In this document: piece by piece, positions 1 to 64,000 of the stretch
How positions within the stretch are numbered: position 1 is the stretch's first letter
Layout: every line of letters begins with the position of its first letter
Virus record (IMG/VR): IMGVR_UViG_3300017649_000004
Reading direction: 5' to 3' (one strand)
DNA from: a virus
Taxonomy: Duplodnaviria > Heunggongvirae > Uroviricota > Caudoviricetes
Length of the DNA stretch: 64,000 nucleotides
The notes under the pieces: model-generated
Database searches by the model: none
Seen by the model: only the letters and a program-made list of their open reading frames with translations
What the model was told of the DNA's origin: nothing
Program-made: the position numbers and the translations under genes

Positions 1-51
1 AAATGGCGTGTTAGAAGGTAAGTAAGCATTTACTTCCCTACGAGGTCAATT

Positions 52-720
52 ATGGGCGCGAAGGTCTATCTCTGTTCCTTTGATCCGGACTCGACCGATC
101 AGGACGACCCTTCCAACACGCAGCTGCTGGAACTGGACGAGTTCTCGCCGCTGGGAACGGCTCAACTCGACTTTGGTGCCAGCCCTGAGACCCACGACTG
201 CGAGATCGTGAATCTTGGTCCCGATCCGATCTGGTGGACTGTCCGCGGCGAAGAGATTGCCGATGTCACGCCGCAGATGATGCGCGGCCGCACCCGTATT
301 CTCCTGCCGGGCGAGCGCTACGCGCAGCCGGGCAAGTATGAGAACAGCCACTTCTATTTTGCGCATGAGAACCCGCGCGCCTCGACGCTGTTCCGCCATC
401 AGCCGATCAGCATTGAGGGCGACTTCCGCGTCTACGTCACCTGGTCGGGCACCGACTATGAGTGGAACGTGATCTTCCCGCAGGTCCACGCGGTCAACGC
501 GACCATCTCCTCGAGCTTCTTTGCCCTGGCGCCGGACGCTGAAGAGCCGGATGTGTGGGATATTGCCGAGCTTCCGGCCGTCACCGACTTTGCCGAAGGC
601 ACGCAGGCATGGGCCGAGCTCACCGTTTCCGATGGCGAGTTCACCAAGACCTTCAAGTCGGAAGTCTACGTCCTGCCGGCGCTGCCCGAAGGCGGTCCTG
701 AACAGGGTGGTGACGAGTGA
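52..720 (+). CDS. hypothetical protein, possibly a tail-associated structural protein
   Basis: 222-aa ORF preceded by a hairpin motif at 17-38 and immediately upstream of the tail fiber genes. No recognisable catalytic motif. Confidence 0.5.
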   Translation: MGAKVYLCSFDPDSTDQDDPSNTQLLELDEFSPLGTAQLDFGASPETHDCEIVNLGPDPIWWTVRGEEIADVTPQMMRGRTRILLPGERYAQPGKYENSHFYFAHENPRASTLFRHQPISIEGDFRVYVTWSGTDYEWNVIFPQVHAVNATISSSFFALAPDAEEPDVWDIAELPAVTDFAEGTQAWAELTVSDGEFTKTFKSEVYVLPALPEGGPEQGGDE

Positions 721-1067
721 GCTATTCCCAGTATCTACAGGGAAAGGCGATCCAGACCGGCTGTGACTGGCGGCTGAAAATCACGATCAATTCGGCCGCT
801 CTGGAGGAGTTTCCCTCTAACGCCCATTTCCTCGCGCACATTCGCGATCACGCAGATGGTCCTTTGAAGGCCGCTCTCTCCACTGAGGACGGCACCATCA
901 CGCGTATGAACTCCAAGACCATCGAGCTGATCATTCCCGCCACCGTCAGCGCCAGCTGGCAGGCGGGCACTGTCGTAATGGACGTGCTGCGCGTCGATAC
1001 CAGCACCCCGATCCACCTGGGATTTGACCTCGAAGTCCCGGTCAAGCGCACAATTACGAGACCCTAA
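717..1067 (+). CDS. hypothetical protein
   Basis: 116-aa ORF. ATGA overlap with the upstream gene, and its TAATG stop overlaps the tail fiber start. Confidence 0.45.
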   Translation: MSYSQYLQGKAIQTGCDWRLKITINSAALEEFPSNAHFLAHIRDHADGPLKAALSTEDGTITRMNSKTIELIIPATVSASWQAGTVVMDVLRVDTSTPIHLGFDLEVPVKRTITRP

Positions 1068-4000
1068 TGTCCGAAGAAGTAGTCCTTAATTTCGCCGACG
1101 ACATCAAGGTTGTGCAGCGTCACAACAAGGACGTGCATCTGGTGCTTTCGAAGGAAGGCACGCAAGGTGTCCCGGGCCTCAAAGGTGACAAGGGTGATAA
1201 AGGCGACCCTGGCGACAGCGCCTATACGGTTGCCGTGCAGAATGGCTTCAGCGGAACTGTTTCGCAGTGGCTGGACTCGCTCAATGGCAGGCCGGTCGAG
1301 ATGCGCCGCAATGGCACCGACGTTGAGTGGCGCATTCAGGGAGACAGCACCTGGGCTGCTCTGTTCCCGCTCAACGATGTGAAGGGTGACAAGGGCGACA
1401 AGGGCGACAAGGGTGATCAGGGTGACAGCGCCTACACGGTCGCTGTTCAGAACGGCTTTGTCGGCACTGTGTCGGCCTGGCTTGCGTCCCTTCACGGCAA
1501 GCCGATCGAGGTCCGGCGCAACGGCGCAAACATCGAATGGCGCATTCAGGGTGAGACGACCTGGACCGTCATGGTGCCGCTTGCGGACATCAAGGGCGAC
1601 AAGGGCGATAAGGGCGACACTGGCGCGACCCTCGAGATGCGTGACAATGGCACCTATCTCCAGTGGCGTCCGGTTGGCGCCACGACGTGGAACAACCTCG
1701 TTTCCAAGGCTGACATCAAGGGCCAGGACGCCAAGGAGCTCGAACTTCAGAAGACGACCACGCACATTCAGTGGCGGCGCGTTGGTGACGTCTGGAACAA
1801 CCTCGTCGAACTCATCGAGCTGAAGGGCGAGGACGCCGAGGAAATCGAAATTCGTCGCAGCGGCGACTACTTGCAATGGCGCCGCGGAACCGGTGCCTGG
1901 ACAAACTTTGTCGAACTGACCGACATCAAGGGCGATCCGGGCGAAGAAATCGAAATCCGCAAGACCTCTACGCACATTCAGTGGCGCCTCGGCGAAGGCG
2001 CCTGGCAGAATGTCGTTGCAATCACCGACCTTGTTGGCCCGACCGGCAACAACGCATGGACGCCGGTCATTGCGTTGCTTTCGCATGGCGAGAGCCGCGT
2101 GCAGCAGATCATCGATTGGATCGGCGGCTCGGGCGCAAAGCCGGCAACCGGCATGTATCTCGGTCCGACCGGCTACGTCACCGACATCAACGATGCGACC
2201 GACGTTCGCGGCACAGCCGGCGCTGGCTCGGGCGACATGGAAATGTTGACCTATGACCCGGATGAAGACGGTATCGTTGAGCGCGCCGATGTTGCTGACA
2301 GCGTTGCCTGGGAGGGCGTCACCGACAAGCCGTCGGCCTTCCCGCCGACCGCGCACGAACATTCGGCCAGCGAAATCAACTCGGGCACGCTCAATGCTGC
2401 TCGTATTCCGGACCTGGCAATCTCGAAGATCACCAACCTTCAGTCCGAACTCAACGGCAAGGTGAATGCTTCGCAGCTCGGCGTTCCGGGCGGCGTGGCA
2501 ACCCTCGATGAGCTGGGCAAGGTTCCCGCCGCGCAGCTTCCGAGCTACGTCGATGACGTTCTGGAAGTGGAAGACTATGAGAGCTTGCCGACGACCGGCG
2601 AGAGCGGCAAGATCTACGTGCTCGTCACGCCCTACACCTCGGGCGGTGTGACGTCCTCGCAGTTCCGCTGGACCGGCTCGAGCTATGCGCCGATCGTTGC
2701 GTCGCCTGGCTCGACCGACGCTGTGCCGGAAGGTCCGAACAACCTCTATTTTACCTATGGACGTGTTCGCTCGACGGCCCTGTCCGGCCTCTCGACCGCG
2801 ACGAACGCCGCGATTGCGGCAGGCGACACGGTTCTGAGCGCCTTTGGCAAGCTTCAGGCCCAGATCACCGCAGCCGTTAACGCGATCGCCGGCAAGGCGG
2901 ACGCTTCGCACACCCACGCAAATGCCACGACCTCGGCCCATGGCTTCATGTCGTCGACCGACAAGAGCAAGCTCGACGGGATCGAAGCAAACGCTGACGT
3001 GACTGACGCGCAGAATGTGGGCTCGTCTATTCACGGATCGACGGCCAAGACGACCCCTGTCGATGCTGATACTGTTGCGCTGATCGATAGCGCGGCCTCG
3101 AACGCCCTGAAGAAGCTGTCCTGGTCGAACATCAAGGCGACGCTCAAGACCCACTTTGACACGCTCTACGCTGGAAAGGCACACTCGCACGCCTTCGCCG
3201 ACATCACCGGCAAGCCGACGACGCTTGCTGGATACGGCATCACGGATGCGCTGGCCGGTGAGACGCACACGCACCCGATGTCGGACGTGAGCGGCCTCGA
3301 GGATGCACTTGCCGCCAAGGCACCGCTTGCCTCGCCGGCGTTCACCGGCAACCCGACTGCCCCCACTCAGTCGGCCGGCAACAATACGACCCGTATCGCA
3401 ACGACGGCGTTCGTGCAGACGGCCATTTCGAGCAAGGCCAATACCGCGTCTCCGGCTCTGACCGGCACGCCGACTGCTCCGACCGCCGCCGCCGGCACCA
3501 ATACGACGCAGATTGCAACTACGGCGTTCGTTCAGACGGAAATTGCCGGCAAGGCAAACACCTCGCACACTCATGCAATCGGCGATGTGACCGGTCTTCA
3601 GGATGCGCTGAAGGGCAGTTTCACTGATACGGCGGTTCCGACCATCACTGACCTCGATGCGTTGCGCGGCAAGGGCATCAAGTTCTTCGCCTTCGCCGAC
3701 ACTGCGACGGGCGCACCGACCGGCTTTGGTTCGAGCTATGACGCGCTTGGTCTGAGCTGGGCGTCGAACGGCCAATGCACGCAGATCACCAATATGGGTC
3801 ACACCGGCCTTGTCTGGCGTATCGACGATGCCTCGGCAAGCTCCACGGCGACCTGGACTGAATGGGCGCGCATCCTCGACTCGCTCAACTTCAGCGAGTT
3901 CGCGATGCCGATCGGGGGCACCACTGGCACCCTCACGATGAAGCGTCAGGGTAACGACGAGCTGCCGCCTCTCGTTGTCGAGAACACCAACTACGCGACG

Positions 4001-5023
4001 CGCGCCGTCATGGAGTTCAAGACGACCGGCTCGTATCCGGTTTTCATCGGTCAGGGCGATCAGGGCTATTTCGCGATCGGCAATAGCTGGGACATTCGTG
4101 ACTCTGCCAATGCTACGTTCCGCGTCCAGGCCCATACCGGCAATGTCAACACGAAGGGCACCCTGAAGGTTGACGGCAAGGCGACGTTCGCGGCCGCAAC
4201 CTCGGCTGGTGCCGGCATCAACATCGGTCAGGCCGCGCTCAACCCGAGCACGCTCGCGGACGGTGACATGTGGATCAATGGCAGCGCGCTCTATGTCCGC
4301 TGCAACGGCACGAACCGTGTTCTCGGCGCTACCGGCAATCTGTCGACCGTCTCGCAGGCGGAAGCAGAAGCAGGCACGGCAACTACGACCCGCGCCTGGA
4401 CGGCTCAGCGTGTTGCCCAGGCCATCGCAGCTCAGGCCGCTGCCAAGACACATACCCACGCGATTTCGGACATCACGAACCTCCAGACGGCGCTTGACCA
4501 GAAGGTAACTAACGACGACGCGGTGATCAAAGGTGTCCTCACGGTGAGGGAGGCCACCACCGGGGGTATTGGCGCTATTGAGCTTGGCGGTCAGTCCGGC
4601 GCGAACACGCCCTACATCGACTTCCACTGCGGCGCGACCGCCATCGACTACGACGTCCGGATCGTTGCGAGCAACGGTAACGGCACCAATGGTGGCGGCG
4701 TCCTGAACATCTCTGCGACCAGCGTGACCGCTAGCGGAAACCTTGGTGCCTATTCCGATGCTCGTCTCAAGACGAATGTTGAAACGATCGAGGACGGCCT
4801 CAGTCTCGTCTCGCAGATGCGCGGTGTCCGCTACACCCGAGATGGCAAGCGTCAGGTTGGTGTCATCGCTCAGGAAATGCAGAAGGTGCTGCCTGAAGTC
4901 GTCATTGAGGCTGACGACGAGATGAAGACCCTTGCAGTCACCTACGGCAACATCGTCGGCGTCCTGATCGAAGCGATTAAGGAGCTGAAGGCTGAGGTCG
5001 ACGAGATGAAGAGGGCAGCGTAA
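1067..5023 (+). CDS. tail fiber protein with collagen-like GDKGDKGD triplets, tandem N-terminal repeat modules, fiber repeats and a C-terminal peptidase S74 intramolecular chaperone domain
   Basis: 1318 aa. Three copies of a ~50-aa module (...SAYTVAVQNGF.GTVS.WL.SL.G.P.E.RRNG...EWRIQG..TW) flanked by (KGD)n collagen-like runs. Five or more 'L/IQWRR...W.N.V...DIKG' repeats. Duplicated 'TTRIATTAFVQT' tail-fiber repeat. C-terminus 'SDARLKTNVETIEDGLSLVSQMRGVRYTRDGKRQVGVIAQEMQKVLPEVV' matches the S74 self-cleaving chaperone (S-D-x-R-x-K motif). Confidence 0.85.
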   Translation: MSEEVVLNFADDIKVVQRHNKDVHLVLSKEGTQGVPGLKGDKGDKGDPGDSAYTVAVQNGFSGTVSQWLDSLNGRPVEMRRNGTDVEWRIQGDSTWAALFPLNDVKGDKGDKGDKGDQGDSAYTVAVQNGFVGTVSAWLASLHGKPIEVRRNGANIEWRIQGETTWTVMVPLADIKGDKGDKGDTGATLEMRDNGTYLQWRPVGATTWNNLVSKADIKGQDAKELELQKTTTHIQWRRVGDVWNNLVELIELKGEDAEEIEIRRSGDYLQWRRGTGAWTNFVELTDIKGDPGEEIEIRKTSTHIQWRLGEGAWQNVVAITDLVGPTGNNAWTPVIALLSHGESRVQQIIDWIGGSGAKPATGMYLGPTGYVTDINDATDVRGTAGAGSGDMEMLTYDPDEDGIVERADVADSVAWEGVTDKPSAFPPTAHEHSASEINSGTLNAARIPDLAISKITNLQSELNGKVNASQLGVPGGVATLDELGKVPAAQLPSYVDDVLEVEDYESLPTTGESGKIYVLVTPYTSGGVTSSQFRWTGSSYAPIVASPGSTDAVPEGPNNLYFTYGRVRSTALSGLSTATNAAIAAGDTVLSAFGKLQAQITAAVNAIAGKADASHTHANATTSAHGFMSSTDKSKLDGIEANADVTDAQNVGSSIHGSTAKTTPVDADTVALIDSAASNALKKLSWSNIKATLKTHFDTLYAGKAHSHAFADITGKPTTLAGYGITDALAGETHTHPMSDVSGLEDALAAKAPLASPAFTGNPTAPTQSAGNNTTRIATTAFVQTAISSKANTASPALTGTPTAPTAAAGTNTTQIATTAFVQTEIAGKANTSHTHAIGDVTGLQDALKGSFTDTAVPTITDLDALRGKGIKFFAFADTATGAPTGFGSSYDALGLSWASNGQCTQITNMGHTGLVWRIDDASASSTATWTEWARILDSLNFSEFAMPIGGTTGTLTMKRQGNDELPPLVVENTNYATRAVMEFKTTGSYPVFIGQGDQGYFAIGNSWDIRDSANATFRVQAHTGNVNTKGTLKVDGKATFAAATSAGAGINIGQAALNPSTLADGDMWINGSALYVRCNGTNRVLGATGNLSTVSQAEAEAGTATTTRAWTAQRVAQAIAAQAAAKTHTHAISDITNLQTALDQKVTNDDAVIKGVLTVREATTGGIGAIELGGQSGANTPYIDFHCGATAIDYDVRIVASNGNGTNGGGVLNISATSVTASGNLGAYSDARLKTNVETIEDGLSLVSQMRGVRYTRDGKRQVGVIAQEMQKVLPEVVIEADDEMKTLAVTYGNIVGVLIEAIKELKAEVDEMKRAA

Positions 5024-6093
5024 TGGCACTTCCCACTTCCGGCACCATTACGGCCGCAATGATCAATACGGAGCTGGGGCGAGCGGCCAACGCGGCGTTC
5101 AACCTGAACGATTCCGCAGTCCGCGCTCTGGCTGGGCGTCCGTCGGGCGCGATCAGTTTCTCGGATTTCTACGGCAAAGCCGCTGAGACGGTCCTCTACG
5201 CGCCGTCTAACTCGTTCGCCACCAACATCGCGGACATCTTCAATAACGCAGAGGCCGGTCTGTGGGCGTCGACCACGAAAAAGAAACGATTGATCGTCAA
5301 CCAAGCGGTCGGGCCTCTCGTCATCAACAGCGCCTTTGGTGCTGGGCTCACCATCGAGGTTACGTCGGCGGGTAGCATCAACGGTTTCGGCGGCGCAGCA
5401 AACAGCGGTGTCGGCGGAAACGCACTCAACATCACCACCGCGACAGGCATCACCCTCATCAACAACGGTGTCATCCGAGGCGGTGGCGGCGGCGGCGGTA
5501 AAGGCGGCAACGGGGGAACGGGAACGTTCAATATCTCGGAGCGGGTGCCGCCGTCAGGGGACTACCCCTACGGAACCGCGGCAGGCCAGGCTATGTGGAC
5601 TGTGCTATCGTCCTCGGAGCTCCGTTGGGATGGGGCACTTCTGGCGGGGTCGTTTGGCACTGGTGTGACGCAGATTACGGTCGGCGAGTGGACCTACCAC
5701 CGTAGCACTCTCGTTGCGACGCTACCCCCCGGCACCCTCCCGAACCAACCGTTTCCTGCCTTCAGATACGCCGTCTTTCGCACCCGCACTATCACCACGA
5801 CCTCGTCCGGAGGGGCTGGAGGCAACGGCGGTCGCGGCCAAGGCTGGGACGGCGCAGCAGCAGCCGGTGCAAACGGTGCGGCAGGCGGCACGAACGCTGG
5901 TGCGGGCGGCAAGGGCGGCAACGGCGGTGCCTATGGTAACGCAGGTGCTACCGGCGCGACCGGCGCATCGGGCAACGCTGGCGCTGGCGCGGCAGGCACG
6001 GCCGGTGGTGCCGCTGGTAAGGCAATCAACGGCTACAACCGTGTGTCCTACTCGGGATCGGGTAGTTTGCTCGGCGGAACTGCCAACACGTAA
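5023..6093 (+). CDS. glycine-rich fiber or tip protein
   Basis: 356 aa. The C-terminal third is a Gly/Ala/Asn-rich tract (GGAGGNGGRGQGWDGAAAAGANGAAGGTNAGAGGKGGNGG...). TAATG overlap with the tail fiber gene. Confidence 0.55.
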   Translation: MALPTSGTITAAMINTELGRAANAAFNLNDSAVRALAGRPSGAISFSDFYGKAAETVLYAPSNSFATNIADIFNNAEAGLWASTTKKKRLIVNQAVGPLVINSAFGAGLTIEVTSAGSINGFGGAANSGVGGNALNITTATGITLINNGVIRGGGGGGGKGGNGGTGTFNISERVPPSGDYPYGTAAGQAMWTVLSSSELRWDGALLAGSFGTGVTQITVGEWTYHRSTLVATLPPGTLPNQPFPAFRYAVFRTRTITTTSSGGAGGNGGRGQGWDGAAAAGANGAAGGTNAGAGGKGGNGGAYGNAGATGATGASGNAGAGAAGTAGGAAGKAINGYNRVSYSGSGSLLGGTANT

Positions 6094-6095
6094 TA

Positions 6096-6119
6096 ATAAG
6101 TAAGTCAGCACTTACTTCC
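6096..6119 (+). promoter_or_regulatory. intergenic GTAAGT hairpin element (hairpin-only class)
   Basis: AAGTAAGT-cagc-ACTTACTT, 60 nt upstream of the phoH start. Confidence 0.45.
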
Positions 6120-6179
6120 TTTCGGCATTTCGGGTAGATTGGGTCCAAGTGAATACCCCTCCCTTCCGGAGTTCCCGAA

Positions 6180-6932
6180 ATGCCCAAGCCCTCCAAGTCC
6201 CTCGCCCGTCAGAAGCGCCGCGAGAAGCGTGCGCTCGCCGCTGAGAAGCGCCAGATTCTTGACCAGTTCCAGAGGGACCAGGCTCCCTTCGCCCCTCGCA
6301 AGGCAAGAGTCGAACCTGTCCGGCCGCTGACGGCCGCGCAGCGTGCCTATGACGCAGCAATCCATACCGCCGATGTCGTCTTCGGCATTGGTCCGGCCGG
6401 CACCGGCAAGACCTGGTTTGCCGCCATGCGAGCTGCTGAGGCGCTCGACATGAAGGAGATCAAGAAGATCATCGTCACGCGCCCCGCCGTTGAAGCCGGC
6501 GAGTCCCTCGGCTATCTGCCGGGCGAGCTCGAGGAGAAATACGAGCCCTACTTCCGGCCCGTGCGCGATGCCTTCGAGGAGTATTTTGGCCGGGGCTACG
6601 CGGAGTATCTGATCAAGGAAGGCAAGATCGAAGCTCGTCCGCTGGCCCTTCTGCGCGGCGCGACCATCAAGGACGCCTGGCTGATCGCCGACGAAATGCA
6701 GAATGCGACCGAAGGGCAGTTCAAGATGCTCCTGTCGCGCATTGGTGAGAATGCAAAGTTCATCCTCAATGGCGATCCGAAGCAAAGCGACCTGCCGGCG
6801 GGCAAGTCTGGCCTCATCACCGTGCAGAAGAAGCTGGAGCATATCGACGGCATTCAGACCGTCCGGTTTGGTCGTGGTGACATTGTGCGCTCTGGCATCT
6901 GCCAGGCGATCGTTGAAGCGTTTGAGGGATAA
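6180..6932 (+). CDS. phoH: PhoH-like ATPase
   Basis: Walker A 'GPAGTGKTWFAAMRAAEAL' and overall PhoH-family organisation. This is a common phage auxiliary gene. Confidence 0.85.
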   Translation: MPKPSKSLARQKRREKRALAAEKRQILDQFQRDQAPFAPRKARVEPVRPLTAAQRAYDAAIHTADVVFGIGPAGTGKTWFAAMRAAEALDMKEIKKIIVTRPAVEAGESLGYLPGELEEKYEPYFRPVRDAFEEYFGRGYAEYLIKEGKIEARPLALLRGATIKDAWLIADEMQNATEGQFKMLLSRIGENAKFILNGDPKQSDLPAGKSGLITVQKKLEHIDGIQTVRFGRGDIVRSGICQAIVEAFEG

Positions 6933-6987
6933 AGAGCGCACTCCGATGTGCGCTCGTTATATGTTCGCTATCAACGAAAGTTAGCGC

Positions 6988-7719
6988 ATGACCAGCATCA
7001 TCACCGCATTCTCTACTGCTTTGGAGGCTGAGCGAACCGACACCCTGGAGAACGACTACTACTGCCAGTTCTTGGATCGGGAGATCGTCGACAGGGAGCT
7101 CGGCCTCTTCACTTCGAAATGGTTCGACTACCGGCACATGACGCCGCTTCAGGCCACCGGTGCCTATGTGGAGGCCTACAACAAGGTCTTCCGTGACATT
7201 TACGCCCGCGAGTTCGACTATGAACGGGCGCAATATATCGTCGCGCTCAATTTCGAGAGAATGCTGGCTGCGCTCCGGTTCAAGAACGACATGAAGCAGC
7301 GCCGCTACTTCGTCGGGTGCTGGCGTGGCCGGCAGATCGCAGACTATCTGTGTATGCCCTACGAGGTCTATGTGGAGCTCGCCTTCACGTTCCGGATGCG
7401 GCACTGGAAGCAGAATTTCATGCCGCAGCCCTATCACCTCTATCGCGAAGAGGATGTCGAGAAGATCATCGCTCGCTGGGAAGAGCTGAAGGAAACCCGG
7501 ATCTACACGGCTGAGCACTCCGCATACCTCGTCCAGAACTACGAGGGTGCGCGCCACCAGGACGACTACCACGAGTGGCTGTTTGTCCAGGCCGAGAAGC
7601 GCCAGGCAACGGCCGAGCACCTTGCGGATTTCATCAGGAACGACCAGCTCCCTTACGAGAAGGTTCGCTCGCGCGTCGATCCCGACTTGTTTGAGCAGGT
7701 CGACTACTTCCTGCAATAA
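6988..7719 (+). CDS. hypothetical protein
   Basis: 243-aa ORF with coding-like composition. Followed by a palindromic terminator. Confidence 0.55.
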   Translation: MTSIITAFSTALEAERTDTLENDYYCQFLDREIVDRELGLFTSKWFDYRHMTPLQATGAYVEAYNKVFRDIYAREFDYERAQYIVALNFERMLAALRFKNDMKQRRYFVGCWRGRQIADYLCMPYEVYVELAFTFRMRHWKQNFMPQPYHLYREEDVEKIIARWEELKETRIYTAEHSAYLVQNYEGARHQDDYHEWLFVQAEKRQATAEHLADFIRNDQLPYEKVRSRVDPDLFEQVDYFLQ

Positions 7720-7793
7720 CCCAAGCGAGAGCGCGCTATACGTCATAGCGCGCATTTTTCGCGTCTTATAGTGTAAGTAAGCGCATACTTAGG
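7720..7793 (+). promoter_or_regulatory. promoter-like CCCA-N10-CGCTATA box plus GTAAGTAAG-loop-ACTTA hairpin
   Basis: CCCAAG, then 10 nt, then GCGCGCTATA (also the terminator arm). CTTATA plus GTAAGTAAGCGCATACTTAGG ends 8 nt before the ATG at 7801. Confidence 0.45.
7731..7759 (+). terminator. rho-independent terminator
   Basis: Perfect palindrome GCGCGCTAT-acgtc-ATAGCGCGC followed by ATTTTTC, 12 nt after the stop of the 6988-7719 gene. Confidence 0.6.
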
Positions 7794-7800
7794 AAACGTC

Positions 7801-9123
7801 ATGTCTGAGACGGAAGCGCAATTCGAGTTCGACCCTGCATTTCAGCGCAAAATCGCTTCGCTGTTCCTGCGGGACTCGCAATTCGCGATCAAAACCAAAG
7901 ATCTGATCAAGCCGGAGTATTTCACCGAGCAGGCTGTCGGCACGATGGTTCGCGTCGTGCAGAACCACCTTCAGGTCTACAAGACGATCCCGGATCTGCG
8001 CATTCTGCCGACCGTCCTCAAGGACGAGATCACGGCCAAGCGTATTCGCACCGACCAGATCGGCGAGGTTCGCGACTTCATCAAGGAAGCCGTGTCGGCC
8101 GACCTGTCGAACCCCGATTATGTGGTCGACAAGGTGGTCACCTTCGCAAAGCGTCAGGCGATCGAGCAGGCAATGATCGAGTCCCTGCCGCTCCTCGACA
8201 AAGGTCAGTTCGACAAGATCGCCGAGATTATGAAGAAGGCGACCTCTGTCGGGCTCCTGGTCGACGATGAGGACTACGACTACTGGGCGGAAATCGAGAA
8301 CCGAACCAAGGAGCGTAAGGACTACGACGACGGCAAGGTCGTGCGCGACGGCATCACGACCGGATATTCGGGCATCGATGCGCACCTCTACCACCTCGGA
8401 TGGGGTCGCAAGGAGCTTTCGTGCATCATGGGCGCTGCGAAGGCCGGTAAGTCGATGTCCCTTGGTGACTTCGGCCGCAATGCCTCGCTCGCCGGCTACA
8501 ATGTCCTCTACATCACGCTCGAAGTCGGCAAGAAGATCATCGCCGATCGTCTCGACGCGGCAAACGCCGACACGCTCATGCGTGAGCTTATCAAGGATCA
8601 CGCGGCGGTCGATCGCGCGATCAAGGCGCTGGCAGCCAAGAACACTGGCCGCTTTCACATTCGCGAGTTCGCGTCCGGCACCTTCAAGCCGTCGGCGCTC
8701 AACCGGCTGATCGAAAGCTATCGCGCCAAGGGCATCATCTTCGACCTGATCATTGTCGACTACGCCGACATCATGGCCGCGGAGTATCGCTCGGACTCGC
8801 TCCAGGAGAACCTGCGCACGATCTACGTGGACCTTCGCGCGCTCGCCTTCGAGCACAATGTCGCGATGCTGACTGCCACGCAGACGAACCGTGAAGGCGC
8901 AAAGGCCGCGACGGCCAAGGCAACCGACGTCGGCGATGACTGGAACAAGGCACGCACGGTCGACATCCTCATCGGCATCAATGCGACTGAGGCTGAGAAG
9001 AAGGCCAATGAGGCGCGTCTGACCTGGCTGCTGTCGCGTAACACCGAAGATGGCTTCTCCCTGCGCATCAAGCAGGATCGCCAAAAGATGAAGTTTTTGA
9101 CCAAAATCCTGGGCAAAGTCTGA
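7801..9123 (+). CDS. DnaB-family replicative DNA helicase
   Basis: RecA-like C-terminal domain: Walker A 'GAAKAGKSMSLG', 'IIVDYADIM', and 'LTATQTNREGAKAA' (DnaB/T7 gp4-like motifs). Confidence 0.75.
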   Translation: MSETEAQFEFDPAFQRKIASLFLRDSQFAIKTKDLIKPEYFTEQAVGTMVRVVQNHLQVYKTIPDLRILPTVLKDEITAKRIRTDQIGEVRDFIKEAVSADLSNPDYVVDKVVTFAKRQAIEQAMIESLPLLDKGQFDKIAEIMKKATSVGLLVDDEDYDYWAEIENRTKERKDYDDGKVVRDGITTGYSGIDAHLYHLGWGRKELSCIMGAAKAGKSMSLGDFGRNASLAGYNVLYITLEVGKKIIADRLDAANADTLMRELIKDHAAVDRAIKALAAKNTGRFHIREFASGTFKPSALNRLIESYRAKGIIFDLIIVDYADIMAAEYRSDSLQENLRTIYVDLRALAFEHNVAMLTATQTNREGAKAATAKATDVGDDWNKARTVDILIGINATEAEKKANEARLTWLLSRNTEDGFSLRIKQDRQKMKFLTKILGKV

Positions 9124-10232
9124 TGGCTCGCATCACGTTCGAACAGGTTGAGGAAGAGCTTGATCTGGAGTTCTTCCTCGAGCGGGAGTCCGTCTCGTTC
9201 AAGGTCACGCGCGGCGTCAACGGCGTGCAGCTGAACATTCGCACCTGCCCGTTCTGTCACGACGCTCGCTGGCGCACTTATTTCGGCGTCGATACCGGCC
9301 GCGGAAACTGCTTCGTGTGCTCGCGCGGCTTCAACAAGGCGAGCTTCATCCACGCCTACTATGACCACCAGAGCTGGCGCGATACGTGGGTCGAGATTGA
9401 AGCGATCCTGCGCGATCAAGGCTGGCGGCCGAAGCGAAAGGCTGTCGTTGCCGTCGATCATGGTGACATTCAGCTTCCGGTATCCGATCCCCTGCCCCTC
9501 GAGGACGGTTCGAACCTCGCCTATCTCGAGCAGCGCGGCTTTTCGGGCGAGATCGCCGAGTATTTCAAGCTGCGCTGGTGTCAGTTCGGCTGGTGGCGCT
9601 ACCGGGACGAGGAAGGCAACTGGCAGAACCAGAATTTCGCCGATCGCATCATCATCCCCGTCTATGACCTCGATGGAACGCTCAAGACGTTCCAGGGCAG
9701 AGACATCACCGGCACCAGCAAGTCGAAATACCTTTTCCCGAAGGAGCTGCCCGGCACTGGCCGCTACCTGTTCAACGGTCAGAACGTCATTGCGACGGAT
9801 CACGTTGTGATGGGTGAAGGTGCGTTCGACGTTGCAGCGATCAAGGTGGCGTTCGATGAGGACGCACAGCTGCGGCACGTCGTGCCGATTGGATCGTTTG
9901 GCAAGCATCTGTCTTACGGCTCGACGCAAGGCGACGACCAGCTTGGCCGGTTCGTCCAGCTAAAGGCGCGCGGGGTCAAGTTCGTCACGCTCATGTGGGA
10001 CGGCGAGGAAAAGGCGCTGGTGGCCGCGCTCGATGCAGCAAAGCTTCTGGCCGGCATTGGCCTGACGGCGCGGATCGCGCTGCTGCCCTACGAGAAAGAC
10101 CCCAATGAAGTCACCCCGGGCGTTGTGCGTGCGGCCTTCTACAAGGCTGAGCCGTGGAGCTCTGCGCTCGATCTGAAATGGCGGATGCGTAACCCCTACA
10201 GCGAGCGGGAACGCGCGCGTCTCGGGTTGTAA
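9123..10232 (+). CDS. DNA primase (zinc ribbon plus TOPRIM)
   Basis: Zinc ribbon 'CPFCHDARW...GNCFVCSRGF'. TOPRIM-like 'VVMGEGAFDVAAI'. Translationally coupled to the helicase (TGATG). Confidence 0.75.
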   Translation: MARITFEQVEEELDLEFFLERESVSFKVTRGVNGVQLNIRTCPFCHDARWRTYFGVDTGRGNCFVCSRGFNKASFIHAYYDHQSWRDTWVEIEAILRDQGWRPKRKAVVAVDHGDIQLPVSDPLPLEDGSNLAYLEQRGFSGEIAEYFKLRWCQFGWWRYRDEEGNWQNQNFADRIIIPVYDLDGTLKTFQGRDITGTSKSKYLFPKELPGTGRYLFNGQNVIATDHVVMGEGAFDVAAIKVAFDEDAQLRHVVPIGSFGKHLSYGSTQGDDQLGRFVQLKARGVKFVTLMWDGEEKALVAALDAAKLLAGIGLTARIALLPYEKDPNEVTPGVVRAAFYKAEPWSSALDLKWRMRNPYSERERARLGL

Positions 10233-10312
10233 GTAAGAATTAACTTAATCCACGCGCTTCCAATGCGCGTCTCGCTATAACTGAAGCAAGTGCAGAGCTG
10301 AGGATCAACTAA

Positions 10313-10852
10313 GTGGCTGAATATCCTATCAAAGTCACTGCCCAATCGTTCAACCATTCGGGCGGGACGAAATCATACCACCTCATGCTGATCCGAACGG
10401 TGACTGGTAAATGCGTCATCGTTCGCCGGTGGGGCAGAGTCGGCCAGTTCGGCCAGCTGAAGGCCGAGCACTACAACACCGTCTCGTCGGCAATGGAGGC
10501 TTTTGAAAGCCTGATCGATGAGCGCCGGCGCAAGGGCTACTCCGCAGCTGGCCTGTCGGTCGAGCGCGAGGCCAAGACGCAAAACGATCTGGTCTCGGCA
10601 ATCACCCTGCCGGTGTTCTCCAAGCTTGGCCCCAAGACCATCAACCACCTCGACCCGACCTACGACACCTCGCGTATGCACGAGCCTGACGAGCCGACGC
10701 TCGATGAGGACACCTTGCGCAAGGTTCGTCAGCCGACGGCGCGCGGCATCTCCCAGGAAGAATACGAGGAAATGGTGCGCCGGCAGGAGGCAGAGCGGCT
10801 CGCGGTCGAGCGCAACCACTACGAATCCATCCCTGAATTTGGAATGTTCTGA
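10313..10852 (+). CDS. hypothetical protein with C-terminal ...IPEFGMF tail
   Basis: 179 aa with a GTG start. It ends with the shared NPxFGMF-stop motif, and its TGA overlaps the next ATG. Confidence 0.5.
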   Translation: MAEYPIKVTAQSFNHSGGTKSYHLMLIRTVTGKCVIVRRWGRVGQFGQLKAEHYNTVSSAMEAFESLIDERRRKGYSAAGLSVEREAKTQNDLVSAITLPVFSKLGPKTINHLDPTYDTSRMHEPDEPTLDEDTLRKVRQPTARGISQEEYEEMVRRQEAERLAVERNHYESIPEFGMF

Positions 10853-11409
10853 TGCGCCACTACCTGACCCTATCGAAAGCGAACCAGTTCAAGTTCGTCT
10901 GCCCGATCTTCGGCGCCGAGACCCGTTTCAGCGCCTGCGCGAAGCTGCGCGATATTGTCTATGTCGGCGGCCGCCCGCCAGTGCGCAAAGGCTGCCAGGC
11001 GTGCATCGCCTCCAGCAAGTGTCCGGCTGCGGAAGTCATTCGTCGCATCAGCTTTGGCGGCGGCGTTGCGCCTGACGATCACTGCTCCGAGACGCCGACT
11101 GTCGGCAAGCTGCGCCGTGACGTGCTTGAGCGGATCGCTCCGGTCGTCGTGCTTGAGGCGACCATGAGCAAGTATGGCGTGCCCGATGGCGAGCGCGCGC
11201 TCATTAACAGTTCGCGTGAGCGCATCGAGAAGGCGATCGCGACGGCTCCGAAGGGCGAGTTCGATTACAACTACTCGCGTCCGACGACGACCACGCGCTC
11301 TGCATCGAAGTCGACTGCGAAGGCTGCCAAGCCTGCGCCGAAATCCAGCAACGACAACATCAACCAGGCAGCTGCGACCGGCGACCTTGCTGCTGCTGTG
11401 TCTCTGTAG
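10852..11409 (+). CDS. hypothetical Cys-rich protein with C-terminal AAATGDLAAA tail
   Basis: 185 aa. It has multiple Cys residues near the N-terminus. Its C-terminus 'NQAAATGDLAAAVSL' is shared with the 30553-30903 ORF. Confidence 0.5.
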   Translation: MRHYLTLSKANQFKFVCPIFGAETRFSACAKLRDIVYVGGRPPVRKGCQACIASSKCPAAEVIRRISFGGGVAPDDHCSETPTVGKLRRDVLERIAPVVVLEATMSKYGVPDGERALINSSRERIEKAIATAPKGEFDYNYSRPTTTTRSASKSTAKAAKPAPKSSNDNINQAAATGDLAAAVSL

Positions 11410-11411
11410 GA

Positions 11412-12851
11412 GTGACCATGAGCGCCTTCGACGTAATGATGCTCATTGACCAGATCGCGGCAACTTCGTCGCGATCGGAGAAGGAGCGTCTGACCTGCGA
11501 GCTTGCCAAGTTCGAGGTCGGGCGCTTCGCCCTCAAATGGGCATACGACCCCAACATCACCTATGGCATCAACGTGAAGGCGATGCCTGAAGGCAATGGC
11601 ATGGACATCGCCTTCACCACTCCGACGATCGAGCCGCTCTTGACGAAGCTCGCAACGCGACGGCTCGCCGGCAAGGCGGCCGAGCGCGAGGTCCATGAGG
11701 TTCTCGCCGCGCTCAACGACTATTCGCGCACCCTCCTGCTGCGCATCCTGATGAAAGACCTCAAGTGCGGCATTGCCGAGTCCACGATCAATCTGGCGAT
11801 GCCTGGCCTGATCCCGGTCTTCTCCGTGATGCGCGCGCAGAAGTTCGAGGAAAAGCGCCTCAAGACCTGGCCGCAGATCATCGAGCCGAAGCTCGACGGC
11901 TACCGGTTCACCTTCCTGTGCCGCGACGGCCACGGCGGCTTCTTCACGCGCTCGGGCAAACGTGCGCCGGCGGCCGATCACCTCGTTGAGCCGATGATCG
12001 CAACGGCGCTCGCCGCCCTGCAGGTGAGCCAGAACAACACGCTTCGGTCTACGCTCAGCACTCGTCCGGGCGATCTGACGCGCTATGCTCGCGATGATCT
12101 GAATTTCATGGTCGACGGCGAAATGATGATGCCGGGCGACTTCAATGAAACGGGCGCGCTCAGGCGCAAGGACGAGCAGGCGCTGGATGCGACGTTCCAC
12201 GTCTTCGACATCATGTCCTATGCCGACTTCAACGCACCGGGCAGCTTCGCCAAGCCCTATATGGAGCGGCGCAAGCTGGTCGAGGAGTTCGTCGCAAACG
12301 CTGTGAGCGACAAGATCACCAAGACGCCCCGCTACATCATCAACTCGGTCGATGAGGCCTACGAATACTACAACAAGTTCCGCGAGCGCGGGCTTGAAGG
12401 CGCAATGGTCAAGGATCCGAACGGCTTCTACGACAAGAAGAAGTCCTACTCCTGGCTCAAGATGAAGGCCGAGGAGAGCGAGGATCTTCCGATCGTCGGC
12501 GTCTTCCAGGGCGAGCCGATGACCAAGTATGAGCACTGTCTCGGCGGCATTATCGTTCGGCGCGAGAACGGCATGAACGTCAGCGTTGGTGGCGGTTTCA
12601 CCGACCAGCAGCGCGAGGAGCTTTGGGAGCTCTGGAAGGCTGACGCAAAGGAGCTGCGCATTTTGCCCGACTGCGGCCCCAAGGGCGTCTTCGTCCAGCC
12701 GACCGAGCCGCTGACCAACGGCAAGCTCATCGGCCGCCTCGCCGAGATCCGCTACCACGAGGAGACGCCTGACGGGTCGCTGCGTCATCCGCGCTTCCTG
12801 CGCTTCCGCGACGACAAGGCGGGCGAGCTCGAGGCGAACGAGGCAGCATGA
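11412..12851 (+). CDS. ATP-dependent DNA ligase
   Basis: Adenylation motif I 'IIEPKLDGYRF' (KxDG) and a ligase-like length of 479 aa. Confidence 0.8.
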   Translation: MTMSAFDVMMLIDQIAATSSRSEKERLTCELAKFEVGRFALKWAYDPNITYGINVKAMPEGNGMDIAFTTPTIEPLLTKLATRRLAGKAAEREVHEVLAALNDYSRTLLLRILMKDLKCGIAESTINLAMPGLIPVFSVMRAQKFEEKRLKTWPQIIEPKLDGYRFTFLCRDGHGGFFTRSGKRAPAADHLVEPMIATALAALQVSQNNTLRSTLSTRPGDLTRYARDDLNFMVDGEMMMPGDFNETGALRRKDEQALDATFHVFDIMSYADFNAPGSFAKPYMERRKLVEEFVANAVSDKITKTPRYIINSVDEAYEYYNKFRERGLEGAMVKDPNGFYDKKKSYSWLKMKAEESEDLPIVGVFQGEPMTKYEHCLGGIIVRRENGMNVSVGGGFTDQQREELWELWKADAKELRILPDCGPKGVFVQPTEPLTNGKLIGRLAEIRYHEETPDGSLRHPRFLRFRDDKAGELEANEAA

Positions 12852-13090
12852 AGTTCTTCCTCGTCATCTACATCGGCACTCAGGTGGCGGGTCTGATTGA
12901 CCCCTCTCCTGTCACGCGCAACGAATGCCTGCTTCGCGAGGCAAAGCTCAACCGTGAGCTACGCGAGCTGGTCAGCCTGATTACCGCGGTGGCCGCGCCT
13001 GGCAGACTGCCGAAGGACTTTCAGTCCATCCGCGTGGTCTGCGAGTATCGCAACAAGCGTCCGGCGATCACCTACGAGCGCAAACACTAG
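12848..13090 (+). CDS. hypothetical small protein
   Basis: 80 aa with a hydrophobic N-terminus, overlapping the ligase stop. Confidence 0.4.
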   Translation: MKFFLVIYIGTQVAGLIDPSPVTRNECLLREAKLNRELRELVSLITAVAAPGRLPKDFQSIRVVCEYRNKRPAITYERKH

Positions 13091-13091
13091 C

Positions 13092-14216
13092 TCATTCGCG
13101 CCTGCGCTGCGCATAGCGGCGCAGTTCGCCCGCAAGATTGACCTTGCCCTCCCTGATCAGGCGCACCAATGCCCTGAAATAGCCGCCGGCGTTCTTGATC
13201 GGGTCCGATCCGGGCGTCGGCTGTGCCTGTAGCTGCACCACATAGACGAGCGTTGCCGCCGCGGGCAGGTGCCCAATTCGCTCGCAAGCTTCCTCCCAGC
13301 CCGACGGCGACACGCCAAATGCGCCTCTCATGCGCGCGGCGGCCGCAATCAACTCCCGATCCGAGCGCACTTCGCCGAAAAATTCCATTGCGTCAGGGCA
13401 AGTGTGGATCAAATCCGCGGCGTTCGCAGTTAGACTCGGCGGTTCGGCCCCACTAGTAGACTCATTGCCGTTGTTACAAGACTGGTCAGGGGCATATTTG
13501 TTATGGTCTTCATGACGGCCATTCTTGCCGCCACAGGCGGCATAATATCTTCCCTCGGCTTCCTCACGCAGCTGCTTCCACTCCGACCGGAACGGTTCAA
13601 CCGCGCATCCCTTGGCAGAGCGCCTGGGAGAGCGTCTGGCAAGCTCGAGGGCTCGCGCCGTCAGGTCGCTGATGTCTTCCTGCGGGAAATACTCGGCAAG
13701 CGCCCTGAGCGCTTCCTGAGCCGAACGGCGATGCACCGTCAGTTCATCGAAGGCCAGCTTCCACTCATGCTCGCGCTCGGCCTGCGCCTGCACCATCTGA
13801 CGCCACTCTTCCATGCGCGCGACGAGCGGGCCAAGGTCGAAGCCATAGGCACGAATGATCTGGCCCTGCCGTGAGCGCTGGGCAAACCGCTTGCCGTTCG
13901 GGCTGTCCTTGGTGGTGATGACGCCAAGCTCGATCAGCCGGCGAATGGCGTAGCGGATCGTGCGCTCGGGAACGCCCGTGCGCTCCACCAGGTATTCGTT
14001 CGACGGCCAGACGAGCATCCGGCCCTCAATCAGTTCACCGCCATAGACGGCGCAAAGCTGGTCGAGAATGTAGCGGCAGCCGGTATTCAGGCTGAGCGCC
14101 TTGGCGCACAGACGCGCCGCCTCAAAAAGATCCTGTTTGTCGGCTGAACTCGGCTCGACTGGTAACGGCGCAAGCGCCGCCATCGAGCGCCAACCGGTAT
14201 GTTGCGCTTTCCTCAT
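13092..14216 (-). CDS. repC: RepC-like plasmid replication initiator
   Basis: The N-terminal region 'LDQLCAVYGGELIEGRMLVWPSNEYLVERTGVPERTIRYAIRRLIELGVITTKDSPNGKRFA...AYGFDLGPL' resembles the repABC RepC N-terminal domain (the DSPNGKRYA motif). The gene is on the minus strand in an otherwise plus-strand genome. Confidence 0.6.
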   Translation of the reverse strand: MRKAQHTGWRSMAALAPLPVEPSSADKQDLFEAARLCAKALSLNTGCRYILDQLCAVYGGELIEGRMLVWPSNEYLVERTGVPERTIRYAIRRLIELGVITTKDSPNGKRFAQRSRQGQIIRAYGFDLGPLVARMEEWRQMVQAQAEREHEWKLAFDELTVHRRSAQEALRALAEYFPQEDISDLTARALELARRSPRRSAKGCAVEPFRSEWKQLREEAEGRYYAACGGKNGRHEDHNKYAPDQSCNNGNESTSGAEPPSLTANAADLIHTCPDAMEFFGEVRSDRELIAAAARMRGAFGVSPSGWEEACERIGHLPAAATLVYVVQLQAQPTPGSDPIKNAGGYFRALVRLIREGKVNLAGELRRYAQRRRE

Positions 14217-14364
14217 TTTGCTTCCCCAAATCGGGGCAAAGCTCCGCCAGTCCGGTCGCTAGCAACCGGTTGACAAATCACCTCTGATTCGGGATAACCA
14301 CCTTGGTGACGCTTTGAGATTGGTTATCTCGGTTTGCGGGTGATTATCTCGAAGAGGAATTTTG
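14217..14364. repeat. iteron-like GATAACC / GGTTATC / GATTATC repeats downstream of repC
   Basis: 'GGGATAACCACC', 'GATTGGTTATCTCGG', 'GGTGATTATCTCG'. Three copies of a TTATC-core motif in both orientations within ~70 bp. Confidence 0.4.
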
Positions 14365-14400
14365 AAAAGGCCCTGGGATTGCCGTCTCGGGGCCTTTTGC
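14365..14400. terminator. bidirectional rho-independent terminator
   Basis: AAAAGGCCC ... GGGCCTTTT stem flanked by an A-run and a T-run, placed just beyond the 3' end of the minus-strand RHH gene. Confidence 0.55.
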
Positions 14401-14406
14401 TTTGCC

Positions 14407-14676
14407 CTACATCCTTCTTCCTTCCAAGAATGCGTTCACTGCCTGCGCGACCAGCTCAGACCGGTTCTTAAAGCCACCCTGCGCTACAAACTGGTCCATG
14501 TCGCTGCGGAGTTTTTCGTTAAGCCAGACCACGATCTGTGCCTCTCCTGCTGCCTCACGGTTAAGCCGATACCTCTGTGCGGGGTTAAGTGCTCTGGTGT
14601 CCTTCGTCATAGTTCCGAATCCGAAAATCAGATCGCTCGCTAGTGATGCCCGATTCCCTCGAAAGTCGATAGCCAC
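14407..14676 (-). CDS. ribbon-helix-helix (CopG/Arc-like) transcriptional regulator
   Basis: 89 aa with a GTG start. 'IVVWLNEKLRSDMDQFVAQGGFKNRSELVAQAVNAFLEG' fits the RHH beta-alpha-alpha pattern (...NRSE..A...). Confidence 0.55.
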   Translation of the reverse strand: MAIDFRGNRASLASDLIFGFGTMTKDTRALNPAQRYRLNREAAGEAQIVVWLNEKLRSDMDQFVAQGGFKNRSELVAQAVNAFLEGRRM

Positions 14677-14870
14677 AAATTTTTAACCACAACCGCATCG
14701 ATCGTTGCACGCCACGGCTGTAGGCAGCGGCGCGGGTTCGACTCAGCGGCGCCCAGTAAGTATGCGCTAATTTACATTCCCACAAGAGCAGCGCTATATG
14801 TGAGTCACAGCGCAAGCGATTTGCGGTTAAGAGCGACAAAACGCATTCAGAGGAACGCTAAGGAACGAAT
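14677..14870. promoter_or_regulatory. divergent switch region between the RHH and XRE regulator genes
   Basis: Contains direct repeats CCACAA-N10-CCACAA, the near-palindrome TGTGA-G-TCACA, and a GCGCTATATG box, all within 194 bp. Confidence 0.45.
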
Positions 14871-15377
14871 ATGAGCGAAGCACAGGGGCGCCCCGAGAAA
14901 GACAACGAAATCGGCCGGTTCATCGAAGGACGGATGAGTCAGCTTGGCCTCACACAGCGTGAGGTTGCGGATATCGTCGGCTTTAAGAACCGCAATATGC
15001 TCTCATTCATCAAGAACGGCGACGGCAAGCTCCCACTTGAGCGCGTTGCCGGCATGGCGCGCGCGCTTAAAGTTCCAGCTTCCGAGTTGTTCGAGATGGC
15101 GCTTAGACAGCACTACTCGTCGGACACCATTGAGCTGATGAAGCAGGCGCTCACAGAGGCGTCCCTTTCAAGAGACGAGGCAGAACTCCTGGACCTGTTT
15201 CGGGTTCATGTGCCGCGCGGCAAGTTTACAGCCGACGCCCTGCGCCGGATAGCCGACGAGATGGAAAAGACTGGCAAAGACCAGGCGGTCGAAGCGGCTC
15301 GTAAGCAACTCGCCGAGGCGGCAAGGTTCGGCCGCAGGGCCGTGCCGAATGAGGAGATCGAACCCGAAGAAAGCTGA
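14871..15377 (+). CDS. HTH XRE-family (Cro/CI-type) transcriptional regulator
   Basis: 'MSQLGLTQREVADIVGFKNRNMLSFIKNGDGKLPLERVAGMARALKVPASELFEM' is a canonical XRE helix-turn-helix. It is transcribed divergently from the RHH gene. Confidence 0.7.
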   Translation: MSEAQGRPEKDNEIGRFIEGRMSQLGLTQREVADIVGFKNRNMLSFIKNGDGKLPLERVAGMARALKVPASELFEMALRQHYSSDTIELMKQALTEASLSRDEAELLDLFRVHVPRGKFTADALRRIADEMEKTGKDQAVEAARKQLAEAARFGRRAVPNEEIEPEES

Positions 15378-15473
15378 CGAATTTATCCACCCCATGCGTC
15401 GCCAGGTTATATCTGAGGCGGCGCACTTTTACGCGTCCTTGTTGATAAGGAAGCGCTTACTTAAACCAGAAGC

Positions 15474-15674
15474 ATGATGGCCCACATGACGAAGAATGCA
15501 CCTGTCCTGTTTATGTCCAATGAAGATGCACTGGAGATTGCTCAGGACATGACGGAGCTGACAATCAACCACCTTGAAGGTGTGACCGTTTATACCGGTA
15601 AGCATCAAAAACACGGCTCTTGCCACGTTATTGTCCCTGCGTTCGGCGGGTCTATGCTTCTATTCTCCTTTTGA
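15474..15674 (+). CDS. hypothetical small protein
   Basis: 66-aa ORF preceded by a hairpin-motif variant. Confidence 0.35.
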   Translation: MMAHMTKNAPVLFMSNEDALEIAQDMTELTINHLEGVTVYTGKHQKHGSCHVIVPAFGGSMLLFSF

Positions 15675-15737
15675 GCTCCAAGCGCGCTTTTTGTATCTCA
15701 AAGCGTAAGTAAACGCTTAGTTATCCGCGAGAGAGAC

Positions 15738-18086
15738 ATGAACCGTGAAATCGTAGAGCTCCGCGAAGTCATCACGAAGCTGGTGCCGCTGCTGGCTGGT
15801 CGTGGCCTCAAGGTCACGCAGCGTGGCAGCCAGGCTTACGTGAATGCTGATCCGGTCACGAAGAAGCCAGTGTCGGTCAACATTCCGAACATTTCGGACA
15901 ACGCATCGCCGGACTTCATCCGCGCGATCCAGGGCTTCATCGATCACGAAGTGGCTCATGTCCTCTACACGGACTGGAACCACTACTGCCGCGGTGCGTC
16001 TGCGGCAGATTTGAAGAAGCCGGAAGTGCAGCGCTTCATGAACACCCACAACATCGTGGAGGACACGATGATTGAGCGGCGCATGGTCGAGGACTTCCCC
16101 GGCTCAAGCCGCAATCTGTCGGACACGCGCCGCTACTTCCTTGAGCGCATCACCAAGAAGGCGCTCGAGACAGCCAAGAACGACAAGGAAGCGTTCATCT
16201 ACCTGCTCGTGCCGACCATGCGCGCGCTCGCTGGTCAGCAGGAGATGCAGGACTTCATGGATGACGGCGGCTACTGGAAGAACCCCTTCGTCAAGGGCGT
16301 GGTCGAAGGCTTGAAGCCTGACACCCTCCAGAAGCTCAAGAAGGCGCGCTCCACGATCGAGACGCTGGAGATTGCCGAAGAACTCCACGCAATTCTCTAT
16401 CCGCCGCAGCCTCCGGCACCACCCATGCCGTCGGCACCGTCCGACTGCGATGACGAGGGGCAGGACAGCGACAGCAGCTCCGGCAGCCCGAGCTCCTCGA
16501 AGAAGAGCAAGGACAAGCCCGAGAAGAAGGCTGACGAGGGTGATGGCGACGGTGAGCGCGATCACCAGGAGTCAGGCGAGGAGGGCACGTCCAAGGACAA
16601 GAAGGGCAAGAAGGACAAGTCGAAGAAGGACGACAAGTCCGACGAGGAGAAGGAGGAAGGCGCTGGCGACAAGGGCGATGACGAGGACGCCCGCGACGGC
16701 GAGGAAGACGAGGACGGCGAAGGCGGTGATGCCGGCGACGATGATGGCGAGTCTGACGCCGGTGACGAGGGCGAGGAGGAAGACGACGACAAGGGCAAAG
16801 ACAAGGGCTCTGACGGCGACGAGGAAGAAGGCGGAGACGACGAGGGCGAAGGCTCCGGCGGCGAAGGAGACGATGAGTCTGAGGACGCCGATGAAGGCGG
16901 CGATGATGAGAACGGTGAGGATGGCTCTGGAGCGCCCGGCAAGTCCGGCGACAAGGGCGGTGACTCCGACGAGGAAGGAAAGAAGAAGGCACCGGAAGTG
17001 ATCACCGAAGGTGCTGACGGTGGCGGCGTTGGTGAAATGAACGGCGACGACACCGAAAACTCTCCTGGTGGCGGCGTCAGCAACGACGAAGGTAAGAGCC
17101 TGTTCGACTTCGATGACGATGCCTTCGAAGAAGCGGACATGAGCAAGCAGATCGCGATCCTCATCTCCGACGAAGCCGTCGAAGCGATGGATCCTGCCGA
17201 ATACCTCGTCTACACGCGCGAGTTCGACCGGATCGAGCCCGTCAACGTGCCTGACAAGATGGATTCGACCTGGGTGCCGAAGATGGAAGAGGAAGTGCGT
17301 CTGACGAGCGGCCGCTTGCAGAAGGACATTGAGCGGATGCTCGCCTCGCAGTCGCACGTCATCCGCACGCCTGGTCACAAGAAGGGCAAGCTACATGCGC
17401 CTTCGCTCTATCGCGTGATGCAGGGCGATCCGCGCGTGTTCACGCAAAAGCAGGAGCATGTGTCGAAGGACACGGCAGTGACCCTTCTGTGCGACAACTC
17501 CGGCTCTATGGGCGGTGCCAAGATGAAGCTCGGCATGATTTCGTCCTACGCGCTGGCGGTCACGCTCGAACGGGTCAAGATCAGCTACGAAGTGCTCGGC
17601 TTCACCACCGGCAACTTCTCGCGCATTCCCAACTCGATCCTCGAAGCGATGCAGGACGAAGTGGCAAAGACCGGTCTGCGATACGATCGGATCGAGCCGA
17701 TCAACATGCCGATCTACAAGGACTTCGATGAGCGGCTCGATGCGCGCGTAAAGGCGAGGTTCGCTTACATGATGTTCGCGCAGCGCGGTCTGAACGGCAA
17801 CATCGACGGCGAGTCCCTCGAATATGCTGCCATGCGCCTGATGAAACGCCCTGAAAAGCGCAAGGTGATGATCGTGCTGTCTGATGGTCAGCCTGCCGGA
17901 TCCTGGCGCTCCGGGCCTCACCTCAAGACGGTGGTCGAGCGCCTCAACAAGACGGGCATCGAGACCGTCGGCATCGGCATCATGGATCGCTCCGTGGCGC
18001 GCTACTACGACAAGCATGTGGTCATCACCAAGCTCGACGACCTGCCGGGCAGCGTCATGGGCGAGTTGAAGCGCATTCTGACGTAA
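15738..18086 (+). CDS. cobT: CobT-like vWA-domain protein with a hyperacidic D/E/G-rich linker
   Basis: C-terminal vWA MIDAS motif 'LLCDNSGSMGG'. There is a ~250-aa acidic low-complexity tract in the middle. Partnered with the downstream CobS-like AAA+ gene. Confidence 0.75.
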   Translation: MNREIVELREVITKLVPLLAGRGLKVTQRGSQAYVNADPVTKKPVSVNIPNISDNASPDFIRAIQGFIDHEVAHVLYTDWNHYCRGASAADLKKPEVQRFMNTHNIVEDTMIERRMVEDFPGSSRNLSDTRRYFLERITKKALETAKNDKEAFIYLLVPTMRALAGQQEMQDFMDDGGYWKNPFVKGVVEGLKPDTLQKLKKARSTIETLEIAEELHAILYPPQPPAPPMPSAPSDCDDEGQDSDSSSGSPSSSKKSKDKPEKKADEGDGDGERDHQESGEEGTSKDKKGKKDKSKKDDKSDEEKEEGAGDKGDDEDARDGEEDEDGEGGDAGDDDGESDAGDEGEEEDDDKGKDKGSDGDEEEGGDDEGEGSGGEGDDESEDADEGGDDENGEDGSGAPGKSGDKGGDSDEEGKKKAPEVITEGADGGGVGEMNGDDTENSPGGGVSNDEGKSLFDFDDDAFEEADMSKQIAILISDEAVEAMDPAEYLVYTREFDRIEPVNVPDKMDSTWVPKMEEEVRLTSGRLQKDIERMLASQSHVIRTPGHKKGKLHAPSLYRVMQGDPRVFTQKQEHVSKDTAVTLLCDNSGSMGGAKMKLGMISSYALAVTLERVKISYEVLGFTTGNFSRIPNSILEAMQDEVAKTGLRYDRIEPINMPIYKDFDERLDARVKARFAYMMFAQRGLNGNIDGESLEYAAMRLMKRPEKRKVMIVLSDGQPAGSWRSGPHLKTVVERLNKTGIETVGIGIMDRSVARYYDKHVVITKLDDLPGSVMGELKRILT
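16440..17110 (+). repeat. GAC/GAG/GGC-rich low-complexity coding repeat (CobT acidic linker)
   Basis: Runs of gacgag/gaagac/ggcgat codons that produce long mirror ORFs on both strands. Confidence 0.6.
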
Positions 18087-18198
18087 GAAAATGTCAGTAT
18101 GGGCTTACTTTCCCTATAGACTCCCAAACTCGATGTAAGTAAGTTCTTCATTACTAGAGCGCAGACGCGAGCGCTTAGCACACAAGAGGGAATTTCAC

Positions 18199-19461
18199 AT
18201 GACGGACACTGCTCTCGTCGCCGACAACGCGTCGGCGGCCACCGCCACTGTTGCGACTCCTGATGACGGCAAGATCGTTTGCCAGCTCGATGGTGTTCGC
18301 TGCCACATCATTCAGACGCACCTGCGCGACCATCATCCGAACTACACGATCGAGGACTATATCCGCGATTATCCGGATGCTCCGCTCATGTCGCCGACGG
18401 CTCTGGCGATGAAGGAGAAGCGCGAGAAGGAGCTGGCTGCCAAGAAGGCGGCTCAGGCAGCGGCCGCACCAGCAGGTGCCCAGGCAGCGCTCGTCACTGA
18501 AAGCGTTGGCGCAGCTTCGCTCGTTGCCAAGAACGAGCTGTTCCATGAGGTCTTCGAACTCGGCAATGCGCCGGCGGCGATGAACTCGATGGGCAAGCCA
18601 ATCCCTTGCACCGTGTTCACCGGTCACGACCACCTCTCGCGCGACTATCTGGCAGAGGTCGATAAGGCCTATGTGTTCAACATCGACCTGCTCAAGAAGG
18701 TCATGGTGGGCTTGCAGCTCAACATTCCGATCTATCTGTGGGGTATGCACGGCACTGGTAAGACGACCGTGCTCGAACAGGCAGCTGCGCGCACTCGCCG
18801 GCCGTTCCTGCGCAACCAGCACACCATCAACATGCAAGAGTCCGACGTTCTCGGACAGTGGACCGTCAAGGATGGCTCCACGCAGTTCCAGCTCGGGCCG
18901 CTGCCGATGGCGATGATCCACGGCTGGGTCTACTGCGCCGACGAGTATGACTTTGCCATGCCGTCCGTGACCGCGCTCTACCAGCCGGTGCTCGAAGGCA
19001 AGCCGCTGCTGATCAAGGAAGCGCCGGCAGAGTTCCGCAAGATCGAGCCGCATCCGAACTTCCGCTTCTGCGCAACCGGCAACACGAATGGCGGCGGTGA
19101 CGAGACTGGCCTCTACCAAGGCACGCTGGTGCAGAACGCGGCGAACTACTCGCGCTTCGGCATCACCGAAGAAGTCAAATACATGGAGCCGGCGCTCGAG
19201 GAGAACGTGATTTGCGCCAAGACGCGGATCAGCAAGTCGGATGCTTCGAAGATCGTCCGGTTCGGCAACGACATTCGCAAGGCCTTCGGTGAAGGCAAGA
19301 TCAGCGCGACCGTCTCGCCGCGTGAGTTGATCTGCGCCGCTCGCCTGGGTGTCGCATTCGGCGGCAACTGGAAGATGGGCCTTGAACTTGCCTTCGGTAA
19401 CCGCCTCTCGCGCATCGATCGCAAGACCGTCGAGCAGTATCTCCAGCGGATCTTCCCGTAA
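18199..19461 (+). CDS. cobS: CobS/MoxR-like AAA+ ATPase
   Basis: Walker A 'LWGMHGTGKTTVLEQAA' and MoxR/CobS-type AAA+ organisation, sitting directly after the CobT-like gene. Confidence 0.75.
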   Translation: MTDTALVADNASAATATVATPDDGKIVCQLDGVRCHIIQTHLRDHHPNYTIEDYIRDYPDAPLMSPTALAMKEKREKELAAKKAAQAAAAPAGAQAALVTESVGAASLVAKNELFHEVFELGNAPAAMNSMGKPIPCTVFTGHDHLSRDYLAEVDKAYVFNIDLLKKVMVGLQLNIPIYLWGMHGTGKTTVLEQAAARTRRPFLRNQHTINMQESDVLGQWTVKDGSTQFQLGPLPMAMIHGWVYCADEYDFAMPSVTALYQPVLEGKPLLIKEAPAEFRKIEPHPNFRFCATGNTNGGGDETGLYQGTLVQNAANYSRFGITEEVKYMEPALEENVICAKTRISKSDASKIVRFGNDIRKAFGEGKISATVSPRELICAARLGVAFGGNWKMGLELAFGNRLSRIDRKTVEQYLQRIFP

Positions 19462-20096
19462 TGCAGCAAGTGAAATACCGCGACCCGAAGGAGTCGAAGG
19501 CGCAGATCCGCGCCTTCGCCTACAAAGTTCTGCGGCGCATTCATGCACTGGGCGGCAAGACCACCTCGCTTGAGGACGTCGAGCAGGAGCTTTGGATTGC
19601 CTGGTGCAAGGCGTGCGAAGCCTATGACGAGAAGGGCGGCGCAAGCTTCAAGACCTTCCTGCACATCGGCATGGTGCGTCACATCAACCGCTACGTGCAG
19701 AACAACTTCGAGCGCCTGCACGGTGAAACGGTTGCGCTCTCGCTCGAAGCACCGATGGGTGACGATGACGGCGCAACGCTCGCTGAGGCTGTTCCTGACA
19801 CGGCCGAGCGTCAGGACACGAAGCTGATCGAGGAAGACGTCAAGGAGCGCGTGATGCGCCGGCTGACGCCTCGGGCACGTCAGTTCGTCCAGATCCTGCA
19901 CGACCAGCCGATCGAGCTGGTCCGGGAGCTGGACAAGTTCAAAGAGAAGCAAAAGGTCGCGCGCGAAGTCGGGGTTCAGTTCTCCGCTCCGCGCCGCCTC
20001 ACCAGCTGGATGGTTTTCGATCTCATGGGCGCCAGCCGCACGGAGCGCACGGCGATCATGCGCGAAATCGAAGCCGTCACAAGAAAGTTCGCCTGA
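19461..20096 (+). CDS. sigma-70 family (ECF-like) RNA polymerase sigma factor
   Basis: Region-2-like 'ELWIAWCKACEAYDEKGGASFKTFLHIGMVRHINRYV' and region-4-like 'LTPRARQFVQILHDQP'. Overlaps the cobS stop (TAATG). Confidence 0.6.
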   Translation: MQQVKYRDPKESKAQIRAFAYKVLRRIHALGGKTTSLEDVEQELWIAWCKACEAYDEKGGASFKTFLHIGMVRHINRYVQNNFERLHGETVALSLEAPMGDDDGATLAEAVPDTAERQDTKLIEEDVKERVMRRLTPRARQFVQILHDQPIELVRELDKFKEKQKVAREVGVQFSAPRRLTSWMVFDLMGASRTERTAIMREIEAVTRKFA

Positions 20097-20108
20097 TCCG
20101 GGGTTCTG

Positions 20109-20642
20109 ATGACCAACATTCCGAAGTTTTCGCCTGGCTGTTTCGGCTCTGCGGTGACCTTCCGCAAGGATGATATGGTCTGCGGCACATGCAAGTTCGC
20201 CGAGCTGTGCGAGCCGGCTCACCTTCAAGCTGTTGCAGCGCTGCGTGAGCGTTACGGCATCGAGGCTCCGGCAGCGCGCACTCAGAAGAAGCAGGTCAAG
20301 GAAGCGCCGGCAAAGACCGTCGATCCCGCGCTGCTCGTTCTGCCGAAGAAAACGCGCGTCCTGATCGAGCGCCTCGATCGCGGTGACTTCGACATCGTGG
20401 GCAAGCTCAAGCGCGGTGAGAACCCTTTCAGCAACTCGTTCCAGTTCCTGCGCGTGGCCTGCCACCTTCTGCTGCGCATGAAGGATCCGATCGACGCAAA
20501 GCTTCTGGCGGCAGCGTTCGTCAAGGCGCTCGCCTGGCAGCAGAACACCGCCGAGGCTCACGCGCGCATGGCAATCCAGGCGCTCACCCATGTTGGTGCC
20601 GTCGACAATGTGGACGGTAGGATTTCGCTGCGGAGGATCTGA
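20109..20642 (+). CDS. hypothetical Cys-containing protein, possible anti-sigma or zinc-binding
   Basis: 177 aa. N-terminal 'CFGSAVTFRKDDMVCGTCKFAELC'. It lies directly downstream of the sigma gene. Confidence 0.45.
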   Translation: MTNIPKFSPGCFGSAVTFRKDDMVCGTCKFAELCEPAHLQAVAALRERYGIEAPAARTQKKQVKEAPAKTVDPALLVLPKKTRVLIERLDRGDFDIVGKLKRGENPFSNSFQFLRVACHLLLRMKDPIDAKLLAAAFVKALAWQQNTAEAHARMAIQALTHVGAVDNVDGRISLRRI

Positions 20643-20830
20643 TGCAGCTTTACGTCTCCTACTCCTACTCGTCCGACTTCAAGCAGGGTGTAGCCAGCAT
20701 CGGCTTCAACCACATGGGCGCACCGCGGACCTTCGACGATGTGGTGAAGCTGCGCAAGCTGATCGAGAAGGAACACCCGGCCGGCACGGTCATCGTCATC
20801 AACACCTGGCACGAACTTCCCGGAGCCTGA
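20642..20830 (+). CDS. hypothetical small protein
   Basis: 62 aa, translationally coupled by TGATG. Confidence 0.4.
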   Translation: MQLYVSYSYSSDFKQGVASIGFNHMGAPRTFDDVVKLRKLIEKEHPAGTVIVINTWHELPGA

Positions 20831-20831
20831 T

Positions 20832-23800
20832 ATGCACTCCATCCTGGCTGCGCGCACCGACTTCTCTGTCGGCGAGGCCATCCTGACCGTCGAGCAACTG
20901 GTCAAGGCGGCCGTCGAGGCAGGTGAGAAGGTCGTCGCGCTTACCGACACCATGTCGATCACCGGCATGATCGACTTCACCAATCGCGCAAAGAAGGCCG
21001 AGCTGAAGCCGATCATCGGCACCAGGCTCAGGCTCACCGACAATCCGACCTGGCGGCCGACGGGCGACGAAAAGCGCAAGAACATGCCGCGCTCCTACTA
21101 TCTGACCGTCTATGCGCGCTCGGAAGCAGGAATGCAGGCGATCTACCGGCTGCTGACGCTCGCAAACAGTGAGGTGCGCTTCTACTACGAGGCAAAGCTC
21201 GGCTTCGAGGACTTCTATGAGGAGCTCGAAAAGGTCGGGCCTGACGAGCTTGCAATCGTGCTTGGCGACAGCCAGTCCGTCCTTGAGCATCCCGATTGCG
21301 AGACGATCACGCACAAGCTCGGTCAGCTCTGCTCGGCAGTCTTTGCGCCGCTGATCCCGATCCAGACGCCCTATTTCGGCCGCCTGAACCAGATCGCTGC
21401 CGAGCTTGTCACCAAGGAGCTCGCAAAGCCGATCGTCGTGCGTCCGGCTCTCTATGCCAAGGGCGAAGCCGACACCCAGGAAGTGATGACGGCGATCGCC
21501 GAGAACCAGAAGATCACCGATCCGTGGTTCTGTATGCGCTACAACCGCGACATGCACGTCATGGGCGTGCAGGAGCTGGTCGAGCACATCAAGGTCATGG
21601 CCGATCACCTGACGAAACGCGGCACGAGCATTGGCGCCATGTTCCGCGAGGGTCTGCTCAATACGCGCGTCCTTGCCGGCCTCATCGGCTACGAGTGGAA
21701 GAAGCAGCTGCCGTCCCTGCCGAAGATGGCGGATGACGAGTTCATGGCGGTGATGAAGGCGTGCAAGGAAGGCTGGGAGAAGCGCTTCAACGACAAGGTA
21801 TTCGGCCACCGTCCGGGCGACGAGGAGCTCGAGAAGGTCTACAAGCCGCGCCTTGCCTACGAGCTGTCGGTGCTCAAGAAGCTCAACTTCTCGGGCTACT
21901 TCCTGCTGGTGCAGGACGTGGTGCAGTTTGCGAAGTCGAACGGCATCATGGTGGGCCCGGGTCGTGGCTCCGTTGGTGGATCCCTCGTTGCCTATCTGAT
22001 GGGCATTACCGAGTGCGATCCGATCCGCTTTGGCCTTCTGTTCGAGCGCTTCATCAACCCGGAACGTATCGACCTGCCTGACGCCGACCTCGACTTCATG
22101 TCCGAGCGCCGGCACGAGGTGTTCGAATATCTGCTGCGCAAGTATGGCGCCGAGCGTGTGGCCGGCGTGTCGAATTTCGGCACTCTTGGTGCGCCGTCCG
22201 CCATTCGCGACGTCGGCCGCACGACCGGCATTCCTGAGCGTGAATATTCGGTTTCGAAATACGTGCCGAAGGTTCACGGCCAGACGGTCGAGTTGAACAA
22301 GGCGCGCGAGGAAGTCCCGGAGATTGACCAGTTCGCGCAGAAATATCCGTTCCAGTGGAAGATCATGGAGCGGCTCGAAGGCACGATCCGCAACTTCAGC
22401 CAGCACGCCGCCGGTGTCGTGGTTGCCGGCTGCGATCTGGTCGAGCGCGCGGTGCTTGAAAAGCGCAAGGACGGCTATGTCGTGTGCTGGGACAAGCGCA
22501 TCGTTGAGGAGCAGGGCCTGATCAAGATGGACGTCCTGGGGCTCAACACCCTCGACGTCATCAAGCTTGCCCTCGACTATATCCGCGAGCGCACGGGCAA
22601 GGAGCCCGATCTCATGCGCATTCCGCTTGACGACCATGAGGTGCTGCAAAACTTCGCCAAGGCGAACACGACCGGCATCTTCCAGTTCGAGTCTGGCGGT
22701 ATGCGCCGTCTGCTCAAGGAGCTCGGCGCCGACGGCACGATCACCTTCGACGACATCACCGCGGCCACCGCGCTGTTCCGTCCTGGTCCGATCGAGTCCG
22801 GCATGATGGACTCCTACTATCTGCGCAAGCAGGGCAATGAGCGCGTCGATTACGACCACCCGCTTCTGGAGCCGATCCTGAAAGAGACGTTCGGCGTCAT
22901 CGTCTACCAGGAGCAGGTCATGAAGATTTCGCAGGTCATCTGCGGCTACTCCGGTGCCGACGCTGACAAGCTGCGCAAGATCATGGGCAAGAAGCTGCCG
23001 GAGGAGATGCGCAAGGAGAAGGTGAAGTTCGTTGACGGCGCAGTCAAGACGATTGGCTGCGACAGGGACTGGGCAGAAGCGCTGTTCGATAAGATCGAAG
23101 GCTTTGCCTCCTACGGCTTCAATAAGTCGCATTCCGTAGAATACACGCTCATCTCCTATCAGGCCATGTGGCTCAAGACCTACCATTCGGTCGAGTTCTA
23201 CGCGGCTGCGCTGTCGCTGCTGAAAGAGGACAAGCTGCCGGGCCTGATCCGTGACGCAAAGATGCTTGGCATCGACGTCTCGATGCCCGACATCAACATT
23301 TCGACCGACCGGTTCGAGATTGCCACCGACGTGCGCCTGGTCATTCCGCTACAGCGCATCAAGGGCCTGTCCGAGCGCGCAACGCAGGAAATCATCAATG
23401 CGCGCAAGGCCGGCGGTCCCTTCAAGGACAAGGCCGACTTCGTGTCGCGTGTCGCGCGGCGCATCGTCAACGCAAGGGTGCAGGACGCGCTTGATCGTGT
23501 GGGTGCATTTGCGCGCATCGAGCCCGGTCAGTTGCCGGCGAACGATCCGAGCCGCGTGAAGGACCAGATCGAACTTATCCCGGGTCTGATTGCCGCGCAT
23601 GTGCCGATCAATCGCGAAATGCACCGCGACAAGCTGACGAAGGAAGCGATTGGCGAGGTCATCTACGAGTATCGCGCCAATCATGGTCCCGGCAGCGGCC
23701 AGGCAGACGGAGTGCCGGTCAAGCCCTCCTTCGGCAAGGAAGCCGAGTTCGTGATCATCTCCGACGCGCCGAACGGTGAAGAGGAGCAGGTGGGCATGAT

Positions 23801-24191
23801 GGGCTGGTCGCAGTCGAATGGTGCCGTCATTGAAGCGATGGCGGAGGTCAGCTTGCAGCGCGAGCACGCCTACTGGACCTCGCTGATCAAGCGGCCGAAG
23901 CGCGGCAAGCAGGTCACGCCCGAAGAGGTCGCGACTTACCTTCCCTACCTCAAGCGTGAGCTTGAGATCCTCGAGCCGCCGATCATCGTGCTGCTCGGCT
24001 CTCAGACGGTGCGCACCTTCATTCCGGACTTCAAGGGCAAGGCCTCTGACAGTGCCGGCAAGGTCGTCTACTCGAAGGAATATGACGCCAATCTCGTCAT
24101 CGGCTTCTCGCCCGGTGAGATTTGGCATGACCCCGACAAGCAGCAGAACATGAATGAGGTGTTCGCTGCGGTTGCAACTCTGCTCGCATAG
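20832..24191 (+). CDS. dnaE: DNA polymerase III alpha subunit (DnaE-type, with N-terminal PHP domain)
   Basis: 1119 aa. 'GFNKSHSVEYTLISYQAMWLKTYHSVEFYAAALS' matches the DnaE palm/fingers signature. The N-terminal region is PHP-like. Confidence 0.85.
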   Translation: MHSILAARTDFSVGEAILTVEQLVKAAVEAGEKVVALTDTMSITGMIDFTNRAKKAELKPIIGTRLRLTDNPTWRPTGDEKRKNMPRSYYLTVYARSEAGMQAIYRLLTLANSEVRFYYEAKLGFEDFYEELEKVGPDELAIVLGDSQSVLEHPDCETITHKLGQLCSAVFAPLIPIQTPYFGRLNQIAAELVTKELAKPIVVRPALYAKGEADTQEVMTAIAENQKITDPWFCMRYNRDMHVMGVQELVEHIKVMADHLTKRGTSIGAMFREGLLNTRVLAGLIGYEWKKQLPSLPKMADDEFMAVMKACKEGWEKRFNDKVFGHRPGDEELEKVYKPRLAYELSVLKKLNFSGYFLLVQDVVQFAKSNGIMVGPGRGSVGGSLVAYLMGITECDPIRFGLLFERFINPERIDLPDADLDFMSERRHEVFEYLLRKYGAERVAGVSNFGTLGAPSAIRDVGRTTGIPEREYSVSKYVPKVHGQTVELNKAREEVPEIDQFAQKYPFQWKIMERLEGTIRNFSQHAAGVVVAGCDLVERAVLEKRKDGYVVCWDKRIVEEQGLIKMDVLGLNTLDVIKLALDYIRERTGKEPDLMRIPLDDHEVLQNFAKANTTGIFQFESGGMRRLLKELGADGTITFDDITAATALFRPGPIESGMMDSYYLRKQGNERVDYDHPLLEPILKETFGVIVYQEQVMKISQVICGYSGADADKLRKIMGKKLPEEMRKEKVKFVDGAVKTIGCDRDWAEALFDKIEGFASYGFNKSHSVEYTLISYQAMWLKTYHSVEFYAAALSLLKEDKLPGLIRDAKMLGIDVSMPDINISTDRFEIATDVRLVIPLQRIKGLSERATQEIINARKAGGPFKDKADFVSRVARRIVNARVQDALDRVGAFARIEPGQLPANDPSRVKDQIELIPGLIAAHVPINREMHRDKLTKEAIGEVIYEYRANHGPGSGQADGVPVKPSFGKEAEFVIISDAPNGEEEQVGMMGWSQSNGAVIEAMAEVSLQREHAYWTSLIKRPKRGKQVTPEEVATYLPYLKRELEILEPPIIVLLGSQTVRTFIPDFKGKASDSAGKVVYSKEYDANLVIGFSPGEIWHDPDKQQNMNEVFAAVATLLA

Positions 24192-24199
24192 GAGAAGCC

Positions 24200-24751
24200 A
24201 TGACCGACACGACCGCGGATCCCGTGAAAGAACCGACCACCTTTCAGGTGCGCGAGTTCATCGACGCCAAGAAGCTGAAGGAAGACCTGGCCTTCAATGA
24301 CCAGGACTTGACGACGGCGATGATGCAGCAGTCCTCGCTGTTCTCCTACTACGGCGTGCTGGCGGCCGAGGCTGCGCGCCAGGTGGATGTGGTCAAGCTC
24401 CTGCTCGAGAACACCGAGGCGGCGATCTACCAGCTCGAACGCAACAAGGCGGCAACCGCCGGCGAGAAGCTGACGGAGGCGATGCTTGAGAAGCGGGTAG
24501 CGCGCAACTCCCGGGTCATCGGCATGAAGAAGGCGCTCAACGAGGCAAAGCGCATCGAAGCGATCGGCAAGACGGCCGTCGAAGCCTTCCGCCACCGCCG
24601 CGACATGCTGGTGCAGATGGGCCTCATTTCGCGTGAGGAGATGAAGGGCGAGCTGCGGATCCAGGAGAAGAATATCCGCGAGAGCGCCTACGAATATCAG
24701 AAGGATTCGGTCCTCGAGCGGATGGGTCGCAAGCCTTCTGAGGACGCATAA
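24200..24751 (+). CDS. hypothetical protein
   Basis: 183 aa, predicted helical or coiled-coil. Confidence 0.5.
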   Translation: MTDTTADPVKEPTTFQVREFIDAKKLKEDLAFNDQDLTTAMMQQSSLFSYYGVLAAEAARQVDVVKLLLENTEAAIYQLERNKAATAGEKLTEAMLEKRVARNSRVIGMKKALNEAKRIEAIGKTAVEAFRHRRDMLVQMGLISREEMKGELRIQEKNIRESAYEYQKDSVLERMGRKPSEDA

Positions 24752-24757
24752 AAACGT

Positions 24758-24812
24758 GCATCCCATTTTATTTGACGCTATAAGTAAGTCAGCGCTTACT
24801 TATAGCGCATTC
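24758..24812 (+). promoter_or_regulatory. full promoter/5'-hairpin element
   Basis: GCATCCCA - N10 - CGCTATAAGTAAG - tcagcg - CTTACTTATAGCG (12-bp perfect stem), 17 nt upstream of the ATG at 24829. Confidence 0.55.
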
Positions 24813-24828
24813 GAAGGAACCTCTAACC

Positions 24829-25098
24829 ATGTCTCTTCTGGAACGCATCCTCGCCCTGTTTGGAATCGAACCGTCTATCGAGCGCATCACGCGTCCGATG
24901 GAAAAGATCGCTGCCAGGCTGGAGCGCTATGCAACTCAGCAGGAGTCGAAGGCTCAGGCTGATGAAAAGAGGGCTCGGCATCTCCTCGAGCGCTCGAACA
25001 GGGAGCTGGAACAGTCGGCGGAGGCTGCGGAGCTGGCTCAGCAATACCGGACCTTTGGTCCGCGCCGCCAGATGGCAGCTGGCATCCCGGCTGAATAA
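24829..25098 (+). CDS. hypothetical protein
   Basis: 89 aa. A hairpin promoter element lies upstream at 24758-24812. Confidence 0.45.
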   Translation: MSLLERILALFGIEPSIERITRPMEKIAARLERYATQQESKAQADEKRARHLLERSNRELEQSAEAAELAQQYRTFGPRRQMAAGIPAE

Positions 25099-25119
25099 TC
25101 CGACAGCATCCCAACACGA

Positions 25120-25214
25120 TCTAGCTATATAGCTACGTAGCTGCATAGCTAACTACGGACTTCGAAATCACCAAGCGCAAAGCACCAAAGCACTAAAGCA
25201 CGAAAGGCAAAGCA
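25120..25214 (+). promoter_or_regulatory. unusual leader of the SSB gene: TAGCTA palindrome cluster plus (AAAGCAC)5 tandem repeat
   Basis: TAGCTATATAGCTACGTAGCTGCATAGCTA (overlapping palindromes), then CAAAGCACCAAAGCACTAAAGCACGAAAGGCAAAGCA immediately before the ATG. Confidence 0.5.
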
Positions 25215-26261
25215 ATGGATTCTGCACTTCGCAAAATGGTATCGCAGGCTAAGGCCAAGTATGCCGGCAATGCTGGCAAGGCCATCAAGCCGAACGAAGG
25301 TCGCAACACCTATCGTATTCTCGCGCCGAAGAACGTTTCCTGGACTGGTCCGAACGGTGAGTTCTGGGCAGACCTTGGCGTTCACTGGATCAAGGCGGAA
25401 GAGAACGCGAAGCCGGCTGTTGTGATCGGCGACTGCGATACCGTCTACCAGCAGCCGTCGGTGATCAACACCGCCATCGAAATGGCGATCAACTCCGCCA
25501 TGGATGAGGAGAGCAAGAAGCTCTACGAAAGCTGGAAGGCGCGCAAGTCGGTGCTGCTGAACGTCATCGACCGTTCGAGCGGCAACGAGGAGATCCTCGA
25601 GCTGACCCCCTCCACCTGGGGTAAGGTTCTTGAGCTTATCGCTCTCCACCTGGACTTCGGTCAGGACATCACCGATCCGGAAAACGGCGTCGACATCATC
25701 ATCACGCGCACCGGCAAGGGTCTGAACACCAACTACGACGTCGCTGTGGCTCCGGGTAAGAGCCAGCCGGTCACTCCGGAGCAGCTCGCGCGCGCCAAGG
25801 ACTTGCAGGAGTTCATCCGCTCGAACTACTTCCGCGGTGAAGAGCAGAAGGCACTGAACGCGATCCAGCAGTTTGCCGGTATCTCGGTGCCGCGTCTTGC
25901 TGGTCCGGCAAATGCCGGCGCACTCGCTGGCCCGGCAGCAGCAACGCTTGCTCGCACTCCGACCGCTGCGCTTGCTTCGCCGAACGTTGCTGTCGCTGAC
26001 GCGGCTGTCGATGTTGAGGTTCCGACCACGGCGGCTCCCGCTGCAACTGTCTCCGCTGAGGAGCAGGCAGCTATGGATGAGGCTGCTCGTCGCCGCGAGG
26101 AGATTCTGCGTCGTCAGCAGGAAGCGGCTCGTGAACTGGAAGAGCTTGAGCGCCAGGCCGCAGCAACCGCCCAGCCGGCTGCTGCCGTTACTCCCGCATC
26201 CGCGAACGTGTCGGCCGATGATGCCGACGCAATCCTGAGGGAGCTCGAGGGTCTGGGCTAA
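25215..26261 (+). CDS. putative single-stranded DNA-binding protein (T4 gp32-like)
   Basis: 348 aa. It sits between dnaE and the FEN/recA genes. The N-terminal pattern 'KAIKPNEGRNTYRILAPKNVSWTGPNGEFWADLGVHWI' is reminiscent of the gp32 core. It has an Ala/Pro-rich linker and an acidic C-terminal tail. The 5' leader is unusual. Confidence 0.5.
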   Translation: MDSALRKMVSQAKAKYAGNAGKAIKPNEGRNTYRILAPKNVSWTGPNGEFWADLGVHWIKAEENAKPAVVIGDCDTVYQQPSVINTAIEMAINSAMDEESKKLYESWKARKSVLLNVIDRSSGNEEILELTPSTWGKVLELIALHLDFGQDITDPENGVDIIITRTGKGLNTNYDVAVAPGKSQPVTPEQLARAKDLQEFIRSNYFRGEEQKALNAIQQFAGISVPRLAGPANAGALAGPAAATLARTPTAALASPNVAVADAAVDVEVPTTAAPAATVSAEEQAAMDEAARRREEILRRQQEAARELEELERQAAATAQPAAAVTPASANVSADDADAILRELEGLG

Positions 26262-26271
26262 TCGAGAAGTA

Positions 26272-26363
26272 GTCTGACGCGTCCCCTCTCGCGTCAGACG
26301 CCCTCCGGTGTCGCGCCCGGAAGGCTAGGCGGCAGCGTGTTTCCTGTGCGCGCTGCCGCCCAT
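26272..26363 (+). terminator. two tandem GC-rich hairpins after the SSB gene
   Basis: GTCTGACGCG-tcccctct-CGCGTCAGAC and GGCGGCAGCG-N13-CGCTGCCGCC. There is no clean T-run. Confidence 0.35.
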
Positions 26364-26379
26364 TCCTTTAGGAGTTACC

Positions 26380-27327
26380 ATGTCGAAAAACTACCTGCTC
26401 ATCGACGGCAACTCGTTCGGCTACTACTACAACAACGCCAAGAAGCTCACGATCGGCAATCTGCCGGTCCAGGCGATCTTCGGCTTTCTGCGTGGTCTGC
26501 GCCAGCAGCTTGCCTTCTTCCAGCAATACACGCCGGTCGTGCTTTGGGACGGCGCTTCGTGGCGCAAGACCATGTTCGCCGAATACAAGGCCAACCGCGA
26601 CAAGGCTGATACCAAGGCAGCTCTCGCTCAGCTTCGCATGAAGGACGAGTATCAGCAGCAGGTGCCTCACATCAAAAAGGCTCTGCGCTTTCTTGGTATG
26701 CCGCAGCTGTCGGCTTTCAACATGGAAGCTGACGACCTCGGCGCAATCCTGACCGACCGCTACAGCAAGGACGGTCGCGTCATCCTGCTTACGGGTGACA
26801 AGGATTGGCTTCAGCTGGTTGGGCCGAACGTGACATGGCGCGACTTCATCAACAACCGGATGGTCACGCTCAAAAACTTCGAGGAAATGACGGGCGTTGA
26901 AACGCCTGCTCAGTTCGTCGAGGTCAAGGCACTGATGGGCGACACTGGTGACAACGTGCCGGGTGTTGGTGGCATTGGTGAGAAGGGCGCAGTCGAGTTC
27001 ATCAAGACCTACGGCTCGTTTGCCAACTTCACCAACCAGGTCATTTTCGAGAAGTCGATCGACCTGAAATCGCTGCCGAAGAAGTATCGCGACCTCGTGG
27101 AGAACGAGGAAAAGGCAATCGCCTTCGCGCGCAACATCACGCTGATGGACCTGCGCACCAAGCACCGGCCGGCGCCGATCAATCTCAATCTCGATAAGGG
27201 CGAACCTGACGCCCTCAAGTTCAAACGCTTCTGCGAGATCCTCCTCTTCAACTCCATCCTCAAGGAGTTCGATGACTGGATCCGCGTCTTTCCTGCATTC
27301 CGTGAAGAAGCCGCACTGGCGGCATAG
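26380..27327 (+). CDS. 5'-3' exonuclease / flap endonuclease (FEN, T4 RNase H-like)
   Basis: 'LIDGNSFGYYYN' and 'LTGDKDWLQLV' match the Pol I 5'-exo/FEN motifs. Confidence 0.75.
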   Translation: MSKNYLLIDGNSFGYYYNNAKKLTIGNLPVQAIFGFLRGLRQQLAFFQQYTPVVLWDGASWRKTMFAEYKANRDKADTKAALAQLRMKDEYQQQVPHIKKALRFLGMPQLSAFNMEADDLGAILTDRYSKDGRVILLTGDKDWLQLVGPNVTWRDFINNRMVTLKNFEEMTGVETPAQFVEVKALMGDTGDNVPGVGGIGEKGAVEFIKTYGSFANFTNQVIFEKSIDLKSLPKKYRDLVENEEKAIAFARNITLMDLRTKHRPAPINLNLDKGEPDALKFKRFCEILLFNSILKEFDDWIRVFPAFREEAALAA

Positions 27328-27335
27328 GAGTATCC

Positions 27336-28442
27336 ATGAGCACGCCTGACGAAATCGCAGCTGCACTCGGTGGTCTTGCCAAGCACGACGAGCAGTCGAC
27401 CGTCACCCACTTCCTCGACACCGGCTATCCGCCGCTCAACTACGCGCTCGCGTCCCGTTGGGATGGTGGTCTGCCGGTTGGTCGCATCGTTGAAATCTAC
27501 GGTCCTGAGTCCTCGGGCAAGACGGCGATCGCAACGATGGCGATGATCTCGGCGCAGAAGGCTGGCGGCTATGCCGGCTTCTCCGACCACGAACGTTCCT
27601 TCCAGCAGTATCTTGCCGAAGGCATGGGCCTTGATCCGCATCCCGGCCGCTTCCTCTATCGCAAGCCGAACACCTTCGAGGAGAGCCTGGCGCTCTGCGT
27701 CGAAGTGGCAATGACCTTGCGCGACAAGAAGCTGATCGCGCCGTCTGCTCCGATCTGTTGGGTGTTTGACTCGCTCGCCTTTATGACGCCCAACTCGGCC
27801 TTCTACGATCCCAAGACCGGCAAGCCGAAGCCGCTCGGTCAGCGTTCGATGCACGACAACACCGCTCTTGCTCGCGCGACCTCGGCCAACTTCCCGGCGT
27901 TCGCTCAGTTGTGCGACGACCTTGGTATCTGCGCGATCTTCCTCAACCAGATCCGCCTGAACATCGGCATCGTCTACGGCAATCCTGAAACGACGCCGGG
28001 CGGCAAGACGCCGAAATACGTGTTCTCGACTCGTATCTCGCTCGGCGCGACCAAGGTGCAGAAGGGCAAGGGTTCCGAGGCAGAAGTCATGGGCACGGAG
28101 ATCACCGCGCGCATGGTCAAGAACAAGGTCGCCCGTCCGTTCCAGACGGCAACCTTCCGCCTCGACTACACCGACGAAGGCCAGGCCCGCTTCAACTTCC
28201 ACCGCTCGATGATCGAGTTCCTGAAGGAAGAGAAGATCCTCAAGGAGTCTGCCGGCTGGATTGAGTGGGAAGGCAAGAAGTATTACGCCTCTGTTCTGGC
28301 CGACAAGCTGATGAATGAGCCGGATGGCTACGACAAGCTGAAGGCTCTGCTGCCGTCGTCTTACGAGCCGCCGGTTGTTGCCGAAGCTGATGTGTCGGCG
28401 ATCACCGGAGACGCAGACGCAGCGCTTCCCGCAGCAGCATAA
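27336..28442 (+). CDS. recA: RecA/UvsX-family recombinase
   Basis: Walker A 'EIYGPESSGKTAIA' and overall RecA architecture. Confidence 0.8.
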   Translation: MSTPDEIAAALGGLAKHDEQSTVTHFLDTGYPPLNYALASRWDGGLPVGRIVEIYGPESSGKTAIATMAMISAQKAGGYAGFSDHERSFQQYLAEGMGLDPHPGRFLYRKPNTFEESLALCVEVAMTLRDKKLIAPSAPICWVFDSLAFMTPNSAFYDPKTGKPKPLGQRSMHDNTALARATSANFPAFAQLCDDLGICAIFLNQIRLNIGIVYGNPETTPGGKTPKYVFSTRISLGATKVQKGKGSEAEVMGTEITARMVKNKVARPFQTATFRLDYTDEGQARFNFHRSMIEFLKEEKILKESAGWIEWEGKKYYASVLADKLMNEPDGYDKLKALLPSSYEPPVVAEADVSAITGDADAALPAAA

Positions 28443-28497
28443 CCCGCGTCCCCCTTCCCGTTCTGCTATATGTCTACTTGGACTGTAACAGAACGGG

Positions 28498-29022
28498 ATG
28501 CGGATGAAGGTTATCTCAATCTCACAGCCCTTCGCGACGTTGGTCGTGAAGGGCTACAAGGTCTTTGAAACGCGTAGTTGGCCGGCGCCGGCGTCGATCA
28601 TTGGCGAGACACTTGGCATTGCCTCGACCAAGACCGTTCGACCCGATGCGCGCGCCCATGCCGAGGATCCCGAGTTCGCCCAATTCTATGAGCGGCTCGG
28701 GCTGCCGGCATTGGACGAGCTCGTATGCGGACACCTGCTTGGCACCGTCACCGTCGACTCCTGCGAACTGATGACGGAGGAGTTCCTCGAGGACGTTTCG
28801 CGCGAGGAGAAAGCATATGGCTGGTGGCAGCTGGGTTTCTACGGCTGGAGGCTTACGCATCCGCGTGAGCTGAAGGTTCCTATCGCCATCCGCGGAGCGC
28901 AGGGCATCTACACTTGGAATGGAATGATCCCGAGTGAGGAAGAAGAAGCAGCCCAAACTCAAGCCGACCAGGCTCGTTCGCAACGGCCGCAGGATATACG
29001 GCGGCATCTACACGTTGTCTGA
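28498..29022 (+). CDS. ASCH-domain protein
   Basis: N-terminal 'MKVISISQPFATLVVKGYKVFETRSWPAP' plus '...YGWRLTHPRELKVPIAIRGAQGIYTW' (PUA-like ASCH fold). Its last ~30 codons overlap the next ORF, so the 3' end is uncertain. Confidence 0.5.
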   Translation: MRMKVISISQPFATLVVKGYKVFETRSWPAPASIIGETLGIASTKTVRPDARAHAEDPEFAQFYERLGLPALDELVCGHLLGTVTVDSCELMTEEFLEDVSREEKAYGWWQLGFYGWRLTHPRELKVPIAIRGAQGIYTWNGMIPSEEEEAAQTQADQARSQRPQDIRRHLHVV

Positions 29023-29344
29023 TGGTCGCGAGGTCTATCTCGCATGGCGCAAGCAGTCCGAGGTCTATCGCTCCAGCGAAAAGACCATTTCGGACGCGGT
29101 AGCGGCAGACAAGGCAGCATGGGCGATCGATGACGACACGCTGCGCAACCTTGCAACCGAAGGCATCGAGATCGTAGGCGTCCTGGTGCGCGATACCCTG
29201 GACGTCTACATCACCCACATCTCCAACTTCTTCGACACCGCCAAGGCCAAGATCATGAATTATGAGAGCCGTGGCGGTGCCTTGCAGCGCTACCTGCCCT
29301 TCAAATTCTTCGCCGTGAAAACGGGAGCAGCGAAGGTCAAGTAA
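28934..29344 (+). CDS. hypothetical basic protein
   Basis: 136 aa with a GTG start located 88 nt inside the ASCH ORF in another frame. Good coding composition. Confidence 0.4.
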   Translation: MRKKKQPKLKPTRLVRNGRRIYGGIYTLSDGREVYLAWRKQSEVYRSSEKTISDAVAADKAAWAIDDDTLRNLATEGIEIVGVLVRDTLDVYITHISNFFDTAKAKIMNYESRGGALQRYLPFKFFAVKTGAAKVK

Positions 29345-29354
29345 ACCCTTCTGC

Positions 29355-29400
29355 GACCCAAACGCTCGCGCGCTATAAGTGATCAGTCAGCACTTACTAA
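29355..29400 (+). promoter_or_regulatory. full promoter/5'-hairpin element
   Basis: GACCCA - N10 - CGCTATAAGTG - atcagtcag - CACTTAC, upstream of sbcD. Confidence 0.5.
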
Positions 29401-29413
29401 CGGACAATCAGAC

Positions 29414-30496
29414 ATGAAAGCAGGCATTGCCTCCGATCTGCACTGTCATGCGTGGACCATGTTCTCGCGCACCAATGCAGATGGCGTGAACTCGCGCCTT
29501 CGCTACACCCTTAATGAGCTGTCGCGCGCTGCAAACACCGTTCTGGCGGCCGGCGGCGACTGTCTCGTCATTTCCGGCGACATTTTCCATACGCGCGGCG
29601 TGCTTGATCCCGAAGTGCTCAATCCGACGCGCGCAACGATCCGGGAAATCCTCGAGAGCGGCGTTTCGATCTATGCGATCCCCGGCAATCACGACCTCAA
29701 GTCGAAGGACACGGACGAGCTGTCCTCTGCGATCCAAAATCTGACGCAGGAGACGATCGAGGGCGCAACCTTCCGCATCTTCAATCGCGTCGGCGCCATC
29801 CGGCATGGTCCCTTCACCTTCGGCTTCGTTCCCTGGCGCTGGACGACCGAGGCGCTGCTTGAGGATCTGGTGGAGCTGTTCAAGCGCCCGGATGCGTCAA
29901 AGATGGACGTGTTCATCCATGCTGGCATTGACGGCGTGCTCTCGGGAATGCCGGCGCATGGCCTGACCGACGCACAGCTGGCAGCCTTCGGCTTCCGCCA
30001 CGTCTTTGCCGGCCACTACCACAACCATCACGACTTCAAGAACGGCGTCATCTCCGTCGGCGCTTCGACACATCAGACGTGGGGCGATGTCGGCACACGC
30101 GCCGGCTTCCTGCTGCTCGATGCAGACGGCACCGTCACCTTCAACGACACGAAGGCGCCGAAGTTCATCGACCTGACCGGCAAGGATGAGCTGGAGATGG
30201 AGCTGGAGTGCCAGGGCAATTTCGTGCGCTTCCGCGGACCTGCAATGACGCAGGACCAGATCAAGGACTTGCGCGAGCAGTTCTACGCCTGGGGCGCTCT
30301 TGGCGTGTCCATCGAAGTGCCGAAGGCGGTTGTGACCGCGCGCACCACTGCGCCGGCAAAGGGTCTAACGCTTGAGCAGTCGGTCGAAAAGTTCATTGCG
30401 GAGTCCGATCCGCATCCGACGCTGACGGCCGATCAGATCACCAAGCGGGCGCTTGAGACGCTCGCGGCTTCCCGCATCGTCTACGAAGAAGCCTGA
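29414..30496 (+). CDS. sbcD: SbcD/Mre11-family nuclease
   Basis: Calcineurin-like phosphoesterase motifs 'GDIFHTRG' and 'IPGNHD'. Confidence 0.75.
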   Translation: MKAGIASDLHCHAWTMFSRTNADGVNSRLRYTLNELSRAANTVLAAGGDCLVISGDIFHTRGVLDPEVLNPTRATIREILESGVSIYAIPGNHDLKSKDTDELSSAIQNLTQETIEGATFRIFNRVGAIRHGPFTFGFVPWRWTTEALLEDLVELFKRPDASKMDVFIHAGIDGVLSGMPAHGLTDAQLAAFGFRHVFAGHYHNHHDFKNGVISVGASTHQTWGDVGTRAGFLLLDADGTVTFNDTKAPKFIDLTGKDELEMELECQGNFVRFRGPAMTQDQIKDLREQFYAWGALGVSIEVPKAVVTARTTAPAKGLTLEQSVEKFIAESDPHPTLTADQITKRALETLAASRIVYEEA

Positions 30497-30552
30497 CGAT
30501 CGCCAATCGCAGCAATGTTATTGTGAGAGAACAATAACTTAGAAGGTCGCTC

Positions 30553-30903
30553 ATGCTTTATAACGTGTATTTCACGACCCGGCAGATCGTCACGAGTTAC
30601 GACGCGACGGGCAAGAAGATCGGCGAAGTGGAGAATGCAATTCTCCACTCGCTGACGGCTTTGCCGCTGTCGACGGCGCTTCAATACAAGGATCTCGGGA
30701 ACTTCCGGATCGAGCGCTACGTGGCGGAGCAGAGGCGCTGGAGCGGCGGCGACAAGTCCAAACACCACCGTTTCGAGCCGACGACGCGCGGCATGAAGAA
30801 GGGCGAGACCCTTCGCGGCGCCGGCACATCGACCAAGCATCGCACCTCCATCGCCGAAGCGGCCGCAACCGGCGACCTGGCAGCAGCAATCAACGGGAAA
30901 TGA
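30553..30903 (+). CDS. hypothetical protein with C-terminal AAATGDLAAA tail
   Basis: 116 aa. Its C-terminus 'IAEAAATGDLAAAINGK' is shared with the 10852-11409 ORF. Confidence 0.45.
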   Translation: MLYNVYFTTRQIVTSYDATGKKIGEVENAILHSLTALPLSTALQYKDLGNFRIERYVAEQRRWSGGDKSKHHRFEPTTRGMKKGETLRGAGTSTKHRTSIAEAAATGDLAAAINGK

Positions 30904-30907
30904 CCGG

Positions 30908-32845
30908 ATGAAGTTCGGCAAGCTCACTATCGAAAATTTCCTCGCCATCTCGAGCGCGGAAGTGAACCTCGCAGATCGGGGCCTGGTAGGCATCCAGGGT
31001 GTCAATCACCTGGACTCGTCCGCCTCGTCAAACGGCTCCGGTAAATCCTCGATCGCCGACGCCCTGTGCTGGTGTTGGTTTGGCGTCACGGCGCGTGGGT
31101 CGTCCGGCGACGAGGTAATCAATGACGAGGCGGGCAAGAATTGCCGTGTGGTCTCGGTGCTCGAGGACGGGCATCTGACCTACACTGCCACGCGCCACCG
31201 CAAGCACAAGACGGGCAAGAACACCTTCACGCTCACGGTCCATGATGGCCTGACCGAAACGGACCTGACGAAAGGCACCGACAAGCTCACGCAAGAGGTT
31301 GCCGGCCAGATCCTCGGCTGTTCGCTCGACGTGTTCGTGGGCTCGATCTACGCCGGCCAGGAAAAGATGCCTGACCTGCCGTCGATGACGGACAAGCAGC
31401 TGAAGGTGCTGATCGAGGAAGCAGCCGGCGTCACCGTCCTCGAGGGCGCTTACCAGAAGGCACGGGAAAACACGAATGAGGCGGCAAAGAAGGTCGTGAC
31501 GCTGGAGGCGAGCGTTCAGTCGATCAGCGACAAGATCGCTTGGGTCGACGGACAGATCGAGGACCAGAAGAAGGCTGCCGCTGCCTGGAAGAAGAACCAG
31601 GCAGACGAAATTGATCGCAAGAAGGCCGAGGCTGCGGCAGTCGTCCCGGTGCTCAAGAAGTATCAGGAAGACATCGCCGCGATGCAGGCTCTCAAGCTGG
31701 AGCATCAGATCACCGCGGTTGATGCCAGGATCGCGGCGGTCAAATCGGAGAATGACGAGCTTGCCCGCCTTGAGCGCGAGCTGGCCGACGCCGCGTCCCA
31801 ACTGGCCCTAAAGCAGAAGGCGCTCAGTGACGCTGTTCACCGGCAGGGAGTCTACAAGGCAGAAGTCGCGACGGTCGAGCACAAGATTGGCTGTCCGTGC
31901 GGCGAGTGCGGCAGACCGTTGACGGAGAAGGAGCTCGAGGGCGTCAAGAAAGCGGCAACCGACAAGCTCGACACGCAGACGAAGGAGGTCGGCCGGATCG
32001 ATGCAGAGGTCAAGGAAGCGCTTGACCGGGTAACGCGCGCAGAGAAGGCGCGCAACGACTTCAAGGCGACGATGACCGACATCAGCGCGGCAACGGCTGA
32101 ACGTGCGCGCCTGGGCTCCGAGCTTGCCAACTACAACGAGCTTTTGCGTCAGCAGGCGGCAAGTGTCGCACAGGCAAAGGCACTGCGTGACAAGATCGCC
32201 GAGCTTTCTGCGGCCGCAAATCCGCATGAGGCGACGATCGTCAAGCTCACCGAGGAACGCGACAAGCTGAAGGTGCAGCTTGACGGCGAGGAGAAGAAGC
32301 TCAAGGCGGCGCGCGACGAGGTTGAGCTTGAGAATGCGGTGGTCAAGGTCTTCGGACCTGCCGGCGTGCGAACGCGCATCCTCGATGAAGTCACGCCCTT
32401 CCTCAACGCGCAGACCTCCAAGTATCTGTCGACGCTCTCCGACGGCAACATCGACGCGACCTGGACGACGCTGACGAAGAACAGCAAGGGCGACCTGAGG
32501 GAGAAGTTCTCCATCGACGTGTCGAACGCGACCGGCGGCAAAATCTTCAAGGCGCTCTCCGGCGGCGAGAAGCGCAAGGTGCGCATTGCGGCCGCGCTTG
32601 CCCTGCAGGATCTGGTTGCAACCCGCGCCACCAAGCCGATCGACCTGTTCATCGGTGACGAGATCGATGATGCGCTCGATCCGGCTGGCCTTGAGCGCCT
32701 GACGGTCATTCTCGAGGAGAAGGCGCGCGAGCGTGGCTCGGTGTTCGTCATCTCCCACAACGAGCTGCGGGATCACATCAAGCAGGTGTTGCTGGTTGAG
32801 AAGATGCCCGACAAGACCACGAAGGTCACGGAGACTGTGCTGTGA
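30908..32845 (+). CDS. sbcC: SbcC/Rad50-family ATPase
   Basis: N-terminal 'FGKLTIENFLAIS...LVGIQGVNHLDSSASSNGSGKSS' (Walker A), a long coiled coil with zinc hook 'CPCGECGRP', and C-terminal signature/D-loop 'LSGGEKRKVRIAAALA...LFIGDEIDDALD'. Confidence 0.75.
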   Translation: MKFGKLTIENFLAISSAEVNLADRGLVGIQGVNHLDSSASSNGSGKSSIADALCWCWFGVTARGSSGDEVINDEAGKNCRVVSVLEDGHLTYTATRHRKHKTGKNTFTLTVHDGLTETDLTKGTDKLTQEVAGQILGCSLDVFVGSIYAGQEKMPDLPSMTDKQLKVLIEEAAGVTVLEGAYQKARENTNEAAKKVVTLEASVQSISDKIAWVDGQIEDQKKAAAAWKKNQADEIDRKKAEAAAVVPVLKKYQEDIAAMQALKLEHQITAVDARIAAVKSENDELARLERELADAASQLALKQKALSDAVHRQGVYKAEVATVEHKIGCPCGECGRPLTEKELEGVKKAATDKLDTQTKEVGRIDAEVKEALDRVTRAEKARNDFKATMTDISAATAERARLGSELANYNELLRQQAASVAQAKALRDKIAELSAAANPHEATIVKLTEERDKLKVQLDGEEKKLKAARDEVELENAVVKVFGPAGVRTRILDEVTPFLNAQTSKYLSTLSDGNIDATWTTLTKNSKGDLREKFSIDVSNATGGKIFKALSGGEKRKVRIAAALALQDLVATRATKPIDLFIGDEIDDALDPAGLERLTVILEEKARERGSVFVISHNELRDHIKQVLLVEKMPDKTTKVTETVL

Positions 32846-33048
32846 ATGCGCTCGACATTGCAGGGGTGACGATCCTTTGGGTCGTCATCACCTCCCTTCT
32901 TTGTTGCGCGGTGTTTTGGTGGTGCAGCGAGCACGGCGAGGACCGTGACACTCCGGGAAGCATGTTCAGGGCAACTGCCCTGGCGCTCCTCGTTGGCGCC
33001 ATTTCGCTGCTCTGTTTTGTTCTGTTCCTCGGCGTCGTGCTGTTTTAG
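32842..33048 (+). CDS. small membrane protein
   Basis: 68 aa with two hydrophobic helices. Confidence 0.45.
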   Translation: MNALDIAGVTILWVVITSLLCCAVFWWCSEHGEDRDTPGSMFRATALALLVGAISLLCFVLFLGVVLF

Positions 33049-33072
33049 CCCGCCGATCCCGCGAGGTTCCTT

Positions 33073-33396
33073 TTGACCAAGAATGAGTTGCTGCTGGTGC
33101 AGCTGATGGAAGAGTGCAGCGAGGTTGCAAAGCGCTGCTCGAAGGCGCTGCGTTTCGGTCTGGACGAGGTTCAGCCTGGTCACTTCGACACCAATGCAAA
33201 GCGCATCCGTGACGAACTGCACGACGTCATCAGCACGGCCCTGGTCCTTCAGTCGGAAGGACTTTTGGAGGACATCCTGCCGGACGGCGAGACGGTGACG
33301 TCGCGTGCGCATCGCATCGCCCGCTTTGCCGAATATTCGCGCAAGCGGGGCTGTTTGATTGAGGATGCAACCCCTTTGATTCAGCGCTATATGTAA
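33073..33396 (+). CDS. MazG-like NTP pyrophosphohydrolase (putative)
   Basis: All-alpha, 107 aa. The E-E-x-x-E ... E-x-x-D spacing ('LMEECSEVAKR ... IRDELHDVIS') fits the MazG/HisE catalytic motif. Confidence 0.45.
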   Translation: MTKNELLLVQLMEECSEVAKRCSKALRFGLDEVQPGHFDTNAKRIRDELHDVISTALVLQSEGLLEDILPDGETVTSRAHRIARFAEYSRKRGCLIEDATPLIQRYM

Positions 33397-33410
33397 GTAA
33401 GAACTTACGG
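33369..33410 (+). promoter_or_regulatory. full promoter/5'-hairpin element
   Basis: AACCCC - N10 - CGCTATATGTAAGTAAG - aa - CTTAC. It overlaps the upstream stop codon. Confidence 0.5.
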
Positions 33411-33426
33411 ACGAGGGCTATATATC

Positions 33427-33906
33427 GTGGCAAGACGAAAAGTGACCCTGACTGAAGAGGAACGCAAACTTCGCGAGGAGATCGGCTCGCAGATCGTAGA
33501 GAAGCTCAAGGAGCAGTCCTTCGAGTGCGAGAGCCTCTACAAAGCGACCGTCAAGTATGGCGAGGAGGAAGGCAACCGCTTTCGCAAGAAGGAGATCATC
33601 CCGGGCTGGGAGTTCTTCCTGTCCTACCACTATCTCGGCGCGGCCGGTCAGATGATCTTCGGCCTCATGCCGGAGGATGACCAGGAATACGAGTTCGTGG
33701 AGATGAACGCCAAGGAGCTCGACCAGGTATTCCCGCTCATGGGCTCCAAGATCGCCGAGACCTTTGGCGTGAAGGGCGAGAAGCTGCCGGAAGTGATCGA
33801 AAACGTCATCGCCAAGCATGTTGAGGATCAGCTGATGGCTGCGGCGCGCGAGCGTGAAGCAGCGATCGCCGCCTATGAGGACAATCCTGAGTTTGGAATG
33901 TTCTGA
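33427..33906 (+). CDS. hypothetical protein with C-terminal ...NPEFGMF tail
   Basis: 159 aa with a GTG start. It ends 'YEDNPEFGMF' and its TGA overlaps the next ATG. Confidence 0.5.
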   Translation: MARRKVTLTEEERKLREEIGSQIVEKLKEQSFECESLYKATVKYGEEEGNRFRKKEIIPGWEFFLSYHYLGAAGQMIFGLMPEDDQEYEFVEMNAKELDQVFPLMGSKIAETFGVKGEKLPEVIENVIAKHVEDQLMAAAREREAAIAAYEDNPEFGMF

Positions 33907-34217
33907 TGAACGATCTGACGGAAACTGAGCAGAAATACCTGCGCGTGTTCGTCCGGGAGCTCATGTCGCTTTACTCGAACCCGAGCAACGCGGCGGCGGC
34001 GGTGCTCGAGGCAGATAGCCGCAAGGCGGACATCTGGCACCTCCAGGGAAAGCTCCAGGAGGCCTTCACACGTCTCAGGAACCTCGAAATGTCACCGCCG
34101 GTGCCCGATGCGCATTTGCACATGCGTTTCGAGAAGCTGGCGGAAGAGGTCAGAGGCGAAATCACTGCGGTTTCCAACCGCGTCAACGAACTCATTCCCG
34201 GTTACGGAGCATTCTAA
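33906..34217 (+). CDS. hypothetical protein
   Basis: 103 aa. The C-terminus 'IPGYGAF' is a degenerate version of the FGMF tail. Confidence 0.45.
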   Translation: MNDLTETEQKYLRVFVRELMSLYSNPSNAAAAVLEADSRKADIWHLQGKLQEAFTRLRNLEMSPPVPDAHLHMRFEKLAEEVRGEITAVSNRVNELIPGYGAF

Positions 34218-34795
34218 TGGCTAAGATCCGTGTTGCAGGACTCGACGGATCCAAACGCAACTTCGGGGTCGCAATCATGGAGATTGATACGCGAACCCTC
34301 GAAGCAGAGGTTGTCGACCTCATCCTGATCAAGACGGAGAAGGAAAAGTCCAAGCAGGTGCGCAAGTCCTCGGACAATTTCCGCAGCGCCTGCCAGATCG
34401 CCGAGGAGCTGCCCAAGGCACTCAAGGGCGTGACCTCGATCTTCATTGAAGTGCCGAGCGGCGGCCAGTCCTATGACGCAGTGCTGGGCTTTGGCATCGT
34501 CATCGGGCTCTACGCATCGATTGAGCGTATGCTGGGCATCCCGGCTGTCGAGGTTGCCCCGAGTGAAACCAAGCTCGCGGCCGTCGGCACGAAAACCGCC
34601 TCGAAGCAGGAAATGATCGAGTGGGCATTCGAGAAGTTCCCGAACGCGCCCTGGCGCACCCGCAAGCTCAAGGGCGAGACGGTGCCGACCCTCGACAACG
34701 AACACCTCGCTGATGCCGTGGCGATCGTCCACGCCGGCATGAAGACGCCAGCCTTCCGTCAGACGCTCGCGATCCTCACTGCCGCAGCGGCGTGA
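34217..34795 (+). CDS. RuvC-like Holliday junction resolvase
   Basis: RNase H-fold acidic residues in RuvC order: 'VAGLDGSKRNFGVAI', 'IFIEVPSG', and 'DNEHLADAVAIVHAG'. Confidence 0.65.
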   Translation: MAKIRVAGLDGSKRNFGVAIMEIDTRTLEAEVVDLILIKTEKEKSKQVRKSSDNFRSACQIAEELPKALKGVTSIFIEVPSGGQSYDAVLGFGIVIGLYASIERMLGIPAVEVAPSETKLAAVGTKTASKQEMIEWAFEKFPNAPWRTRKLKGETVPTLDNEHLADAVAIVHAGMKTPAFRQTLAILTAAAA

Positions 34796-34810
34796 TTTTC
34801 ATTTGTCAAG

Positions 34811-34835
34811 TCTAGTAAGTAAGCACTTACTTTCG
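34811..34835 (+). promoter_or_regulatory. GTAAGT hairpin element (hairpin-only class)
   Basis: GTAAGT-aagc-ACTTAC, upstream of nrdB. It is preceded by TTGTCAAG. Confidence 0.45.
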
Positions 34836-34890
34836 TAGGATGAGGATTCCCGCCTTGGGAATCCCTTTCAGATCATCACCCGAGTGACCA

Positions 34891-35856
34891 ATGCTGTTTG
34901 AAAAACAAGTGGCGCGTAAGCCCGACCTGTATCCCTGGAGCCGTCCCTACATCGAAGCCATGCACGAAGGCTTCTGGACTGTGAAAAAGTTCACGTTCGA
35001 CTCCGACAAGAACGATTTTGAGCTGAATCTGACCGACCAGGAGCGTGTGATGGTTACGCGCTGCCTGGCTGCAATTGCGCAGATCGAGGTCAAGGTGAAG
35101 GAGTTTTGGGCGCGCCTCGGCCAGAACCTGCCGCACCCGTCCATGTCCGACCTCGGCATTACGATGGCAAACATCGAGGTCATCCATAACCAGGCATATG
35201 AGCGTCTGCTCGAAGTCCTCGGGCTTGAGAACGTGTTCGAGGAGAACATGAGCGTTCCGGCGATTGCCGGCCGCGTGGGCTACCTCACGAAGCACATGGA
35301 GAAGGTCTACGGCGACGACAAGAAGCAGTATATCTACTCACTGGTCCTCTTCACGCTGTTCGTGGAGAACGTCAGCCTGTTCTCGCAGTTCTATCTGCTC
35401 CTGTGGCTGAACCGGAACAAGAACGTCCTCAAGGACACCGCCCAGCAGGTCAAATACACCCGCAACGAGGAGCTCCTGCACGCTCAGGCGGGCATGAAGA
35501 TCATCAACACGCTTCGGGAGGAATATCCGGAGCTGTTCGATGACGACCTCAAGCGCAAGATCGTCCATGAGTGCCACGTCGCCCTCGACGCCGAAAGCCA
35601 GCTGATCAACTGGATGGTTGGCGACTATGCCGGCGAGGAGTTCTCGGCTGCAATTCTCAAGACCTATGTCGCGATGCGCCTCAATGAGAGCCTCGAGGGC
35701 ATTGGTTACGAGCCGATCTTCGTAATCGACCCCGAACACGAACGCCAGACCTTCTGGATGAGCGTCGGCCTCTACGCCCCGCCCAAGGTCGACTTCTTCC
35801 ATTCCGAACCCACGGCTTACACGCAAGCAGACGCGCCAGATGAGGATGATTTTTAA
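34891..35856 (+). CDS. nrdB: ribonucleotide reductase small (beta) subunit
   Basis: Ferritin-like di-iron E...H pairs ('IEVIHNQAYERL', 'EELLHAQAGM') and a typical length of 321 aa. Located immediately upstream of nrdA. Confidence 0.7.
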   Translation: MLFEKQVARKPDLYPWSRPYIEAMHEGFWTVKKFTFDSDKNDFELNLTDQERVMVTRCLAAIAQIEVKVKEFWARLGQNLPHPSMSDLGITMANIEVIHNQAYERLLEVLGLENVFEENMSVPAIAGRVGYLTKHMEKVYGDDKKQYIYSLVLFTLFVENVSLFSQFYLLLWLNRNKNVLKDTAQQVKYTRNEELLHAQAGMKIINTLREEYPELFDDDLKRKIVHECHVALDAESQLINWMVGDYAGEEFSAAILKTYVAMRLNESLEGIGYEPIFVIDPEHERQTFWMSVGLYAPPKVDFFHSEPTAYTQADAPDEDDF

Positions 35857-37535
35857 TGCGCCCTGACTACCACTACCTCAACGCCATCTCGCTAAAGACG
35901 CTCTCGCGCGGCTACTTGAATGGCACGTTCCTTGACCACGAGCTGAAGGACGCGGCGATCGACCGCGTTAACTACCTCGTCACGCACGCCGAAGAGATCC
36001 TCGGCTTTGAGCTTCCGACCATGCGCCTTGCTGTGCGCCGCGGCTGGCTGTCGCCGGCATCGCCGGTCTGGTCGAATTTCGGCACCGAGCGCGGCCTGCC
36101 TATCTCGTGCAACGGCTCGTTCATGGACGATGACATGGACTCCATTCTCTGGAAGGTCGCAGAGATTGGCATGATGACCAAGGAAGGCGCTGGAACGTCC
36201 TGCTATATGGGCAAACTGCGCGGCTTTGGCTCCAACATTTCCGGTGGCGGCACGTCTCAGGGGCCGAAGCACTTTGCCCGTCTGATCCAGGAGCACCTGC
36301 AGGTCGTCAGTCAGTCGAACGTCCGCCGCGGTAACGGCGCCGTCTACATTGACGTCGACCATCCGGACATCGAACGCTGGCTCAAGATCCGCTCCATCAC
36401 CGGCGGTGTGCATGATGAAATCCAGCACCTTTCGTTTGGCGTCTGTATCTCGTCGGCCTGGATGAAGGAGATGCTTGCCGAGGCCAAGGGCGGCCCGAAG
36501 CGCCAGCTGATGGCGAAGATCCGCAATAAGCGCCGCGAGACCGGCTATCCGTTCATCATCTTCACGGACAACGCCAACGATCAGGCGCCGCAGGTGCTCA
36601 AGGACAAGGGTCTGCGCATTTGGGCGTCGAACCTGTGCACCGAGATCATGCTGCCGTCCTCGCCGAACGAGAGCTTCGTGTGTGACCTGTCCTCGGCGAA
36701 CCTGCTCCACTATGACGAGTGGAAGGGCACGCCGTTTGTCCGCGAGCTGATCTACTTCCTCGATGCGGTGATGACCGAATACATCGAGAAGACCGCAAAG
36801 AACCGCCTGCTTGCAGATGCGCACCGTTTCGCTGTTCGCTGGCGCGCGCTGGGTCTTGGCACGCTGGGCTACCACTCGCTCTTGCAGTCCAAGGGTATCG
36901 CGTTCGAGAGCGAGGAAGCGCGCGAGCTTAACATCGAGGTTCATCGCCACATTCAGCAGGAAGCGGACGCCGCGTCCCGCTACCTGGCCGATGTGTTCGG
37001 CGAGCCGGAAGGCATGATCGGCACCGGCTACCGCAACCTGACCCGTTGCGCGATCGCCCCGACGACCAGCTCCTCGATCATCTGTGGTCAGGTCTCGCAG
37101 TCGATTGAGCCGTGGGACTCGAACATTTTCGAGAACGACAATGCCAAGGGCGTTTTCGTTCAGAAGAACGCTCACCTTGAGGAGCTCCTCGAAAGCCTCG
37201 GCAAGAACACGAACGAAACCTGGGCGTCGATCGCCAAGGCCGGCGGCTCGGTGCAGCACCTTGACTTCCTGACGGATCATCAGAAGGCGGTCTTTAAGAC
37301 CTTCGCCGAGATCGACCAGAAGGAGATCATCATTCAGGCAGCCGACCGGCAGAGGTTCATCGACCAGGGCCAGAGCCTCAATATCAAGCTCCCGCCGGAA
37401 GCGACGATGAAGGAAGATGTGGACCTGATCGTGCTGGCTTGGGAGCTTGGGTTGAAGTCCCTCTACTATCGCAAGGGTCTCAACAAGGCTCAGGAAATGG
37501 CCCGTCAGAATGAGTGTTTGGCTTGCCAGGCATGA
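35856..37535 (+). CDS. nrdA: ribonucleotide reductase large (alpha) subunit, short form lacking the ATP cone
   Basis: Active-site 'SNLCTEI' (NxCxE). Also 'SPVWSNFGTERGLPISC' and 'RRGNGAVYIDVDHPDIERWL'. Confidence 0.8.
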   Translation: MRPDYHYLNAISLKTLSRGYLNGTFLDHELKDAAIDRVNYLVTHAEEILGFELPTMRLAVRRGWLSPASPVWSNFGTERGLPISCNGSFMDDDMDSILWKVAEIGMMTKEGAGTSCYMGKLRGFGSNISGGGTSQGPKHFARLIQEHLQVVSQSNVRRGNGAVYIDVDHPDIERWLKIRSITGGVHDEIQHLSFGVCISSAWMKEMLAEAKGGPKRQLMAKIRNKRRETGYPFIIFTDNANDQAPQVLKDKGLRIWASNLCTEIMLPSSPNESFVCDLSSANLLHYDEWKGTPFVRELIYFLDAVMTEYIEKTAKNRLLADAHRFAVRWRALGLGTLGYHSLLQSKGIAFESEEARELNIEVHRHIQQEADAASRYLADVFGEPEGMIGTGYRNLTRCAIAPTTSSSIICGQVSQSIEPWDSNIFENDNAKGVFVQKNAHLEELLESLGKNTNETWASIAKAGGSVQHLDFLTDHQKAVFKTFAEIDQKEIIIQAADRQRFIDQGQSLNIKLPPEATMKEDVDLIVLAWELGLKSLYYRKGLNKAQEMARQNECLACQA

Positions 37536-37743
37536 GGTTTCACCGCCACGACAAAGTGTCTCCGGAGGAGCGCTTTTGGGCCAAGGTTGAGAAAGGGGGG
37601 CCAGCACCGATTGCTGGCCCTGGAAGGCAACCAAGGACGGGCGCGGCTACGGAATGTTCGCGATAGGAAAGCTCGCGGCGCGTTTCGGGCTCAGTGAAAG
37701 TCACGCGAGCCGTGTGTCTCGCGGTTTGAGAAGGGAATAGCAA

Positions 37744-37980
37744 ATGCACTTTAAGGTCATCACCAAGCCTGGCTGCCCCTACTGCGACCAGGCGAAGGCC
37801 CTGATTAAGATGAAGGGTCACACCTATGAGGAAGACCGGCGCGACACGCCGGCAGGGCTTGATGCCTTCGTTCAGGAAGGCTTCCGCACCTTCCCGCAGA
37901 TCTTCGTTGGCGAGAAGCTGATCGGCGGCTTCGACCAGTTGAAGGTCTACTTCGCAGCGATGCCGGACGACGACTTCTAA
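37744..37980 (+). CDS. glutaredoxin
   Basis: 78 aa with CPYC active site 'KPGCPYCDQAKALI'. Confidence 0.7.
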   Translation: MHFKVITKPGCPYCDQAKALIKMKGHTYEEDRRDTPAGLDAFVQEGFRTFPQIFVGEKLIGGFDQLKVYFAAMPDDDF

Positions 37981-37988
37981 GTCCCGCT

Positions 37989-38048
37989 GCATCCCAAGTC
38001 GCTGCGCGCTATATCGTAAGTATATGCTTACTAGCGCGTAGCGCACAG
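37989..38048 (+). promoter_or_regulatory. full promoter/5'-hairpin element (copy 1 of a duplicated ~60-nt leader)
   Basis: GCATCCCAAGTCGCTGCGCGCTATATCGTAAGTATATGCTTACTAGCGCGTAGCGCACAGGAGGATCAATG. Confidence 0.55.
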
Positions 38049-38056
38049 GAGGATCA

Positions 38057-38239
38057 ATGATCACGTCCGCCTACGAGTATCAGCCCGAGCAGCCGGTCAC
38101 CAAGCAGCAGTTCGAGCTGATTGCGGCAGCGATCAAGGCCGACAATGACAACAAGGTCGGTGAGGACATTGGTCTGGAGCACGTCGACTGCGGCGCCGGT
38201 GCCTGCCCGATCGATTTCGCAGACAAGAAGGTGGCATGA
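38057..38239 (+). CDS. hypothetical small protein
   Basis: 60 aa, preceded by a ~60-nt leader that is duplicated upstream of the 38539 ORF. Confidence 0.4.
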   Translation: MITSAYEYQPEQPVTKQQFELIAAAIKADNDNKVGEDIGLEHVDCGAGACPIDFADKKVA

Positions 38240-38460
38240 TGTGGAAGATTTACACCGCTGAGTGGTGCGGCTGGTGCAAGAAGGTCAAGGCAGCCCTTGC
38301 CCTTCGCGGCATCGACTTCGAAGAGGCAGACGTCGAAAAGGACATGACGGCTCGCGCTGAGTTCCAGGCCGCCGGTCACAAGACCCTGCCGCAAATCTAC
38401 CACAACGGACGTCACATCGGCGGGCACGACCAGACGCTGGTCTATCTCGAAACGCTGTAA
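38236..38460 (+). CDS. NrdH-like glutaredoxin-like protein
   Basis: 74 aa with 'WCGWCKKVKAALA' (CxxC) in a thioredoxin-fold context, next to the nrd genes. Confidence 0.6.
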   Translation: MMWKIYTAEWCGWCKKVKAALALRGIDFEEADVEKDMTARAEFQAAGHKTLPQIYHNGRHIGGHDQTLVYLETL

Positions 38461-38470
38461 CGTTCCATCT

Positions 38471-38527
38471 GCATCCCAAGTCGCTGCGCGCTATATCGTA
38501 AGTATCTACTTACTAGCGCGCAGCGCA
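38471..38527 (+). promoter_or_regulatory. full promoter/5'-hairpin element (copy 2 of the duplicated leader)
   Basis: Near-identical to 37989-38048 (GCATCCCAAGTCGCTGCGCGCTATATCGTAAGTATCTACTTACTAGCGCGCAGCGCAAAGGAGGATGAATG). Confidence 0.55.
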
Positions 38528-38538
38528 AAGGAGGATGA

Positions 38539-38742
38539 ATGCGCATCTCGTCTCAACCGACGAACAGGCATGAAAACAGCAGGCTCAAGTCGCTTGCGGG
38601 GCTCATCCAGTCCCTGAGCTACTCGGAGATGAAGCAGTTCTCGCAAAAACTGACGAGCGCCTACGAGGACAGCGAAGTCGCAATGCCCGAGGCACTTCTC
38701 GCCGTTTCTGCGGACATTCTGCACGATGCGTCTTGTGTCTGA
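38539..38742 (+). CDS. hypothetical small protein
   Basis: 67 aa. A possible 42-aa TM peptide ORF (38733-38859) follows before thyX. Confidence 0.35.
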   Translation: MRISSQPTNRHENSRLKSLAGLIQSLSYSEMKQFSQKLTSAYEDSEVAMPEALLAVSADILHDASCV

Positions 38743-38856
38743 CCTCATCGCCTTTGCCGTGCTCGCCCTGAGCATCGGCATCGTGCTCGGCGTGACGGTC
38801 GACATGTTCATGCTCCCCGACACCCATCCGCGATACGCACAAAGCTGGAGCTTTCA

Positions 38857-39867
38857 TTGAGCAAGAACCAGATGTTTGCCCGCGTCGTGCTTGCCAGCAA
38901 GGCCACGACCGGCGCACCGCCCCTGATCTCCGTTCACATGCGCTATCCGCGCATCATCCACGGCGAGCTGATGACGCACCGCGTCTTTAGCCGAAATGCC
39001 CGTTCTTCGCGCGCCGTGCCGGTCAGGACCATGCTGAACGAGGTCACGACCAAGCCGTTCGTGCCGTGGCACTGGGGCAAGAACCAGAAGGGTATGCAGG
39101 GCGCAGGCGACCACAATGCGCCGGTGGAGCTTGAGGCTGAGGTCGATACGGGTATCGGTCAGTTCCCTCTTCCTAAAGACCACACGCGCGAAGAGGCATG
39201 GCTGTGGGCGCGCGACCAGGCTGTCGCAGCGGCCGAGGCGTTCATGGACGCCGGCTACCACAAGCAACTCGTGAACCGCCTGCTGGAGCCTTTCTCCTTC
39301 ATCGACACGCTGGTCACCTCGACCTCCTGGGCGAACTTCTTCCATCTTCGCCGGCACAAGGATGCAGAGCCTCACTTCCAGGATCTGGCCGAGCTGGTGT
39401 TTGAGGCGATCGAGAACGCCGAGTTCCAGACCCTTGGGGTTGGCGAGTGGCACCTGCCTTACGTTAACGACGCAGATTGGAAGCAGGCGGGCGATTTCGT
39501 GCACAAGAACGGCAACGGCGTTGTCACGCATGAGGCCGTTCTGGAGGTTCTCAAGAAGATCTCCGCAGCCCGTTGCGCTCGCATCTCCTATGCGCCGTTC
39601 GACGGCAATCCGAGCTACGAGCGGGAGCTTGAGCGCTTCGAGCATCTGATCAATTCGGAGCGTATGCACGCCTCGCCGGTCGAGCATCAGGCAACGCCGG
39701 ACACCCTGTCGCACTATGAGCTGACCAGCGTCGACCTGAACACCGGTCATGAGAGCCTGGTGAGCTCCGGCACGGGCTACGACAACCAGCACCTGCACGG
39801 CAACCTCGACGGCTGGGTCCAGTGGCGCAAGACCTTCCCCGACGAAGCTCTGCGAGACGCCGCATGA
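38857..39867 (+). CDS. thyX: flavin-dependent thymidylate synthase ThyX
   Basis: ThyX signature 'ELMTHRVFSRNARSSRA' (RHRxxSxxxxSxR-like). The start is ambiguous between TTG at 38857 and ATG at 38872. Confidence 0.75.
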   Translation: MSKNQMFARVVLASKATTGAPPLISVHMRYPRIIHGELMTHRVFSRNARSSRAVPVRTMLNEVTTKPFVPWHWGKNQKGMQGAGDHNAPVELEAEVDTGIGQFPLPKDHTREEAWLWARDQAVAAAEAFMDAGYHKQLVNRLLEPFSFIDTLVTSTSWANFFHLRRHKDAEPHFQDLAELVFEAIENAEFQTLGVGEWHLPYVNDADWKQAGDFVHKNGNGVVTHEAVLEVLKKISAARCARISYAPFDGNPSYERELERFEHLINSERMHASPVEHQATPDTLSHYELTSVDLNTGHESLVSSGTGYDNQHLHGNLDGWVQWRKTFPDEALRDAA

Positions 39868-40061
39868 GTGAACCGACTGCCGGAATCCTCCAGGTCATCG
39901 AGGTCATCAACAGCGACACTCTGGAGCCGGGCTTCTACTGGCGCGGCGAGGAGGAACTCGTTGGCCCCTACCCGACGCAGGAAGCAGCGATTGAAGGCGC
40001 TCGGGAGGCTGTTCAGGACGCGCTCGAGGAAGCGGTCCGCAATTTGTTTGAAGGAAAATGA
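39864..40061 (+). CDS. hypothetical acidic small protein
   Basis: 65 aa. ATGA overlap with thyX. Confidence 0.4.
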   Translation: MSEPTAGILQVIEVINSDTLEPGFYWRGEEELVGPYPTQEAAIEGAREAVQDALEEAVRNLFEGK

Positions 40062-40516
40062 CGATGGGAAACACTGTGAACGTCAAGTTCAAGAAGCTGC
40101 ATCCGCAGGCAAAGATTCCGACCTATGGCTCGGCGGATGCGGCCGGCTGCGACCTTTATGCTGCATTCGATGGTGATCCGATCGCTGTGGCTGGTGGCTC
40201 GACCGTGACCATTGACTGCGGCTTTGCGATGGAGTTGCCGGCGGGATACGAGGCTCAGGTTCGGCCGCGCTCCGGCCTTGCTGCCAAGCACCAGCTCACC
40301 GTCCTCAACACGCCGGGCACCATCGATGCTGACTACCGCGGCGAAGTGAAGGTCATCCTGCACAACGCAGGTGAGCGCACCTACTACGTCAATCCCGGCG
40401 ATCGCATCGCGCAGATGGTCATTCAGCCGGTCTGGCGTGCCGAGTTCGAGGAAGTGGAGGAGCTTTCCGACACTGTTCGTGGCACTGGCGGCTTTGGATC
40501 GACGGGGACGAACTAA
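40058..40516 (+). CDS. dut: dUTPase (trimeric dUTP diphosphatase)
   Basis: Motifs 'GSADAAGCDLYA', 'RPRSGLAAKH', 'GTIDADYRGEV', and a C-terminal 'RGTGGFGSTG'. Confidence 0.8.
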   Translation: MTMGNTVNVKFKKLHPQAKIPTYGSADAAGCDLYAAFDGDPIAVAGGSTVTIDCGFAMELPAGYEAQVRPRSGLAAKHQLTVLNTPGTIDADYRGEVKVILHNAGERTYYVNPGDRIAQMVIQPVWRAEFEEVEELSDTVRGTGGFGSTGTN

Positions 40517-41136
40517 TGCTTTTCGGCATTGTAGGCTCGTCGGGAGTGGGCAAAACCACTCTCGCCAAGGCCCTCGCTGAAAACCTCGGCATTCACTACA
40601 TCGACGGATCGATCACGAAGCTCGGCAAGGAGCTGGGCTACGATCCGGTCGCTCCGCTCGGTCTGAGCCAGCGCATTGCCCTTCAGTATGGTCTGCTCAA
40701 GGCGCACATGGACCTGATCGAGCAGGCGCCGCGTCCCGCGATCATCGACCGGACGCCGGTCGACATGGTAGGCTACATGCTTTGCGAGTTCGACATGCAC
40801 TCGAGCCTGATCCTTTCGGACAAGGAGCTTGAGCTGGCCGACCAGTATGTCGACCTGTGCAAGCAGGCGGTGAATGCCCGCTACGATACCGTGTTCCTTC
40901 TATCGCGCCTGCCCACCTATGAGGAGGCAGACACGCGCCCAAAGCTCAACCCGGCCTATCAGCGGCACAGCCATCTGGTGATGACCGGCGTCTTCCGGGA
41001 GCTCAACGACTGCGTGAATACGGTCTACGTCAACACGACGAACCTGGAAGAGCGGATCAGCGCCGTGGAGGACATCATCGTCCGCCGCCTCGATGAGATC
41101 GAGGAATTGAAAAAGTCCTCGCTCCACATTCACTAA
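40516..41136 (+). CDS. P-loop deoxynucleoside monophosphate kinase-like protein
   Basis: Walker A 'FGIVGSSGVGKTTLAKALAE' and a kinase-like length of 206 aa in the nucleotide-metabolism block. Confidence 0.55.
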   Translation: MLFGIVGSSGVGKTTLAKALAENLGIHYIDGSITKLGKELGYDPVAPLGLSQRIALQYGLLKAHMDLIEQAPRPAIIDRTPVDMVGYMLCEFDMHSSLILSDKELELADQYVDLCKQAVNARYDTVFLLSRLPTYEEADTRPKLNPAYQRHSHLVMTGVFRELNDCVNTVYVNTTNLEERISAVEDIIVRRLDEIEELKKSSLHIH

Positions 41137-41143
41137 ACCGCGC

Positions 41144-41200
41144 GCATCCCAAGCGCGCATTGCTATAACTCTAGTCGTAAGTCAGCGCTTACTAGCAGCG
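41144..41200 (+). promoter_or_regulatory. full promoter/5'-hairpin element
   Basis: GCATCCCA - N10 - TGCTATAA ... GTAAGT-cagcgc-TTACTAG. Confidence 0.5.
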
Positions 41201-41217
41201 CAGAGAAAGAGGAAAAC

Positions 41218-41703
41218 ATGACGAAAATCTCTCTCAACTCGGTCCAGGCTGAGGTCGAAAAGGAAGCGGAAGAGCGCCTGGTGCAGTTTGAGCAGGAGCG
41301 CCTGAAGCTGGAAGCGCTAAACGCGCTGGAGCTGGTGCGCCAGGTCAAGAGCGTCGTCGAGGACGCTGAGAAGGCAGCTGACCTGCTGCGCACGGCTCGC
41401 GACGATCTTGAGGATCATCTTGCCGTGCTCAAGCAGCAGCTTCGCGTCGTCAAGGACGTTCGCCGCTCCGGGAAGCGCCTCCTCGAGCGCGTTGCGGAAG
41501 TCGCTGATGCCGAAATGCCGATCGAGGAGTTTGTGGCGATGAACTCCGACCTTTCGGAATACGTCGAGGACGCCCGTAACGATCTGGATGACGCCCACGA
41601 GAATCTGATGGCGGACATTATCGCCCGCACCGGCGACCTCGATCCGGTCAATGCCAAGCAGTGCCCGTGTCCGGCTTGCATCGAGAACCGGCTCGCCGCC
41701 TAG
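41218..41703 (+). CDS. hypothetical coiled-coil protein
   Basis: 161 aa, helical and E/L/A-rich, with a C-terminal 'CPCPAC'. Confidence 0.5.
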   Translation: MTKISLNSVQAEVEKEAEERLVQFEQERLKLEALNALELVRQVKSVVEDAEKAADLLRTARDDLEDHLAVLKQQLRVVKDVRRSGKRLLERVAEVADAEMPIEEFVAMNSDLSEYVEDARNDLDDAHENLMADIIARTGDLDPVNAKQCPCPACIENRLAA

Positions 41704-41721
41704 TTCCGGTTCTCAATGCCA

Positions 41722-41751
41722 GGCGGGGCTCACGTAGCCCCGCCTTTTTTT
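41722..41751 (+). terminator. rho-independent terminator
   Basis: GGCGGGGCT-cacgt-AGCCCCGCC stem followed by TTTTTTT, 19 nt after the stop at 41703. Confidence 0.75.
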
Positions 41752-41782
41752 CATGTCGTGAGCGCGCATGTTCCTGCCGCGC

Positions 41783-41824
41783 TCCATTCTGATGCTCGCT
41801 ATAAGTAAGCACATACTTATTCAG
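41783..41824 (+). promoter_or_regulatory. full promoter/5'-hairpin element
   Basis: CTCCA - N10 - CGCTATAAGTA - agcaca - TACTTAT, upstream of the GHKL gene. Confidence 0.5.
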
Positions 41825-41850
41825 AGGCGCGACACATACAGAGGGTCAAC

Positions 41851-44274
41851 ATGCAGGTCACGCAGCTATCTGACCTCGACACGCACGTCGTTATTGGCGG
41901 CGGCGAGGCCAAGTCATTCCGTATTGCCGAGACGCCAGAGTTCTACACAGTGCTGTCGTCCACGCTCTATCGCGACAAGATGCTTGCGGTAGTGCGCGAA
42001 ATCATCTGCAACGCCTGGGACGCGCACATCGTCGCCGGCAAGACGGATCTGCCGATCGACATTACGGTCGATGAGAATGAGTTCGTCGTGCGCGACTACG
42101 GCCCCGGTATTCCGCACGAAAAGGTCGGCGACGTCTACTGCGTCTACGGCGGCACGACCAAGGTTGCTGACGAGAACCAGAACGGCGGCTTTGGCCTCGG
42201 CTCGAAGGCTCCTTTCGCCTACAATGACCACTTCACCGTTTCCAGCGCGCACGGCGGCAAACTTGGCGTCTACGCTATCTCGCGCGGCGGCATGGAGACG
42301 AACGGCACGCCCGACTATCGTCTGATGCAGATGGTCGACTGCGGCCAGACCGGCGTCACTGTCTCGATTCCCCTGCTTGAGCCGGGCGATCGCGACAAGT
42401 TCATTAGCCTCATCAACCGTGTCTGCCGCAATGGCGGCATCAAGGCTCAGATCAACGGCCGCCCGATCAAGGTCTTCGACTACACCAACGCGCGCAAGCT
42501 TGGCTTCTGCGTTGCCGGTCGCGGCTACGAGCTGAAAGAAAGCCGCGTCTACGTGCTTTACGGCACGGTGCTCTATCCGCTCACGACGACCGATCAGGAT
42601 TTGATGCGCCTTGTCCAAGCGTGCGGCGACCTTCTTCGCGATACCGGCACGCTGATCCTGTGCGCAGAGCCTAACTCGATCGGCGTTACGCCCTCCCGCG
42701 AGTCCCTCAGCTACACCGCGCGCACTACGGAGTATCTGACCAGGCGCCTCACGCGCGCCTACCGGCGCATCCTTGCCGAGCAGCGCCGTCAGATTAAGCC
42801 GGTGTGGGCGAAGTTTGTGCGCGCGAAGTTCACGCCCTTCAGCGGCGGCTCCTTGTGCGACGCCTACCACAAGCTGCTCAACTTCAATCCCAGCGTAGCG
42901 GACGAGAACGCCTTCCGCGACACGCTCGAGGACATCGGCCGCAGCTCCTCCGTCTACTGCATCAACAGCCTCCTTCAGAACAAGACCAGGGAGGCGTGTC
43001 TGGTGCTGAAGGCAGCACACCCGGATCTTCGCCGGCCGCTGCGCCGAATGGCCTACATTCGCGGCGAGCGCGGCTACCGCAATGTGTTTGGCGAGCATGT
43101 GCCGGCGATTTCGAAGCTGCGCCATGACACGCGTCTGATGATGCGCGTTGCCGCCAAGGCGGGTCTGCTGCGCCAGATGTATATGGCGCACAACGAGGGC
43201 ACGCCTGGCTTGCGCCTGACCTTCAACAAATACTGCACCGACGCGCTCGACTTCGTGCAGAAGGTCAATCCGACACTGTTCGTCGGCTTCTCGCAGCGCG
43301 ACGTTGGCGCGCAGATCAAGGCCGAAGGCCAGGAGCGCGTCAAAGGCTGGGCCTCCGCCGAAGCTGTGGTCGCAATCATTCTGCGCCGCAACCAGCACAA
43401 GAAGCTCGAGGAGATCCGCAAGCTCGCTGCGCACTACGGCATCAAGCTCCATGAGTGCAGGATCACCAAGCCGCCCAAGCGTGAGCCGAAGAAGAAGGAA
43501 CCGAAGTTCTACGACCTTGAGAAATATACGAAAACTCTCGCACTCGGGGAGCCGACACTGGAAAGCGCACCCTTCTTCGTGCGCTCGCGCCGCTCGCAAT
43601 ACGAGCATCAGCTCCTGACGCCGATCACCCGGGCGTTCGAGTTCCTGAAGCGCAAGTTTGGCACGATCGCGATTGCGACCGATGCGAAGGACGAGGCGGC
43701 ACTCAAGGCGCAAGGCGCTCGCGACATCATCGAAGTGATGATGGACGAGCTGAAGGTCGGCATCGACAAACGCGAATGGCAGTTTGTCCACGCGACCAAG
43801 GCAGGCTGGCATTTCAGGGGTTCGAATTACTACTGCCCGTCCGGAATCATGATGGGCGCGATGCTGGCAAGCATCCGCGTTGCCGCCGAGTTCGCGCCGC
43901 AGAAGATGAAGCTGACGGATTCGCTTCTGAACGCCCAGGCCGTGCTCAAGACCCTCTCGGAATACGCCAACTGGCTGAGCAACCGCGGCAGTTCCGCCAA
44001 GGTCAGGGAGAACATCGAAGTGTTGCTCAATCAGCTGACGCAGAACGCAAAGAGGAACTTCAAGGGCCAGGGCTATCACCCCGACACGTTCGACGAGGAA
44101 TGGTCGTTCCTCGCCATCTTTGGCGGCTGCCCTTCTATCCGCACTGAAGAGGACGCCCAGGTCTTCATCGAGACGGTTCGCTTCCTCAAGCGCCGGCACG
44201 AACGCCAGCAGGCGCGCGAAGCTGCAAACACCAACACCGAAACAGCAACTGACTCCGGAAAGGAAGCCGCATGA
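41851..44274 (+). CDS. GHKL-family (Bergerat-fold) ATPase domain protein of unknown function
   Basis: 807 aa. N-box 'VREIICNAWDAH', G1 'VVRDYGPGIP', G2 'GGFGLGSKAPFAY' in canonical order and spacing. The remaining ~600 aa are unassigned. Confidence 0.6.
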   Translation: MQVTQLSDLDTHVVIGGGEAKSFRIAETPEFYTVLSSTLYRDKMLAVVREIICNAWDAHIVAGKTDLPIDITVDENEFVVRDYGPGIPHEKVGDVYCVYGGTTKVADENQNGGFGLGSKAPFAYNDHFTVSSAHGGKLGVYAISRGGMETNGTPDYRLMQMVDCGQTGVTVSIPLLEPGDRDKFISLINRVCRNGGIKAQINGRPIKVFDYTNARKLGFCVAGRGYELKESRVYVLYGTVLYPLTTTDQDLMRLVQACGDLLRDTGTLILCAEPNSIGVTPSRESLSYTARTTEYLTRRLTRAYRRILAEQRRQIKPVWAKFVRAKFTPFSGGSLCDAYHKLLNFNPSVADENAFRDTLEDIGRSSSVYCINSLLQNKTREACLVLKAAHPDLRRPLRRMAYIRGERGYRNVFGEHVPAISKLRHDTRLMMRVAAKAGLLRQMYMAHNEGTPGLRLTFNKYCTDALDFVQKVNPTLFVGFSQRDVGAQIKAEGQERVKGWASAEAVVAIILRRNQHKKLEEIRKLAAHYGIKLHECRITKPPKREPKKKEPKFYDLEKYTKTLALGEPTLESAPFFVRSRRSQYEHQLLTPITRAFEFLKRKFGTIAIATDAKDEAALKAQGARDIIEVMMDELKVGIDKREWQFVHATKAGWHFRGSNYYCPSGIMMGAMLASIRVAAEFAPQKMKLTDSLLNAQAVLKTLSEYANWLSNRGSSAKVRENIEVLLNQLTQNAKRNFKGQGYHPDTFDEEWSFLAIFGGCPSIRTEEDAQVFIETVRFLKRRHERQQAREAANTNTETATDSGKEAA

Positions 44275-45587
44275 ACATCGTTCGCGTAGTCTCCGCCATC
44301 ACCGCCAGGGGCGGCGTGACGCTCTATCTTGCTGACGGCAGGACGATCAACCTGCCGGCGCGCTCCTATCGCACCGAAGCAATCATGCGCGAGATTGCCT
44401 GCCCGCTCGCCGAGCGCAAGCAGCCGGAAATCGACCTCGACCTCTACTCCATCGAGGCGCGCATCGAGAACAGGACCGGTGGTTTCGTCTCGTTCCTCAA
44501 GCGCAAGTGGAAGGACTTTGCCGCTATGTTTGGCGGCAAGGCGCCTGACGGCGCCACGCCGGAGGCAGACACGCTGGTTGCTGTCGTCAACGGCGTCGAA
44601 ATCCCGGGCATGGAGAAGATCGAGCGGCAGCTCGAACATGCGGCCTATAAGGACTGCGTTGGCCTTCAGAAGTTCCTGGGGCGCCTGTCCACGGTGATCA
44701 ACGAGCGTGGGCACACGGTGCAGGAGCTGCTCGACTTCCTGTCCAAAGGCGACCTTCCGATCGCTGATGACGGCATGATCGTCGCCTACAAGTCGCTGGT
44801 GCGCGAGGGTGACCACTATCTCGACTGTCACTCGCGCTCGGTGCGCCAGCGCGTCGGCTCGCTTGTGCGCATGGACGTCAACATGGTCGATCCGAACCGG
44901 CGCATTGAGTGTTCGCACGGTCTGCATGTCGGCCGCCGTGACTATATGGGCCAGTTCAGCGGTGACGTGATGACCCTGATCCTGATTGACCCGGCAGACG
45001 TCGTTGCCGTGCCGCTCAAGGATCCGAGCAAGATGCGTGTGCGCGCCTATCAGATCGTCGGCGAGCTGACTGAGGAAGGCCGGCAGCTGATCCGTCAGAA
45101 CAAGCCGATGACGAGCGTTGAGGCTGACGCCAAGCTTCTTGCCTCTGTGCTGCGCGGCGAGCGCGTCCCGGTCATCGAGACTGTCGACATCGGCAAGAAC
45201 GGCATGGTGATCGACATTCGGGAGGAAAAGCCTGCTGTAGTGCCGGTCGTTGAAGAAAAGGCCCATGCGCTCGATGACTCCGGCGAGAAGGCTGAGGAGC
45301 TTGTTGCGAATGTGCGCGAGACGGTCAAGGAGGTCGTCGAGCAGCAGAATGCGGCAGCGGCCGAAGTGACCACCGAGAACGTGTCCGCGGATCCCGCAAA
45401 GCCCGAGAAGGCTGCAAAGCCGAAGTCGAAGAAGCCGAAGAAGGGCAGCTACGATCACATTCCGGAGAAGTGGCGCCAGGCTTACATCGACGTGACCACC
45501 GGCAAGATGAGCCAGCGCGAGGCGGAAAAGGTTTACCGCATCTCCGCCAAGAAGCTGCGCGCGCTCATCCGCGAAAACGCCAAGTAA
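44271..45587 (+). CDS. hypothetical protein with Lys-rich C-terminus
   Basis: 438 aa. ATGA overlap with the GHKL gene. The C-terminal region is 'KPEKAAKPKSKKPKKGSYDHIPEKWRQAY...'. Confidence 0.55.
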   Translation: MNIVRVVSAITARGGVTLYLADGRTINLPARSYRTEAIMREIACPLAERKQPEIDLDLYSIEARIENRTGGFVSFLKRKWKDFAAMFGGKAPDGATPEADTLVAVVNGVEIPGMEKIERQLEHAAYKDCVGLQKFLGRLSTVINERGHTVQELLDFLSKGDLPIADDGMIVAYKSLVREGDHYLDCHSRSVRQRVGSLVRMDVNMVDPNRRIECSHGLHVGRRDYMGQFSGDVMTLILIDPADVVAVPLKDPSKMRVRAYQIVGELTEEGRQLIRQNKPMTSVEADAKLLASVLRGERVPVIETVDIGKNGMVIDIREEKPAVVPVVEEKAHALDDSGEKAEELVANVRETVKEVVEQQNAAAAEVTTENVSADPAKPEKAAKPKSKKPKKGSYDHIPEKWRQAYIDVTTGKMSQREAEKVYRISAKKLRALIRENAK

Positions 45588-45656
45588 CACCCACAACATG
45601 ACCATCACTTGCTGACTTAAAGTGTCAGCAAGTGATTACTTACAGGAGACAAAGAC

Positions 45657-45854
45657 ATGCGTTTTCTTGACAGCATCCTTGACTTCGTGTGGTCGATCGC
45701 CTGCTTCGCGCTCGCAATCTCGATCCCTTGCTCATGGGTCACGCACGTCATCCGCTGCATTCTTGACGAGTCCTGGATCCTGCTGATCCTCGGCGCCATC
45801 GTCTTCCCGATCGGCTGTGTCCACGGTTTCGGCGTCTGGCTGGGGATCTTCTGA
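45657..45854 (+). CDS. small membrane protein
   Basis: 65 aa with two hydrophobic segments. Preceded by an 11-bp-stem hairpin (45606-45634) followed by ACTTAC. Confidence 0.4.
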   Translation: MRFLDSILDFVWSIACFALAISIPCSWVTHVIRCILDESWILLILGAIVFPIGCVHGFGVWLGIF

Positions 45855-46001
45855 TGGCGAGCTCAGACTCTACTACGCTCGCCTTCCTCGCGAAGTCGTT
45901 TGGTGTGGCCGTTCTGATTTCGGCTGTGATTGCGCTGTTCGTAGCGGCCGTCCTTGTGACGGTCGCGCCATGCCCACCCTCGTCCTTCTGAGGAGAGTTC
46001 T

Positions 46002-46643
46002 ATGAGTGACCGCAAGAGCCACTTCATGTTCACGGCCAGCGGCCAGAAATACTGGCCGATGGAGCCGCGCAGCGAGGAGGTTGACATCGAGGTGATCGCG
46101 CATCACCTCGCCAACCAGTGCCGCTACAATGGCGCAACGCGTCATCCGAAGTTCCCGCGCCGGATCTTCTATTCGGTCGCTGAGCACTCGGTCTATGTCG
46201 CCCACTACATCGAGCACGATCTCGGTCAGCCGCAGTTCGCGCTTGAAGGTCTGCTGCATGATGCAGCCGAAGCCTACATTGGCGACCTCATTCGCCCGCT
46301 CAAATACGACGATGCCTTCCGTGAGCCGTTCTTGCGGGTGGAGCAGCGCAACGAGGTTCGGATCGCCACGCGTTTCGGATTGCAGTATCCGTTCCCGCAA
46401 GCCGTGCGCCTGGCGGACGAGGCTGTGACGGCCGCCGAGGTTCAGCAGATCATCGCTGAGACGCCGGGCGAGGACTTCAAGACCGGCTATCTGCACGATG
46501 CGGCGACCACCGCGCCGGTCAAGATCGCGATGCACCCTCCGTTCGAAGCCAAGAACCTCTTTATGAACACGTTCCGCCGGCTGATGCTGGAGCGCAGCAA
46601 GTTCCGCGCAGTCCCGCAGTCGCTTGCGCTATATTGTAAGTAA
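46002..46643 (+). CDS. HD-domain phosphohydrolase (YfbR-like 5'-deoxynucleotidase)
   Basis: 'IAHHLANQCRYNG', 'VAEHSVYVA', and 'LLHDAAEAYIGD' form the H...HD...D metal-binding set. Confidence 0.65.
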   Translation: MSDRKSHFMFTASGQKYWPMEPRSEEVDIEVIAHHLANQCRYNGATRHPKFPRRIFYSVAEHSVYVAHYIEHDLGQPQFALEGLLHDAAEAYIGDLIRPLKYDDAFREPFLRVEQRNEVRIATRFGLQYPFPQAVRLADEAVTAAEVQQIIAETPGEDFKTGYLHDAATTAPVKIAMHPPFEAKNLFMNTFRRLMLERSKFRAVPQSLALYCK

Positions 46644-46657
46644 GGACATACTAGCGA
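46611..46657 (+). promoter_or_regulatory. full promoter/5'-hairpin element
   Basis: GTCCCG - N10 - CGCTATATTGTAAGTAAGGACATACTAGCG. It overlaps the stop of the HD gene. Confidence 0.45.
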
Positions 46658-46664
46658 GACGCAA

Positions 46665-46904
46665 ATGACCGACGCGGACAACTGGCCGACATTCGCTGAG
46701 GAGCTCGGCAGGAAGACCTCTTCCGAGCTTGAGAAATGGACGGTCGCCTACGAGGCGGGAAAGATCACCTTACGGGAGTTCTACCTGATCGTGAGCACCC
46801 TCTACGACGCGACCAGTGGCCTGGCGCCGAGGGACATCAGCAACCTGCTCGCGGACGTCCATCAGTTCCTGCGAGTGAAGGCGAAAAGGAAGAAAGCCGC
46901 TTGA
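46665..46904 (+). CDS. hypothetical small protein
   Basis: 79-aa ORF. Confidence 0.4.
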   Translation: MTDADNWPTFAEELGRKTSSELEKWTVAYEAGKITLREFYLIVSTLYDATSGLAPRDISNLLADVHQFLRVKAKRKKAA

Positions 46905-46912
46905 GAAAGCAA

Positions 46913-47170
46913 ATGTGGTTGGTGTGCGACGAGTGCCACACCGAGGTGATGATCAGCCGCCTGACGCGAAACTGCATTGAAGCGCCCTGCCCTGCCTGTG
47001 GCGCGTCAATGCTGTCGGAGGACGATTACAAGATCGCGAAGAAGGCAATGCGCTGGAACAGCGTCGCAAACTGGCTCGGCAAGCTTGCGGGGCTCTTCCG
47101 GCAAGTCGAGACGGTTCAGATACACACGCACGTCAAGGACGGGCAGGTTTCGCGGAGGATCCTGTCGTGA
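46913..47170 (+). CDS. zinc-ribbon small protein
   Basis: 85 aa from an internal ATG: 'MWLVCDECHTEV...APCPACGAS' (CxxC...CxxC). Confidence 0.4.
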   Translation: MWLVCDECHTEVMISRLTRNCIEAPCPACGASMLSEDDYKIAKKAMRWNSVANWLGKLAGLFRQVETVQIHTHVKDGQVSRRILS

Positions 47171-47706
47171 GCAAGTTCCCGAAGGATCGCTGGATCATCG
47201 ACGCAATCAAGCGCGGCTACATCATTCCGCGTGAAGACGGTTCGATCCTTCGGGCGATCTCGGCCGATAAGAACGGCAACGTTGATCGCTCGAAGGGCTA
47301 CCGGCTCGTCACGCAGCAGATCCACAAGAAGTCCGGCCGGGTCTATTTCAATTTGAGCTGGAGGGGCTTCACCAAGTCCGTGCTGGTCAACCGGGTGATT
47401 GCTCTGCGCTTCCACCCGAACCCCCTCAACTTGCCGCAGGTGAACCACGTCGATGGCAACAAGGAGAACAACGCGGCCAGCAATCTCGAATGGTCGAGCG
47501 GCTCCGACAACGAGAAGCACGCTCACCGCACGGGGCTCAAGACCGGTCGCGGTTCTGCAAATTCGAACGCCAAGCTGACGGCAGATGACGTTCTGTGGAT
47601 CCGAAACAATCCGTCGGTCCCTGACGCCGAGTGCGCCGCGAAGTTTGGCGTGTCGCGTTCGACCATCATCAATATCCGCAAGGGCAAGACCTGGACGCAT
47701 CTTTAA
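47167..47706 (+). CDS. HNH homing endonuclease (HNH_3/AP2-type)
   Basis: 'VNHVDGNKENNAASNLEWSSGSDNEKHAHRTG' matches the HNH_3 motif. C-terminal 'AKFGVSRSTIINIRKGKTW' is HTH-like. GTG start overlapping the upstream stop. Confidence 0.7.
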   Translation: MSKFPKDRWIIDAIKRGYIIPREDGSILRAISADKNGNVDRSKGYRLVTQQIHKKSGRVYFNLSWRGFTKSVLVNRVIALRFHPNPLNLPQVNHVDGNKENNAASNLEWSSGSDNEKHAHRTGLKTGRGSANSNAKLTADDVLWIRNNPSVPDAECAAKFGVSRSTIINIRKGKTWTHL

Positions 47707-47716
47707 GGAGGCGACA

Positions 47717-48076
47717 ATGCCTGAACGTCAGGGAGAAATCTTCGTCTTTGGCTCGAACCAGGCCGGCGTCCATGGCGCCGGTGCAGCCAAATATGCGCGC
47801 GAGCGCCACGGTGCCGTCATGGGCCAGGGTGAAGGCTTGCAAGGCACAAGCTACGCCATTCCCACCAAGGACTGGACCATTCGCACACTGCCGCTCGACA
47901 TCATCCGCATCTTTGTCGACCGCTTCCTCGACTTCGCGCGAGAGCATCCGGAGATGTCCTTCTACGTGACGCCGATCGGATGCGGACTGGCGGGCTACAA
48001 GCGCGCCGACATCGAGCCGCTGTTCAAGGACATGCCGGCCAACTGCCGCTTTGCGGAGACGTGGGACGATCACTGA
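47717..48076 (+). CDS. hypothetical protein
   Basis: 119 aa from ATG with RBS AAGGAGG. Motif 'IFVFGSNQAGVHGAGAAKYA' is unassigned. Confidence 0.45.
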   Translation: MPERQGEIFVFGSNQAGVHGAGAAKYARERHGAVMGQGEGLQGTSYAIPTKDWTIRTLPLDIIRIFVDRFLDFAREHPEMSFYVTPIGCGLAGYKRADIEPLFKDMPANCRFAETWDDH

Positions 48077-48176
48077 TGGCTCGTGGCCCTGACCGGTTCA
48101 TCAACGCTGTGTGGGCCGCTCAGGGCTGCGCCGGCATCGCTTTATGTTTGCATTGGATCTTCACGGAGTTCTTTGG

Positions 48177-48740
48177 ATGATCGTCGCGAAAATCGACATC
48201 GAAACGACCGGGCTTCTGGCGCCGGATCATCGCATCATTGAGGTCTATACGAGCCTCTACAAGAACCGGAAGAAGGCGTTCGTCTACGACCAGCGGATTG
48301 ATCCGCAGCGCTCGATTTCCGCGGAAGCGCAGCGTGTTCATGGCATTGCCTACACCGATCTGCTCGGCAAGCCGACCTGGGATACCGTGGGCCCGGTCCT
48401 CTACAAAGTCCTCGAGCGCGCCGACCTGTATGTGTGGCACAACGGCGACGAGTTCGACGGTCCTTTCCTCGATATGGAGTTCAAGCGCATCGGGCTGCCG
48501 GGCCTGCCTAAGCGGCCGTCGATCGACACCATGGCGGAAGGTCTCTGGGCGACCCACAACGGCAAGAAGCCGAAGCTTGCCGAACTCTGCTTCGCCTGCG
48601 GCGTGCCGTATGACCCGGCAAAAGCACACGCAGCCTCCTATGACGTTGAGGTCATGGCCGAGTGCTTCTACCGCGGAGTCGAGTGGGGTTTCTTCAAGCT
48701 CCCGGAAGTAGCGAGCGAGGAAATGCGCCTCGCCGCTTGA
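48177..48740 (+). CDS. DnaQ-like DEDDh 3'-5' exonuclease
   Basis: Exo I 'IDIETTGL', Exo II 'YVWHNGDEFDGPFL', Exo III 'ASYDVEVMAECF'. Start taken at the internal ATG of ORF 48111-48740. Confidence 0.7.
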   Translation: MIVAKIDIETTGLLAPDHRIIEVYTSLYKNRKKAFVYDQRIDPQRSISAEAQRVHGIAYTDLLGKPTWDTVGPVLYKVLERADLYVWHNGDEFDGPFLDMEFKRIGLPGLPKRPSIDTMAEGLWATHNGKKPKLAELCFACGVPYDPAKAHAASYDVEVMAECFYRGVEWGFFKLPEVASEEMRLAA

Positions 48741-48833
48741 GCTCCCTGCCGCTCTCCAAGAATTGCTGCTGTATAAGTAAAACATAAGCAATTCAAAGCG
48801 TTAACGACGCAAGTGCGAACACAGGAGAGCATC

Positions 48834-49661
48834 ATGCAGGACGTAACAGCAATCAACACCGACGTCGCAGCGACGATGGAAAGCATCGACATGGCACTGG
48901 CTGATCTTGACCTCGAGAATGATGAGGTCGTCGAGGAGCTCGACGCGGCGCTCGAGGATCTGGAGGCGATCGCGGAAGAAGAAGCCGTGGTTGAAGAGCC
49001 GGAGGTTGTCGAGGAGCAGGAAGTCGAAGCAGCTGCCGAGGAGTCCACGCTGACCGCTGCGGCGATCGATGACGACCTGCTCGCGGATCTCGACCTGGAG
49101 CTTGCTCGCACCGAAGCCTACAACGCCCAGGAGTCGGCGCCGATCGCCTCTGAGGAGGAGCAGGAAGCCATCAAGGCCAAGGGCGCTGCTCGCGCCAAGA
49201 AGGCATCGAGCGGATCGAGCACGCCTCGCGCAGCAACGCCGCGCACGCCGCGCGACATTAACGCGGTGCCGGCAGAGGTCTTCGTTCTGAACGGCGACGT
49301 TGCTGCGATGGACGATGCGGCCAAGGATGCTGCGAAAGCTGCAACGATGGCGCTGCTGCCCAAGCAGGTGAAGGTCGCTGAGAAGTTCGAGAACCTTCTC
49401 ATGTCGCTCGCCGCCGGCAAGCTTCCCTCGCGCTACACGGTCGTCGCTTACAAGGCGCTCGCCGCGCGCAAGACGCTGACCTCCGCTGATCTGGTCGGCG
49501 CATACAAGGCAGAAGGTCTGAAGGAAGGCACTGCGCGCTCGCAGTCCGGTCAGATGATGAACCTCTTCTCGACCTTGCAGATCGCTGACCGCTCCGGTCA
49601 GACGCTGACGCTGCGCGAGGACTCGAACCTCGCTGCTCGCCTTAACGCACTGCTGAGCTAA
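48834..49661 (+). CDS. hypothetical protein with acidic N-terminus
   Basis: 276 aa from ATG with RBS AGGAGAG. D/E-rich N-terminal third, Ala-rich C-terminus. Confidence 0.5.
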   Translation: MQDVTAINTDVAATMESIDMALADLDLENDEVVEELDAALEDLEAIAEEEAVVEEPEVVEEQEVEAAAEESTLTAAAIDDDLLADLDLELARTEAYNAQESAPIASEEEQEAIKAKGAARAKKASSGSSTPRAATPRTPRDINAVPAEVFVLNGDVAAMDDAAKDAAKAATMALLPKQVKVAEKFENLLMSLAAGKLPSRYTVVAYKALAARKTLTSADLVGAYKAEGLKEGTARSQSGQMMNLFSTLQIADRSGQTLTLREDSNLAARLNALLS

Positions 49662-49676
49662 CGTCACCGCTCGCAG

Positions 49677-49713
49677 TGCAGCAGCTAGAGCCGTGGCCCC
49701 GGCTCTAGCTGCA
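49677..49713 (+). terminator. 13-bp-stem hairpin, possible terminator or processing site
   Basis: GCAGCTAGAGCCG-tggcc-CGGCTCTAGCTGC directly after the stop at 49661. No T-run. It is followed by a GCATCC box. Confidence 0.4.
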
Positions 49714-49757
49714 TCCGCTTCAACATCCGCTATATGGTAAGTAGCGACATACTTATG
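49710..49757 (+). promoter_or_regulatory. full promoter/5'-hairpin element
   Basis: GCATCCGC - N9 - CGCTATATGGTAAGTA - gcgaca - TACTTATGG. Confidence 0.5.
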
Positions 49758-49765
49758 GAGAGAAC

Positions 49766-50425
49766 ATGCCGCTCTGGAAGGTAAAGCGGGGGCGCGACGC
49801 CTACGCTATCGAGGAAACTATTGTCGAGGCTGAAAGCGCCGAGCAAGCCGAGCAAATTGCCACAGATCGCGACAATCGCGACGTGGTGAAGTGGGCCGAC
49901 ACCGGCGAGGTCGTCACCTTCGACGACACGCGCCTCTTCGACGGCGAGACCGTCAAGGTGGAGGATGACGAGGACGCGCTGCTGCTCGAAGCTAGAACCC
50001 TGCTGCTTTCGCCGCGTGAGGCTGCGACCCTGTTCGCGTCCATGCAGCACTACGCGGATGAGGGCTTTGATGAGCGCCACAATCGCCCCGATCGCGTCAA
50101 CTTCTTCGCGACGAGCAACGGCATGTTCCGGGCGCTTGAGCGCGACGAGGTTTACATGCTGCTGGGCAAGCTTTCGAGGTTCTTCAGCCTCAAGCTGCGC
50201 ATGGAAACGCCCGTGGATCCCGCAGCTGCCAATTTCCACACCATCACCGTGAGCCGCGAGGAGCACTCGACCATCCTCGCCGCGCTGCGCATGTGGATCG
50301 ACAACCTGATGCGCGGGCCCGACTACTTCAGCGATGCGCTGCTCGAAATAGCCACCAATGGCGACAAGCACGACTTGCTTGCCCCGGAAGCCATTGATGC
50401 GCTTTGTGAGAGGGTCAACGTCTGA
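49766..50425 (+). CDS. hypothetical protein
   Basis: 219-aa ORF preceded by a full promoter/hairpin element. Confidence 0.5.
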   Translation: MPLWKVKRGRDAYAIEETIVEAESAEQAEQIATDRDNRDVVKWADTGEVVTFDDTRLFDGETVKVEDDEDALLLEARTLLLSPREAATLFASMQHYADEGFDERHNRPDRVNFFATSNGMFRALERDEVYMLLGKLSRFFSLKLRMETPVDPAAANFHTITVSREEHSTILAALRMWIDNLMRGPDYFSDALLEIATNGDKHDLLAPEAIDALCERVNV

Positions 50426-50568
50426 TGCTGACCGACGCCACCGCTACCCTCCCCGCCGAGGAGGTTTCCGTCGAACCCAAGGAGACCGAGCACCATCCGG
50501 TCTTCCGCGACTTCATTCATGTCGGCTCGATCGACAAGTTCGCCTGATTTTTACCCAAGAGAGTAAGT

Positions 50569-50817
50569 ATGCACTTCCTGATTTCTGCCGTCACCGAGAC
50601 TGCAACTGACTGGTTGCTGCGCATCAAGGAGACGCTGCGCTGGCTCGCCGATGGAGGCTCCGACCGGGCGCTCCGGCAGTCCATCAGCGATAACCTGCCC
50701 GACCTCAGCACCTACCAGGTCGCGCTAATCCTCGGCGTTCTCGCGCTCGCCTGGGCGTTCTACGCCTGCCTGTTCCTGCACCCGGAAGACGAGCGCCGTG
50801 ATCGAGATATTTACTGA
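50569..50817 (+). CDS. small membrane protein
   Basis: 82 aa. Its start codon lies inside the loop of an AAGT-atgc-ACTT hairpin. Confidence 0.4.
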   Translation: MHFLISAVTETATDWLLRIKETLRWLADGGSDRALRQSISDNLPDLSTYQVALILGVLALAWAFYACLFLHPEDERRDRDIY

Positions 50818-51244
50818 CGGCGGCTGCCGGCCGAACCCGGGCGTCGGCGCATGGGCTGCGATCCTGCTGTGGAAGGGGCACATGCGTGAGCTGACCGGCT
50901 CGGAGCGTGGGACGACCAACAACCGGATGGAGATGATGGCCGTCATCAAGGGGCTCGGCGCGATCAAGAAGCCGAACCAGAAGATCACCGTCTACACCGA
51001 CAGCAAATACGTCCAGCAGGGCATCACTTCCTGGATCAAGAAGTGGAAGAAGAACGGCTGGAAGACCACACAGAACACGCCGGTCAAGAACGAGGATCTC
51101 TGGAAGAAGATGGATCGGCTCCTCGGTGAGCATGACGTCACCTTCCGGTGGATCAAGGGCCACAACGACAACCCGCTCAATGAGCGCGCCGACGCGCTCT
51201 GCACCCAATCGATCAACCGTGAATATGGAGGCGTCTATGTCTGA
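50798..51244 (+). CDS. rnhA: ribonuclease HI
   Basis: 'IEIFTDGGCRPNPGVGAWAAIL', 'RMEMMAVIKGL', 'VYTDSKYV', and 'NERADALC' form the canonical RNase H D-E-D-D set. Confidence 0.85.
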   Translation: MIEIFTDGGCRPNPGVGAWAAILLWKGHMRELTGSERGTTNNRMEMMAVIKGLGAIKKPNQKITVYTDSKYVQQGITSWIKKWKKNGWKTTQNTPVKNEDLWKKMDRLLGEHDVTFRWIKGHNDNPLNERADALCTQSINREYGGVYV

Positions 51245-51437
51245 GGCGGTCGAGCCGATCAGAAGCATCTCCTTCATCCCCGGAACGAGTCGCGTTCGCA
51301 TTCGTTGGCGTAACGGCTTCAACCGCGAGCAGCGCATTGCCTTCCTCGAACAGCTGAAGGTTCAGGTTCGCAATGAGCTGGTCGTGGAGAAGATGCAGAG
51401 CTACCTGGAGGAGCCGGAAATGGCCCTCTCCCCGTAA
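51237..51437 (+). CDS. hypothetical small protein
   Basis: 66 aa. ATG overlaps the rnhA stop (ATGTCTGA). Confidence 0.4.
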   Translation: MSEAVEPIRSISFIPGTSRVRIRWRNGFNREQRIAFLEQLKVQVRNELVVEKMQSYLEEPEMALSP

Positions 51438-51664
51438 ACCTGCACGACTTTGTTGGCTGTTCCTTTGCAGGAATAGCAGAGCTCCTGGCACTTGGAGCTG
51501 CACAGAAGGCGCGCAACCTCATCACGCGTCGGCTTCTTCGAGGCAGTCAGGAGCTTGAGCCCCACGAACATGGCCGTTTGGGGCGACAGGACGGTGTTCT
51601 TACGCGCGTTCGCGCGGGCAAGAAGCGCCTCACCAAGCTCAGCTTCGGTCCACGTCCTGGTCAT
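51401..51664 (-). CDS. hypothetical Cys-containing protein (minus strand)
   Basis: 87 aa with high GC3. C-terminal 'LLCSSKCQELCYSCKG'. It fills a + strand gap between 51437 and 51703. The RBS is weak. Confidence 0.3.
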   Translation of the reverse strand: MTRTWTEAELGEALLARANARKNTVLSPQTAMFVGLKLLTASKKPTRDEVARLLCSSKCQELCYSCKGTANKVVQVYGERAISGSSR

Positions 51665-51702
51665 GTTCCTATTTCGTTCTCATTTGGACAGGAGTCAAGC
51701 GT

Positions 51703-51906
51703 ATGTCCGACATGACCGAGTTCGAAAAAGCCAAGCGCCGGGAAACCCTCGAGGAATGCGCATCCATGATCCAGGACTTCCTGAACGATCTGGTGACCGA
51801 GGCGGCGGATCCCGACATCGAATCCTATGAGGACGTCGATCCGCAGCTGAGCCGGCTGCACAGCGAGATCCTGGGTCTGCTGAAGGAAACTGACACCAAG
51901 CACTGA
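51703..51906 (+). CDS. hypothetical acidic small protein
   Basis: 67-aa ORF. Confidence 0.35.
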   Translation: MSDMTEFEKAKRRETLEECASMIQDFLNDLVTEAADPDIESYEDVDPQLSRLHSEILGLLKETDTKH

Positions 51907-51964
51907 AACCTGCCGCAGTCCAACTGCGCGCTCGCTATAGATAAAACGCAATAAATTCAATACG

Positions 51965-52366
51965 TTGAGCGAAAGAACCGCTTCAACGAGGAGGGAAGCT
52001 TTGCCCGAATTTCAGAAGTTCGCGCGCGCGGTGAAGGCGCGCTTTGATCAGATGTCCAAGCATGAGCTTTACGTGGTGGACGTCGACGACCTCTTCGACA
52101 AGTATCTGGCCGCCTTCCCGGAAGGCACCAATCCCATCTACCGCGTGCGCACCTATCACGACGGCTCCTACGACAAGCACTTCATCCGTGCCGTGGGTAA
52201 TGTAGTGTCGATCGCCGACGGTAAGGTTTCCACGCTGTGGGATCTGAAGGGACTGCCTTACCCGTATGACGTCGTTGCCAAGCGCCTCGACCTGGAGGAA
52301 GATGACGGCGGGCCTTGCCTCTGGATTAAGGCAAGAAACGCCTATCCCGGCACCCGCGGGCAGTAG
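51965..52366 (+). CDS. hypothetical protein
   Basis: ORF with a non-ATG start. TTG at 52001 with RBS GGAGGG is an alternative start. Confidence 0.4.
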   Translation: MSERTASTRREALPEFQKFARAVKARFDQMSKHELYVVDVDDLFDKYLAAFPEGTNPIYRVRTYHDGSYDKHFIRAVGNVVSIADGKVSTLWDLKGLPYPYDVVAKRLDLEEDDGGPCLWIKARNAYPGTRGQ

Positions 52367-52414
52367 AATCTTGTTTAATCACCACCAAACAAGCTAACAG
52401 AGAAATATAGCACA

Positions 52415-53365
52415 GTGCTCAAACAGTTTGCCCTAGATTACCAGTCGCATGCGTTCCGCTCCACGAGGGCGATACATGCCGACTGTTTCGAGTGGCTGGG
52501 TCGCATTCCCGCAGACAGCCTCCACGCCATTGTGACCGACCCGCCCTATGGAGTGAAGGAATACGATTTCGATCAATTGGAGAAGAAGGATAACGGCAAC
52601 GGCGGCATATGGCGCATCCCGCCCTCCTTTGATGGTCATATACGGTCGCCCCTCCCGCGATTCACAGCCCTCGATAAGAAAGAGCGTGAAGCCATTGACC
52701 GCTTCTTCTTTGAGTGGGGCAAACAGGTCATTCATGCCCTTCGGCCCGGCGGGCATGTATTTCTCGCCAGCAATTCATTTTTGTCGCAGCTGGTGTTCAG
52801 TGCTCTAGTGCGCAGTGGGCTTGAGTTTCGCGGGGAGTTCATCCGGCTAGTGCGCACCCTTCGAGGAGGGGACCGCCCAAAGAACGCTGAGGAGGAGTTC
52901 CCGGATGTGTGCTCCATGCCGCGAGGCTGCTACGAACCGTGGGGCATTTTCCGCAAGCCGATCCCGACAAAGATGACTGTCGCCGAGTGCCTGCGCACGT
53001 ATCAGACCGGCGGGCTGCGTCGTCTCGCTGATGGCAACCCTTTTGCGGATGTCGTGCTCAGTGAGCGGACGCCGAAACGCGAACGTGAGATTGCGAACCA
53101 CCCAAGCATCAAACCGCAATCGCTGATGCGCCAGATCGTTCGCGCAGCCCTCCCTTTGGGTGAGGGCGTGATTGCCGATCCATTCATGGGCTCTGGCTCC
53201 ACCGTGGCAGCAGCGGAGGCACTAGGGCTACATTGCGTGGGCGTAGAGCGGTATCGGGACTATTACGACATGGCTGTCGAAGCAGTGCCGCAACTCGCTC
53301 GCGTCGATGTTCGATCCTTTGCCCACAAGGAAGTGGAGCTGGAATCGCAGCTCCATCTCCTCTGA
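52415..53365 (+). CDS. DNA methyltransferase (beta-class N6-adenine/N4-cytosine)
   Basis: Motif IV 'IVTDPPYGV' precedes motif I 'ADPFMGSGSTVAAAEALG'. No hairpin promoter element lies upstream. Confidence 0.8.
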   Translation: MLKQFALDYQSHAFRSTRAIHADCFEWLGRIPADSLHAIVTDPPYGVKEYDFDQLEKKDNGNGGIWRIPPSFDGHIRSPLPRFTALDKKEREAIDRFFFEWGKQVIHALRPGGHVFLASNSFLSQLVFSALVRSGLEFRGEFIRLVRTLRGGDRPKNAEEEFPDVCSMPRGCYEPWGIFRKPIPTKMTVAECLRTYQTGGLRRLADGNPFADVVLSERTPKREREIANHPSIKPQSLMRQIVRAALPLGEGVIADPFMGSGSTVAAAEALGLHCVGVERYRDYYDMAVEAVPQLARVDVRSFAHKEVELESQLHLL

Positions 53366-54037
53366 CTACAACGGCAAGCCTGGCGCGTTGTAGATCCAGT
53401 TCGCCATCATCTTCTCGTAGCCGGAGTTGGTCACGCTTGCCGTGATCGTTCTCCGGCTAGTTTCGGACCGCCCGGCGAACTTCCAATCCTCTTTGGTCAA
53501 TTGTGCGCCCACAACGCGGAGGAACCGGAAAGGCATGGGTGGCACCCCGTTCGCCTCATCAACCGCTCGGTTGCCGTCGAACATGATCACCATCAACCAG
53601 CAATCCTCCGCGTTGTGCCCTTGCCACGACTTGAGGTAGCGAGAGGCCTTAACCTCGATACCTTCGTTGCAGTATTGCATCGAATCGTTAGGGAACCGTC
53701 CAGCTGGAAGAAGGTCTGGGTGCCCGTTGTGGTAACGATTCTTGACGATGCCCGGGGAGTGTTTGGGCAGATTCGCGGTCATGAACTCGCCCACAATGCT
53801 GCTAAAGTTCGCGGGCATCAGCATTGTCTCTAAACGAGGTGATGCGTTCTCATGCAGCCGAACATTAACCATCTGCATGAAGCCGATGAAATCGTTCATC
53901 GCCGCGCAGATGTGTTCGATCGTCACGCCGTAAGGGATAACCGCATTTGGGTTGAAGTGCTCGATCTTTACCGGCTCAGGGTTGCAGGCTTGGAATTCTA
54001 GTTGTTCTTCTGGTGTCATCCGCTCCGCTTGCTCCAC
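53366..54037 (-). CDS. candidate type II restriction endonuclease (PD-(D/E)xK)
   Basis: 223-aa minus-strand gene convergent with and abutting the MTase. It has a PD...ExK arrangement ('HPDLLPAGRFPNDSMQYCNEGIEVK'). Confidence 0.45.
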   Translation of the reverse strand: MEQAERMTPEEQLEFQACNPEPVKIEHFNPNAVIPYGVTIEHICAAMNDFIGFMQMVNVRLHENASPRLETMLMPANFSSIVGEFMTANLPKHSPGIVKNRYHNGHPDLLPAGRFPNDSMQYCNEGIEVKASRYLKSWQGHNAEDCWLMVIMFDGNRAVDEANGVPPMPFRFLRVVGAQLTKEDWKFAGRSETSRRTITASVTNSGYEKMMANWIYNAPGLPL

Positions 54038-54094
54038 AAGTTATTACAACACTGTGATGCTAGCGGTGAACAAGACAACGTGCCAGAGGGATGA

Positions 54095-54325
54095 GTTGCG
54101 CCCAGATCGCTTGCGCTGGCGAGGGAGAAGGCCGACGCGATCCGCGAGAAGCTGGCGCGGGGAGAAGACCCGAGAGCAGAAAAGAAGCCGGCCCGCATCG
54201 TCACCTTCGCCGACTGCATGATCGACTTCCACCGGCACTTTGCGGCGTCTCGCGAGAGGGCGCTCGCCCGGCTTGAGGAGATCAGGCGGCAGATGCAGGA
54301 GGAGGAAGAGGACGAAGCCGCGTAA
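54095..54325 (+). pseudogene. tyrosine-integrase N-terminal fragment (remnant)
   Basis: A start-less frame translates to '...AREKADAIREKLARGEDPRAEKKPARIVTFADCMIDFHRHF...', resembling the integrase arm-linker region ('ARERRDEARKLLAEGIDPSEARKAEK...TFGEVAEEW' type). No catalytic domain follows. Confidence 0.35.
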
Positions 54326-54337
54326 CTTCCTCACGCA

Positions 54338-54383
54338 GCCCAAATATGTGCGCGCTATACAGTAAGTATCAGCTTACTTACGG
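54338..54383 (+). promoter_or_regulatory. full promoter/5'-hairpin element
   Basis: GCCCA - N10 - CGCTATACAGTAAGTA - tcagct - TACTTAC. Confidence 0.5.
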
Positions 54384-54394
54384 AGTGTAACACG

Positions 54395-54523
54395 ATGAAG
54401 GATCCGCTCGAGCCGCACATCAACCAGGACGGCACCGCGTTCAATGGCAACCACGCCGTGATCGCGGTGTCCGCCCTGATCGCAGTTCTCGCCGGTATCG
54501 GCGCAATCGTCAGCTTGTTCTGA
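54395..54523 (+). CDS. small TM peptide
   Basis: 42 aa, 'MKDPLEPHINQDGTAFNGNHAVIAVSALIAVLAGIGAIVSLF'. Preceded by a full promoter/hairpin element. Confidence 0.35.
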   Translation: MKDPLEPHINQDGTAFNGNHAVIAVSALIAVLAGIGAIVSLF

Positions 54524-54535
54524 CAGGAGGTCAAA

Positions 54536-54652
54536 TGGGTCTGCTGACCGTCATCGGAGGCCTGGTAGTCGCCGGTCTCATCGTTCTCGGCGCTTACACC
54601 GCCGCAAATCGCATCACCAATTCCAGCCCGAAGCGCAGAAAGGGAAACTAGG
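54536..54652 (+). CDS. small TM peptide
   Basis: 38 aa, 'MGLLTVIGGLVVAGLIVLGAYTAANRITNSSPKRRKGN'. RBS CAGGAGG. Confidence 0.35.
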
Positions 54653-54653
54653 C

Positions 54654-55502
54654 ATGTCCATCAGGGGTGTTATCGGCCTGATCGGTCTCTTCTTCGTCGT
54701 CGCCATCCTCGGTGGCTCGTTCTACCAGGTTGACGAAGGTCACCGCGGTATCATTCTGCGCAATGGCGCGCTCGTCGGCGTTGCCGATCCTGGCCTTCAC
54801 ATGAAGATGCCGTTCGTGGACGAGGTTCGCAGCATGAGCGTCCAGTCGCACGCCCTGGAGCTCAAGAACGAGCCTGCCTACTCCGCCGATCGCCAGCAGG
54901 CGGACATCACCTTGTCGGTGAACTACGCTCCGCTGCCGAGCGAGGTCGCTTCGATCTTCAAGTCCTTCGGCGGTATCGAAGGCATGGAGGCGCGTGAGTT
55001 GCAGCGCCAGCTCAAGCAGGAGCTCAAGACGGTCTTTGGCCGCTACACGGCTGATACGGCGATCCGCGAGCGCGCGAAGCTCCACGCTGACATTGCCGAA
55101 GCCCTTGGCAACATCGGCCGTGGCTACATTCGCGTCGAAGGCATGAACATCGAGAACATCGACTTCTCGAAGGTCGTCGAAAAGGCAGCTGAGGATCGCG
55201 CCGTCGCTGAAATGGGTGTTGCGACCAAGCGCCAGGAACTCGAACGCGAGAAGGTCCAGGCTGAAATTCAGGTCACGCAGGCTCAGGCGCGAGCTGACTC
55301 CGAATATGCAGTCGCCGAAGCAGCAGCGAAGGCAATTCGTGTGAAAGGTGAAGCTGAAGCCCACGCCATTCGCGAACGCGGTAAGGCTCTGCGCGAGAAC
55401 CCTGAGCTGGTTGGTCTGATCACCGCGGAGAAGTGGAACGGCGCACTGCCGCAGCAGATGGTCCCGGGTAGCGCAGTGCCGTTCGTCAGTCTGAACAAAT
55501 AA
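54654..55502 (+). CDS. SPFH/band-7 (prohibitin/HflC-like) membrane protein
   Basis: N-terminal TM helix followed by 'FYQVDEGHRGIILRNGALVGVADPGLHMKMPFVDEVRSMSVQ' (SPFH core), then a coiled-coil C-terminus. Confidence 0.75.
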   Translation: MSIRGVIGLIGLFFVVAILGGSFYQVDEGHRGIILRNGALVGVADPGLHMKMPFVDEVRSMSVQSHALELKNEPAYSADRQQADITLSVNYAPLPSEVASIFKSFGGIEGMEARELQRQLKQELKTVFGRYTADTAIRERAKLHADIAEALGNIGRGYIRVEGMNIENIDFSKVVEKAAEDRAVAEMGVATKRQELEREKVQAEIQVTQAQARADSEYAVAEAAAKAIRVKGEAEAHAIRERGKALRENPELVGLITAEKWNGALPQQMVPGSAVPFVSLNK

Positions 55503-55659
55503 TCGTCCTCCCAAGACGAAGCGAAAGGGGCGGCGCATCTGCGTCGCCCCTCTTTTTGTTATCCGCCGGCTCCCATGGGCAGAACATTCCGCTCGCGTTC
55601 CTGCCGACTTCCAAGTGTTCGAGTGCGATTATCTTTGCATCAGCACAAAGGAGCACCGA

Positions 55660-55956
55660 ATGTATTTCTTCTATCCTCCGCACAGCGAGAACAAAGGCGC
55701 GCAGATCAACATTTGGAAATGGAACGGCACGAAGCAATACCTCAAGCACTACGATCAGATGCTCTACCTTCATTTCGTCCTGAAAAATCCTCGGGCGAGT
55801 GAGCAGGAAAAGAGGATCGCCAGGCACGAGATCGGCATCGCCGAAAAGAAGCTCGCCTTCTGGACCCGTCACCCGAACTTTGATGAGCAGGAGGCACAGA
55901 AGGGCGCGGAAAAGCTCAAGAAGATGTGGTTAAGCGGCGAGCGTGTCGTCGCTTAG
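55660..55956 (+). CDS. hypothetical protein
   Basis: 98 aa from ATG with RBS AAAGGAG. Confidence 0.4.
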   Translation: MYFFYPPHSENKGAQINIWKWNGTKQYLKHYDQMLYLHFVLKNPRASEQEKRIARHEIGIAEKKLAFWTRHPNFDEQEAQKGAEKLKKMWLSGERVVA

Positions 55957-56145
55957 AGGGTCGCTATAAGCGTCGGTCCCGAAGAACAGGGCCTCGACCG
56001 CCAGCTGCGCGAAGTCCGTGGAGCCTTCCTGAAGGAAGGTTTCACGGTCGAAGCTGTGGCCGGCGTTGACGCAGAACTCCTCGATGGAGTCCAGAATGAA
56101 ATCCTGCAATCGCTCCGCGACTGCCAAAAACTCGCTCCTGGTCAT
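55930..56145 (-). CDS. hypothetical small protein (minus strand)
   Basis: 71 aa, occupying a + strand gap. Plausible RBS AGGAA. Confidence 0.3.
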   Translation of the reverse strand: MTRSEFLAVAERLQDFILDSIEEFCVNAGHSFDRETFLQEGSTDFAQLAVEALFFGTDAYSDPLSDDTLAA

Positions 56146-56369
56146 TTGTGTTCCTGTTTTGTTCTCTCCGGAATAAATTCCTAGCTGCTTCGCTCGGCGC
56201 CGGCAACAGGATTCTCGACCCGCTCACAACCCGCGTCAGACCCAAGCTGACGCGCGCTATAAGTGACATGTGAGTAAGACGAGCAAAGGAGATAGCTAGA
56301 CGATTACATAGCTAGATAGCTATATCATGCTCCGATCTTCCGTTTCTGAAATTGCCTGGGAGCATGATG

Positions 56370-56525
56370 ATGACCAAAACAAACCCTGTAGCAAAAGCTC
56401 TCGCGAACCGTGCGCTGCATCAGCGCAAAGTCAAGCCGCGCAAGGGGCGCGGGAGCTACACCCGCAAGAACCAGAAAATCCCGGATGTTCCAGCCTGGTC
56501 GCGCATCGAGCCGCCGCCAGGATAG
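56370..56525 (+). CDS. small basic ORF with ArfA-like motif (tentative)
   Basis: About 52 aa, 'MTKTNPVAKALANRALHQRKVKPRKGRGSYTRKNQ...'. The KGRGSY-RK stretch recalls the ArfA ribosome-rescue motif. Confidence 0.2.
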   Translation: MTKTNPVAKALANRALHQRKVKPRKGRGSYTRKNQKIPDVPAWSRIEPPPG

Positions 56526-56538
56526 AAAGGCCTACCCC

Positions 56539-56802
56539 ATGATCGAGGCGTTAGCGATCACGGTCACAGTTTTAATGGCGGACGCAAAGCCCCAGGACGA
56601 CGCGCGCATCGTGCCATTCCGAGTCATGCCTCTGGAAGAATGCCACGATTGGCAGCGCCGTCAGCGCAGTCATCCGAAGGAGACAGTCGACCGGACGACC
56701 TTCAGGAAGGTTGAAGCCGTCTACTACGAGTGCCTGACCGTTGGTCCGGAGCTTCAGACCTTGGTGGGTATATCGGCTGGAATGATGTCGGCTCCGAAGT
56801 AG
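56539..56802 (+). CDS. hypothetical protein
   Basis: 87 aa from the internal ATG of ORF 56410-56802. Confidence 0.4.
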   Translation: MIEALAITVTVLMADAKPQDDARIVPFRVMPLEECHDWQRRQRSHPKETVDRTTFRKVEAVYYECLTVGPELQTLVGISAGMMSAPK

Positions 56803-57002
56803 TGAGCCGCTCTGGCGAACTCGTCCAGGTCGAAGCATACCGTCGCCTGGAGCTTAAATGCGTCGAACTTAATCCCCCGCTGCGTGAAGTGCCCTTCTAC
56901 GCTATTCCAAATGGTCCGCTCGAGGGAGCGAACCTCCTCATCAAATCGCTCTCTGTCCATCTTGTGGAACTCAGTGTCCCGGAGTTTTGGTATCAAGGAC
57001 AT
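56754..57002 (-). CDS. hypothetical protein (minus strand)
   Basis: 82 aa with a coherent sequence. It converges on the 56539 ORF. Confidence 0.35.
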   Translation of the reverse strand: MSLIPKLRDTEFHKMDRERFDEEVRSLERTIWNSVEGHFTQRGIKFDAFKLQATVCFDLDEFARAAHYFGADIIPADIPTKV

Positions 57003-57163
57003 GCCCTATACCGAGCGTAAATTCACCTTGCAAGCATCCCCGAGCCGCAAATTTTGGCTTATGGCGAACATTGTTTTTTCCGAGTTAACATAATGATTTA
57101 ACTGGCATTACCTAATATTTCACGGTATGTCTGAGCCGAGCCCTGCAAGGCGGGAGAAACGCA

Positions 57164-57490
57164 GTGGGAAGACGCGTAAATATCTTTACGGCCCTCACCA
57201 AATCCAGACCGAAACGAGACAATCTAGTGGAGCCGGGAGACGTAGCTCTCCTGCTGAAAAGCGACGGTTCCACGGAAGTGCTTACATTCGGTTATGACAC
57301 TTCCAGATTGGAGCAGCCGGATTATCTGCTGACGGAGATGGACCGTTTCATGATGAAACAGGGCGAGATAATCTTCGCGCTCGCCGTGGCAGCCAACAGC
57401 CCCAAGATCATGGATCAGCTAATCGCCTGGGCCGCGGATCCCGAGGTTGTCGACTTCGCCACGCTCCACGCCATGCAAAAGAGACACTGA
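57164..57490 (+). CDS. hypothetical protein
   Basis: 108-aa ORF. Confidence 0.45.
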   Translation: MGRRVNIFTALTKSRPKRDNLVEPGDVALLLKSDGSTEVLTFGYDTSRLEQPDYLLTEMDRFMMKQGEIIFALAVAANSPKIMDQLIAWAADPEVVDFATLHAMQKRH

Positions 57491-57497
57491 CCACGGC

Positions 57498-57758
57498 ATG
57501 AACAGACTGAGGCTTGAATTTGCGACCCTCGGGTTCCTCTCGGAGATGCGCAAACAGTTCGCCTTGCTGCACCCCGACAAGGAATGCCCGATCGGCAGCT
57601 TCGAGGAATACTCCCCGGAGCAGCGGTCTGCCCTGATGGCGGCCGTCCAAAAGGCGATCAAGTTCGGCGCCGACGAAAGTGACGCCCTCTTCATCCAGTG
57701 GCGCCAGCGCCGGGAAGAGCAAGCCGCGCAATCTTCCGACAGCAGTCCACTACAGTAG
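57498..57758 (+). CDS. hypothetical protein
   Basis: 86 aa from an internal ATG. Confidence 0.4.
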   Translation: MNRLRLEFATLGFLSEMRKQFALLHPDKECPIGSFEEYSPEQRSALMAAVQKAIKFGADESDALFIQWRQRREEQAAQSSDSSPLQ

Positions 57759-57803
57759 TCGCTATAACGTAAGTATGCACTTATTGACGGAGCATACTTA
57801 TGG
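57744..57803 (+). promoter_or_regulatory. full promoter/5'-hairpin element
   Basis: AGTCCA - N10 - CGCTATAACGTAAGTATGCACTTA ... AGCATACTTATGG. The start codon is inside the distal arm. Confidence 0.45.
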
Positions 57804-58087
57804 TGCTGGAAATGCTACTCGCGACGGCAATCGCGCACGACAAGCTCGGGCTCGATATGCGCGCTACGCGTGACGGAACAAACGAACCAACCGTGCGCCT
57901 GTGGGCGCGCGAGGGCGGCGTCAAATTCACGCTGGCTGAACTCTCCGAAAGCCAGCTCAACGCGATGATCACCGAGGCAAAGCAGGGCCTGAAGCCGACA
58001 GTGCCCGAGCCGGTCACGCGCGTTCCTGTAGATCCGCAGGTCACCACCTATCAGCGTCCTCGGCCGCATCTGACGGTGGTGCAATGA
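57800..58087 (+). CDS. hypothetical protein
   Basis: 95 aa. Its ATG is embedded in the downstream arm of the promoter/hairpin element. Confidence 0.45.
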   Translation: MVLEMLLATAIAHDKLGLDMRATRDGTNEPTVRLWAREGGVKFTLAELSESQLNAMITEAKQGLKPTVPEPVTRVPVDPQVTTYQRPRPHLTVVQ

Positions 58088-58290
58088 AAGTCCTCTACCA
58101 GAAGCTCAAGCAGGTCGCCGACAAGGAGGAGCGCCCCTACAAGGTGGGAATCGAGGTTGTGACCGGCTCATACCTTGAGGGCCAGGTCGTTGCGGCCGAC
58201 AGCTACCACCTGCATCTGATCAGCGATGACTACCACTGGTTCCTCAATTGGGATCACATCGTGGGGCTGACGATCAAATGGACGGCCTGA
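58084..58290 (+). CDS. hypothetical small protein
   Basis: 68 aa, ATGA overlap. Confidence 0.4.
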   Translation: MKVLYQKLKQVADKEERPYKVGIEVVTGSYLEGQVVAADSYHLHLISDDYHWFLNWDHIVGLTIKWTA

Positions 58291-58712
58291 CGATCACCGG
58301 AGGCGACGAGCAGCTCCACGAGGTCTTGAAAGCGATCCTCGGCGGCAATCGGCGCAGTGCCCGTGTTAGCGGATACAGTCCCGATGGCTGTTGGATCGAC
58401 GAATACACGACGACCCTGCGGCCGATGCCAAAGGTCTACGCGACCTTCACCGACGAGCGTGTGCCCGACGTGATGGTCCAGATCGTGGACGGCAACATCG
58501 AGCATCCCCGGTTCAAGCCTGTGAAGAGCCGGAAGGGCGAAACCCTGCGATTTCAGACGCCCTACCAGGTCAAGGTGAACGAGAAGGTGCTGCCCAAGGT
58601 CTACATGACACTGCGGGGAGCATCGAACAACGCCAAGACGATCCTTCGGGAACACGTCGAGGCATACATCAGGGAGAACATCGCCAACAATCCGACCTTC
58701 GGAATGTTCTGA
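58278..58712 (+). CDS. hypothetical protein with C-terminal ...NPTFGMF tail
   Basis: 144 aa from ATG at 58278. Ends 'IANNPTFGMF'. Confidence 0.5.
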   Translation: MDGLTITGGDEQLHEVLKAILGGNRRSARVSGYSPDGCWIDEYTTTLRPMPKVYATFTDERVPDVMVQIVDGNIEHPRFKPVKSRKGETLRFQTPYQVKVNEKVLPKVYMTLRGASNNAKTILREHVEAYIRENIANNPTFGMF

Positions 58713-58743
58713 GCCCGGCGGACGGCGAGCAATCGCCGAGCTC

Positions 58744-58796
58744 GGCCCACGCTTTCGCTCGTTATAACGTGTAAGTAAGCGCATACTAAGGAGGGT
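58744..58796 (+). promoter_or_regulatory. full promoter/5'-hairpin element
   Basis: GGCCCA - N10 - CGTTATAACGTGTAAGTAAGCGCATACTAAGGAGG. Confidence 0.45.
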
Positions 58797-58799
58797 GCT

Positions 58800-58991
58800 A
58801 TGCAACCGCCGAAGAACGTTTTGGATTACCTCGCTGATTGTGCTGAACAGGCAGGCGAGGCCTTTCCGGGCGAGATTAAAGCCCGACTCTGGAATCCCGG
58901 CGCCCACGGTCCTTCATCGACCACAGCGCTGATCGTAGGGCTTGTCGATGGGCGTGACGTGAAGATCACCGCTGAGGTGATGCTGTCATGA
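58800..58991 (+). CDS. hypothetical small protein
   Basis: 63 aa, RBS AAGGAGGG. Confidence 0.4.
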   Translation: MQPPKNVLDYLADCAEQAGEAFPGEIKARLWNPGAHGPSSTTALIVGLVDGRDVKITAEVMLS

Positions 58992-59236
58992 GCACCAACA
59001 AGCGCCGTCGCGAAATCATGGCTTTCGCGAAAACCCTTTGTCCTGACGCTCGTATGGAAATGTCAGGCGACAACCATCTGCGCGTCATCTTTACCGGGCC
59101 GCTCGGGACCAGGAAGGTTCACCTGTCCCTGACCCCATCGGACCATCGTGACGCCAAGAACAGCCGACGCGACATGCTCCGCGCTGCGCGCACCGTCGGT
59201 CTCATCCCCGCGAACGACTCCAGAAAGGAGGGCTGA
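58988..59236 (+). CDS. hypothetical small protein
   Basis: 82 aa, ATGA overlap. Confidence 0.4.
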   Translation: MSTNKRRREIMAFAKTLCPDARMEMSGDNHLRVIFTGPLGTRKVHLSLTPSDHRDAKNSRRDMLRAARTVGLIPANDSRKEG

Positions 59237-59237
59237 C

Positions 59238-59786
59238 ATGAAGAAGGTCGTTCAGGAGGCACGCAAATTTGCCAAGGCACATCACAAGGAACAGCGGCGT
59301 CCCTACACGGGACGCCCTTACGTCGAGCATCTGAAGGGTGTCGCTGGCATCGTAAGCAAGGTTCCAGGTGCAACGCCGCAGATGATCGCTGCGGCCTGGC
59401 TGCACGATGTGGTGGAGGACACGCCCGTCGATTTCGATGAGGTCTACTCACGCTTCGGTTATGAGGTGGGCGAGCTTGTCGATGCCCTGACCAACTACAC
59501 GAACAAGGACCGGCAGAACGCCTTCGAGCTGAATTGCATCCGGCTCGAAATGTCACCGGCGGCCGCACAGACCATCAAGTGCGCCGACATCCTGCACAAC
59601 GTCTCCGACATCATCGCTGTCGCGCCACGGGGTAAAGCGCTGTCTTACGTCGGCGAGAAGCTGTCGGTTCTTTCCAGGCTCAACTCCGCGGATCCCGATC
59701 TGCGCGCAAGGGCGATCGAGGCCTGTCTTGCCGTCCAGCTCGAGGACGCGCTCGAGGAGCCGGCAGCAATGAGGATGGCCGCATGA
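59238..59786 (+). CDS. small alarmone hydrolase, RelA/SpoT-type HD domain ((p)ppGpp hydrolase-like)
   Basis: 'AHHKEQRRPYTGRPYVEHLKGVAGIV...AAWLHDVVEDTPVDFDEV...FGYEVGELVDALT' matches the SpoT/Mesh1 HD signature HxxxxR...PY..H...LHDxxEDT...FG.eV..LVd. Single-domain, 182 aa. Confidence 0.7.
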   Translation: MKKVVQEARKFAKAHHKEQRRPYTGRPYVEHLKGVAGIVSKVPGATPQMIAAAWLHDVVEDTPVDFDEVYSRFGYEVGELVDALTNYTNKDRQNAFELNCIRLEMSPAAAQTIKCADILHNVSDIIAVAPRGKALSYVGEKLSVLSRLNSADPDLRARAIEACLAVQLEDALEEPAAMRMAA

Positions 59787-60097
59787 CGTTCCGCACCTCA
59801 GTCGCCTGCTTCGACATGAACGACCCGCTGAGCAAGTGCATCGCCGAATACTCCGCCATGATGCGCGGCGCCGGCCCAGGCACGGAGCTCTGCACCCAGT
59901 TGCGCGACCAGATGATGAACGATCCGCTGGTCGTCGCCAACGCCGAGGAGCTGCTCCAGATGATCCCGCGCAACGGCGATCAGGTCGACATAATCATGCG
60001 CGTTGCCTGCAAGCGCGTTCTTGCCCGCACCGCTGCTCAAGAGAAGAAGCAATCCCTCGCGCACCTTCAGACGAACCCGCTGTTCGGAATGTTCTGA
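59783..60097 (+). CDS. hypothetical protein with C-terminal ...NPLFGMF tail
   Basis: 104 aa. Ends 'LQTNPLFGMF'. Confidence 0.5.
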   Translation: MTFRTSVACFDMNDPLSKCIAEYSAMMRGAGPGTELCTQLRDQMMNDPLVVANAEELLQMIPRNGDQVDIIMRVACKRVLARTAAQEKKQSLAHLQTNPLFGMF

Positions 60098-60169
60098 AAG
60101 CGCTGTCCCCTGCGTAAGCCCATATTTTTCAATGCTAAATTCTACACAGTGAGAACAGGAGTAGTCTTG

Positions 60170-60547
60170 GTGAATATCGAGAACATCAATCGGCTGATCG
60201 CCGCGCTCCGCTCGCCAAAAGGTGTGGGATTTAACCTGGGAACCTACGTGGGGGAGCAAACCGACAAATTGCCTGACCAGACAGGCAACAACCTTCCGTA
60301 TGTGGCGTGCCTGGCTGGTCACGCTTTCATGCTGCACACGGGAATGCCGCCTGGCGACGCAAAAGAGGTCGATCCAGACACCATTGAGGAAGCCGCTGTG
60401 GCGTTCCTCGGTGTCTCCCGCCGCCAGGGCTGGGAGCTGTTCTTCGACCTCCCGGATGAGGTCGTGCTTGAAACAATCACCGTCGACCAGGCGGTCGCCA
60501 CGCTGGAGCGGCTGAAGGCGACTGGCGAAGTCCGCTGGGAGCTCTGA
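60170..60547 (+). CDS. hypothetical protein
   Basis: About 125 aa with a GTG start and RBS AGGAG. Confidence 0.45.
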   Translation: MNIENINRLIAALRSPKGVGFNLGTYVGEQTDKLPDQTGNNLPYVACLAGHAFMLHTGMPPGDAKEVDPDTIEEAAVAFLGVSRRQGWELFFDLPDEVVLETITVDQAVATLERLKATGEVRWEL

Positions 60548-60548
60548 A

Positions 60549-60791
60549 ATGGAACTCAATCGCGAACCGATGCGAGCCGAAACGCTCGCCAAGCTCATCG
60601 AGTATCTGACCGCCTGCATGGAGGTAGGCTGGGAAGGCAGCGACACTGCGGATGACGTGGAAGTCTGCACCATCTCCAACATGATCGAGGCGCCAGGTCT
60701 CGACGGCATCAACGCCGGCATTCGCATTGGTCTCGTGGATGAGACGGGCAAGCGCCGCACGGTCGAGCTGCTCGCGCGCGAGATCCTCTGA
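60549..60791 (+). CDS. hypothetical small protein
   Basis: 80-aa ORF. Confidence 0.4.
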   Translation: MELNREPMRAETLAKLIEYLTACMEVGWEGSDTADDVEVCTISNMIEAPGLDGINAGIRIGLVDETGKRRTVELLAREIL

Positions 60792-60884
60792 ATGTGCCTC
60801 TCACGCCCCTCAGAGAACCCTGCCGCGCTCCAAAGCGTGTCGTGAGACTCTCAATTCATCGAAAATCACTGAAGCGAGCATCAC

Positions 60885-61730
60885 ATGCCCAACCACGTCA
60901 CCCACCGTCTGATCATCACCGCGCCGTCCAAGGAGGCGCTGGACAATTTCATCGTGTCGGTCGCGTCTAAGGACGAAAACGACTTCTCCGCGTTCTGCTT
61001 CGAGACACTGGTCCCGACGCCGATCTGCATCCAGGAGTCCGAGTCCTCGAGCGACGTTGAGGTCGGTCTTGCTCTGCTCGATCGGCTCGACTGCTCCGAC
61101 AGGATGTTTGGCGCGAAGACGCTTGACGAGTTCGTCGCCCAGTATCTCAGCTATTCGTGGGTCCAGTCCGCGGGCGTCACCAACAAGGACGAGCTGCTCG
61201 ATTTCCTGCGCAAGCGACATCCGGAAGCTGAGGCGAAAGCCATGCACGCCATCAAGTGTAAGGAGGAGACCGGACACGCCGATTGGTATTCCTGGCGCAT
61301 CCAGAATTGGGGCACCAAGTGGAATGCCTATTCGGTCGATCTTGAGCGCACCGACGACACCACTGTCGAGTTGAAATTCGACACCGCCTGGTCGACGCCG
61401 GAGCCGATCTTTGCGGCGATCGCCGAGAAGTTCCCGGATCTTCGCATCATCGGCGCCTGCTTCGATGAAGGCTGGAACTTCGCGTGCGGCATCAAGATCG
61501 GCGACGGCGATTGTGTGATCCTCGATGCACCGAACGATCACATGGACCAGCTCTATGCGTTCGTCTACGGCGCATGGCCGGAGCATGATGACGAGGACGA
61601 GGCGCAGCTGATCGAGCACGACGAACTGCCGACGCCGGCACGGATCCTCGAGGATCTGACCAAGGCTAAGGAAGCGAAGAAAGCCGCAGTCGTAGCCGCG
61701 GCGAAGGAAGTCGCAGTCGCAGCGCAGTAG
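60885..61730 (+). CDS. hypothetical protein with WGTKWN motif
   Basis: 281 aa. 'WYSWRIQNWGTKWNAYSVDL...FDTAWSTPEPIFAAIAEKFPDL' is reminiscent of the Api92/DUF1281-like family. Confidence 0.45.
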   Translation: MPNHVTHRLIITAPSKEALDNFIVSVASKDENDFSAFCFETLVPTPICIQESESSSDVEVGLALLDRLDCSDRMFGAKTLDEFVAQYLSYSWVQSAGVTNKDELLDFLRKRHPEAEAKAMHAIKCKEETGHADWYSWRIQNWGTKWNAYSVDLERTDDTTVELKFDTAWSTPEPIFAAIAEKFPDLRIIGACFDEGWNFACGIKIGDGDCVILDAPNDHMDQLYAFVYGAWPEHDDEDEAQLIEHDELPTPARILEDLTKAKEAKKAAVVAAAKEVAVAAQ

Positions 61731-61834
61731 GGCGCCGCGTCCCGCGAAGGCCGTCTCCTTTCGAGGAGGCGGCTTTTCTTTTGGCCGAACGAATCCCACG
61801 GTCGCCCGTTCTACCGGCTGTTGGAGTCGGTTCG

Positions 61835-62152
61835 ATGAGTAATCAGTGGTGGTCGCGTCCCGTCCACGTCGCCGTGAGCAACGGCACCTCGGTGGTGGTC
61901 AATAACAACCGCCTTGCCGCGGAAATGCTCCTGAAATGGCCGCTGGAAGGCTCAGAGAAGGCCGCCTGGGCCCGGCGCGCTACCCTGCGCTCCATGGAAC
62001 GTCCTGACGATCCTGGGCCTCTCCTGTCGGCGCAAATGTGGTTCGAAGCGGCCGCCGAGGAGGCAGGGCTGCGCATGGACCCGCCACCGCCCTCCATGGC
62101 ACCCAAGACATTCAAGACACCGGTTTGGCGACGGCGGAAATCTCGCCATTAA
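61835..62152 (+). CDS. hypothetical protein
   Basis: 105 aa from an internal ATG with RBS GGAG. Confidence 0.35.
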   Translation: MSNQWWSRPVHVAVSNGTSVVVNNNRLAAEMLLKWPLEGSEKAAWARRATLRSMERPDDPGPLLSAQMWFEAAAEEAGLRMDPPPPSMAPKTFKTPVWRRRKSRH

Positions 62153-62946
62153 TCCCCAAAAGCGCACCGTTCGTTTGCGCCACCCAATGAACGATAACCT
62201 TCCATTATCGTGCATTATCCCGGCCGCGCTCCAAATCGCGCTCTGATAGATCAGAAGCATGAGAAGCGCGCACGACGCGCGAAGCGAGATGAGCGAGGGG
62301 AGAACGGACATGAGCCGTCATTTATGAATTGGAGGGTGGCTACCTCCGTAACAATAGCCCGGTCAAGAACCGTTACACATACGGAGGGAGCTCCTTCATA
62401 AGAGGCAGGCGCGTCGGGACGGTGTTGAGAAACCGGCGGCCAGGAGCTCTCCCGCCTGTCACCGCGCCCGTCAGGGGTAGTCTCGGTGAAATTTCATCAA
62501 GGGCTCGGCATTGCGCCGACCAGAAACCGCTTGAGTGCTCACAATCCCCACGGTGAGCTGGCGGAGAGCTCGGCTTGCATAGGCAGGTCGTTCGTCCCGA
62601 CCGGCGCCGTGGTGATCAATGACCACTCGTGCCGCTCCGCGGAGCTTGCTAAGGTGCAAACAGATTCGAGGGCAGAAGCAGCCGCGCCGTGCCAGCCGGC
62701 GCACCGGGAGGATGAGCCAACCCGGCTGAGGCAAAACAGGCTTTGCCCTCGAACTGGAGGTGACGCCATGTGGTTCTTTCCATTTAGCGCCGCCCTGGAG
62801 ATACGAAAAACCCGGAGCGGCTGGCTAGTGCGACTCCGGGTCAATTTCGTAATCTAGGAAACGAGGGGCAGGTTCGCGCCTGCTCCTCACTCCGGGAATA
62901 TGACCTCTCTCCCCTCCCCTTTCAAGTCCTGAATACGTTCCGTCCG

Positions 62947-62990
62947 ACATCCAACTTCTCGCTCGCTATAAGTAAATCATTACTAACAGC
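62947..62990 (+). promoter_or_regulatory. full promoter/5'-hairpin element
   Basis: ACATCCA - N10 - CGCTATAAGTAA - atca - TTACTAAC. Confidence 0.45.
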
Positions 62991-63009
62991 AACGCGCGAG
63001 CAAGCGACG

Positions 63010-63387
63010 ATGAACACTCAGGTCCAGATTTCCCTTCACGCAGACTGCGCACTCGACAGCAGCCGCTATCACGTCCGCGCAGTCCTTCCGCGCATCCTCG
63101 AGCGCGAATTTCTCAAGATCATCCGTGGTCACGGCCACATGACCGGCGACCTCAACGGTCTGCGCGTCGAGTTCTATGACGCCGACTATGAAGGCGAGGA
63201 AATCGCTTTCGGCTACGGCTGCATCAATCAGGACGTCTCCTTCAGCCTGAAGCCTGGTCAGGAAGCCCTGGTCATTGACCTGTCGATCAGCAAGGGACTC
63301 GACCATGCCGCCGGCGAGCTGCCGGACTGCTTCTGGTGCGAACCTGCAATGATCATGCGCCGTCTCCTCGGCGCCATTCAGCACTGA
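63010..63387 (+). CDS. hypothetical protein
   Basis: 125-aa ORF preceded by a promoter/hairpin element. Confidence 0.45.
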   Translation: MNTQVQISLHADCALDSSRYHVRAVLPRILEREFLKIIRGHGHMTGDLNGLRVEFYDADYEGEEIAFGYGCINQDVSFSLKPGQEALVIDLSISKGLDHAAGELPDCFWCEPAMIMRRLLGAIQH

Positions 63388-63398
63388 TGGAGGGCACA

Positions 63399-63683
63399 AT
63401 GACCGACTTCCTGCGCAAGCTCATCACCGACGCCGTGGCGGCCGGCTTCACCCTCGACGTCAACCATGAGGGCGAGACGGACTACCTCGGGACCAACCCC
63501 GATGAAGCCTACAAGGCGGCGACGGCGTGCGACTGCATGTGGATCAACCTCATCGCCGCCGACGGCAAGGTCACGGGCTACGCGCTCGTCATCAACGGGC
63601 TCAACGACGACGAGGTGATCGCCGACTACTCCGGTCAGTGGCTCGATGAATGGTGGAACCGGAACATAGGGAGCAACCTGTGA
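63399..63683 (+). CDS. hypothetical small protein
   Basis: 94 aa from ATG with RBS GGAGGG. Confidence 0.4.
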   Translation: MTDFLRKLITDAVAAGFTLDVNHEGETDYLGTNPDEAYKAATACDCMWINLIAADGKVTGYALVINGLNDDEVIADYSGQWLDEWWNRNIGSNL

Positions 63684-64000
63684 TGGACATTTTCTCCAAG
63701 GTGAAGGTCGACGAGGCGCTCAGACCTTACGTGTGCCTCTCGACCGACAAGCTGGCCGAGCTGATCCGCGAATGTGCCCGCTCAACCGATCCTGCCGACG
63801 CCATGTCGAAACGGCTCGAGGAGATCGGCCGCAACAGGCGTCAGGCGATCGAGGAGAACAAGGAGGTTCGCAAGCGAGAGGATAAGGCGTTCTTCGAGAA
63901 CTACACCCGCTGGCCTGGCTCCTACTGCTGCGTGAAGGAGCAGCCATGGCTTCCAGGGCAGACGCGCAGGTTCGGCACCGTCTACCTGGACGAGTTTCAA
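63683..64000 (+). CDS. hypothetical protein (partial, continues beyond the window)
   Basis: ATG at 63683 overlapping the upstream TGA. The frame is open to the window end. Confidence 0.4.
   Translation, partial: MDIFSKVKVDEALRPYVCLSTDKLAELIRECARSTDPADAMSKRLEEIGRNRRQAIEENKEVRKREDKAFFENYTRWPGSYCCVKEQPWLPGQTRRFGTVYLDEFQ

Follow-up and report, generated by a model that had tools for sequence, protein, structure and literature searches.

A probable restriction-modification gene pair of bacterial origin in a large relative of virulent Rhizobium phages

The window analyzed here is a 64,000-nucleotide stretch of a Caudoviricetes record (IMG/VR IMGVR_UViG_3300017649_000004), and the features of the locus are listed in Table 1 in window coordinates. 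A promoter-like motif and the remnant of a phage gene are followed by a DNA methyltransferase gene, a convergent gene for a candidate restriction endonuclease, a start-less integrase-like frame, a unit of two small membrane-peptide genes and an SPFH gene, and three further phage genes. The initial annotation had assigned the whole of 52370–57160 to one foreign island. Its ORFs were found at the positions and on the strands it gave, except that the nuclease start was revised from GTG 54037 to ATG 54019, where 100%-identical database proteins begin. Overall, its observations were confirmed in part and its interpretation was supported in part.

Table 1. Features of the locus in window coordinates
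Feature	Position	Strand	Basis or remark
Phage promoter-like motif CGCTATAGATAA	51933..51944	+	Upstream of truncated gene and methyltransferase; putative promoter
Truncated phage-gene remnant, DUF8224 / phrog_1735 family	51965..52366	+	phrog_1735 E 2.1e-29, profile 3–99 of 673
Probable horizontally acquired R-M cassette, block common to bacterial loci	52282..54110	.	Alignments end at these coordinates; tetranucleotide outlier
Beta-class N6/N4 DNA methyltransferase, 316 aa	52415..53365	+	PF01555 E 4e-22; PADLOC MTase_II PDLC03215 E 3.6e-102
Mosaic patch within methyltransferase gene	52466..52762	+	Holds 38 of 46 differences from bacterial copy L019
Candidate type II restriction endonuclease, 217 aa + stop	53366..54019	-	PD-(D/E)xK core; PADLOC REase_II E 2.2e-7
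Native nuclease upstream region retained in window	54020..54097	-	Possible TTCACC-N16-TGTAAT promoter and GGAG ribosome-binding site, read from sequence
Start-less frame; end of P4-type integrase arm domain and linker up to ~54225	54095..54325	+	Arm-DNA-bind_3 match
Junction of 405-bp deletion relative to sibling phages	54098..54110	.	Between imperfect 13-bp repeats; 13 nt common to both L016 alignments
Phage promoter-like motif GCTATACAGTAAGTA	54354..54368	+	Backbone resumed by here; motif also in RHph_X66
42-aa peptide, C-terminal TM stretch, phage backbone	54395..54523	+	Homologue of RHph_X66 47-aa ORF; phrog_22089 E 4e-7
38-aa peptide, N-terminal TM stretch, phage backbone	54535..54651	+	Counterparts in RHph_X66 (37 aa) and RHEph10 (38 aa)
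SPFH / band-7 (prohibitin-like) membrane protein, phage backbone	54654..55502	+	PF01145 E 1.3e-28
Terminator-like hairpin, 11-bp stem and T run, closing the peptide-SPFH unit	55526..55551	+	
Conserved phage protein, 98 aa (gene callers)	55660..55956	+	44% identity to RHph_X66 CDS at same position
71-aa phage gene	55930..56145	-	34% identity to RHph_X66 minus-strand CDS QWY83091.1
82-aa phage gene	56754..57002	-	33% identity to RHph_X66 minus-strand CDS QWY83093.1

In the predicted methyltransferase, DPPY (52538–52549) precedes FMGSG (53183–53197); this is the beta-class order that had been recognized initially, and the Pfam match agrees with it. The closest solved relatives by sequence were the adenine methyltransferases CcrM, MboIIA, DpnA and RsrI. 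The PD-(D/E)xK core proposed for the minus-strand ORF was also borne out. P101-D102 (53714–53719) and E122-V-K124 (53648–53656) were invariant or near-invariant in 40 homologues, down to 27% identity, and together with E78 (53786–53788) the E…PD…ExK pattern falls on the expected helix and strands. The product is predicted to fold as a restriction endonuclease, not as a non-nuclease protein, but its Foldseek matches to solved structures were weak (best E 0.02), with no close relative among them. No restriction-enzyme family in Pfam or NCBIfam matched the nuclease, and neither PHROGs nor a set of 50,697 phage records contained a match. A consensus scan of the nuclease upstream region returned no site satisfying its rule, and a consensus sigma-70 promoter, sought for both genes, was found for neither.

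The two genes abut tail-to-tail (53365 on the plus strand, 53366 on the minus strand). Among 80 GTDB loci that encode a nuclease homologue, 79 also have an orthologous methyltransferase (58–94% identity) in convergent orientation, with intergenic gaps of -14 to +202 bp, and the same pairing recurred in three more unrelated contexts. The convergent pair is thus strictly linked and spread over many bacterial phyla; with its partner found in 79 of 80 genomes, the methyltransferase cannot be called an orphan. The closest bacterial copy of the cassette (97.5% nucleotide identity) lies on a short metagenomic contig, L019, where its neighbours are a tRNA-Ser gene and prophage-like genes; a Thiobacillus copy (L001, 85.5%) adjoins tRNA-Ser(GCT), and tRNA genes often neighbour the cassette in bacteria. 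Both alignments end at the same window coordinates, 52282 and 54110. Both ORFs are intact in every copy, substitutions are mostly synonymous, and the nuclease gene differs from that of L019 by one synonymous nucleotide. Two GTAC sites found in the bacterial copy have been lost by mutation from the phage copies, which fits the complete avoidance of GTAC by the phage. It is therefore probable that 52282–54110 is a two-gene type II restriction-modification (R-M) cassette, as the initial annotation had proposed from the convergent arrangement, and that it was taken from bacterial DNA by illegitimate recombination not long ago.

The flanks of the cassette bear marks of the capture. The phage-gene remnant is homologous to its family through the first ~108 residues only, with homology ending at residues 105–110, and its last ~28 codons come from cassette DNA. 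Full-length homologues in viral contigs measure 660–683 aa, and the capture appears to have cut a phage gene of ~670 aa at about residue 106. At the other end, the start-less frame matches Pfam Arm-DNA-bind_3 over profile positions 55–81 of 83 (E 1.5e-5; 25.5 bits, just missing the 27-bit cut-off); its tail (…RERALARLEEIRRQMQEEEEDEAA) lies after ~54225, beyond the arm domain and linker. Sibling phage contigs hold a 134-aa arm-domain ORF (Arm-DNA-bind_3 E 2.2e-18), whose homologues match its first 75% only, and also keep a tRNA-Ser 3′ end. The capture apparently carried along this tRNA-Ser end, together with the 5′ portion of a gene for a P4-type integrase. These features agree with the integrase fragment, and with the arrival from an integrative element, suggested previously. 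The window aligns with L016 on either side of 54098–54110, and the window variant appears to have lost 405 bp of the scar after capture; the deletion ends 78 bp short of the nuclease start codon.

A mode of action can be proposed for the captured pair. The methyltransferase gene is co-directional with the phage genes and would probably be transcribed from the promoter-like element at 51933. Its product would modify, probably at adenine N6, all copies of a short, probably palindromic site in the phage DNA. The nuclease would probably be a homodimeric enzyme of the EcoRV-like branch. Its gene would be expressed from the native upstream region that it has kept, in the face of incoming convergent transcription, and the enzyme would cut unmodified copies of the same site. 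Because the phage DNA would carry the modification when packaged and would stay at least hemimethylated through replication, it should resist its own nuclease as well as the same R-M system in hosts. The DNA of the host and of co-infecting phages would be cleaved.

It is possible, if rather unlikely, that the methyltransferase alone matters, as self-methylation against host R-M systems, and that the nuclease gene came in recently as a passenger and is now silent, weakly expressed or decaying. Protective phage methyltransferases derived from host R-M systems are documented by the title of one report (PMC4190342), and the near-identical bacterial copy suggests that a cognate nuclease exists in hosts. 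The nuclease gene is also transcribed opposite to the phage genes, into convergent transcription, and in the window variant some of its upstream sequence is already gone. Decay would have had no time to act, since a single nucleotide separates the gene from its bacterial copy, and for the same reason the intact ORF says little about selection in the phage. Against the passenger reading, the ORF was intact and the protein identical in the 23 contigs read that have the gene, drawn from several samples and representing both structural variants; the 405-bp deletion halted before reaching the start codon, and the native upstream region and ribosome-binding site were kept.

That the 217-aa protein is some other PD-(D/E)xK nuclease (methyl-directed, nicking, repair or homing) instead of the restriction partner is very unlikely. 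The fold is common to many non-restriction nucleases, and the lack of a Pfam or NCBIfam restriction-enzyme match would suit such a role, but strict convergent linkage to one methyltransferase family, with parallel divergence from it, is the behaviour of an orthodox R-M pair, and a nuclease directed at methylated DNA could not coexist with a methyltransferase encoded beside it.

The two-gene cassette is the only foreign block, together with the integrase scar up to ~54225, so that there is no single 4.8-kb island. From 54395 to 58991 the window is collinear, strand for strand, with Rhizobium phage RHph_X66, including the minus-strand genes at 55930–56145 and 56754–57002, which are apparently paralogues. 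The 42-aa peptide and the RHph_X66 ORF have IN.DG.AFNGN in common; the counterparts of the 38-aa peptide lie directly before the SPFH gene and are matched by size, position and hydrophobic N-terminus, not by scored alignment. The SPFH protein showed 50–52% identity in 10 of the 10 RHEph10-type Rhizobium phage records matched and 41–44% in jumbo phages of Cronobacter, Erwinia, Serratia and Yersinia. Motif GCTATACAGTAAGTA has six exact plus-strand copies and, at ≤2 mismatches, nine matches against 0.11 expected, and, for the motif at 51933, CGCTATANNTAA has six exact matches in the window against none expected. The left end had been described as lacking promoter and hairpin elements, which is only partly true, as promoter-like motifs lie at 51933–51944 and 54354–54368. 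Everything from 54354 onward is inherited phage backbone. The phage is a large relative of virulent Rhizobium phages and, to judge by these relatives, probably virulent itself.

The initial identification of the SPFH protein and of two mini-TM peptides, with one hydrophobic stretch apiece, was upheld. Its view of 52370–57160 as a single foreign defence island, with the R-M pair and the SPFH/small-peptide module arriving and acting together, could appeal to the minus-strand genes and to a GC content of 0.571, against 0.598 for the whole window and within the lowest 0.2% of same-size windows. Two distinct stretches account for the low GC, namely the nuclease gene (0.549) and 55503–57160 (0.548), and the SPFH module between them has average GC (0.603). 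The cassette alone is a tetranucleotide outlier (99.6th percentile) and differs in composition from its flanks, whereas 54395–57160 is ordinary (66th percentile). The similarity to bacterial DNA ends at 54110. The membrane genes are collinear with RHph_X66 and come with a phage-type promoter motif and a terminator of their own; therefore, a linked R-M and membrane module has no basis. The single acquired unit, highly improbable on all of these grounds, is already refuted.

More than 20 contigs, drawn from several independent samples, carry the same insertion, and two structural variants occur among them. Although the window resembles metagenome-assembled contigs and some contigs (L154 and L155) end just upstream of the first peptide gene, a chimeric assembly of phage and bacterium is the least credible reading, as the junctions repeat across independent samples and assemblers (JGI, ENA and Logan), both variants keep 97–99% identity over both junctions, and the phage copy is purged of GTAC sites. 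A sibling phage with an empty insertion site was sought and none was found; what is said of the direction and timing of the transfer is drawn from context and not from a comparison of loci before and after it.

The components of the locus resemble several known systems. The methyltransferase has the same DPPY … FxGxG order and PF01555 domain as CcrM, M.MboIIA, DpnA (M.DpnIIB) and M.RsrI, but the likeness is confined to conserved motifs (E 4e-12 at best) and its target-recognition region is unrelated to theirs. The best structural matches of the nuclease were the NaeI endonuclease domain, ThaI, SwaI, EcoRV, HincII, NlaIV, PvuII, SfiI and BglI, at just 8–13% sequence identity. With EcoRV-like (beta-branch) enzymes it has in common a small single domain in which a helix bears an acidic residue and PD and ExK follow on successive strands, and orthodox type IIP systems with such nucleases likewise have a separate, adjacent and convergent methyltransferase gene. 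As in tRNA-linked genomic islands with P4-type tyrosine integrases, the cassette lies near tRNA genes in many bacteria, and the sibling phages keep the tRNA-Ser 3′ end together with the arm domain of an integrase; unlike such islands, the phage has only a fragment without the catalytic domain, and nothing points to phage integration. The SPFH protein, like HflK/C, prohibitins and phage homologues, combines an N-terminal TM segment with the SPFH domain; it matches the HflC and HflK models weakly, its gene is preceded by small membrane-peptide genes, and it is a conserved phage gene outside the acquired DNA.

Chlorella viruses encode complete type II pairs such as CviAII, and in chloroviruses the nuclease degrades host DNA; the temperate phage P1 carries EcoP1I, which protects the lysogen. 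The nuclease and the protecting methyltransferase are likewise both in the viral genome here, but enzyme families and hosts differ, and no lysogen-protecting role is assigned to the window pair. Phage methyltransferases obtained from host R-M systems for protection have been described in lactococcal 936-type phages (PMC4190342). Those phages are similarly of lytic type, drew the methyltransferase gene from an R-M system of bacteria and can shield their DNA from the cognate nuclease; unlike them, the window phage apparently also took the intact gene for the cognate nuclease, together with scars of the donor (the tRNA end and the integrase fragment).

Sequence analysis of the window indicated that 52282-54110 is a recently captured bacterial type II restriction-modification (R-M) pair that retains the scars of its capture. 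The pair consists of a methyltransferase gene (52415-53365, plus strand) and a nuclease gene (53366-54019, minus strand), and the two ORFs meet tail-to-tail at 53365 and 53366. The window itself is a portion of a phage genome of approximately 60% GC, with replication genes that share approximately 75% DNA identity with those of the Rhizobium phages RHEph10, RHph_X66, and B1VFA. The region described here had no DNA match among 50,697 deposited phage records.

The methyltransferase was assigned to the beta class by Pfam (PF01555; E value, 4e-22; residues 37-289 on profile positions 2-221 of 221) and matched the type II model MTase_II of PADLOC (PDLC03215; E value, 3.6e-102). It carries both the FxGxG and the (D/N/S)PP(Y/F) motifs of type II R-M methyltransferases, and the order of motif IV, target-recognition region, and AdoMet motif I is that of beta-class N6/N4 enzymes. 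The nearest solved relatives, CcrM, MboIIA, DpnA, and RsrI, are all adenine enzymes; because of this and the DPPY motif, the methylated base is suggested to be N6-adenine. The best phage match of the methyltransferase belongs to a Halorubrum tailed virus (48% identity), which was rejected as a phage relative of the pair because its convergent 244-aa ORF is not a nuclease homologue.

Homologues place the nuclease start at the ATG at 54019, giving a product of 217 aa. No family match was obtained in Pfam or NCBIfam, comparison with PDB chains returned chance hits only, the viral structure library gave no informative match, and a PADLOC type II restriction-enzyme model matched weakly (E value, 2.2e-7). 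Homologues in a large protein collection numbered 3418 at E ≤ 0.001, and clusters at the 50% level numbered 486; every named one was labeled hypothetical, and distant cluster members were likewise hypothetical or unnamed. In an alignment of 40 family members that reaches down to 27% identity, every sequence has G120 and K124, nearly all have P101, D102, E122, and H135, and E78 is invariant among closer members. The AlphaFold model from this 40-member alignment (mean pLDDT, 96; pTM, 0.92) has E78 on the preceding helix, D102 just ahead of a strand, and E122-x-K124 inside the next long strand, which is the standard PD-(D/E)xK layout as modeled. The product therefore combines a recognized catalytic fold with conserved active-site residues, as in endonucleases, and its predicted structure is nearer to EcoRV, PvuII, NaeI, and HincII than to EcoRI and BamHI, placing it in the EcoRV-like (beta) branch. 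Such a fold suggests that the cut ends would be blunt or carry 3' overhangs. The family has 551 matching stretches in one-per-species GTDB genomes and thousands of metagenomic homologues, and the libraries searched give it neither a name nor a family assignment; it is a ready target in restriction-enzyme discovery.

The bacterial context of the nuclease was determined at 80 homologue loci fetched from one-per-species bacterial genomes, which were scanned with a 15-sequence nuclease alignment, the 40-sequence one being too divergent. These loci represent Proteobacteria, Cyanobacteria, Acidobacteriota, Planctomycetota, Chloroflexota, Actinomycetota, Bacteroidota, and other phyla. A convergent methyltransferase orthologue (58-94% identity) directly follows the nuclease gene at 79 loci, and at the remaining one the sequence stops 132 bp past the nuclease gene. 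Three further contexts showed the same convergent pairing. The two genes are thus separate, adjacent, and co-inherited, as in type II R-M systems, and this linkage, taken with the PD-(D/E)xK fold, argues strongly for an orthodox type II pair. At 9 of the 80 loci the cassette has a tRNA gene no more than 300 bp away, which is consistent with its being cargo carried near the ends of tRNA-integrating elements. A homologue of the pair (64% identical) was also observed on a 12.7-kb Roseinatronobacter contig with mobile-element-like surroundings (SSB, ArdC, RecT, and YqaJ); this contig has zero GTAC and zero CTAG at 51% GC.

The extent of the foreign DNA was delimited by two bacterial matches. Positions 52282-54110 showed 97.5% alignment identity to L019, a 4-kb metagenomic contig that also bears prophage-like genes and the 3' end of a tRNA-Ser gene, and 85.5% identity to a Thiobacillus chromosome, in which tRNA-Ser(GCT) is followed by the nuclease, the methyltransferase, and then terminase and resolvase genes. 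Both alignments end at identical window coordinates. The tetranucleotide distance from the window average lies at the 99.6th percentile for the cassette and at the 66th for 54395-57160. The initial annotation had described 52370-57160 as one low-GC foreign island that joins the R-M pair to membrane genes. The low GC was confirmed (0.571 versus 0.598, within the lowest 0.2% of same-size windows), and it stems from two unrelated low-GC patches. A single acquired island is contradicted by the confinement of the bacterial match and the compositional outlier to 52282-54110, and by the synteny of 54395-58991 with RHph_X66. That description was largely right in its features and wrong in its boundaries and grouping.

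Compared with L019, the nuclease gene carries a single synonymous change, and the methyltransferase gene differs at 37 synonymous nucleotide positions and in four amino-acid-changing codons. Of 46 differences across the cassette, 38 fall within a 300-bp methyltransferase patch (52466-52762), which suggests recombination with a second allele. Both ORFs are intact in all copies; for the nuclease, this intactness reflects recency and is not proof of selection. The main rival explanation is that the methyltransferase alone is useful to the phage and the nuclease is a recent passenger. An assembly chimera is very unlikely because independent samples supplied more than 20 contigs with the insertion, and both structural variants, with and without a 405-bp segment at the right junction, carry it. 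Contigs identical to the window are present in several metagenomes, the longest being 82.5 kb. A search of viral and metagenome contigs with the SPFH protein encoded downstream, together with an exact-protein look-up, yielded no sibling phage whose site was empty; the cassette was there in all close relatives for which enough upstream sequence was available.

Scars of the capture were identified at both junctions. On the left, ORF 51965-52366 aligns to positions 3-99 only of the 673-position profile phrog_1735 (DUF8224), and its viral-contig homologues are 660-683 aa long, with similarity that stops at residues 105-110. Since homology covers the N-terminal part of this family only, the junction at 52282 evidently truncates a phage gene. 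The family (approximately 670 aa) is widespread in viral contigs, and the ORF here corresponds to its N-terminal ~108 residues only. On the right, the start-less frame 54095-54325 matched positions 55-81 of 83 of Arm-DNA-bind_3 (PF13356; E value, 1.5e-5; 25.5 bits, cut-off 27), and its integrase similarity ends near TFADCM. A PF00589 catalytic domain with R-H-R-Y residues was not found in this frame, which ends at 54325; with neither start codon nor catalytic domain, it is a gene fragment rather than an integrase. No similarity was found between its tail and the C-terminal part missing from the truncated phage gene.

The additional 405 bp are present in four sibling phage contigs, which share 97-99% identity with the window; the window has lost this segment between two imperfect repeats of 13 bp (54098-54110). 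With the segment in place, a 134-aa ORF with a convincing arm domain (E value, 2.2e-18; 66.6 bits) is complete. The segment also includes the last 11 nt of the tRNA-Ser gene and then the spacer also seen in L019. Relatives of this ORF in Roseibium, Bosea, and Hoeflea cover only its first 75%; the relatives returned were short or truncated proteins, with no full-length integrase, and the ORF is a gene fragment without a catalytic domain. The proposal of an integrase fragment is thus supported by the sibling ORF, the window fragment matching the end of the arm domain, and arrival from an integrative element is supported by the tRNA-Ser end in the siblings and the tRNA genes beside bacterial cassettes. 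In one sibling contig (L016, 7513-7545, absent from the window), a tRNA-Ser remnant reads GGCGGAGAGG-CGGTCAT-CCTCTCCGCCA, with 7 nt joining both acceptor-stem strands; it is either a tRNA gene without its interior or an attP-like hairpin.

The surrounding genes belong to the phage. The cassette lies within a variable slot between blocks collinear with RHph_X66, the upstream block being 40058-49661. In the window, the slot (49766-52281) holds a 219-aa gene, RNase HI (50798-51244; NCBIfam E value, 2.2e-59), small ORFs, and the gene remnant; in RHph_X66 (L013, 25873-33156) it holds RtcB, NMN adenylyltransferase/NUDIX, and nicotinamide phosphoribosyltransferase (NAD-salvage) genes. Downstream, the SPFH protein (54654-55502) has a PF01145 domain (E value, 1.3e-28; residues 25-202) and a hydrophobic N-terminus, VIGLIGLFFVVAILGG, giving the domain and N-terminal membrane anchor of SPFH/band-7 proteins. 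It matched a 'prohibitin family protein' in all 10 matched RHEph10-type Rhizobium phage records (50-52% identity) and counterparts in Cronobacter, Erwinia, Serratia, and Yersinia jumbo phages (41-44%). Small ORFs also lie directly 5' of the SPFH gene in RHph_X66 and RHEph10: the 42-aa peptide and a 47-aa RHph_X66 ORF have IN.DG.AFNGN in common, and the 38-aa peptide resembles 37- and 38-aa ORFs (RHph_X66/RHEph10) in size, position, and hydrophobic N-terminus, a comparison made without an alignment score. RHph_X66 conserves, in order and strand, the gene for the 98-aa protein, the minus-strand 71- and 82-aa genes, and those from 57164 onward. Placement of the SPFH, transmembrane-peptide, and minus-strand genes in a foreign island is therefore not upheld, and the SPFH and small-peptide genes should not count as defence-island members. 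Because a phage motif (54354-54368) precedes the first peptide gene and a strong terminator-like hairpin (55526-55551) lies 3' of the SPFH gene, the peptide-SPFH genes are a native phage transcription unit; the cassette and its scars adjoin this conserved operon without any relation to it.

The minus-strand genes 55930-56145 and 56754-57002 are apparent paralogues, lie on the minus strand in RHph_X66 too, and overlap plus-strand genes at their 3' ends. A 51-aa ORF (56370-56525, plus strand) contains KGRGSYTRK, a motif of alternative ribosome-rescue factor A (ArfA), and approached PF03889 (E value, 2.3e-5; 24.2 bits, cut-off 25.5). Comparable peptides are encoded by Citromicrobium phage RXM (where the annotation is ArfA), Ochrobactrum phage OC, and Caulobacter phage Cr30, and the ORF may encode a phage ribosome-rescue factor.

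Two motifs recur in the window. GCTATANNGTAAGTA, also present in RHph_X66, has six exact copies, all on the plus strand, and nine with up to two mismatches against 0.11 expected. The promoter-like motif CGCTATAGATAA at 51933 has six copies against 0 expected, and the first two CGCTATANNTAA copies form a divergent pair. GCTATANNGTAAGTA and CGCTATANNTAA are probably promoters for the phage's own sigma factor.

Coordinates and counts of motifs and palindromes in the 64-kb window
Feature	Position or count	Strand	Remark
GCTATANNGTAAGTA, exact copies	38008, 38490, 46628, 49729, 54354, 57761	+	intergenic
CGCTATANNTAA, exact copies	24776, 24796, 33385, 41797, 51933, 62964	24796 minus	intergenic; chance expectation 0
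DPPY catalytic motif	52538-52549 (residues 42-45)	+	N-terminal to FMGSG
FMGSG AdoMet-binding motif	53183-53197 (residues 257-261)	+	FxGxG type
GTAC	0 observed		~95 expected
TGGCCA	0 observed		13 expected
ATGCAT	0 observed		9.6 expected
CACGTG	0 observed		9.3 expected
GCATGC	1 observed, at 52447		19 expected; inside acquired methyltransferase gene
CTGCAG	3 observed		24 expected

Restriction-site avoidance is strong and lineage-wide, GTAC being likewise absent from the fetched 60 kb of RHph_X66 and RHEph10. Palindrome avoidance was rejected as a guide to the recognition site of this R-M system because relatives without the cassette avoid the same sites. The L019 methyltransferase gene has two GTAC sites, which in the phage read ATAC and GCAC (52640 and 52854-52855), suggesting that GTAC was purged by selection after acquisition. 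Both junctions, the donor scars, the deletion that followed, and the earliest adaptive changes (GTAC loss) are legible in the sequence, and this is an unusually clean example of capture.

Expression of the captured pair may be biased toward modification. The methyltransferase is co-directional with phage genes, and the CGCTATAGATAA motif at 51933 could direct transcription of both the methyltransferase and the gene remnant. Of its native upstream DNA, the nuclease gene retains 78 bp, which include a GGAG ribosome-binding site and possibly a promoter (TTCACC-N16-TGTAAT); convergent transcription would oppose nuclease expression, favoring the methyltransferase. Phage DNA would then leave each cell modified and be at least hemimethylated during replication, and so should be immune to the phage nuclease as well as to the same R-M system carried by hosts, while host and competitor DNA would be cut.

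It is conceivable, although we consider it rather doubtful, that this virulent-type phage wields the captured pair as a weapon and that the nuclease would be the first representative to be studied of a widespread restriction-enzyme family that has no name, perhaps with a new specificity. The phage's own DNA would be pre-methylated and poor in many palindromes, and the nuclease would degrade the host chromosome together with co-infecting or superinfecting phages. An active nuclease would bear on phage-phage competition and host takeover. Complete R-M pairs appear to be uncommon in phages of this virulent type.

Follow-up and report, generated by a model that had tools for sequence, protein, structure and literature searches.

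Two phage-encoded small alarmone hydrolases (SAHs), PaSpo of phage SSU5 and PbcSpo of phage PVP-SE1, were tested experimentally in 2020, and both neutralized all five of the toxic alarmone synthetases tested, namely, CapRel, PhRel, PhRel2, FaRel and FaRel2 (PMC7229694). SAHs of the PbcSpo type, represented by ATfaRel of C. marina and the PVP-SE1 protein, are type IV antitoxins or broad neutralizers of toxic small alarmone synthetases (toxSAS), and the authors suggested that, with SAHs, incoming phages evade abortive infection mediated by alarmones (PMC7229694). PaSpo is routinely used to detoxify CapRel in expression (PMC9712102). Other phages affect the same signalling by different means: the MazG-like Atd1 depletes alarmones and blunts TIR-dependent abortive infection (bioRxiv 10.1101/2022.06.09.495361), and T7, whose growth is restricted by the stringent response, counters this response by means of its portal protein (PMC13483052). 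Together, the published work on phage SAHs, Atd1 and T7 makes the lowering of alarmones plausible as a phage strategy. In the literature that we searched, there was no study of the role of a phage SAH in a real infection.

Here we describe an SAH gene in a 64,000-nucleotide stretch of DNA (hereafter, the window) from a Caudoviricetes genome, IMGVR_UViG_3300017649_000004. The gene is real but ordinary, a divergent SAH of a type already known in hundreds of phages. With a probability of roughly 0.8, it encodes a functional stand-alone SAH that would remove alarmones and thereby keep the infected or phage-carrying cell permissive, where activity, substrate range, timing and benefit are what we infer.

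Gene structure, family assignment and active site

The first-pass annotation placed a single-domain RelA/SpoT-type hydrolase at 59238..59786, and the coordinates, start and stop of this open reading frame were verified. It encodes 182 aa on the + strand, from an ATG at 59238 to a TGA stop at 59784-59786, and its strong Shine-Dalgarno sequence falls within the last codons of the upstream gene (stop 59234-59236). A longer version starting from the GTG at 59148 is disfavoured because it would run into the upstream gene and because the alignments with homologues begin at the ATG (M1). No sigma-70 consensus promoter was found near the gene, and searches for tRNAs and Rfam families across the window returned none. 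The features of the gene are as follows:

59225-59232, + strand: Shine-Dalgarno sequence AAGGAGGG, read from the sequence, 5 nt before the ATG
59238..59786, + strand: SAH coding sequence with a single RelA/SpoT-type HD (HD_4) domain, from profiles, alignments and model
59298..59330, + strand: codons R21 to H31; R21 corresponds to MESH1 R24 (nucleotide-binding Arg) and H31 to MESH1 H35 (first metal ligand), both invariant in 46 homologues
59403..59420, + strand: codons H56-D57-V-V-E60-D61 (CAC GAT GTG GTG GAG GAC), the HD metal-binding dyad and the ED catalytic dyad, aligned with MESH1 H61-D62 and E65-D66
59586..59600, + strand: codons D117 to N121 (KCADILHN); D117 corresponds to MESH1 D122 (metal ligand) and N121 to MESH1 N126

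Profile searches, catalytic residues and the predicted fold concur in the assignment of the protein to stand-alone RelA/SpoT-type alarmone hydrolases, as had been proposed from the sequence. The reported HD_4 signature is present as HHKEQRRPYTGRPYVEH...WLHDVVEDT...FGYEVGELVDALT, and by profiles it is far above chance, with 52 bits (E 8.8e-14) to Pfam HD_4 (PF13328), for which the curated cutoff is 27.2 bits. The phage protein family PHROG 990 (‘metal-dependent phosphohydrolase’) is matched with an E of 1.6e-35 over residues 4-154, and the NCBIfam matches are confined to the N-terminal hydrolase part of spoT_relA (TIGR00691, E 7.8e-20) and to SpoT models. As initially noted, no synthetase domain is present: HD_4 and HD are the only matches in the 182 aa, TGS and ACT domains are also lacking, and the size lies within the SAH criterion of ~160-220 aa. 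The homologues are proteins of 150-245 aa that likewise contain HD_4 only. Among solved structures, all significant sequence matches are RelA/SpoT homologue (RSH) hydrolases, led by human MESH1 (3nr1, E 1.5e-16) and including Drosophila Mesh1, the hydrolase domains of Rel, RelA and SpoT, and bacterial SAHs.

Loss of the catalytic H/D residues had been named at the outset as an observation that would speak against the assignment; on careful alignment, these residues are all intact. Among 46 diverse homologues, no substitution occurs at R21, H31, H56, D57, E60, D117 or N121, and at least 90% have D61; these active-site residues are also invariant in comparison with the proteins of Rhizobium phages RHph_X66 and RHEph10, SSU5 PaSpo and human MESH1. 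In the alignments, R21 maps to R24 of MESH1, H31 to H35, H56-D57 to H61-D62, E60-D61 to E65-D66, D117 to D122 and N121 to N126. The roles of these MESH1 residues, as metal ligands, catalytic dyad and nucleotide pocket, we take to be those of the MESH1 and RelSeq literature. With its catalytic residues intact, the SAH appears, from its sequence, to be catalytically competent.

An AlphaFold2 model built from the 46-homologue alignment has eleven helices and is confident throughout (pLDDT 94.3, pTM 0.90). In a Foldseek search, MESH1 ranked first (TM 0.83/0.85, rmsd 1.9 Å over 170 columns), followed by the P. aeruginosa SAH, C. glutamicum RelH, the L. levettii SAH and Rel/SpoT hydrolase domains; all 44 matches at E<=1e-3 are RSH hydrolases or a (p)ppApp hydrolase, and 23 viral structure models match at the same threshold.

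A decayed or non-catalytic HD remnant might be suspected from the Pfam results, given that the HD_4 match covers only the N-terminal 84 of the 156 profile positions and that the generic HD model scores 18.9 bits, under its threshold of 22. However, the PHROG 990 and PDB alignments extend over residues 4-154, all catalytic residues are present and do not vary within the family, model confidence is high from end to end, and 14 metagenome contigs carry the identical protein. The longest of these contigs, at 82.5 kb, come from a JGI and an ENA assembly, so that the window is part of a metagenomic phage contig. The alignments effectively refute a decayed remnant, which we regard as extremely improbable.

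The substrate calls for more caution. MESH1 acts on NADPH and has been crystallized with PAPS, and hence the substrate range of the SAH, for which (p)ppGpp, (p)ppApp and pyrophosphorylated tRNA are candidate main substrates, is not readable from sequence; a 2025 phage genome paper attaches the same caveat to its own SAH (PMC12846349). The protein could thus be a MESH1-like phosphatase that acts mainly on other 2′/3′-phosphorylated nucleotides (NADPH, pGpp or PAPS-like compounds) and reshapes cofactor pools rather than alarmone signalling. The best solved matches are indeed MESH1 structures, including the NADPH and PAPS complexes, and a bacterial orphan SAH is reported to be metabolically promiscuous (PMC9765508). 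However, MESH1 itself hydrolyses ppGpp and neutralizes toxSAS (PMC7229694), and in BLASTP the SAH is about equally close to PaSpo (78.6 bits) and to MESH1 (70.9 bits), a comparison that serves as a proxy for placement with a PaSpo-subfamily HMM and in which the two scores lie too near each other to assign the subfamily. We therefore consider a primarily non-alarmone substrate very unlikely.

Phage lineage and synteny

That the gene belongs to a phage, as first proposed, is borne out by hallmark phage genes in the window and by synteny with Rhizobium phages. The window has ~60% GC throughout and nearly all of its genes are on the + strand. It encodes a tail fibre, DnaB, an ATP-dependent ligase, CobT/CobS, SbcC, ribonucleotide reductase and RIIA/RIIB, along with a DnaE-type polymerase of 1119 aa, a gp32-like SSB, a sigma-70-type factor and a DnaQ-like exonuclease; no sliding clamp gene was recognized in the window. 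The features relevant to replication and maintenance are the following:

13092-14183, − strand: RepC replication initiator, RP-C domain E 1e-42
14871-15377, + strand: HTH_3 (XRE-type) regulator adjoining repC, domain match
15738-19461, 19461-20096, 20832-24191 and 25215-26261: replication module with a CobT/CobS-like pair, a phage sigma-70-type factor, a bacterial-type DnaE and a T4 gp32-like SSB

The window is collinear with the complete genomes of Rhizobium phages RHph_X66, V1VFA-S and B1VFA (72% identity in DnaE) and with the RHEph10 group (63%), all of which carry terminase, portal, capsid and tail genes; a more remote likeness in DnaE extends to SSU5-like Klebsiella and Escherichia phages. 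Both RHph_X66 and RHEph10 have annotated ParA, ParB and RepC. Taken with the ParA/ParB of its relatives, the RepC of the window hints at a host in the Rhizobiales and perhaps at life as a plasmid prophage; judging from gene content, the phage may persist in such a host as a plasmid prophage, that is, in a phage-plasmid-like state.

An orthologue of the SAH occupies the syntenic position in RHph_X66 (40% identity, E 2e-35) and in RHEph10 (35%). It has diverged more between the sister phages than have the replication proteins (55-72% identity), with position and active site being kept, which may point to an arms race or to looser constraint on residues other than those of the active site. In blastn, the region of 57-62 kb had no match among 50,697 phage records, so that relatives exist only at the protein level. 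In tblastn, 293 phage records from a wide range of host genera contained homologues of the SAH, none of them reaching 60% identity, and among 5.8 billion clustered proteins there was no relative above 50% identity other than the protein itself.

Maintenance as a plasmid prophage would open the possibility that the SAH serves the lysogen, for instance, by providing immunity against the (p)ppApp-synthetase toxins of competitors or by tuning the stringent response. Consistent with such a benefit of carriage are the RepC beside an HTH_3 protein in the window, the ParA/ParB/RepC sets of RHph_X66 and RHEph10, and the DnaE shared by SSU5 relatives and the window lineage. Bacterial SAHs are described as self-resistance partners of toxic alarmone synthetases (PMC9765508), and (p)ppApp is made by T6SS effectors (PMC12846349). 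However, the SAH gene lies in a long co-directional block of lytic type, away from the repC/regulator region, and a function in the lysogen appears unlikely.

Neighbourhood of the SAH gene

The SAH gene was described as sitting among small early-type genes of no known family. The genes around it are indeed small + strand ORFans and its flanks lack a Pfam family; they may be ‘early-type’, judging by their position.

55526-55551: strong terminator-like hairpin preceding the co-directional block of small genes that holds the SAH gene
56285-56330: AT-richer intergenic segment with three copies of ATAGCTAGA/ATAGCTATA, immediately preceding the ArfA-like ORF
56370-56525, + strand: ArfA-like ORF, 51 aa, with the ArfA motif RKGRGSYTRK (...HQRKVKPRKGRGSYTRK...); Pfam ArfA 24.5 bits, E 1.8e-5
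58988..59236, + strand: upstream small gene, 82 aa, 51% identity in RHph_X66, PHROG 2089 (unknown function) E 5e-6
59783..60097, + strand: downstream gene, 104 aa, ending ...NPLFGMF, its start overlapping the SAH stop (ATGA)
60170..60547, + strand: second downstream gene, 125 aa, 45% identity in RHph_X66, no known family
46002-46643, + strand: second HD-domain protein, YfbR-like 5′-deoxynucleotidase, borderline at 23.2 bits versus 25.9

A homologue of the overlapping downstream gene follows the SAH in the RHph_X66 clade (31% identity, E 3e-13, with the tail FGAF in X66). Homologues were absent from RHEph10 and from the position after SSU5 PaSpo; a word-indexed homologue search recovered only the protein itself, and tblastn only the X66 clade. 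Given that the partner is confined to this clade and that an unrelated gene follows PaSpo, the pairing is clade-specific, which rules it out as a general feature of phage SAHs.

No alarmone synthetase domain was detected in the flanks of the SAH or in the other (larger) ORFs of the window that were scanned. On the ORFs scanned, the gene is an orphan SAH and not the antitoxin of a toxSAS; a toxSAS-SAH module such as FaRel-ATfaRel was not observed, the flanking genes being ORFans of 82 and 104 aa. The second HD-domain protein, which is conserved in both sister phages, belongs to a different, YfbR-like HD family and was dismissed as a second alarmone enzyme.

The ArfA-like ORF, named for its likeness to alternative ribosome-rescue factor A, scores just below the Pfam ArfA threshold of 25.5 bits. 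It heads the co-directional block containing the SAH, and it was absent from the sister phages RHph_X66 and RHEph10. The repeat-bearing segment just before it may serve the block as an operator or promoter.

C-terminal tails

Two nearby genes had initially been seen to carry FGMF tails. Both tails are real (58278-58712 and 59783-60097) and belong to a more extensive pattern. A six-frame translation of the window contains four FGMF strings, every one of them immediately before the stop codon of a + strand gene, and a fifth gene carries a variant of the tail:

10385-10852, + strand: FGMF-ended gene (WGR-domain protein), six-frame scan
33442-33906, + strand: FGMF-ended gene, six-frame scan
33906-34217, + strand: fifth tailed gene, ends ...IPGYGAF, tail motif
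58278-58712, + strand: FGMF-ended gene, six-frame scan
59783-60097, + strand: FGMF-ended gene, six-frame scan
10841-10843, 33895-33897, 58701-58703 and 60086-60088, + strand: examples of tail GGA codons, window sequence

For the more general pattern [FY]G.F, 5 of the 12 occurrences in the window precede a stop, compared with a naive expectation of ~1 codon in 20. There are six tails in RHph_X66 (three FGAF, YGRF, FGGF and YGTF) and seven in RHEph10 (five FGRF, YGRF and FGMF). The consensus, [N/H]-P-x-[F/Y]-G-x-F-COOH, follows a charged helical stretch and is found on 5-7 unrelated, mostly ORFan proteins per phage. Orthologues at only 31-44% identity retain the tail, and its second-last residue is phage-specific, with M, A or R being preferred. 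A codon-specific scan of IMG/VR yielded 25 loci, comprising 7 chance matches in low-GC contigs and 18 genuine ORF termini, all from ORFs of 73 aa or more, the latter in phage contigs of 53-64% GC, mostly genomes of 110-118 kb. Furthermore, IMGVR_UViG_3300048913_000400 (12.4 kb), which has no protein similarity to the window, carries ten small ORFs ending in [F/Y]-G-x-F; the tail is thus not confined to the Rhizobium-phage lineage.

Codon usage in the tails is distinctive. The glycine codon is GGA in all five tails of the window, where GGA accounts for 7% and GGC for 68% of the glycine codons in genes, and it is GGR in 16 of the 18 tails of the window, RHph_X66 and RHEph10. In 11 of these 18, a start codon directly follows a tail with a GGR glycine; the remaining seven lack an adjacent start, and five of them also have GGR. 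The purine-rich tail codons probably double as a ribosome-binding site where the start of the following gene comes immediately (TGATG). An origin of the tail as a mere by-product of the Shine-Dalgarno sequence of the overlapping gene is only partly supported, given the seven tails that have no adjacent start and the retention of the tail in orthologues. The codons for N, P, F/Y and F vary synonymously which, together with the tails lacking an adjacent start, indicates that selection acts on the motif as a protein sequence.

Judged by these sequence patterns, the tail looks like a short linear motif that would dock unrelated proteins on one hub; a literature search on ‘FGMF’ returned nothing relevant. 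The sliding clamp, a protease core and the phage gp32-like SSB are candidates for the putative hub. It is conceivable, albeit rather doubtful, that the SAH is a node in a lineage-specific system of C-terminal addressing, in which the coupled product of 59783-60097 and 4-6 other tailed proteins dock on the common hub and the -AA end of the SAH (see below) times its activity. In such a system, the partner might deliver the SAH to the place where it acts, and proteolysis might then switch the enzyme off.

Ala-Ala protein ends

A second C-terminal pattern includes the SAH itself. By our own gene calls, -Ala-Ala ends are found in 12 of 78 genes of the window, 27 of 138 of RHph_X66 and 22 of 149 of RHEph10 (15-20% of proteins), compared with about 1-2 per genome expected from composition and with 1 of 42 in a sample of a Rhizobium etli plasmid.

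5023, 12851, 27327, 28442, 34795, 39867, 41703, 44274, 46904, 48740 and 59786: ends of -Ala-Ala genes in the window, from gene calls

The ends are kept in orthologues of the ligase, RecA, the 5′-3′ exonuclease, DnaQ and RIIA, with varying codons, and the SAH terminates in -MAA in the window, -NAA in X66 and -EAA in SSU5. Composition or ATGA overlap as the sole cause was rejected, considering that 12-27 such ends are observed versus ~1-2 expected and that both the codons and the stop codons vary. ClpX classically recognizes a C-terminal -AA. The -Ala-Ala ends resemble ClpX-type C-terminal degrons, and by this likeness, the -AA could time SAH activity.

Possible role in infection

Gene integrity, family membership, the intact active site, predicted fold, phage context and syntenic conservation are supported directly. 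On this basis, the following course of action can be proposed for a functional SAH. The compact all-helical HD enzyme would bind a divalent metal (Mn2+ in characterized relatives) via H31, H56, D57 and D117, and the E60-D61 dyad would serve in the removal of the 3′-pyrophosphate from (p)ppGpp and probably from (p)ppApp. Expressed from the phage genome, the SAH would hold down alarmone levels in a cell that is infected by, or carries, the phage, so that host transcription, translation and replication would stay permissive for the phage and growth arrest by alarmone synthetases would be blunted. Lowering host alarmones or countering synthetase-based defence is the published hypothesis for the phage SAH class, backed by experiments on two other phage SAHs (PMC7229694), and may, by analogy, extend to the present protein.

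A more specific version is dedicated counter-defence against the products of phage-triggered toxSAS of the CapRel, PhRel and FaRel types. It overlaps the best explanation, general alarmone removal, and differs only in substrate and selective pressure. The neutralization of toxSAS by the SSU5 and PVP-SE1 SAHs (PMC7229694) and the detoxification of CapRel by PaSpo (PMC9712102) are in line with it, and toxSAS are reported to pyrophosphorylate tRNA and to act in antiphage immunity. The genomic evidence points in both directions: the SAH gene lies in a variable block of small ORFans, typical of anti-defence regions, and the relatives carry counter-defence-like genes for RtcB, RNA ligase 2 and NAD salvage, but the SAH is fixed at one position across the lineage rather than being patchily distributed. 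We hold dedicated counter-defence as a tentative, though by no means negligible, refinement of the preferred reading.

Comparison with known systems

Given the 293 phage records with homologues and the two phage SAHs that have been tested, the gene is a divergent addition to a known class, and by itself, it alters no current view. It does establish the SAH as a fixed syntenic feature of a lineage of large Rhizobiales phages, maybe phage-plasmid-like, and as this lineage has culturable members (RHph_X66 and RHEph10), it could be used to test phage SAHs in real infection. More unusual than the SAH are its surroundings, namely, the C-terminal tails, the -Ala-Ala ends and the ArfA-like ORF.

Among the systems compared, Atd1 shares the proposed strategy, depletion of (p)ppGpp that blunts abortive infection, but is a MazG pyrophosphatase of unrelated fold and chemistry and thus non-homologous. 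C. marina ATfaRel adjoins its toxSAS, whereas no synthetase gene was found beside the SAH of the window. The SAH of P. aeruginosa (6yvc), RelH of C. glutamicum (7qod) and the SAH of L. levettii (7qoe) are single-domain proteins of the same fold (TM 0.73-0.80), more remote in sequence (E 1e-4 to 1e-9). Metazoan MESH1 (HDDC3; PDB 3nr1, 5vxa, 9chy and 3nqw) is the best solved relative by both sequence and fold, being of the same size and having the same active-site residues; it differs in being eukaryotic and also an NADPH phosphatase, and the identity is 36%.

SSU5 PaSpo (SSU5_099, from a Salmonella phage) is, like the SAH of the window, a stand-alone phage RSH hydrolase with the same catalytic residues (39% identity over 150 residues, E 5e-23). 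Its C-terminus is likewise -AA, and SSU5 is part of the wider DnaE-encoding lineage. By contrast, PaSpo has 213 aa with a longer C-terminal extension and is followed by an unrelated gene, and it has been experimentally tested (PMC7229694), whereas the SAH of the window is known from sequence and model. Further counterparts are the orthologues of the RHph_X66/V1VFA-S/B1VFA and RHEph10 groups, which are annotated as ‘metal-dependent phosphohydrolase’ or ‘(p)ppGpp synthetase/hydrolase’ and are found at the identical genomic position, in the RHph_X66 clade together with the small genes upstream and downstream of the SAH.

What the first reader, a model, noticed from the sequence alone, without database searches (positions are those of the whole stretch)
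62150..62990. About 0.85-kb stretch with no convincing ORF but dense GC-rich hairpins: candidate structured ncRNA, replication origin or packaging site
Coding density elsewhere is above 90%. This region has only weak overlapping ORFs (62329-62556, 62486-62857) with poor sequence character. It contains many short inverted repeats, for example GAGCT-ggcggag-AGCTC, GTGGT-gatcaatga-ACCAC, GCGCCG-tgccagc-CGGCGC and CCCGGAG-N19-CTCCGGG. It ends at a promoter/hairpin element (62947-62990). I found no match by eye to RNase P, tmRNA or group I/II intron cores.
Basis: seen in the sequence. Interest (0 to 1): 0.55.

Follow-up and report, generated by a model that had tools for sequence, protein, structure and literature searches.

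The report
Hidden mini-gene with antisense RNA guard
The "empty" stretch contains a small unannotated module: a 29-codon gene on a tightly folded mRNA, with a small RNA predicted from the opposite strand. It recurs in phages, plasmids and chromosomes of Alphaproteobacteria and is built like a type I toxin-antitoxin system, a class I did not find reported for this group.

Summary
Window 62153-63009 has no ORF with phage-like codon usage. Its 3' third (about 62645-62930) is not an origin, a packaging site or a purely non-coding RNA. It is a self-contained module of about 270 nt. I found 83 copies in 62 loci from rhizobial plasmids, Rhizobium phages, gene-transfer-agent-like clusters and chromosomes, often in tandem, with no conserved neighbouring gene.

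The parts are:
- a 5'-UTR with four helices;
- a GGAGG ribosome-binding site;
- a conserved 29-codon sORF (62768-62857, MWFFPFSAALEIRKTRSGWLVRLRVNFVI);
- a 3' hairpin followed by a conserved ACUCC that pairs with the ribosome-binding site, with strong covariation;
- on the minus strand, a promoter conserved in 57 of 57 copies (TTGAAA-17-CATATT) and a terminator hairpin inside the sORF, which predict an antisense RNA of about 88 nt.

Wobble-pair asymmetry shows that structures are selected on both strands.

The best reading (0.6) is a new family resembling type I toxin-antitoxin systems, working like H. pylori aapA1/IsoA1 or hok/sok. The peptide looks like a cationic beta-hairpin rather than a membrane helix. 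Toxicity and transcription are untested. The upstream 500 nt (62153-62644) remains unexplained.

The parts
62647..62655 (+). Possible promoter of the sense mRNA (extended -10, TGC-TAAGGT). It would start transcription at about 62660-62663, just before helix P1. This assignment is weak.
   Evidence: By eye. The consensus scan finds no + strand promoter in 62100-63050. Other family members have lineage-specific promoter-like sites 4-12 nt before P1, for example TTGAAA-16-CATTAT in L021 and TATAAG in phage RHph_X66. Inference only.
62665..62753 (+). Structured 5'-UTR. P1 (62665-62674 with 62744-62753) encloses three hairpins: P2 (62684-62689 / 62697-62702, loop UGCCAGC), P3 (62704-62708 / 62721-62725) and P4 (62726-62728 / 62737-62739). 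The joining segment GAAGCAGC (62675-62682) is conserved.
   Evidence: P1 and P2 covary: 7 of 8 and 4 of 5 pairs change on both sides. P3 and P4 form in per-sequence folds despite different arm sequences. In P1, G-U outnumbers A-C by 51 to 12, so the + strand RNA is the folded species. Coordinates.
62754..62762 (+). Ribosome-binding site CUGGAGGUG, 5 nt (GACGC) upstream of the start codon. Its CUGGAG part pairs with the 3' anti-SD element.
   Evidence: An SD-like purine run lies 4-9 nt before ATG in every copy listed, a full GGAGG in most. Pairing with columns 271-276 of A2 covaries: pair 116:275 is UA 18, CG 18, GC 6, AU 2. The single-sequence MFE fold of 62662-62898 forms the same helix.
62768..62857 (+). 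Conserved small ORF of 29 codons plus stop: MWFFPFSAALEIRKTRSGWLVRLRVNFVI. It is the candidate toxin.
   Evidence: Intact (27-30 aa) in 69 of 72 copies. The third codon position is the most variable and dN/dS is about 0.39. Pro5 and Leu10 stay conserved while their third bases vary. The beta-strand hydrophobic moment is 0.6-0.95 against 0.02-0.16 for a helix, and net charge is +4. No Pfam, NCBIfam, PHROG or PADLOC family matches.
62804..62840 (-). Intrinsic terminator of the antisense RNA, lying inside the sORF. The hairpin is CCCGGAG (62811-62817) / CUCCGGG (62834-62840). On the minus strand it is followed by UUUUUCG, the complement of the Arg-Lys codons at 62804-62810. The loop GCUGGC (62820-62825) is complementary to the P2 loop.
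   Evidence: 97.6% paired, with ACC-CGG invariant at the nucleotide level. This helix has 0 G-U but 9 A-C cells on the + strand, so wobble pairs are tolerated only on the minus strand. A run of 4-6 U follows the hairpin in most of the 57 copies.
62863..62888 (+). GC-rich 3' hairpin of the sense mRNA: GAGGGGCAGG-uucgcg-CCUGCUCCUC.
   Evidence: All 7 pairs of the inner helix and 3 of the 4 outer pairs change on both sides. 96 G-U against 8 A-C cells show that it is selected on the + strand.
62890..62895 (+). Anti-Shine-Dalgarno element CUCCGG, within the family's conserved ACUCC. It folds back onto the ribosome-binding site, directly next to P1, and encloses the whole reading frame.
   Evidence: Coordinates.
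62897..62925 (-). Promoter of the antisense RNA: -35 TTGAAA (62925-62920), 17 nt spacer, -10 CATATT (62902-62897).
   Evidence: This is the only promoter-like site found in 62100-63050 (9 of 12 matches; 0.3 expected). The same site is present in 57 of 57 aligned copies: -35 mostly TTGGAA/TTGAAA/TTGATT, spacer 16-17 nt in 55, -10 TATATT in 23.
62804..62891 (-). Predicted cis-antisense small RNA of about 88 nt, the candidate antitoxin. It is complementary to codons 13-29 of the sORF, the stop codon and the 3' hairpin.
   Evidence: Bounded by the conserved promoter and terminator above. It folds into two hairpins with z = -5.6. No transcript data exist, so the ends are inferred.
62153..62644 (.). 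Upstream spacer, unexplained. It has no supported ORF, no homologue and only weak structure.
   Evidence: Only bases 62657-62927 of the query 62100-63010 matched any plasmid or phage record. All ORFs have negative coding scores. Folding gives z about -2.2 on both strands. The family HMM finds no second copy.
62943..62971 (+). Promoter-like site TCCGAC-17-CTATAA upstream of the gene at 63010. Not part of the module.
   Evidence: A single occurrence in the window. Inference only.

Best explanation
Window 62645-62930 is a self-contained two-RNA module built like a type I toxin-antitoxin system.

Proposed mechanism:
1. The + strand gives an mRNA of about 235-260 nt. Its 5' end folds at once into a four-helix domain (P1-P4). 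This is followed by the ribosome-binding site, a 29-codon reading frame for a cationic peptide that looks like a beta-hairpin, a GC-rich hairpin and an ACUCC anti-SD element.
2. In the full-length transcript the anti-SD folds back onto the ribosome-binding site, stacked on P1, so the message is translationally silent.
3. The loop of the hairpin inside the reading frame is additionally masked by the complementary loop of P2.
4. The minus strand gives an RNA of about 88 nt from a strong conserved promoter. It ends at that same hairpin, read in the opposite direction.
5. This RNA is fully complementary to the 3' half of the reading frame. It would form a duplex with any opened or 3'-trimmed message, leading to its inactivation, probably by RNase III cleavage.
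6. If the antisense RNA is lost while the stable mRNA persists, the peptide is made. That could follow loss of the plasmid or phage, or transcription shut-off.

Shown here: the conservation, the reading frame, the helices and their covariation, the promoter and terminator motifs, selection on structures of both strands, and the lack of any linked gene.

Inferred: that both RNAs are made, that 3' processing activates the mRNA, that the peptide is harmful, and what the phage gains from the module. Possible gains are selfish maintenance, exclusion of competitors, or control of the timing of host damage.
For: - Family: 83 nhmmer hits in 62 loci. Hosts are Hyphomicrobiales and Maricaulales chromosomes, rhizobial plasmids, Rhizobium phages, and GTA-like clusters (the last in Phyllobacterium only).
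- Up to three tandem copies with a period of about 400 nt.
- No conserved neighbour: at most 6-7 of about 60 loci share one, and those are close relatives. Neighbours include yidC, leuS, a TadG-like gene and a Tn3 transposase.
- sORF intact in 69 of 72 copies, each with an SD-like site, and under protein-level selection.
- Structure: 43 pairs, 91.7% paired against 34-49% in slid controls. The covariation score is 0.387 against about 0.1, and 0 of 500 shuffles reach it.
- SD/anti-SD helix with compensatory changes at the flanking pairs. The single-sequence MFE fold recovers it, z = -6.0.
- P2-loop/ORF-loop complementarity: 90.9% paired against at most 42% when slid. There are compensatory substitutions and a matched 1-nt insertion, GCCAAGC/GCUUGGC, in L037 and L056.
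- Antisense promoter present in 57 of 57 copies, followed by hairpin and U-tract.
- Wobble asymmetry: P1 51:12 and the 3' hairpin 96:8 favour the + strand, while the ORF hairpin at 0:9 favours the minus strand.
- The logic matches aapA1/IsoA1 of H. pylori: an inert full-length mRNA, activation by 3' processing, kissing loops and RNase III (PMC5416894 abstract).
Against: - There are no transcript data for either strand and no toxicity test.
- The peptide lacks the hydrophobic transmembrane helix typical of type I toxins. Its longest uncharged run is 10-12 residues and its maximum 15-residue hydropathy is about 0.5.
- The sense-strand promoter is not conserved and is weak or uncertain in this window.
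- The sense mRNA has no recognisable terminator after the anti-SD.
- If the antisense RNA starts far enough upstream to include GGAG, it could free the ribosome-binding site rather than block it. In that case repression would depend on cleavage of the duplex.
- The pattern used to collect family members required part of the ORF and the hairpin. This biases the sample towards intact copies.
Confidence: 0.6

Rival explanations
1. The same two-RNA module, but the 29-residue peptide is not a toxin. It would be a tightly regulated micro-protein with another role, for example exclusion, anti-defence, or binding a nucleic acid or a host protein. The antisense RNA and the fold-back would simply keep its expression low or conditional.
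For: It matches no defence or toxin family. It sits in core chromosomal intergenic regions as well as in mobile elements.
Against: Several features are the recurrent signature of type I toxin-antitoxin loci: tandem multiplication, spread across plasmids and phages with no partner gene, two layers of silencing of the mRNA, and a stronger, better-conserved antisense promoter. Such elaborate silencing is hard to explain for a harmless product.
Confidence: 0.22
2. A structured non-coding or dual-function RNA. The four-helix 5' domain would be a ligand- or protein-binding element similar to a riboswitch, and would be the functional core. The reading frame would be secondary or incidental.
For: Unpaired nucleotides are highly conserved: GAAGCAGC, the P2 loop GCCAGC, the P3 loop GAUGGGCC and the P4 loop GGCAA. 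This is typical of tertiary contacts or ligand pockets. Nucleotide-level invariance inside the ORF (ACCCGGA, AGC) shows RNA constraints there too.
Against: - No Rfam family matches, even at E<=10.
- The ORF shows a codon-periodic substitution pattern: residues are conserved while third bases vary, and Lys/Arg exchanges go through multi-base changes.
- The SD and ATG are kept in all copies.
- The ribosome-binding site is sequestered by the 3' element, not by the 5' domain.
- At least one conserved loop is explained by the kissing contact.
Confidence: 0.1
3. One reading: a replication origin or a terminase packaging (pac/cos) site of the phage.
For: A non-coding stretch with many inverted repeats in an otherwise densely coding phage. 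The upstream 500 nt (62153-62644) is unexplained and could in principle hold such a site.
Against: - The conserved part is shared with plasmids, chromosomes and unrelated phages at 62-77% identity, while nothing else in the last 8 kb of the window matches any phage.
- There are no iterons or direct-repeat arrays.
- There is no AT-rich segment or skew switch: GC is 0.56-0.64 throughout.
- The conserved features are signals for translation and transcription.
Confidence: 0.04

Closest known systems
aapA1/IsoA1 type I toxin-antitoxin system of Helicobacter pylori (PMC5416894; PMC6733600)
   Same: Both have a peptide of about 30 residues. In both, the full-length mRNA is silent because a long-distance interaction involving its 3' end hides the ribosome-binding site. 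Both have an antisense RNA from the opposite strand overlapping the reading frame, loop-loop recognition, and multiple chromosomal copies.
   Different: There is no sequence similarity. IsoA1 overlaps the 5' part of the message, whereas here the antisense RNA covers the 3' half and the 3' hairpin. Here an internal loop of the 5'-UTR (P2) has the same sequence as the antisense RNA's loop. The peptide here is predicted to be beta-amphipathic. The hosts are Alphaproteobacteria and their phages and plasmids. None of the steps has been tested here.
hok/sok of plasmid R1 and its chromosomal homologues (my own knowledge of the system)
   Same: Both have a stable, compactly folded, translationally inert full-length mRNA closed by pairing between its 5' and 3' regions (fold-back inhibition). 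In hok/sok, activation is by 3' trimming. Both have an antisense RNA with a strong promoter, a plasmid location, and spread to chromosomes and phage-related elements.
   Different: There is no Hok_Gef domain and no overlapping mok-like leader ORF. Sok acts at the 5' leader, not the 3' half. Hok is a 50-residue membrane protein.
txpA/RatA and bsrG/SR4 of Bacillus subtilis prophage-like elements (organisation as summarised in PMC8594479)
   Same: The antisense RNA is convergent, overlaps the 3' end of the toxin mRNA including part of the ORF, and has its own promoter downstream of the toxin gene. These systems are located in prophage-like elements.
   Different: They are families from Gram-positive bacteria with hydrophobic membrane toxins. 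They have no covariation-supported 3' anti-SD fold-back of this kind. There is no sequence or Rfam match.

Membership tests
Type I toxin-antitoxin systems (class) | Small protein-coding gene (usually under 60 codons) under purifying selection | tested here: met
   29 codons. Intact in 69 of 72 copies. dN/dS is about 0.39 and the codon-position pattern is as expected for a coding region.
Type I toxin-antitoxin systems (class) | Antisense or partly complementary small RNA gene with its own promoter and terminator, able to pair with the toxin mRNA | tested here: met
   Met at the sequence level only. A minus-strand promoter is conserved in 57 of 57 copies. A hairpin plus U-tract terminator is present, with wobble pairs tolerated only on the minus strand. 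The RNA is fully complementary to codons 13-29. Expression was not shown.
Type I toxin-antitoxin systems (class) | The peptide is toxic when expressed, and the RNA neutralises it | not testable with these tools
   Needs inducible expression with and without the antisense RNA in an alphaproteobacterial host.
Type I toxin-antitoxin systems (class) | Hydrophobic toxin with a predicted transmembrane helix (typical but not universal; SymE and RalR are exceptions, from my own knowledge) | tested here: not met
   The longest uncharged run is 10-12 residues and the maximum 15-residue hydropathy is 0.4-0.6. The beta-strand hydrophobic moment is high and net charge is +4.
Type I toxin-antitoxin systems (class) | Toxin mRNA folded so that the ribosome-binding site is sequestered | tested here: met
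   SD/anti-SD helix, 85.6% paired, with compensatory changes in 4 of 6 pairs. It is also the MFE structure of the window sequence.
Type I toxin-antitoxin systems (class) | Autonomous locus, often duplicated in tandem, found on mobile elements and chromosomes | tested here: met
   No conserved neighbour. Two or three tandem copies in 11 of the 62 loci, among them L003, L004, L008, L009, L021, L031, L040 and L050. Found on plasmids, in phages, in GTA-like clusters and next to leuS and yidC.
Hok/Sok family | Hok_Gef protein domain (PF01848) and an Rfam Sok/hok model match | tested here: not met
   No Pfam hit even at E<=10. No relevant Rfam hit at E<=10.
AapA/IsoA family | Sequence or structure homology to aapA mRNA and IsoA RNA, and restriction to Helicobacter and Campylobacter | tested here: not met
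   No Rfam match of any kind. The hosts are Alphaproteobacteria. Only the regulatory logic is shared.
Rfam-curated non-coding RNA families (riboswitches, rhizobial sRNAs, RNase P, tmRNA, introns) | Covariance-model score at or above the family's gathering threshold | tested here: not met
   No matches in the whole window at gathering thresholds. Only chance-level hits at E<=10 in 61700-63100. No tmRNA or tRNA.

The most novel reading that the evidence does not exclude
This would be the founding member of an undescribed type I toxin-antitoxin family, and I found none reported for Alphaproteobacteria. Its toxin would be a 29-residue cationic beta-hairpin rather than a membrane helix. Its mRNA would carry a built-in mimic of the antitoxin's recognition loop (the P2 loop has the same sequence as the antisense terminator loop). 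The silent message would therefore be hidden from both ribosomes and antitoxin until it is processed. The module moves between plasmids, virulent-type large phages, GTA-like clusters and chromosomes.
Probability: 0.4. Interest if true: 0.75.

Novelty: new variant of a known kind. Interest (0 to 1): 0.62.

Why it matters
Type I toxin-antitoxin systems are documented mainly in Gammaproteobacteria, Campylobacterota and Firmicutes. The T1TAdb paper and the 2010 survey by Fozo et al. do not mention Alphaproteobacteria or rhizobia in their main text.

A conserved, covariation-supported family in rhizobia and marine Alphaproteobacteria would extend the class. It would also provide a toxin of a different physical type. 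It would give a compact model of an mRNA that is silenced by a 3' fold-back and an intramolecular decoy of the antitoxin loop.

The module is missed or labelled 'hypothetical protein' in current annotation. Recognising it would improve the annotation of rhizobial plasmids, phages and GTA clusters. It would also raise testable questions about plasmid maintenance and phage-host conflict in agriculturally important symbionts.

Tried and rejected
- Rfam over the whole window and, permissively, over 61700-63100: nothing relevant.
- tRNA/tmRNA scan: none.
- Pfam, NCBIfam, PHROGs and PADLOC on the peptide: no hits. PDB gave only chance matches.
I did not work around this with artificial concatenations.
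- An exact-sequence look-up returned only 'hypothetical protein' names.
- A full-text search for the peptide sequences found no papers. Two keyword searches for type I systems in Alphaproteobacteria gave nothing specific.
- Search for close relatives of this phage, to compare the unexplained upstream 500 nt: none were found in IMG/VR via the two flanking proteins. Nothing but the module matches in the phage collection, and megablast against plasmids found nothing.
- A second, degenerate copy of the module upstream in the window: not found by the family HMM.
- A conserved partner gene: rejected.
- The RNAalifold helix 74-78:99-103 competes with the inner part of P3 and with P4. The apparent covariation (CG 32, UA 16) may be phylogenetic co-variation of three columns, so I left it unresolved.
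- A conserved sense promoter: not found at a fixed position.
- A repeated phage promoter motif matching the element at 62943-62971: there is only one occurrence in the window.
- I did not build a covariance model. The full-length mRNA would probably exceed the calibration limit, and the MAFFT alignment already gave clear counts.
Full report
**Setting.** The window is part of a large phage of the kind that infects Alphaproteobacteria. It encodes a tail fibre with a Peptidase_S74 domain, a CobT-like protein, a DNA polymerase III alpha subunit, a ribonucleotide reductase and an SbcC-like ATPase. Nearly all of its long ORFs that are not shadows of a longer one lie on the + strand. The finding covers the gap between a small gene ending at 62152 and the next gene starting at 63010.

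**Checking the observation.** I trained a codon-usage score on 21 long genes of the window. No ORF in 62153-63009 scores like a gene of this phage. All candidates are negative, against +0.55 to +0.59 for three of the four flanking genes scored in frame; the fourth, 61835-62152, scores about 0. Rfam gives no match at gathering thresholds in the whole window and only three chance-level matches at E<=10. ARAGORN finds nothing. The four quoted inverted repeats are present, with small errors in the quoted spacers. Predicted structure is clearly above chance only in the 3' third:
- 62662-62898 (+) folds with z = -6.0.
- The upstream 62153-62655 gives z of about -2.2 on both strands.

**A conserved element.** BLASTN of 62100-63010 against plasmids and phages matched only bases 62657-62927. 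Identity was 68-79% to unannotated DNA on 30 plasmids (Sinorhizobium, Ensifer, Shinella, Rhizobium, Roseibium/Labrenzia, Ancylobacter, Ochrobactrum, Microvirga and one Microbulbifer) and in 5 phage records. In the last 8 kb of the window this element is the only piece with DNA similarity to any deposited phage. A pattern derived from the first alignment recovered further copies:
- 6 IMG/VR contigs.
- 53 stretches in GTDB species representatives, all but one from Hyphomicrobiales, Maricaulales or unclassified Alphaproteobacteria MAGs. The exception, in a Lachnospiraceae MAG, did not match the family HMM and is a chance hit.

An nhmmer profile then found 83 copies in 62 loci and only one in the window, at 62644-62951. 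Copies are often tandem, two or three with a period of about 400 nt. In Phyllobacterium they sit between the large terminase and portal genes of 15-kb GTA-like clusters, on the opposite strand. Elsewhere they lie next to yidC, leuS, a TadG-like gene or a Tn3 transposase. Clustering all flanking ORFs showed no neighbour shared beyond close relatives. The element is therefore autonomous. The window's copy is closest to a Phyllobacteriaceae MAG (77%) and to Sinorhizobium plasmid copies (75%). It is only 68% identical to the copy in phage RHph_X66, so the phage copies are not each other's nearest relatives.

**A small gene.** Every copy contains ATGTGG preceded at 4-9 nt by an SD-like purine run, a full GGAGG in most. 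The reading frame is open for 27-30 codons in 69 of 72 distinct copies. In the window it is 62768-62857, MWFFPFSAALEIRKTRSGWLVRLRVNFVI.
- Substitutions are codon-periodic. Entropy is 0.78, 0.57 and 0.99 at positions 1, 2 and 3. Pro5 and Leu10 are conserved while their third bases vary freely. Mean dN/dS is about 0.39, although RNA constraints depress dS.
- Hydrophobic residues alternate in two segments separated by K-K/R-T-R-T/S. The beta-strand hydrophobic moment is 0.6-0.95 against 0.02-0.16 for a helix. Net charge is +4, and no stretch is long enough to span a membrane.
- No Pfam, NCBIfam, PHROG or PADLOC family matches.
- The few database copies of the peptide are all named 'hypothetical protein'.
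- No paper in the library contains the sequence.

**The sense RNA.** I aligned 57 distinct copies (A2). RNAalifold and a count on a structure I specified support the following helices:
- P1 (window 62665-62674 with 62744-62753).
- P2 (62684-62689 with 62697-62702).
- A hairpin inside the ORF (62811-62817 with 62834-62840).
- A GC-rich 3' hairpin (62863-62888).
- A long-range helix between the ribosome-binding site (CUGGAG, 62754-62759) and CUCCGG (62890-62895), part of a conserved ACUCC just after the 3' hairpin.

Overall, 91.7% of cells are paired, against 34-49% when the 3' partners are slid by 1-3 columns. The covariation score is 0.387 against about 0.1, and none of 500 shuffles reaches the observed values. 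The pair flanking the GGAG core is UA in 18 sequences, CG in 18, GC in 6 and AU in 2. The minimum-energy fold of the window sequence alone forms the same closing helix. Per-sequence folds show P3 and P4 in nearly all members despite different arm sequences. The MAFFT columns are not register-consistent there, and a competing helix (A2 columns 74-78 with 99-103) remains unresolved.

**A loop-loop contact.** The P2 loop GCCAGC (62691-62696) is complementary to GCUGGC (62820-62825) in the loop of the ORF hairpin. This contact is 90.9% paired against at most 42% when slid. It shows compensatory G-C to A-U and C-G changes. In two Microvirga copies an extra A in one loop is matched by an extra U in the other, giving GCCAAGC/GCUUGGC. 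One copy even trades the conserved Trp codon for Leu while keeping the pairing. The support is real but rests on few events.

**The antisense RNA.** The only promoter-like site in 62100-63050 is on the minus strand: TTGAAA (62925-62920), 17 nt, CATATT (62902-62897). The same site is present at the same place in all 57 aligned copies. The -35 is mostly TTGGAA, TTGAAA or TTGATT, the spacer is 16-17 nt in 55, and the -10 is TATATT in 23. This fits the CTTGAC-N17-CTATAT consensus I recall for Alphaproteobacteria.

Transcription would start at or just before the complement of ACUCC. It would run through the complement of the 3' hairpin and the end of the ORF. It would stop at the ORF hairpin, which on the minus strand is followed by a run of 4-6 U in most copies; these U residues are the complement of the Lys/Arg codons. 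The predicted RNA of about 88 nt (62891 to 62804) folds with z = -5.6.

Wobble pairs indicate which strand each helix serves. P1 has 51 G-U against 12 A-C cells, and the 3' hairpin has 96 against 8, so both are selected on the + strand. The ORF hairpin has 0 G-U and 9 A-C, so wobble is tolerated only on the minus strand, as expected for the antisense terminator. Structures on both strands are therefore under selection. This is the best available substitute for transcript data.

**Interpretation.** The module combines the following:
- a small conserved ORF on a compact mRNA whose ribosome-binding site is hidden by its own 3' end;
- a convergent, fully complementary small RNA with a better-conserved promoter than the mRNA's;
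- tandem multiplication;
- spread over plasmids, phages and chromosomes without any partner gene.

This is the architecture of type I toxin-antitoxin loci. The closest mechanistic match is aapA1/IsoA1 of H. pylori. There the full-length message is untranslatable, 3' processing activates it, and the antisense RNA then binds through kissing loops and triggers RNase III cleavage (PMC5416894). The fold-back inhibition of hok mRNA is a second match, from my own knowledge. I therefore propose the same sequence of events here, at confidence 0.6. The P2 loop would act as an internal mimic of the antisense RNA's recognition loop and mask the target loop in the silent form.

Three things fit less well. 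The peptide is not a membrane helix. The sense promoter is not conserved and is weak in this window: the best candidate is an extended -10, TGC-TAAGGT at 62647-62655. And an antisense RNA that includes GGAG at its 5' end could in principle compete for the anti-SD.

The main rival (0.22) keeps the two-RNA module but makes the peptide a regulated non-toxic micro-protein. A purely non-coding or riboswitch-like reading (0.10) is weakened by the coding signal. An origin or packaging site (0.04) is not supported for the conserved part.

**Known or new.** The module is not a member of Hok/Sok, AapA/IsoA or any Rfam family. The T1TAdb paper and the survey by Fozo et al. (2010) contain no mention of Alphaproteobacteria or rhizobia in their main text, and keyword searches found no description. 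The library is incomplete, so prior description elsewhere cannot be excluded. I rate it a new variant of a known kind.

**What remains open.** The 500 nt at 62153-62644 has no homologue, no supported ORF and only marginal structure. It may be a leader or promoter region, gene debris or a phage-specific site. No close relative of this phage was available for comparison. The site at 62943-62971 (TCCGAC-17-CTATAA) is probably the promoter of the downstream gene.

Noticed in passing
L004 1229-1954; L005 8712-9433; L006 1215-1940; L009 6005-6728; L022 2928-3649; L031 3060-3784: In Phyllobacterium, two tandem copies of the module sit in the roughly 0.8-kb gap between the large-terminase and portal genes of 15-kb GTA-like head-tail clusters. 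They are on the strand opposite to those genes, so the antisense RNA runs in the direction of the GTA operon.
   Followed up: partly
L003 (MW462191.1, 'Bacteriophage sp.') 1-8196: This 103-kb record, deposited as a phage, carries ETF-ubiquinone oxidoreductase, AMP nucleosidase and glutathione S-transferase genes around two or three copies of the module. It looks like bacterial chromosome rather than phage.
   Followed up: no
L027, about 40-60 nt upstream of the module (near 790-810, minus strand); L014 and L053 at the same relative position: Upstream of the Stappia and Roseibium copies there is a TTAAC-N-TTAAC motif. In L027 it is TTAACCTCTCGTTAAC, with the TTAA-N7-TTAA spacing of a CtrA box. 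In L014 and L053 the spacing is N6. It may mean lineage-specific cell-cycle control of the sense promoter.
   Followed up: no
Upstream of Phyllobacterium copies, for example L031, L047, L045, L046 and L029, about 55-60 nt before P1: A conserved motif, CAACCCTGCATTCGTTG, precedes the module in several Phyllobacterium lineages. Its function is unknown; it may be a regulator-binding site or part of the sense promoter.
   Followed up: no
window 61745-61785: A strong intrinsic terminator (GCCGTCTCC-tttcg-AGGAGGCGGC followed by TTTTCTTTT) follows the DUF1281_C-domain gene 60885-61730. The small gene 61835-62152 therefore needs its own promoter.
   Followed up: no
window 61835-62152: The 105-residue product (MSNQWWSRPVHVAVSNG...) resembles by eye the DUF982 proteins common in rhizobia. 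It gave no Pfam hit at E<=0.01 and has a coding score near zero.
   Followed up: partly
window 60149-60547 and L007 5714-6112: The protein encoded 2.5 kb upstream of the module in the window is 44% identical to one encoded 5 kb downstream of the module in an RHph_X66-like 120-kb phage contig. The two phages share accessory genes in this region but not their order.
   Followed up: no
L003 3976-4266; L009 6404-6728; L006 1632-1940: Three copies, each from a multi-copy (tandem) locus, have lost the reading frame. Two have a 1-nt deletion at the Lys-Lys-Thr codons (AAA AA(A/G) ACC) and one has lost the ATGTGG start. All keep the rest of the element, so one toxin gene of a tandem pair appears to have been inactivated recently.
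   Followed up: partly
plasmid hit H19, CP128432.1 (Microbulbifer sp. MKSA007) 61845-62015: One plasmid of a gammaproteobacterium carries a 70%-identical partial copy, the only hit outside Alphaproteobacteria.
   Followed up: no
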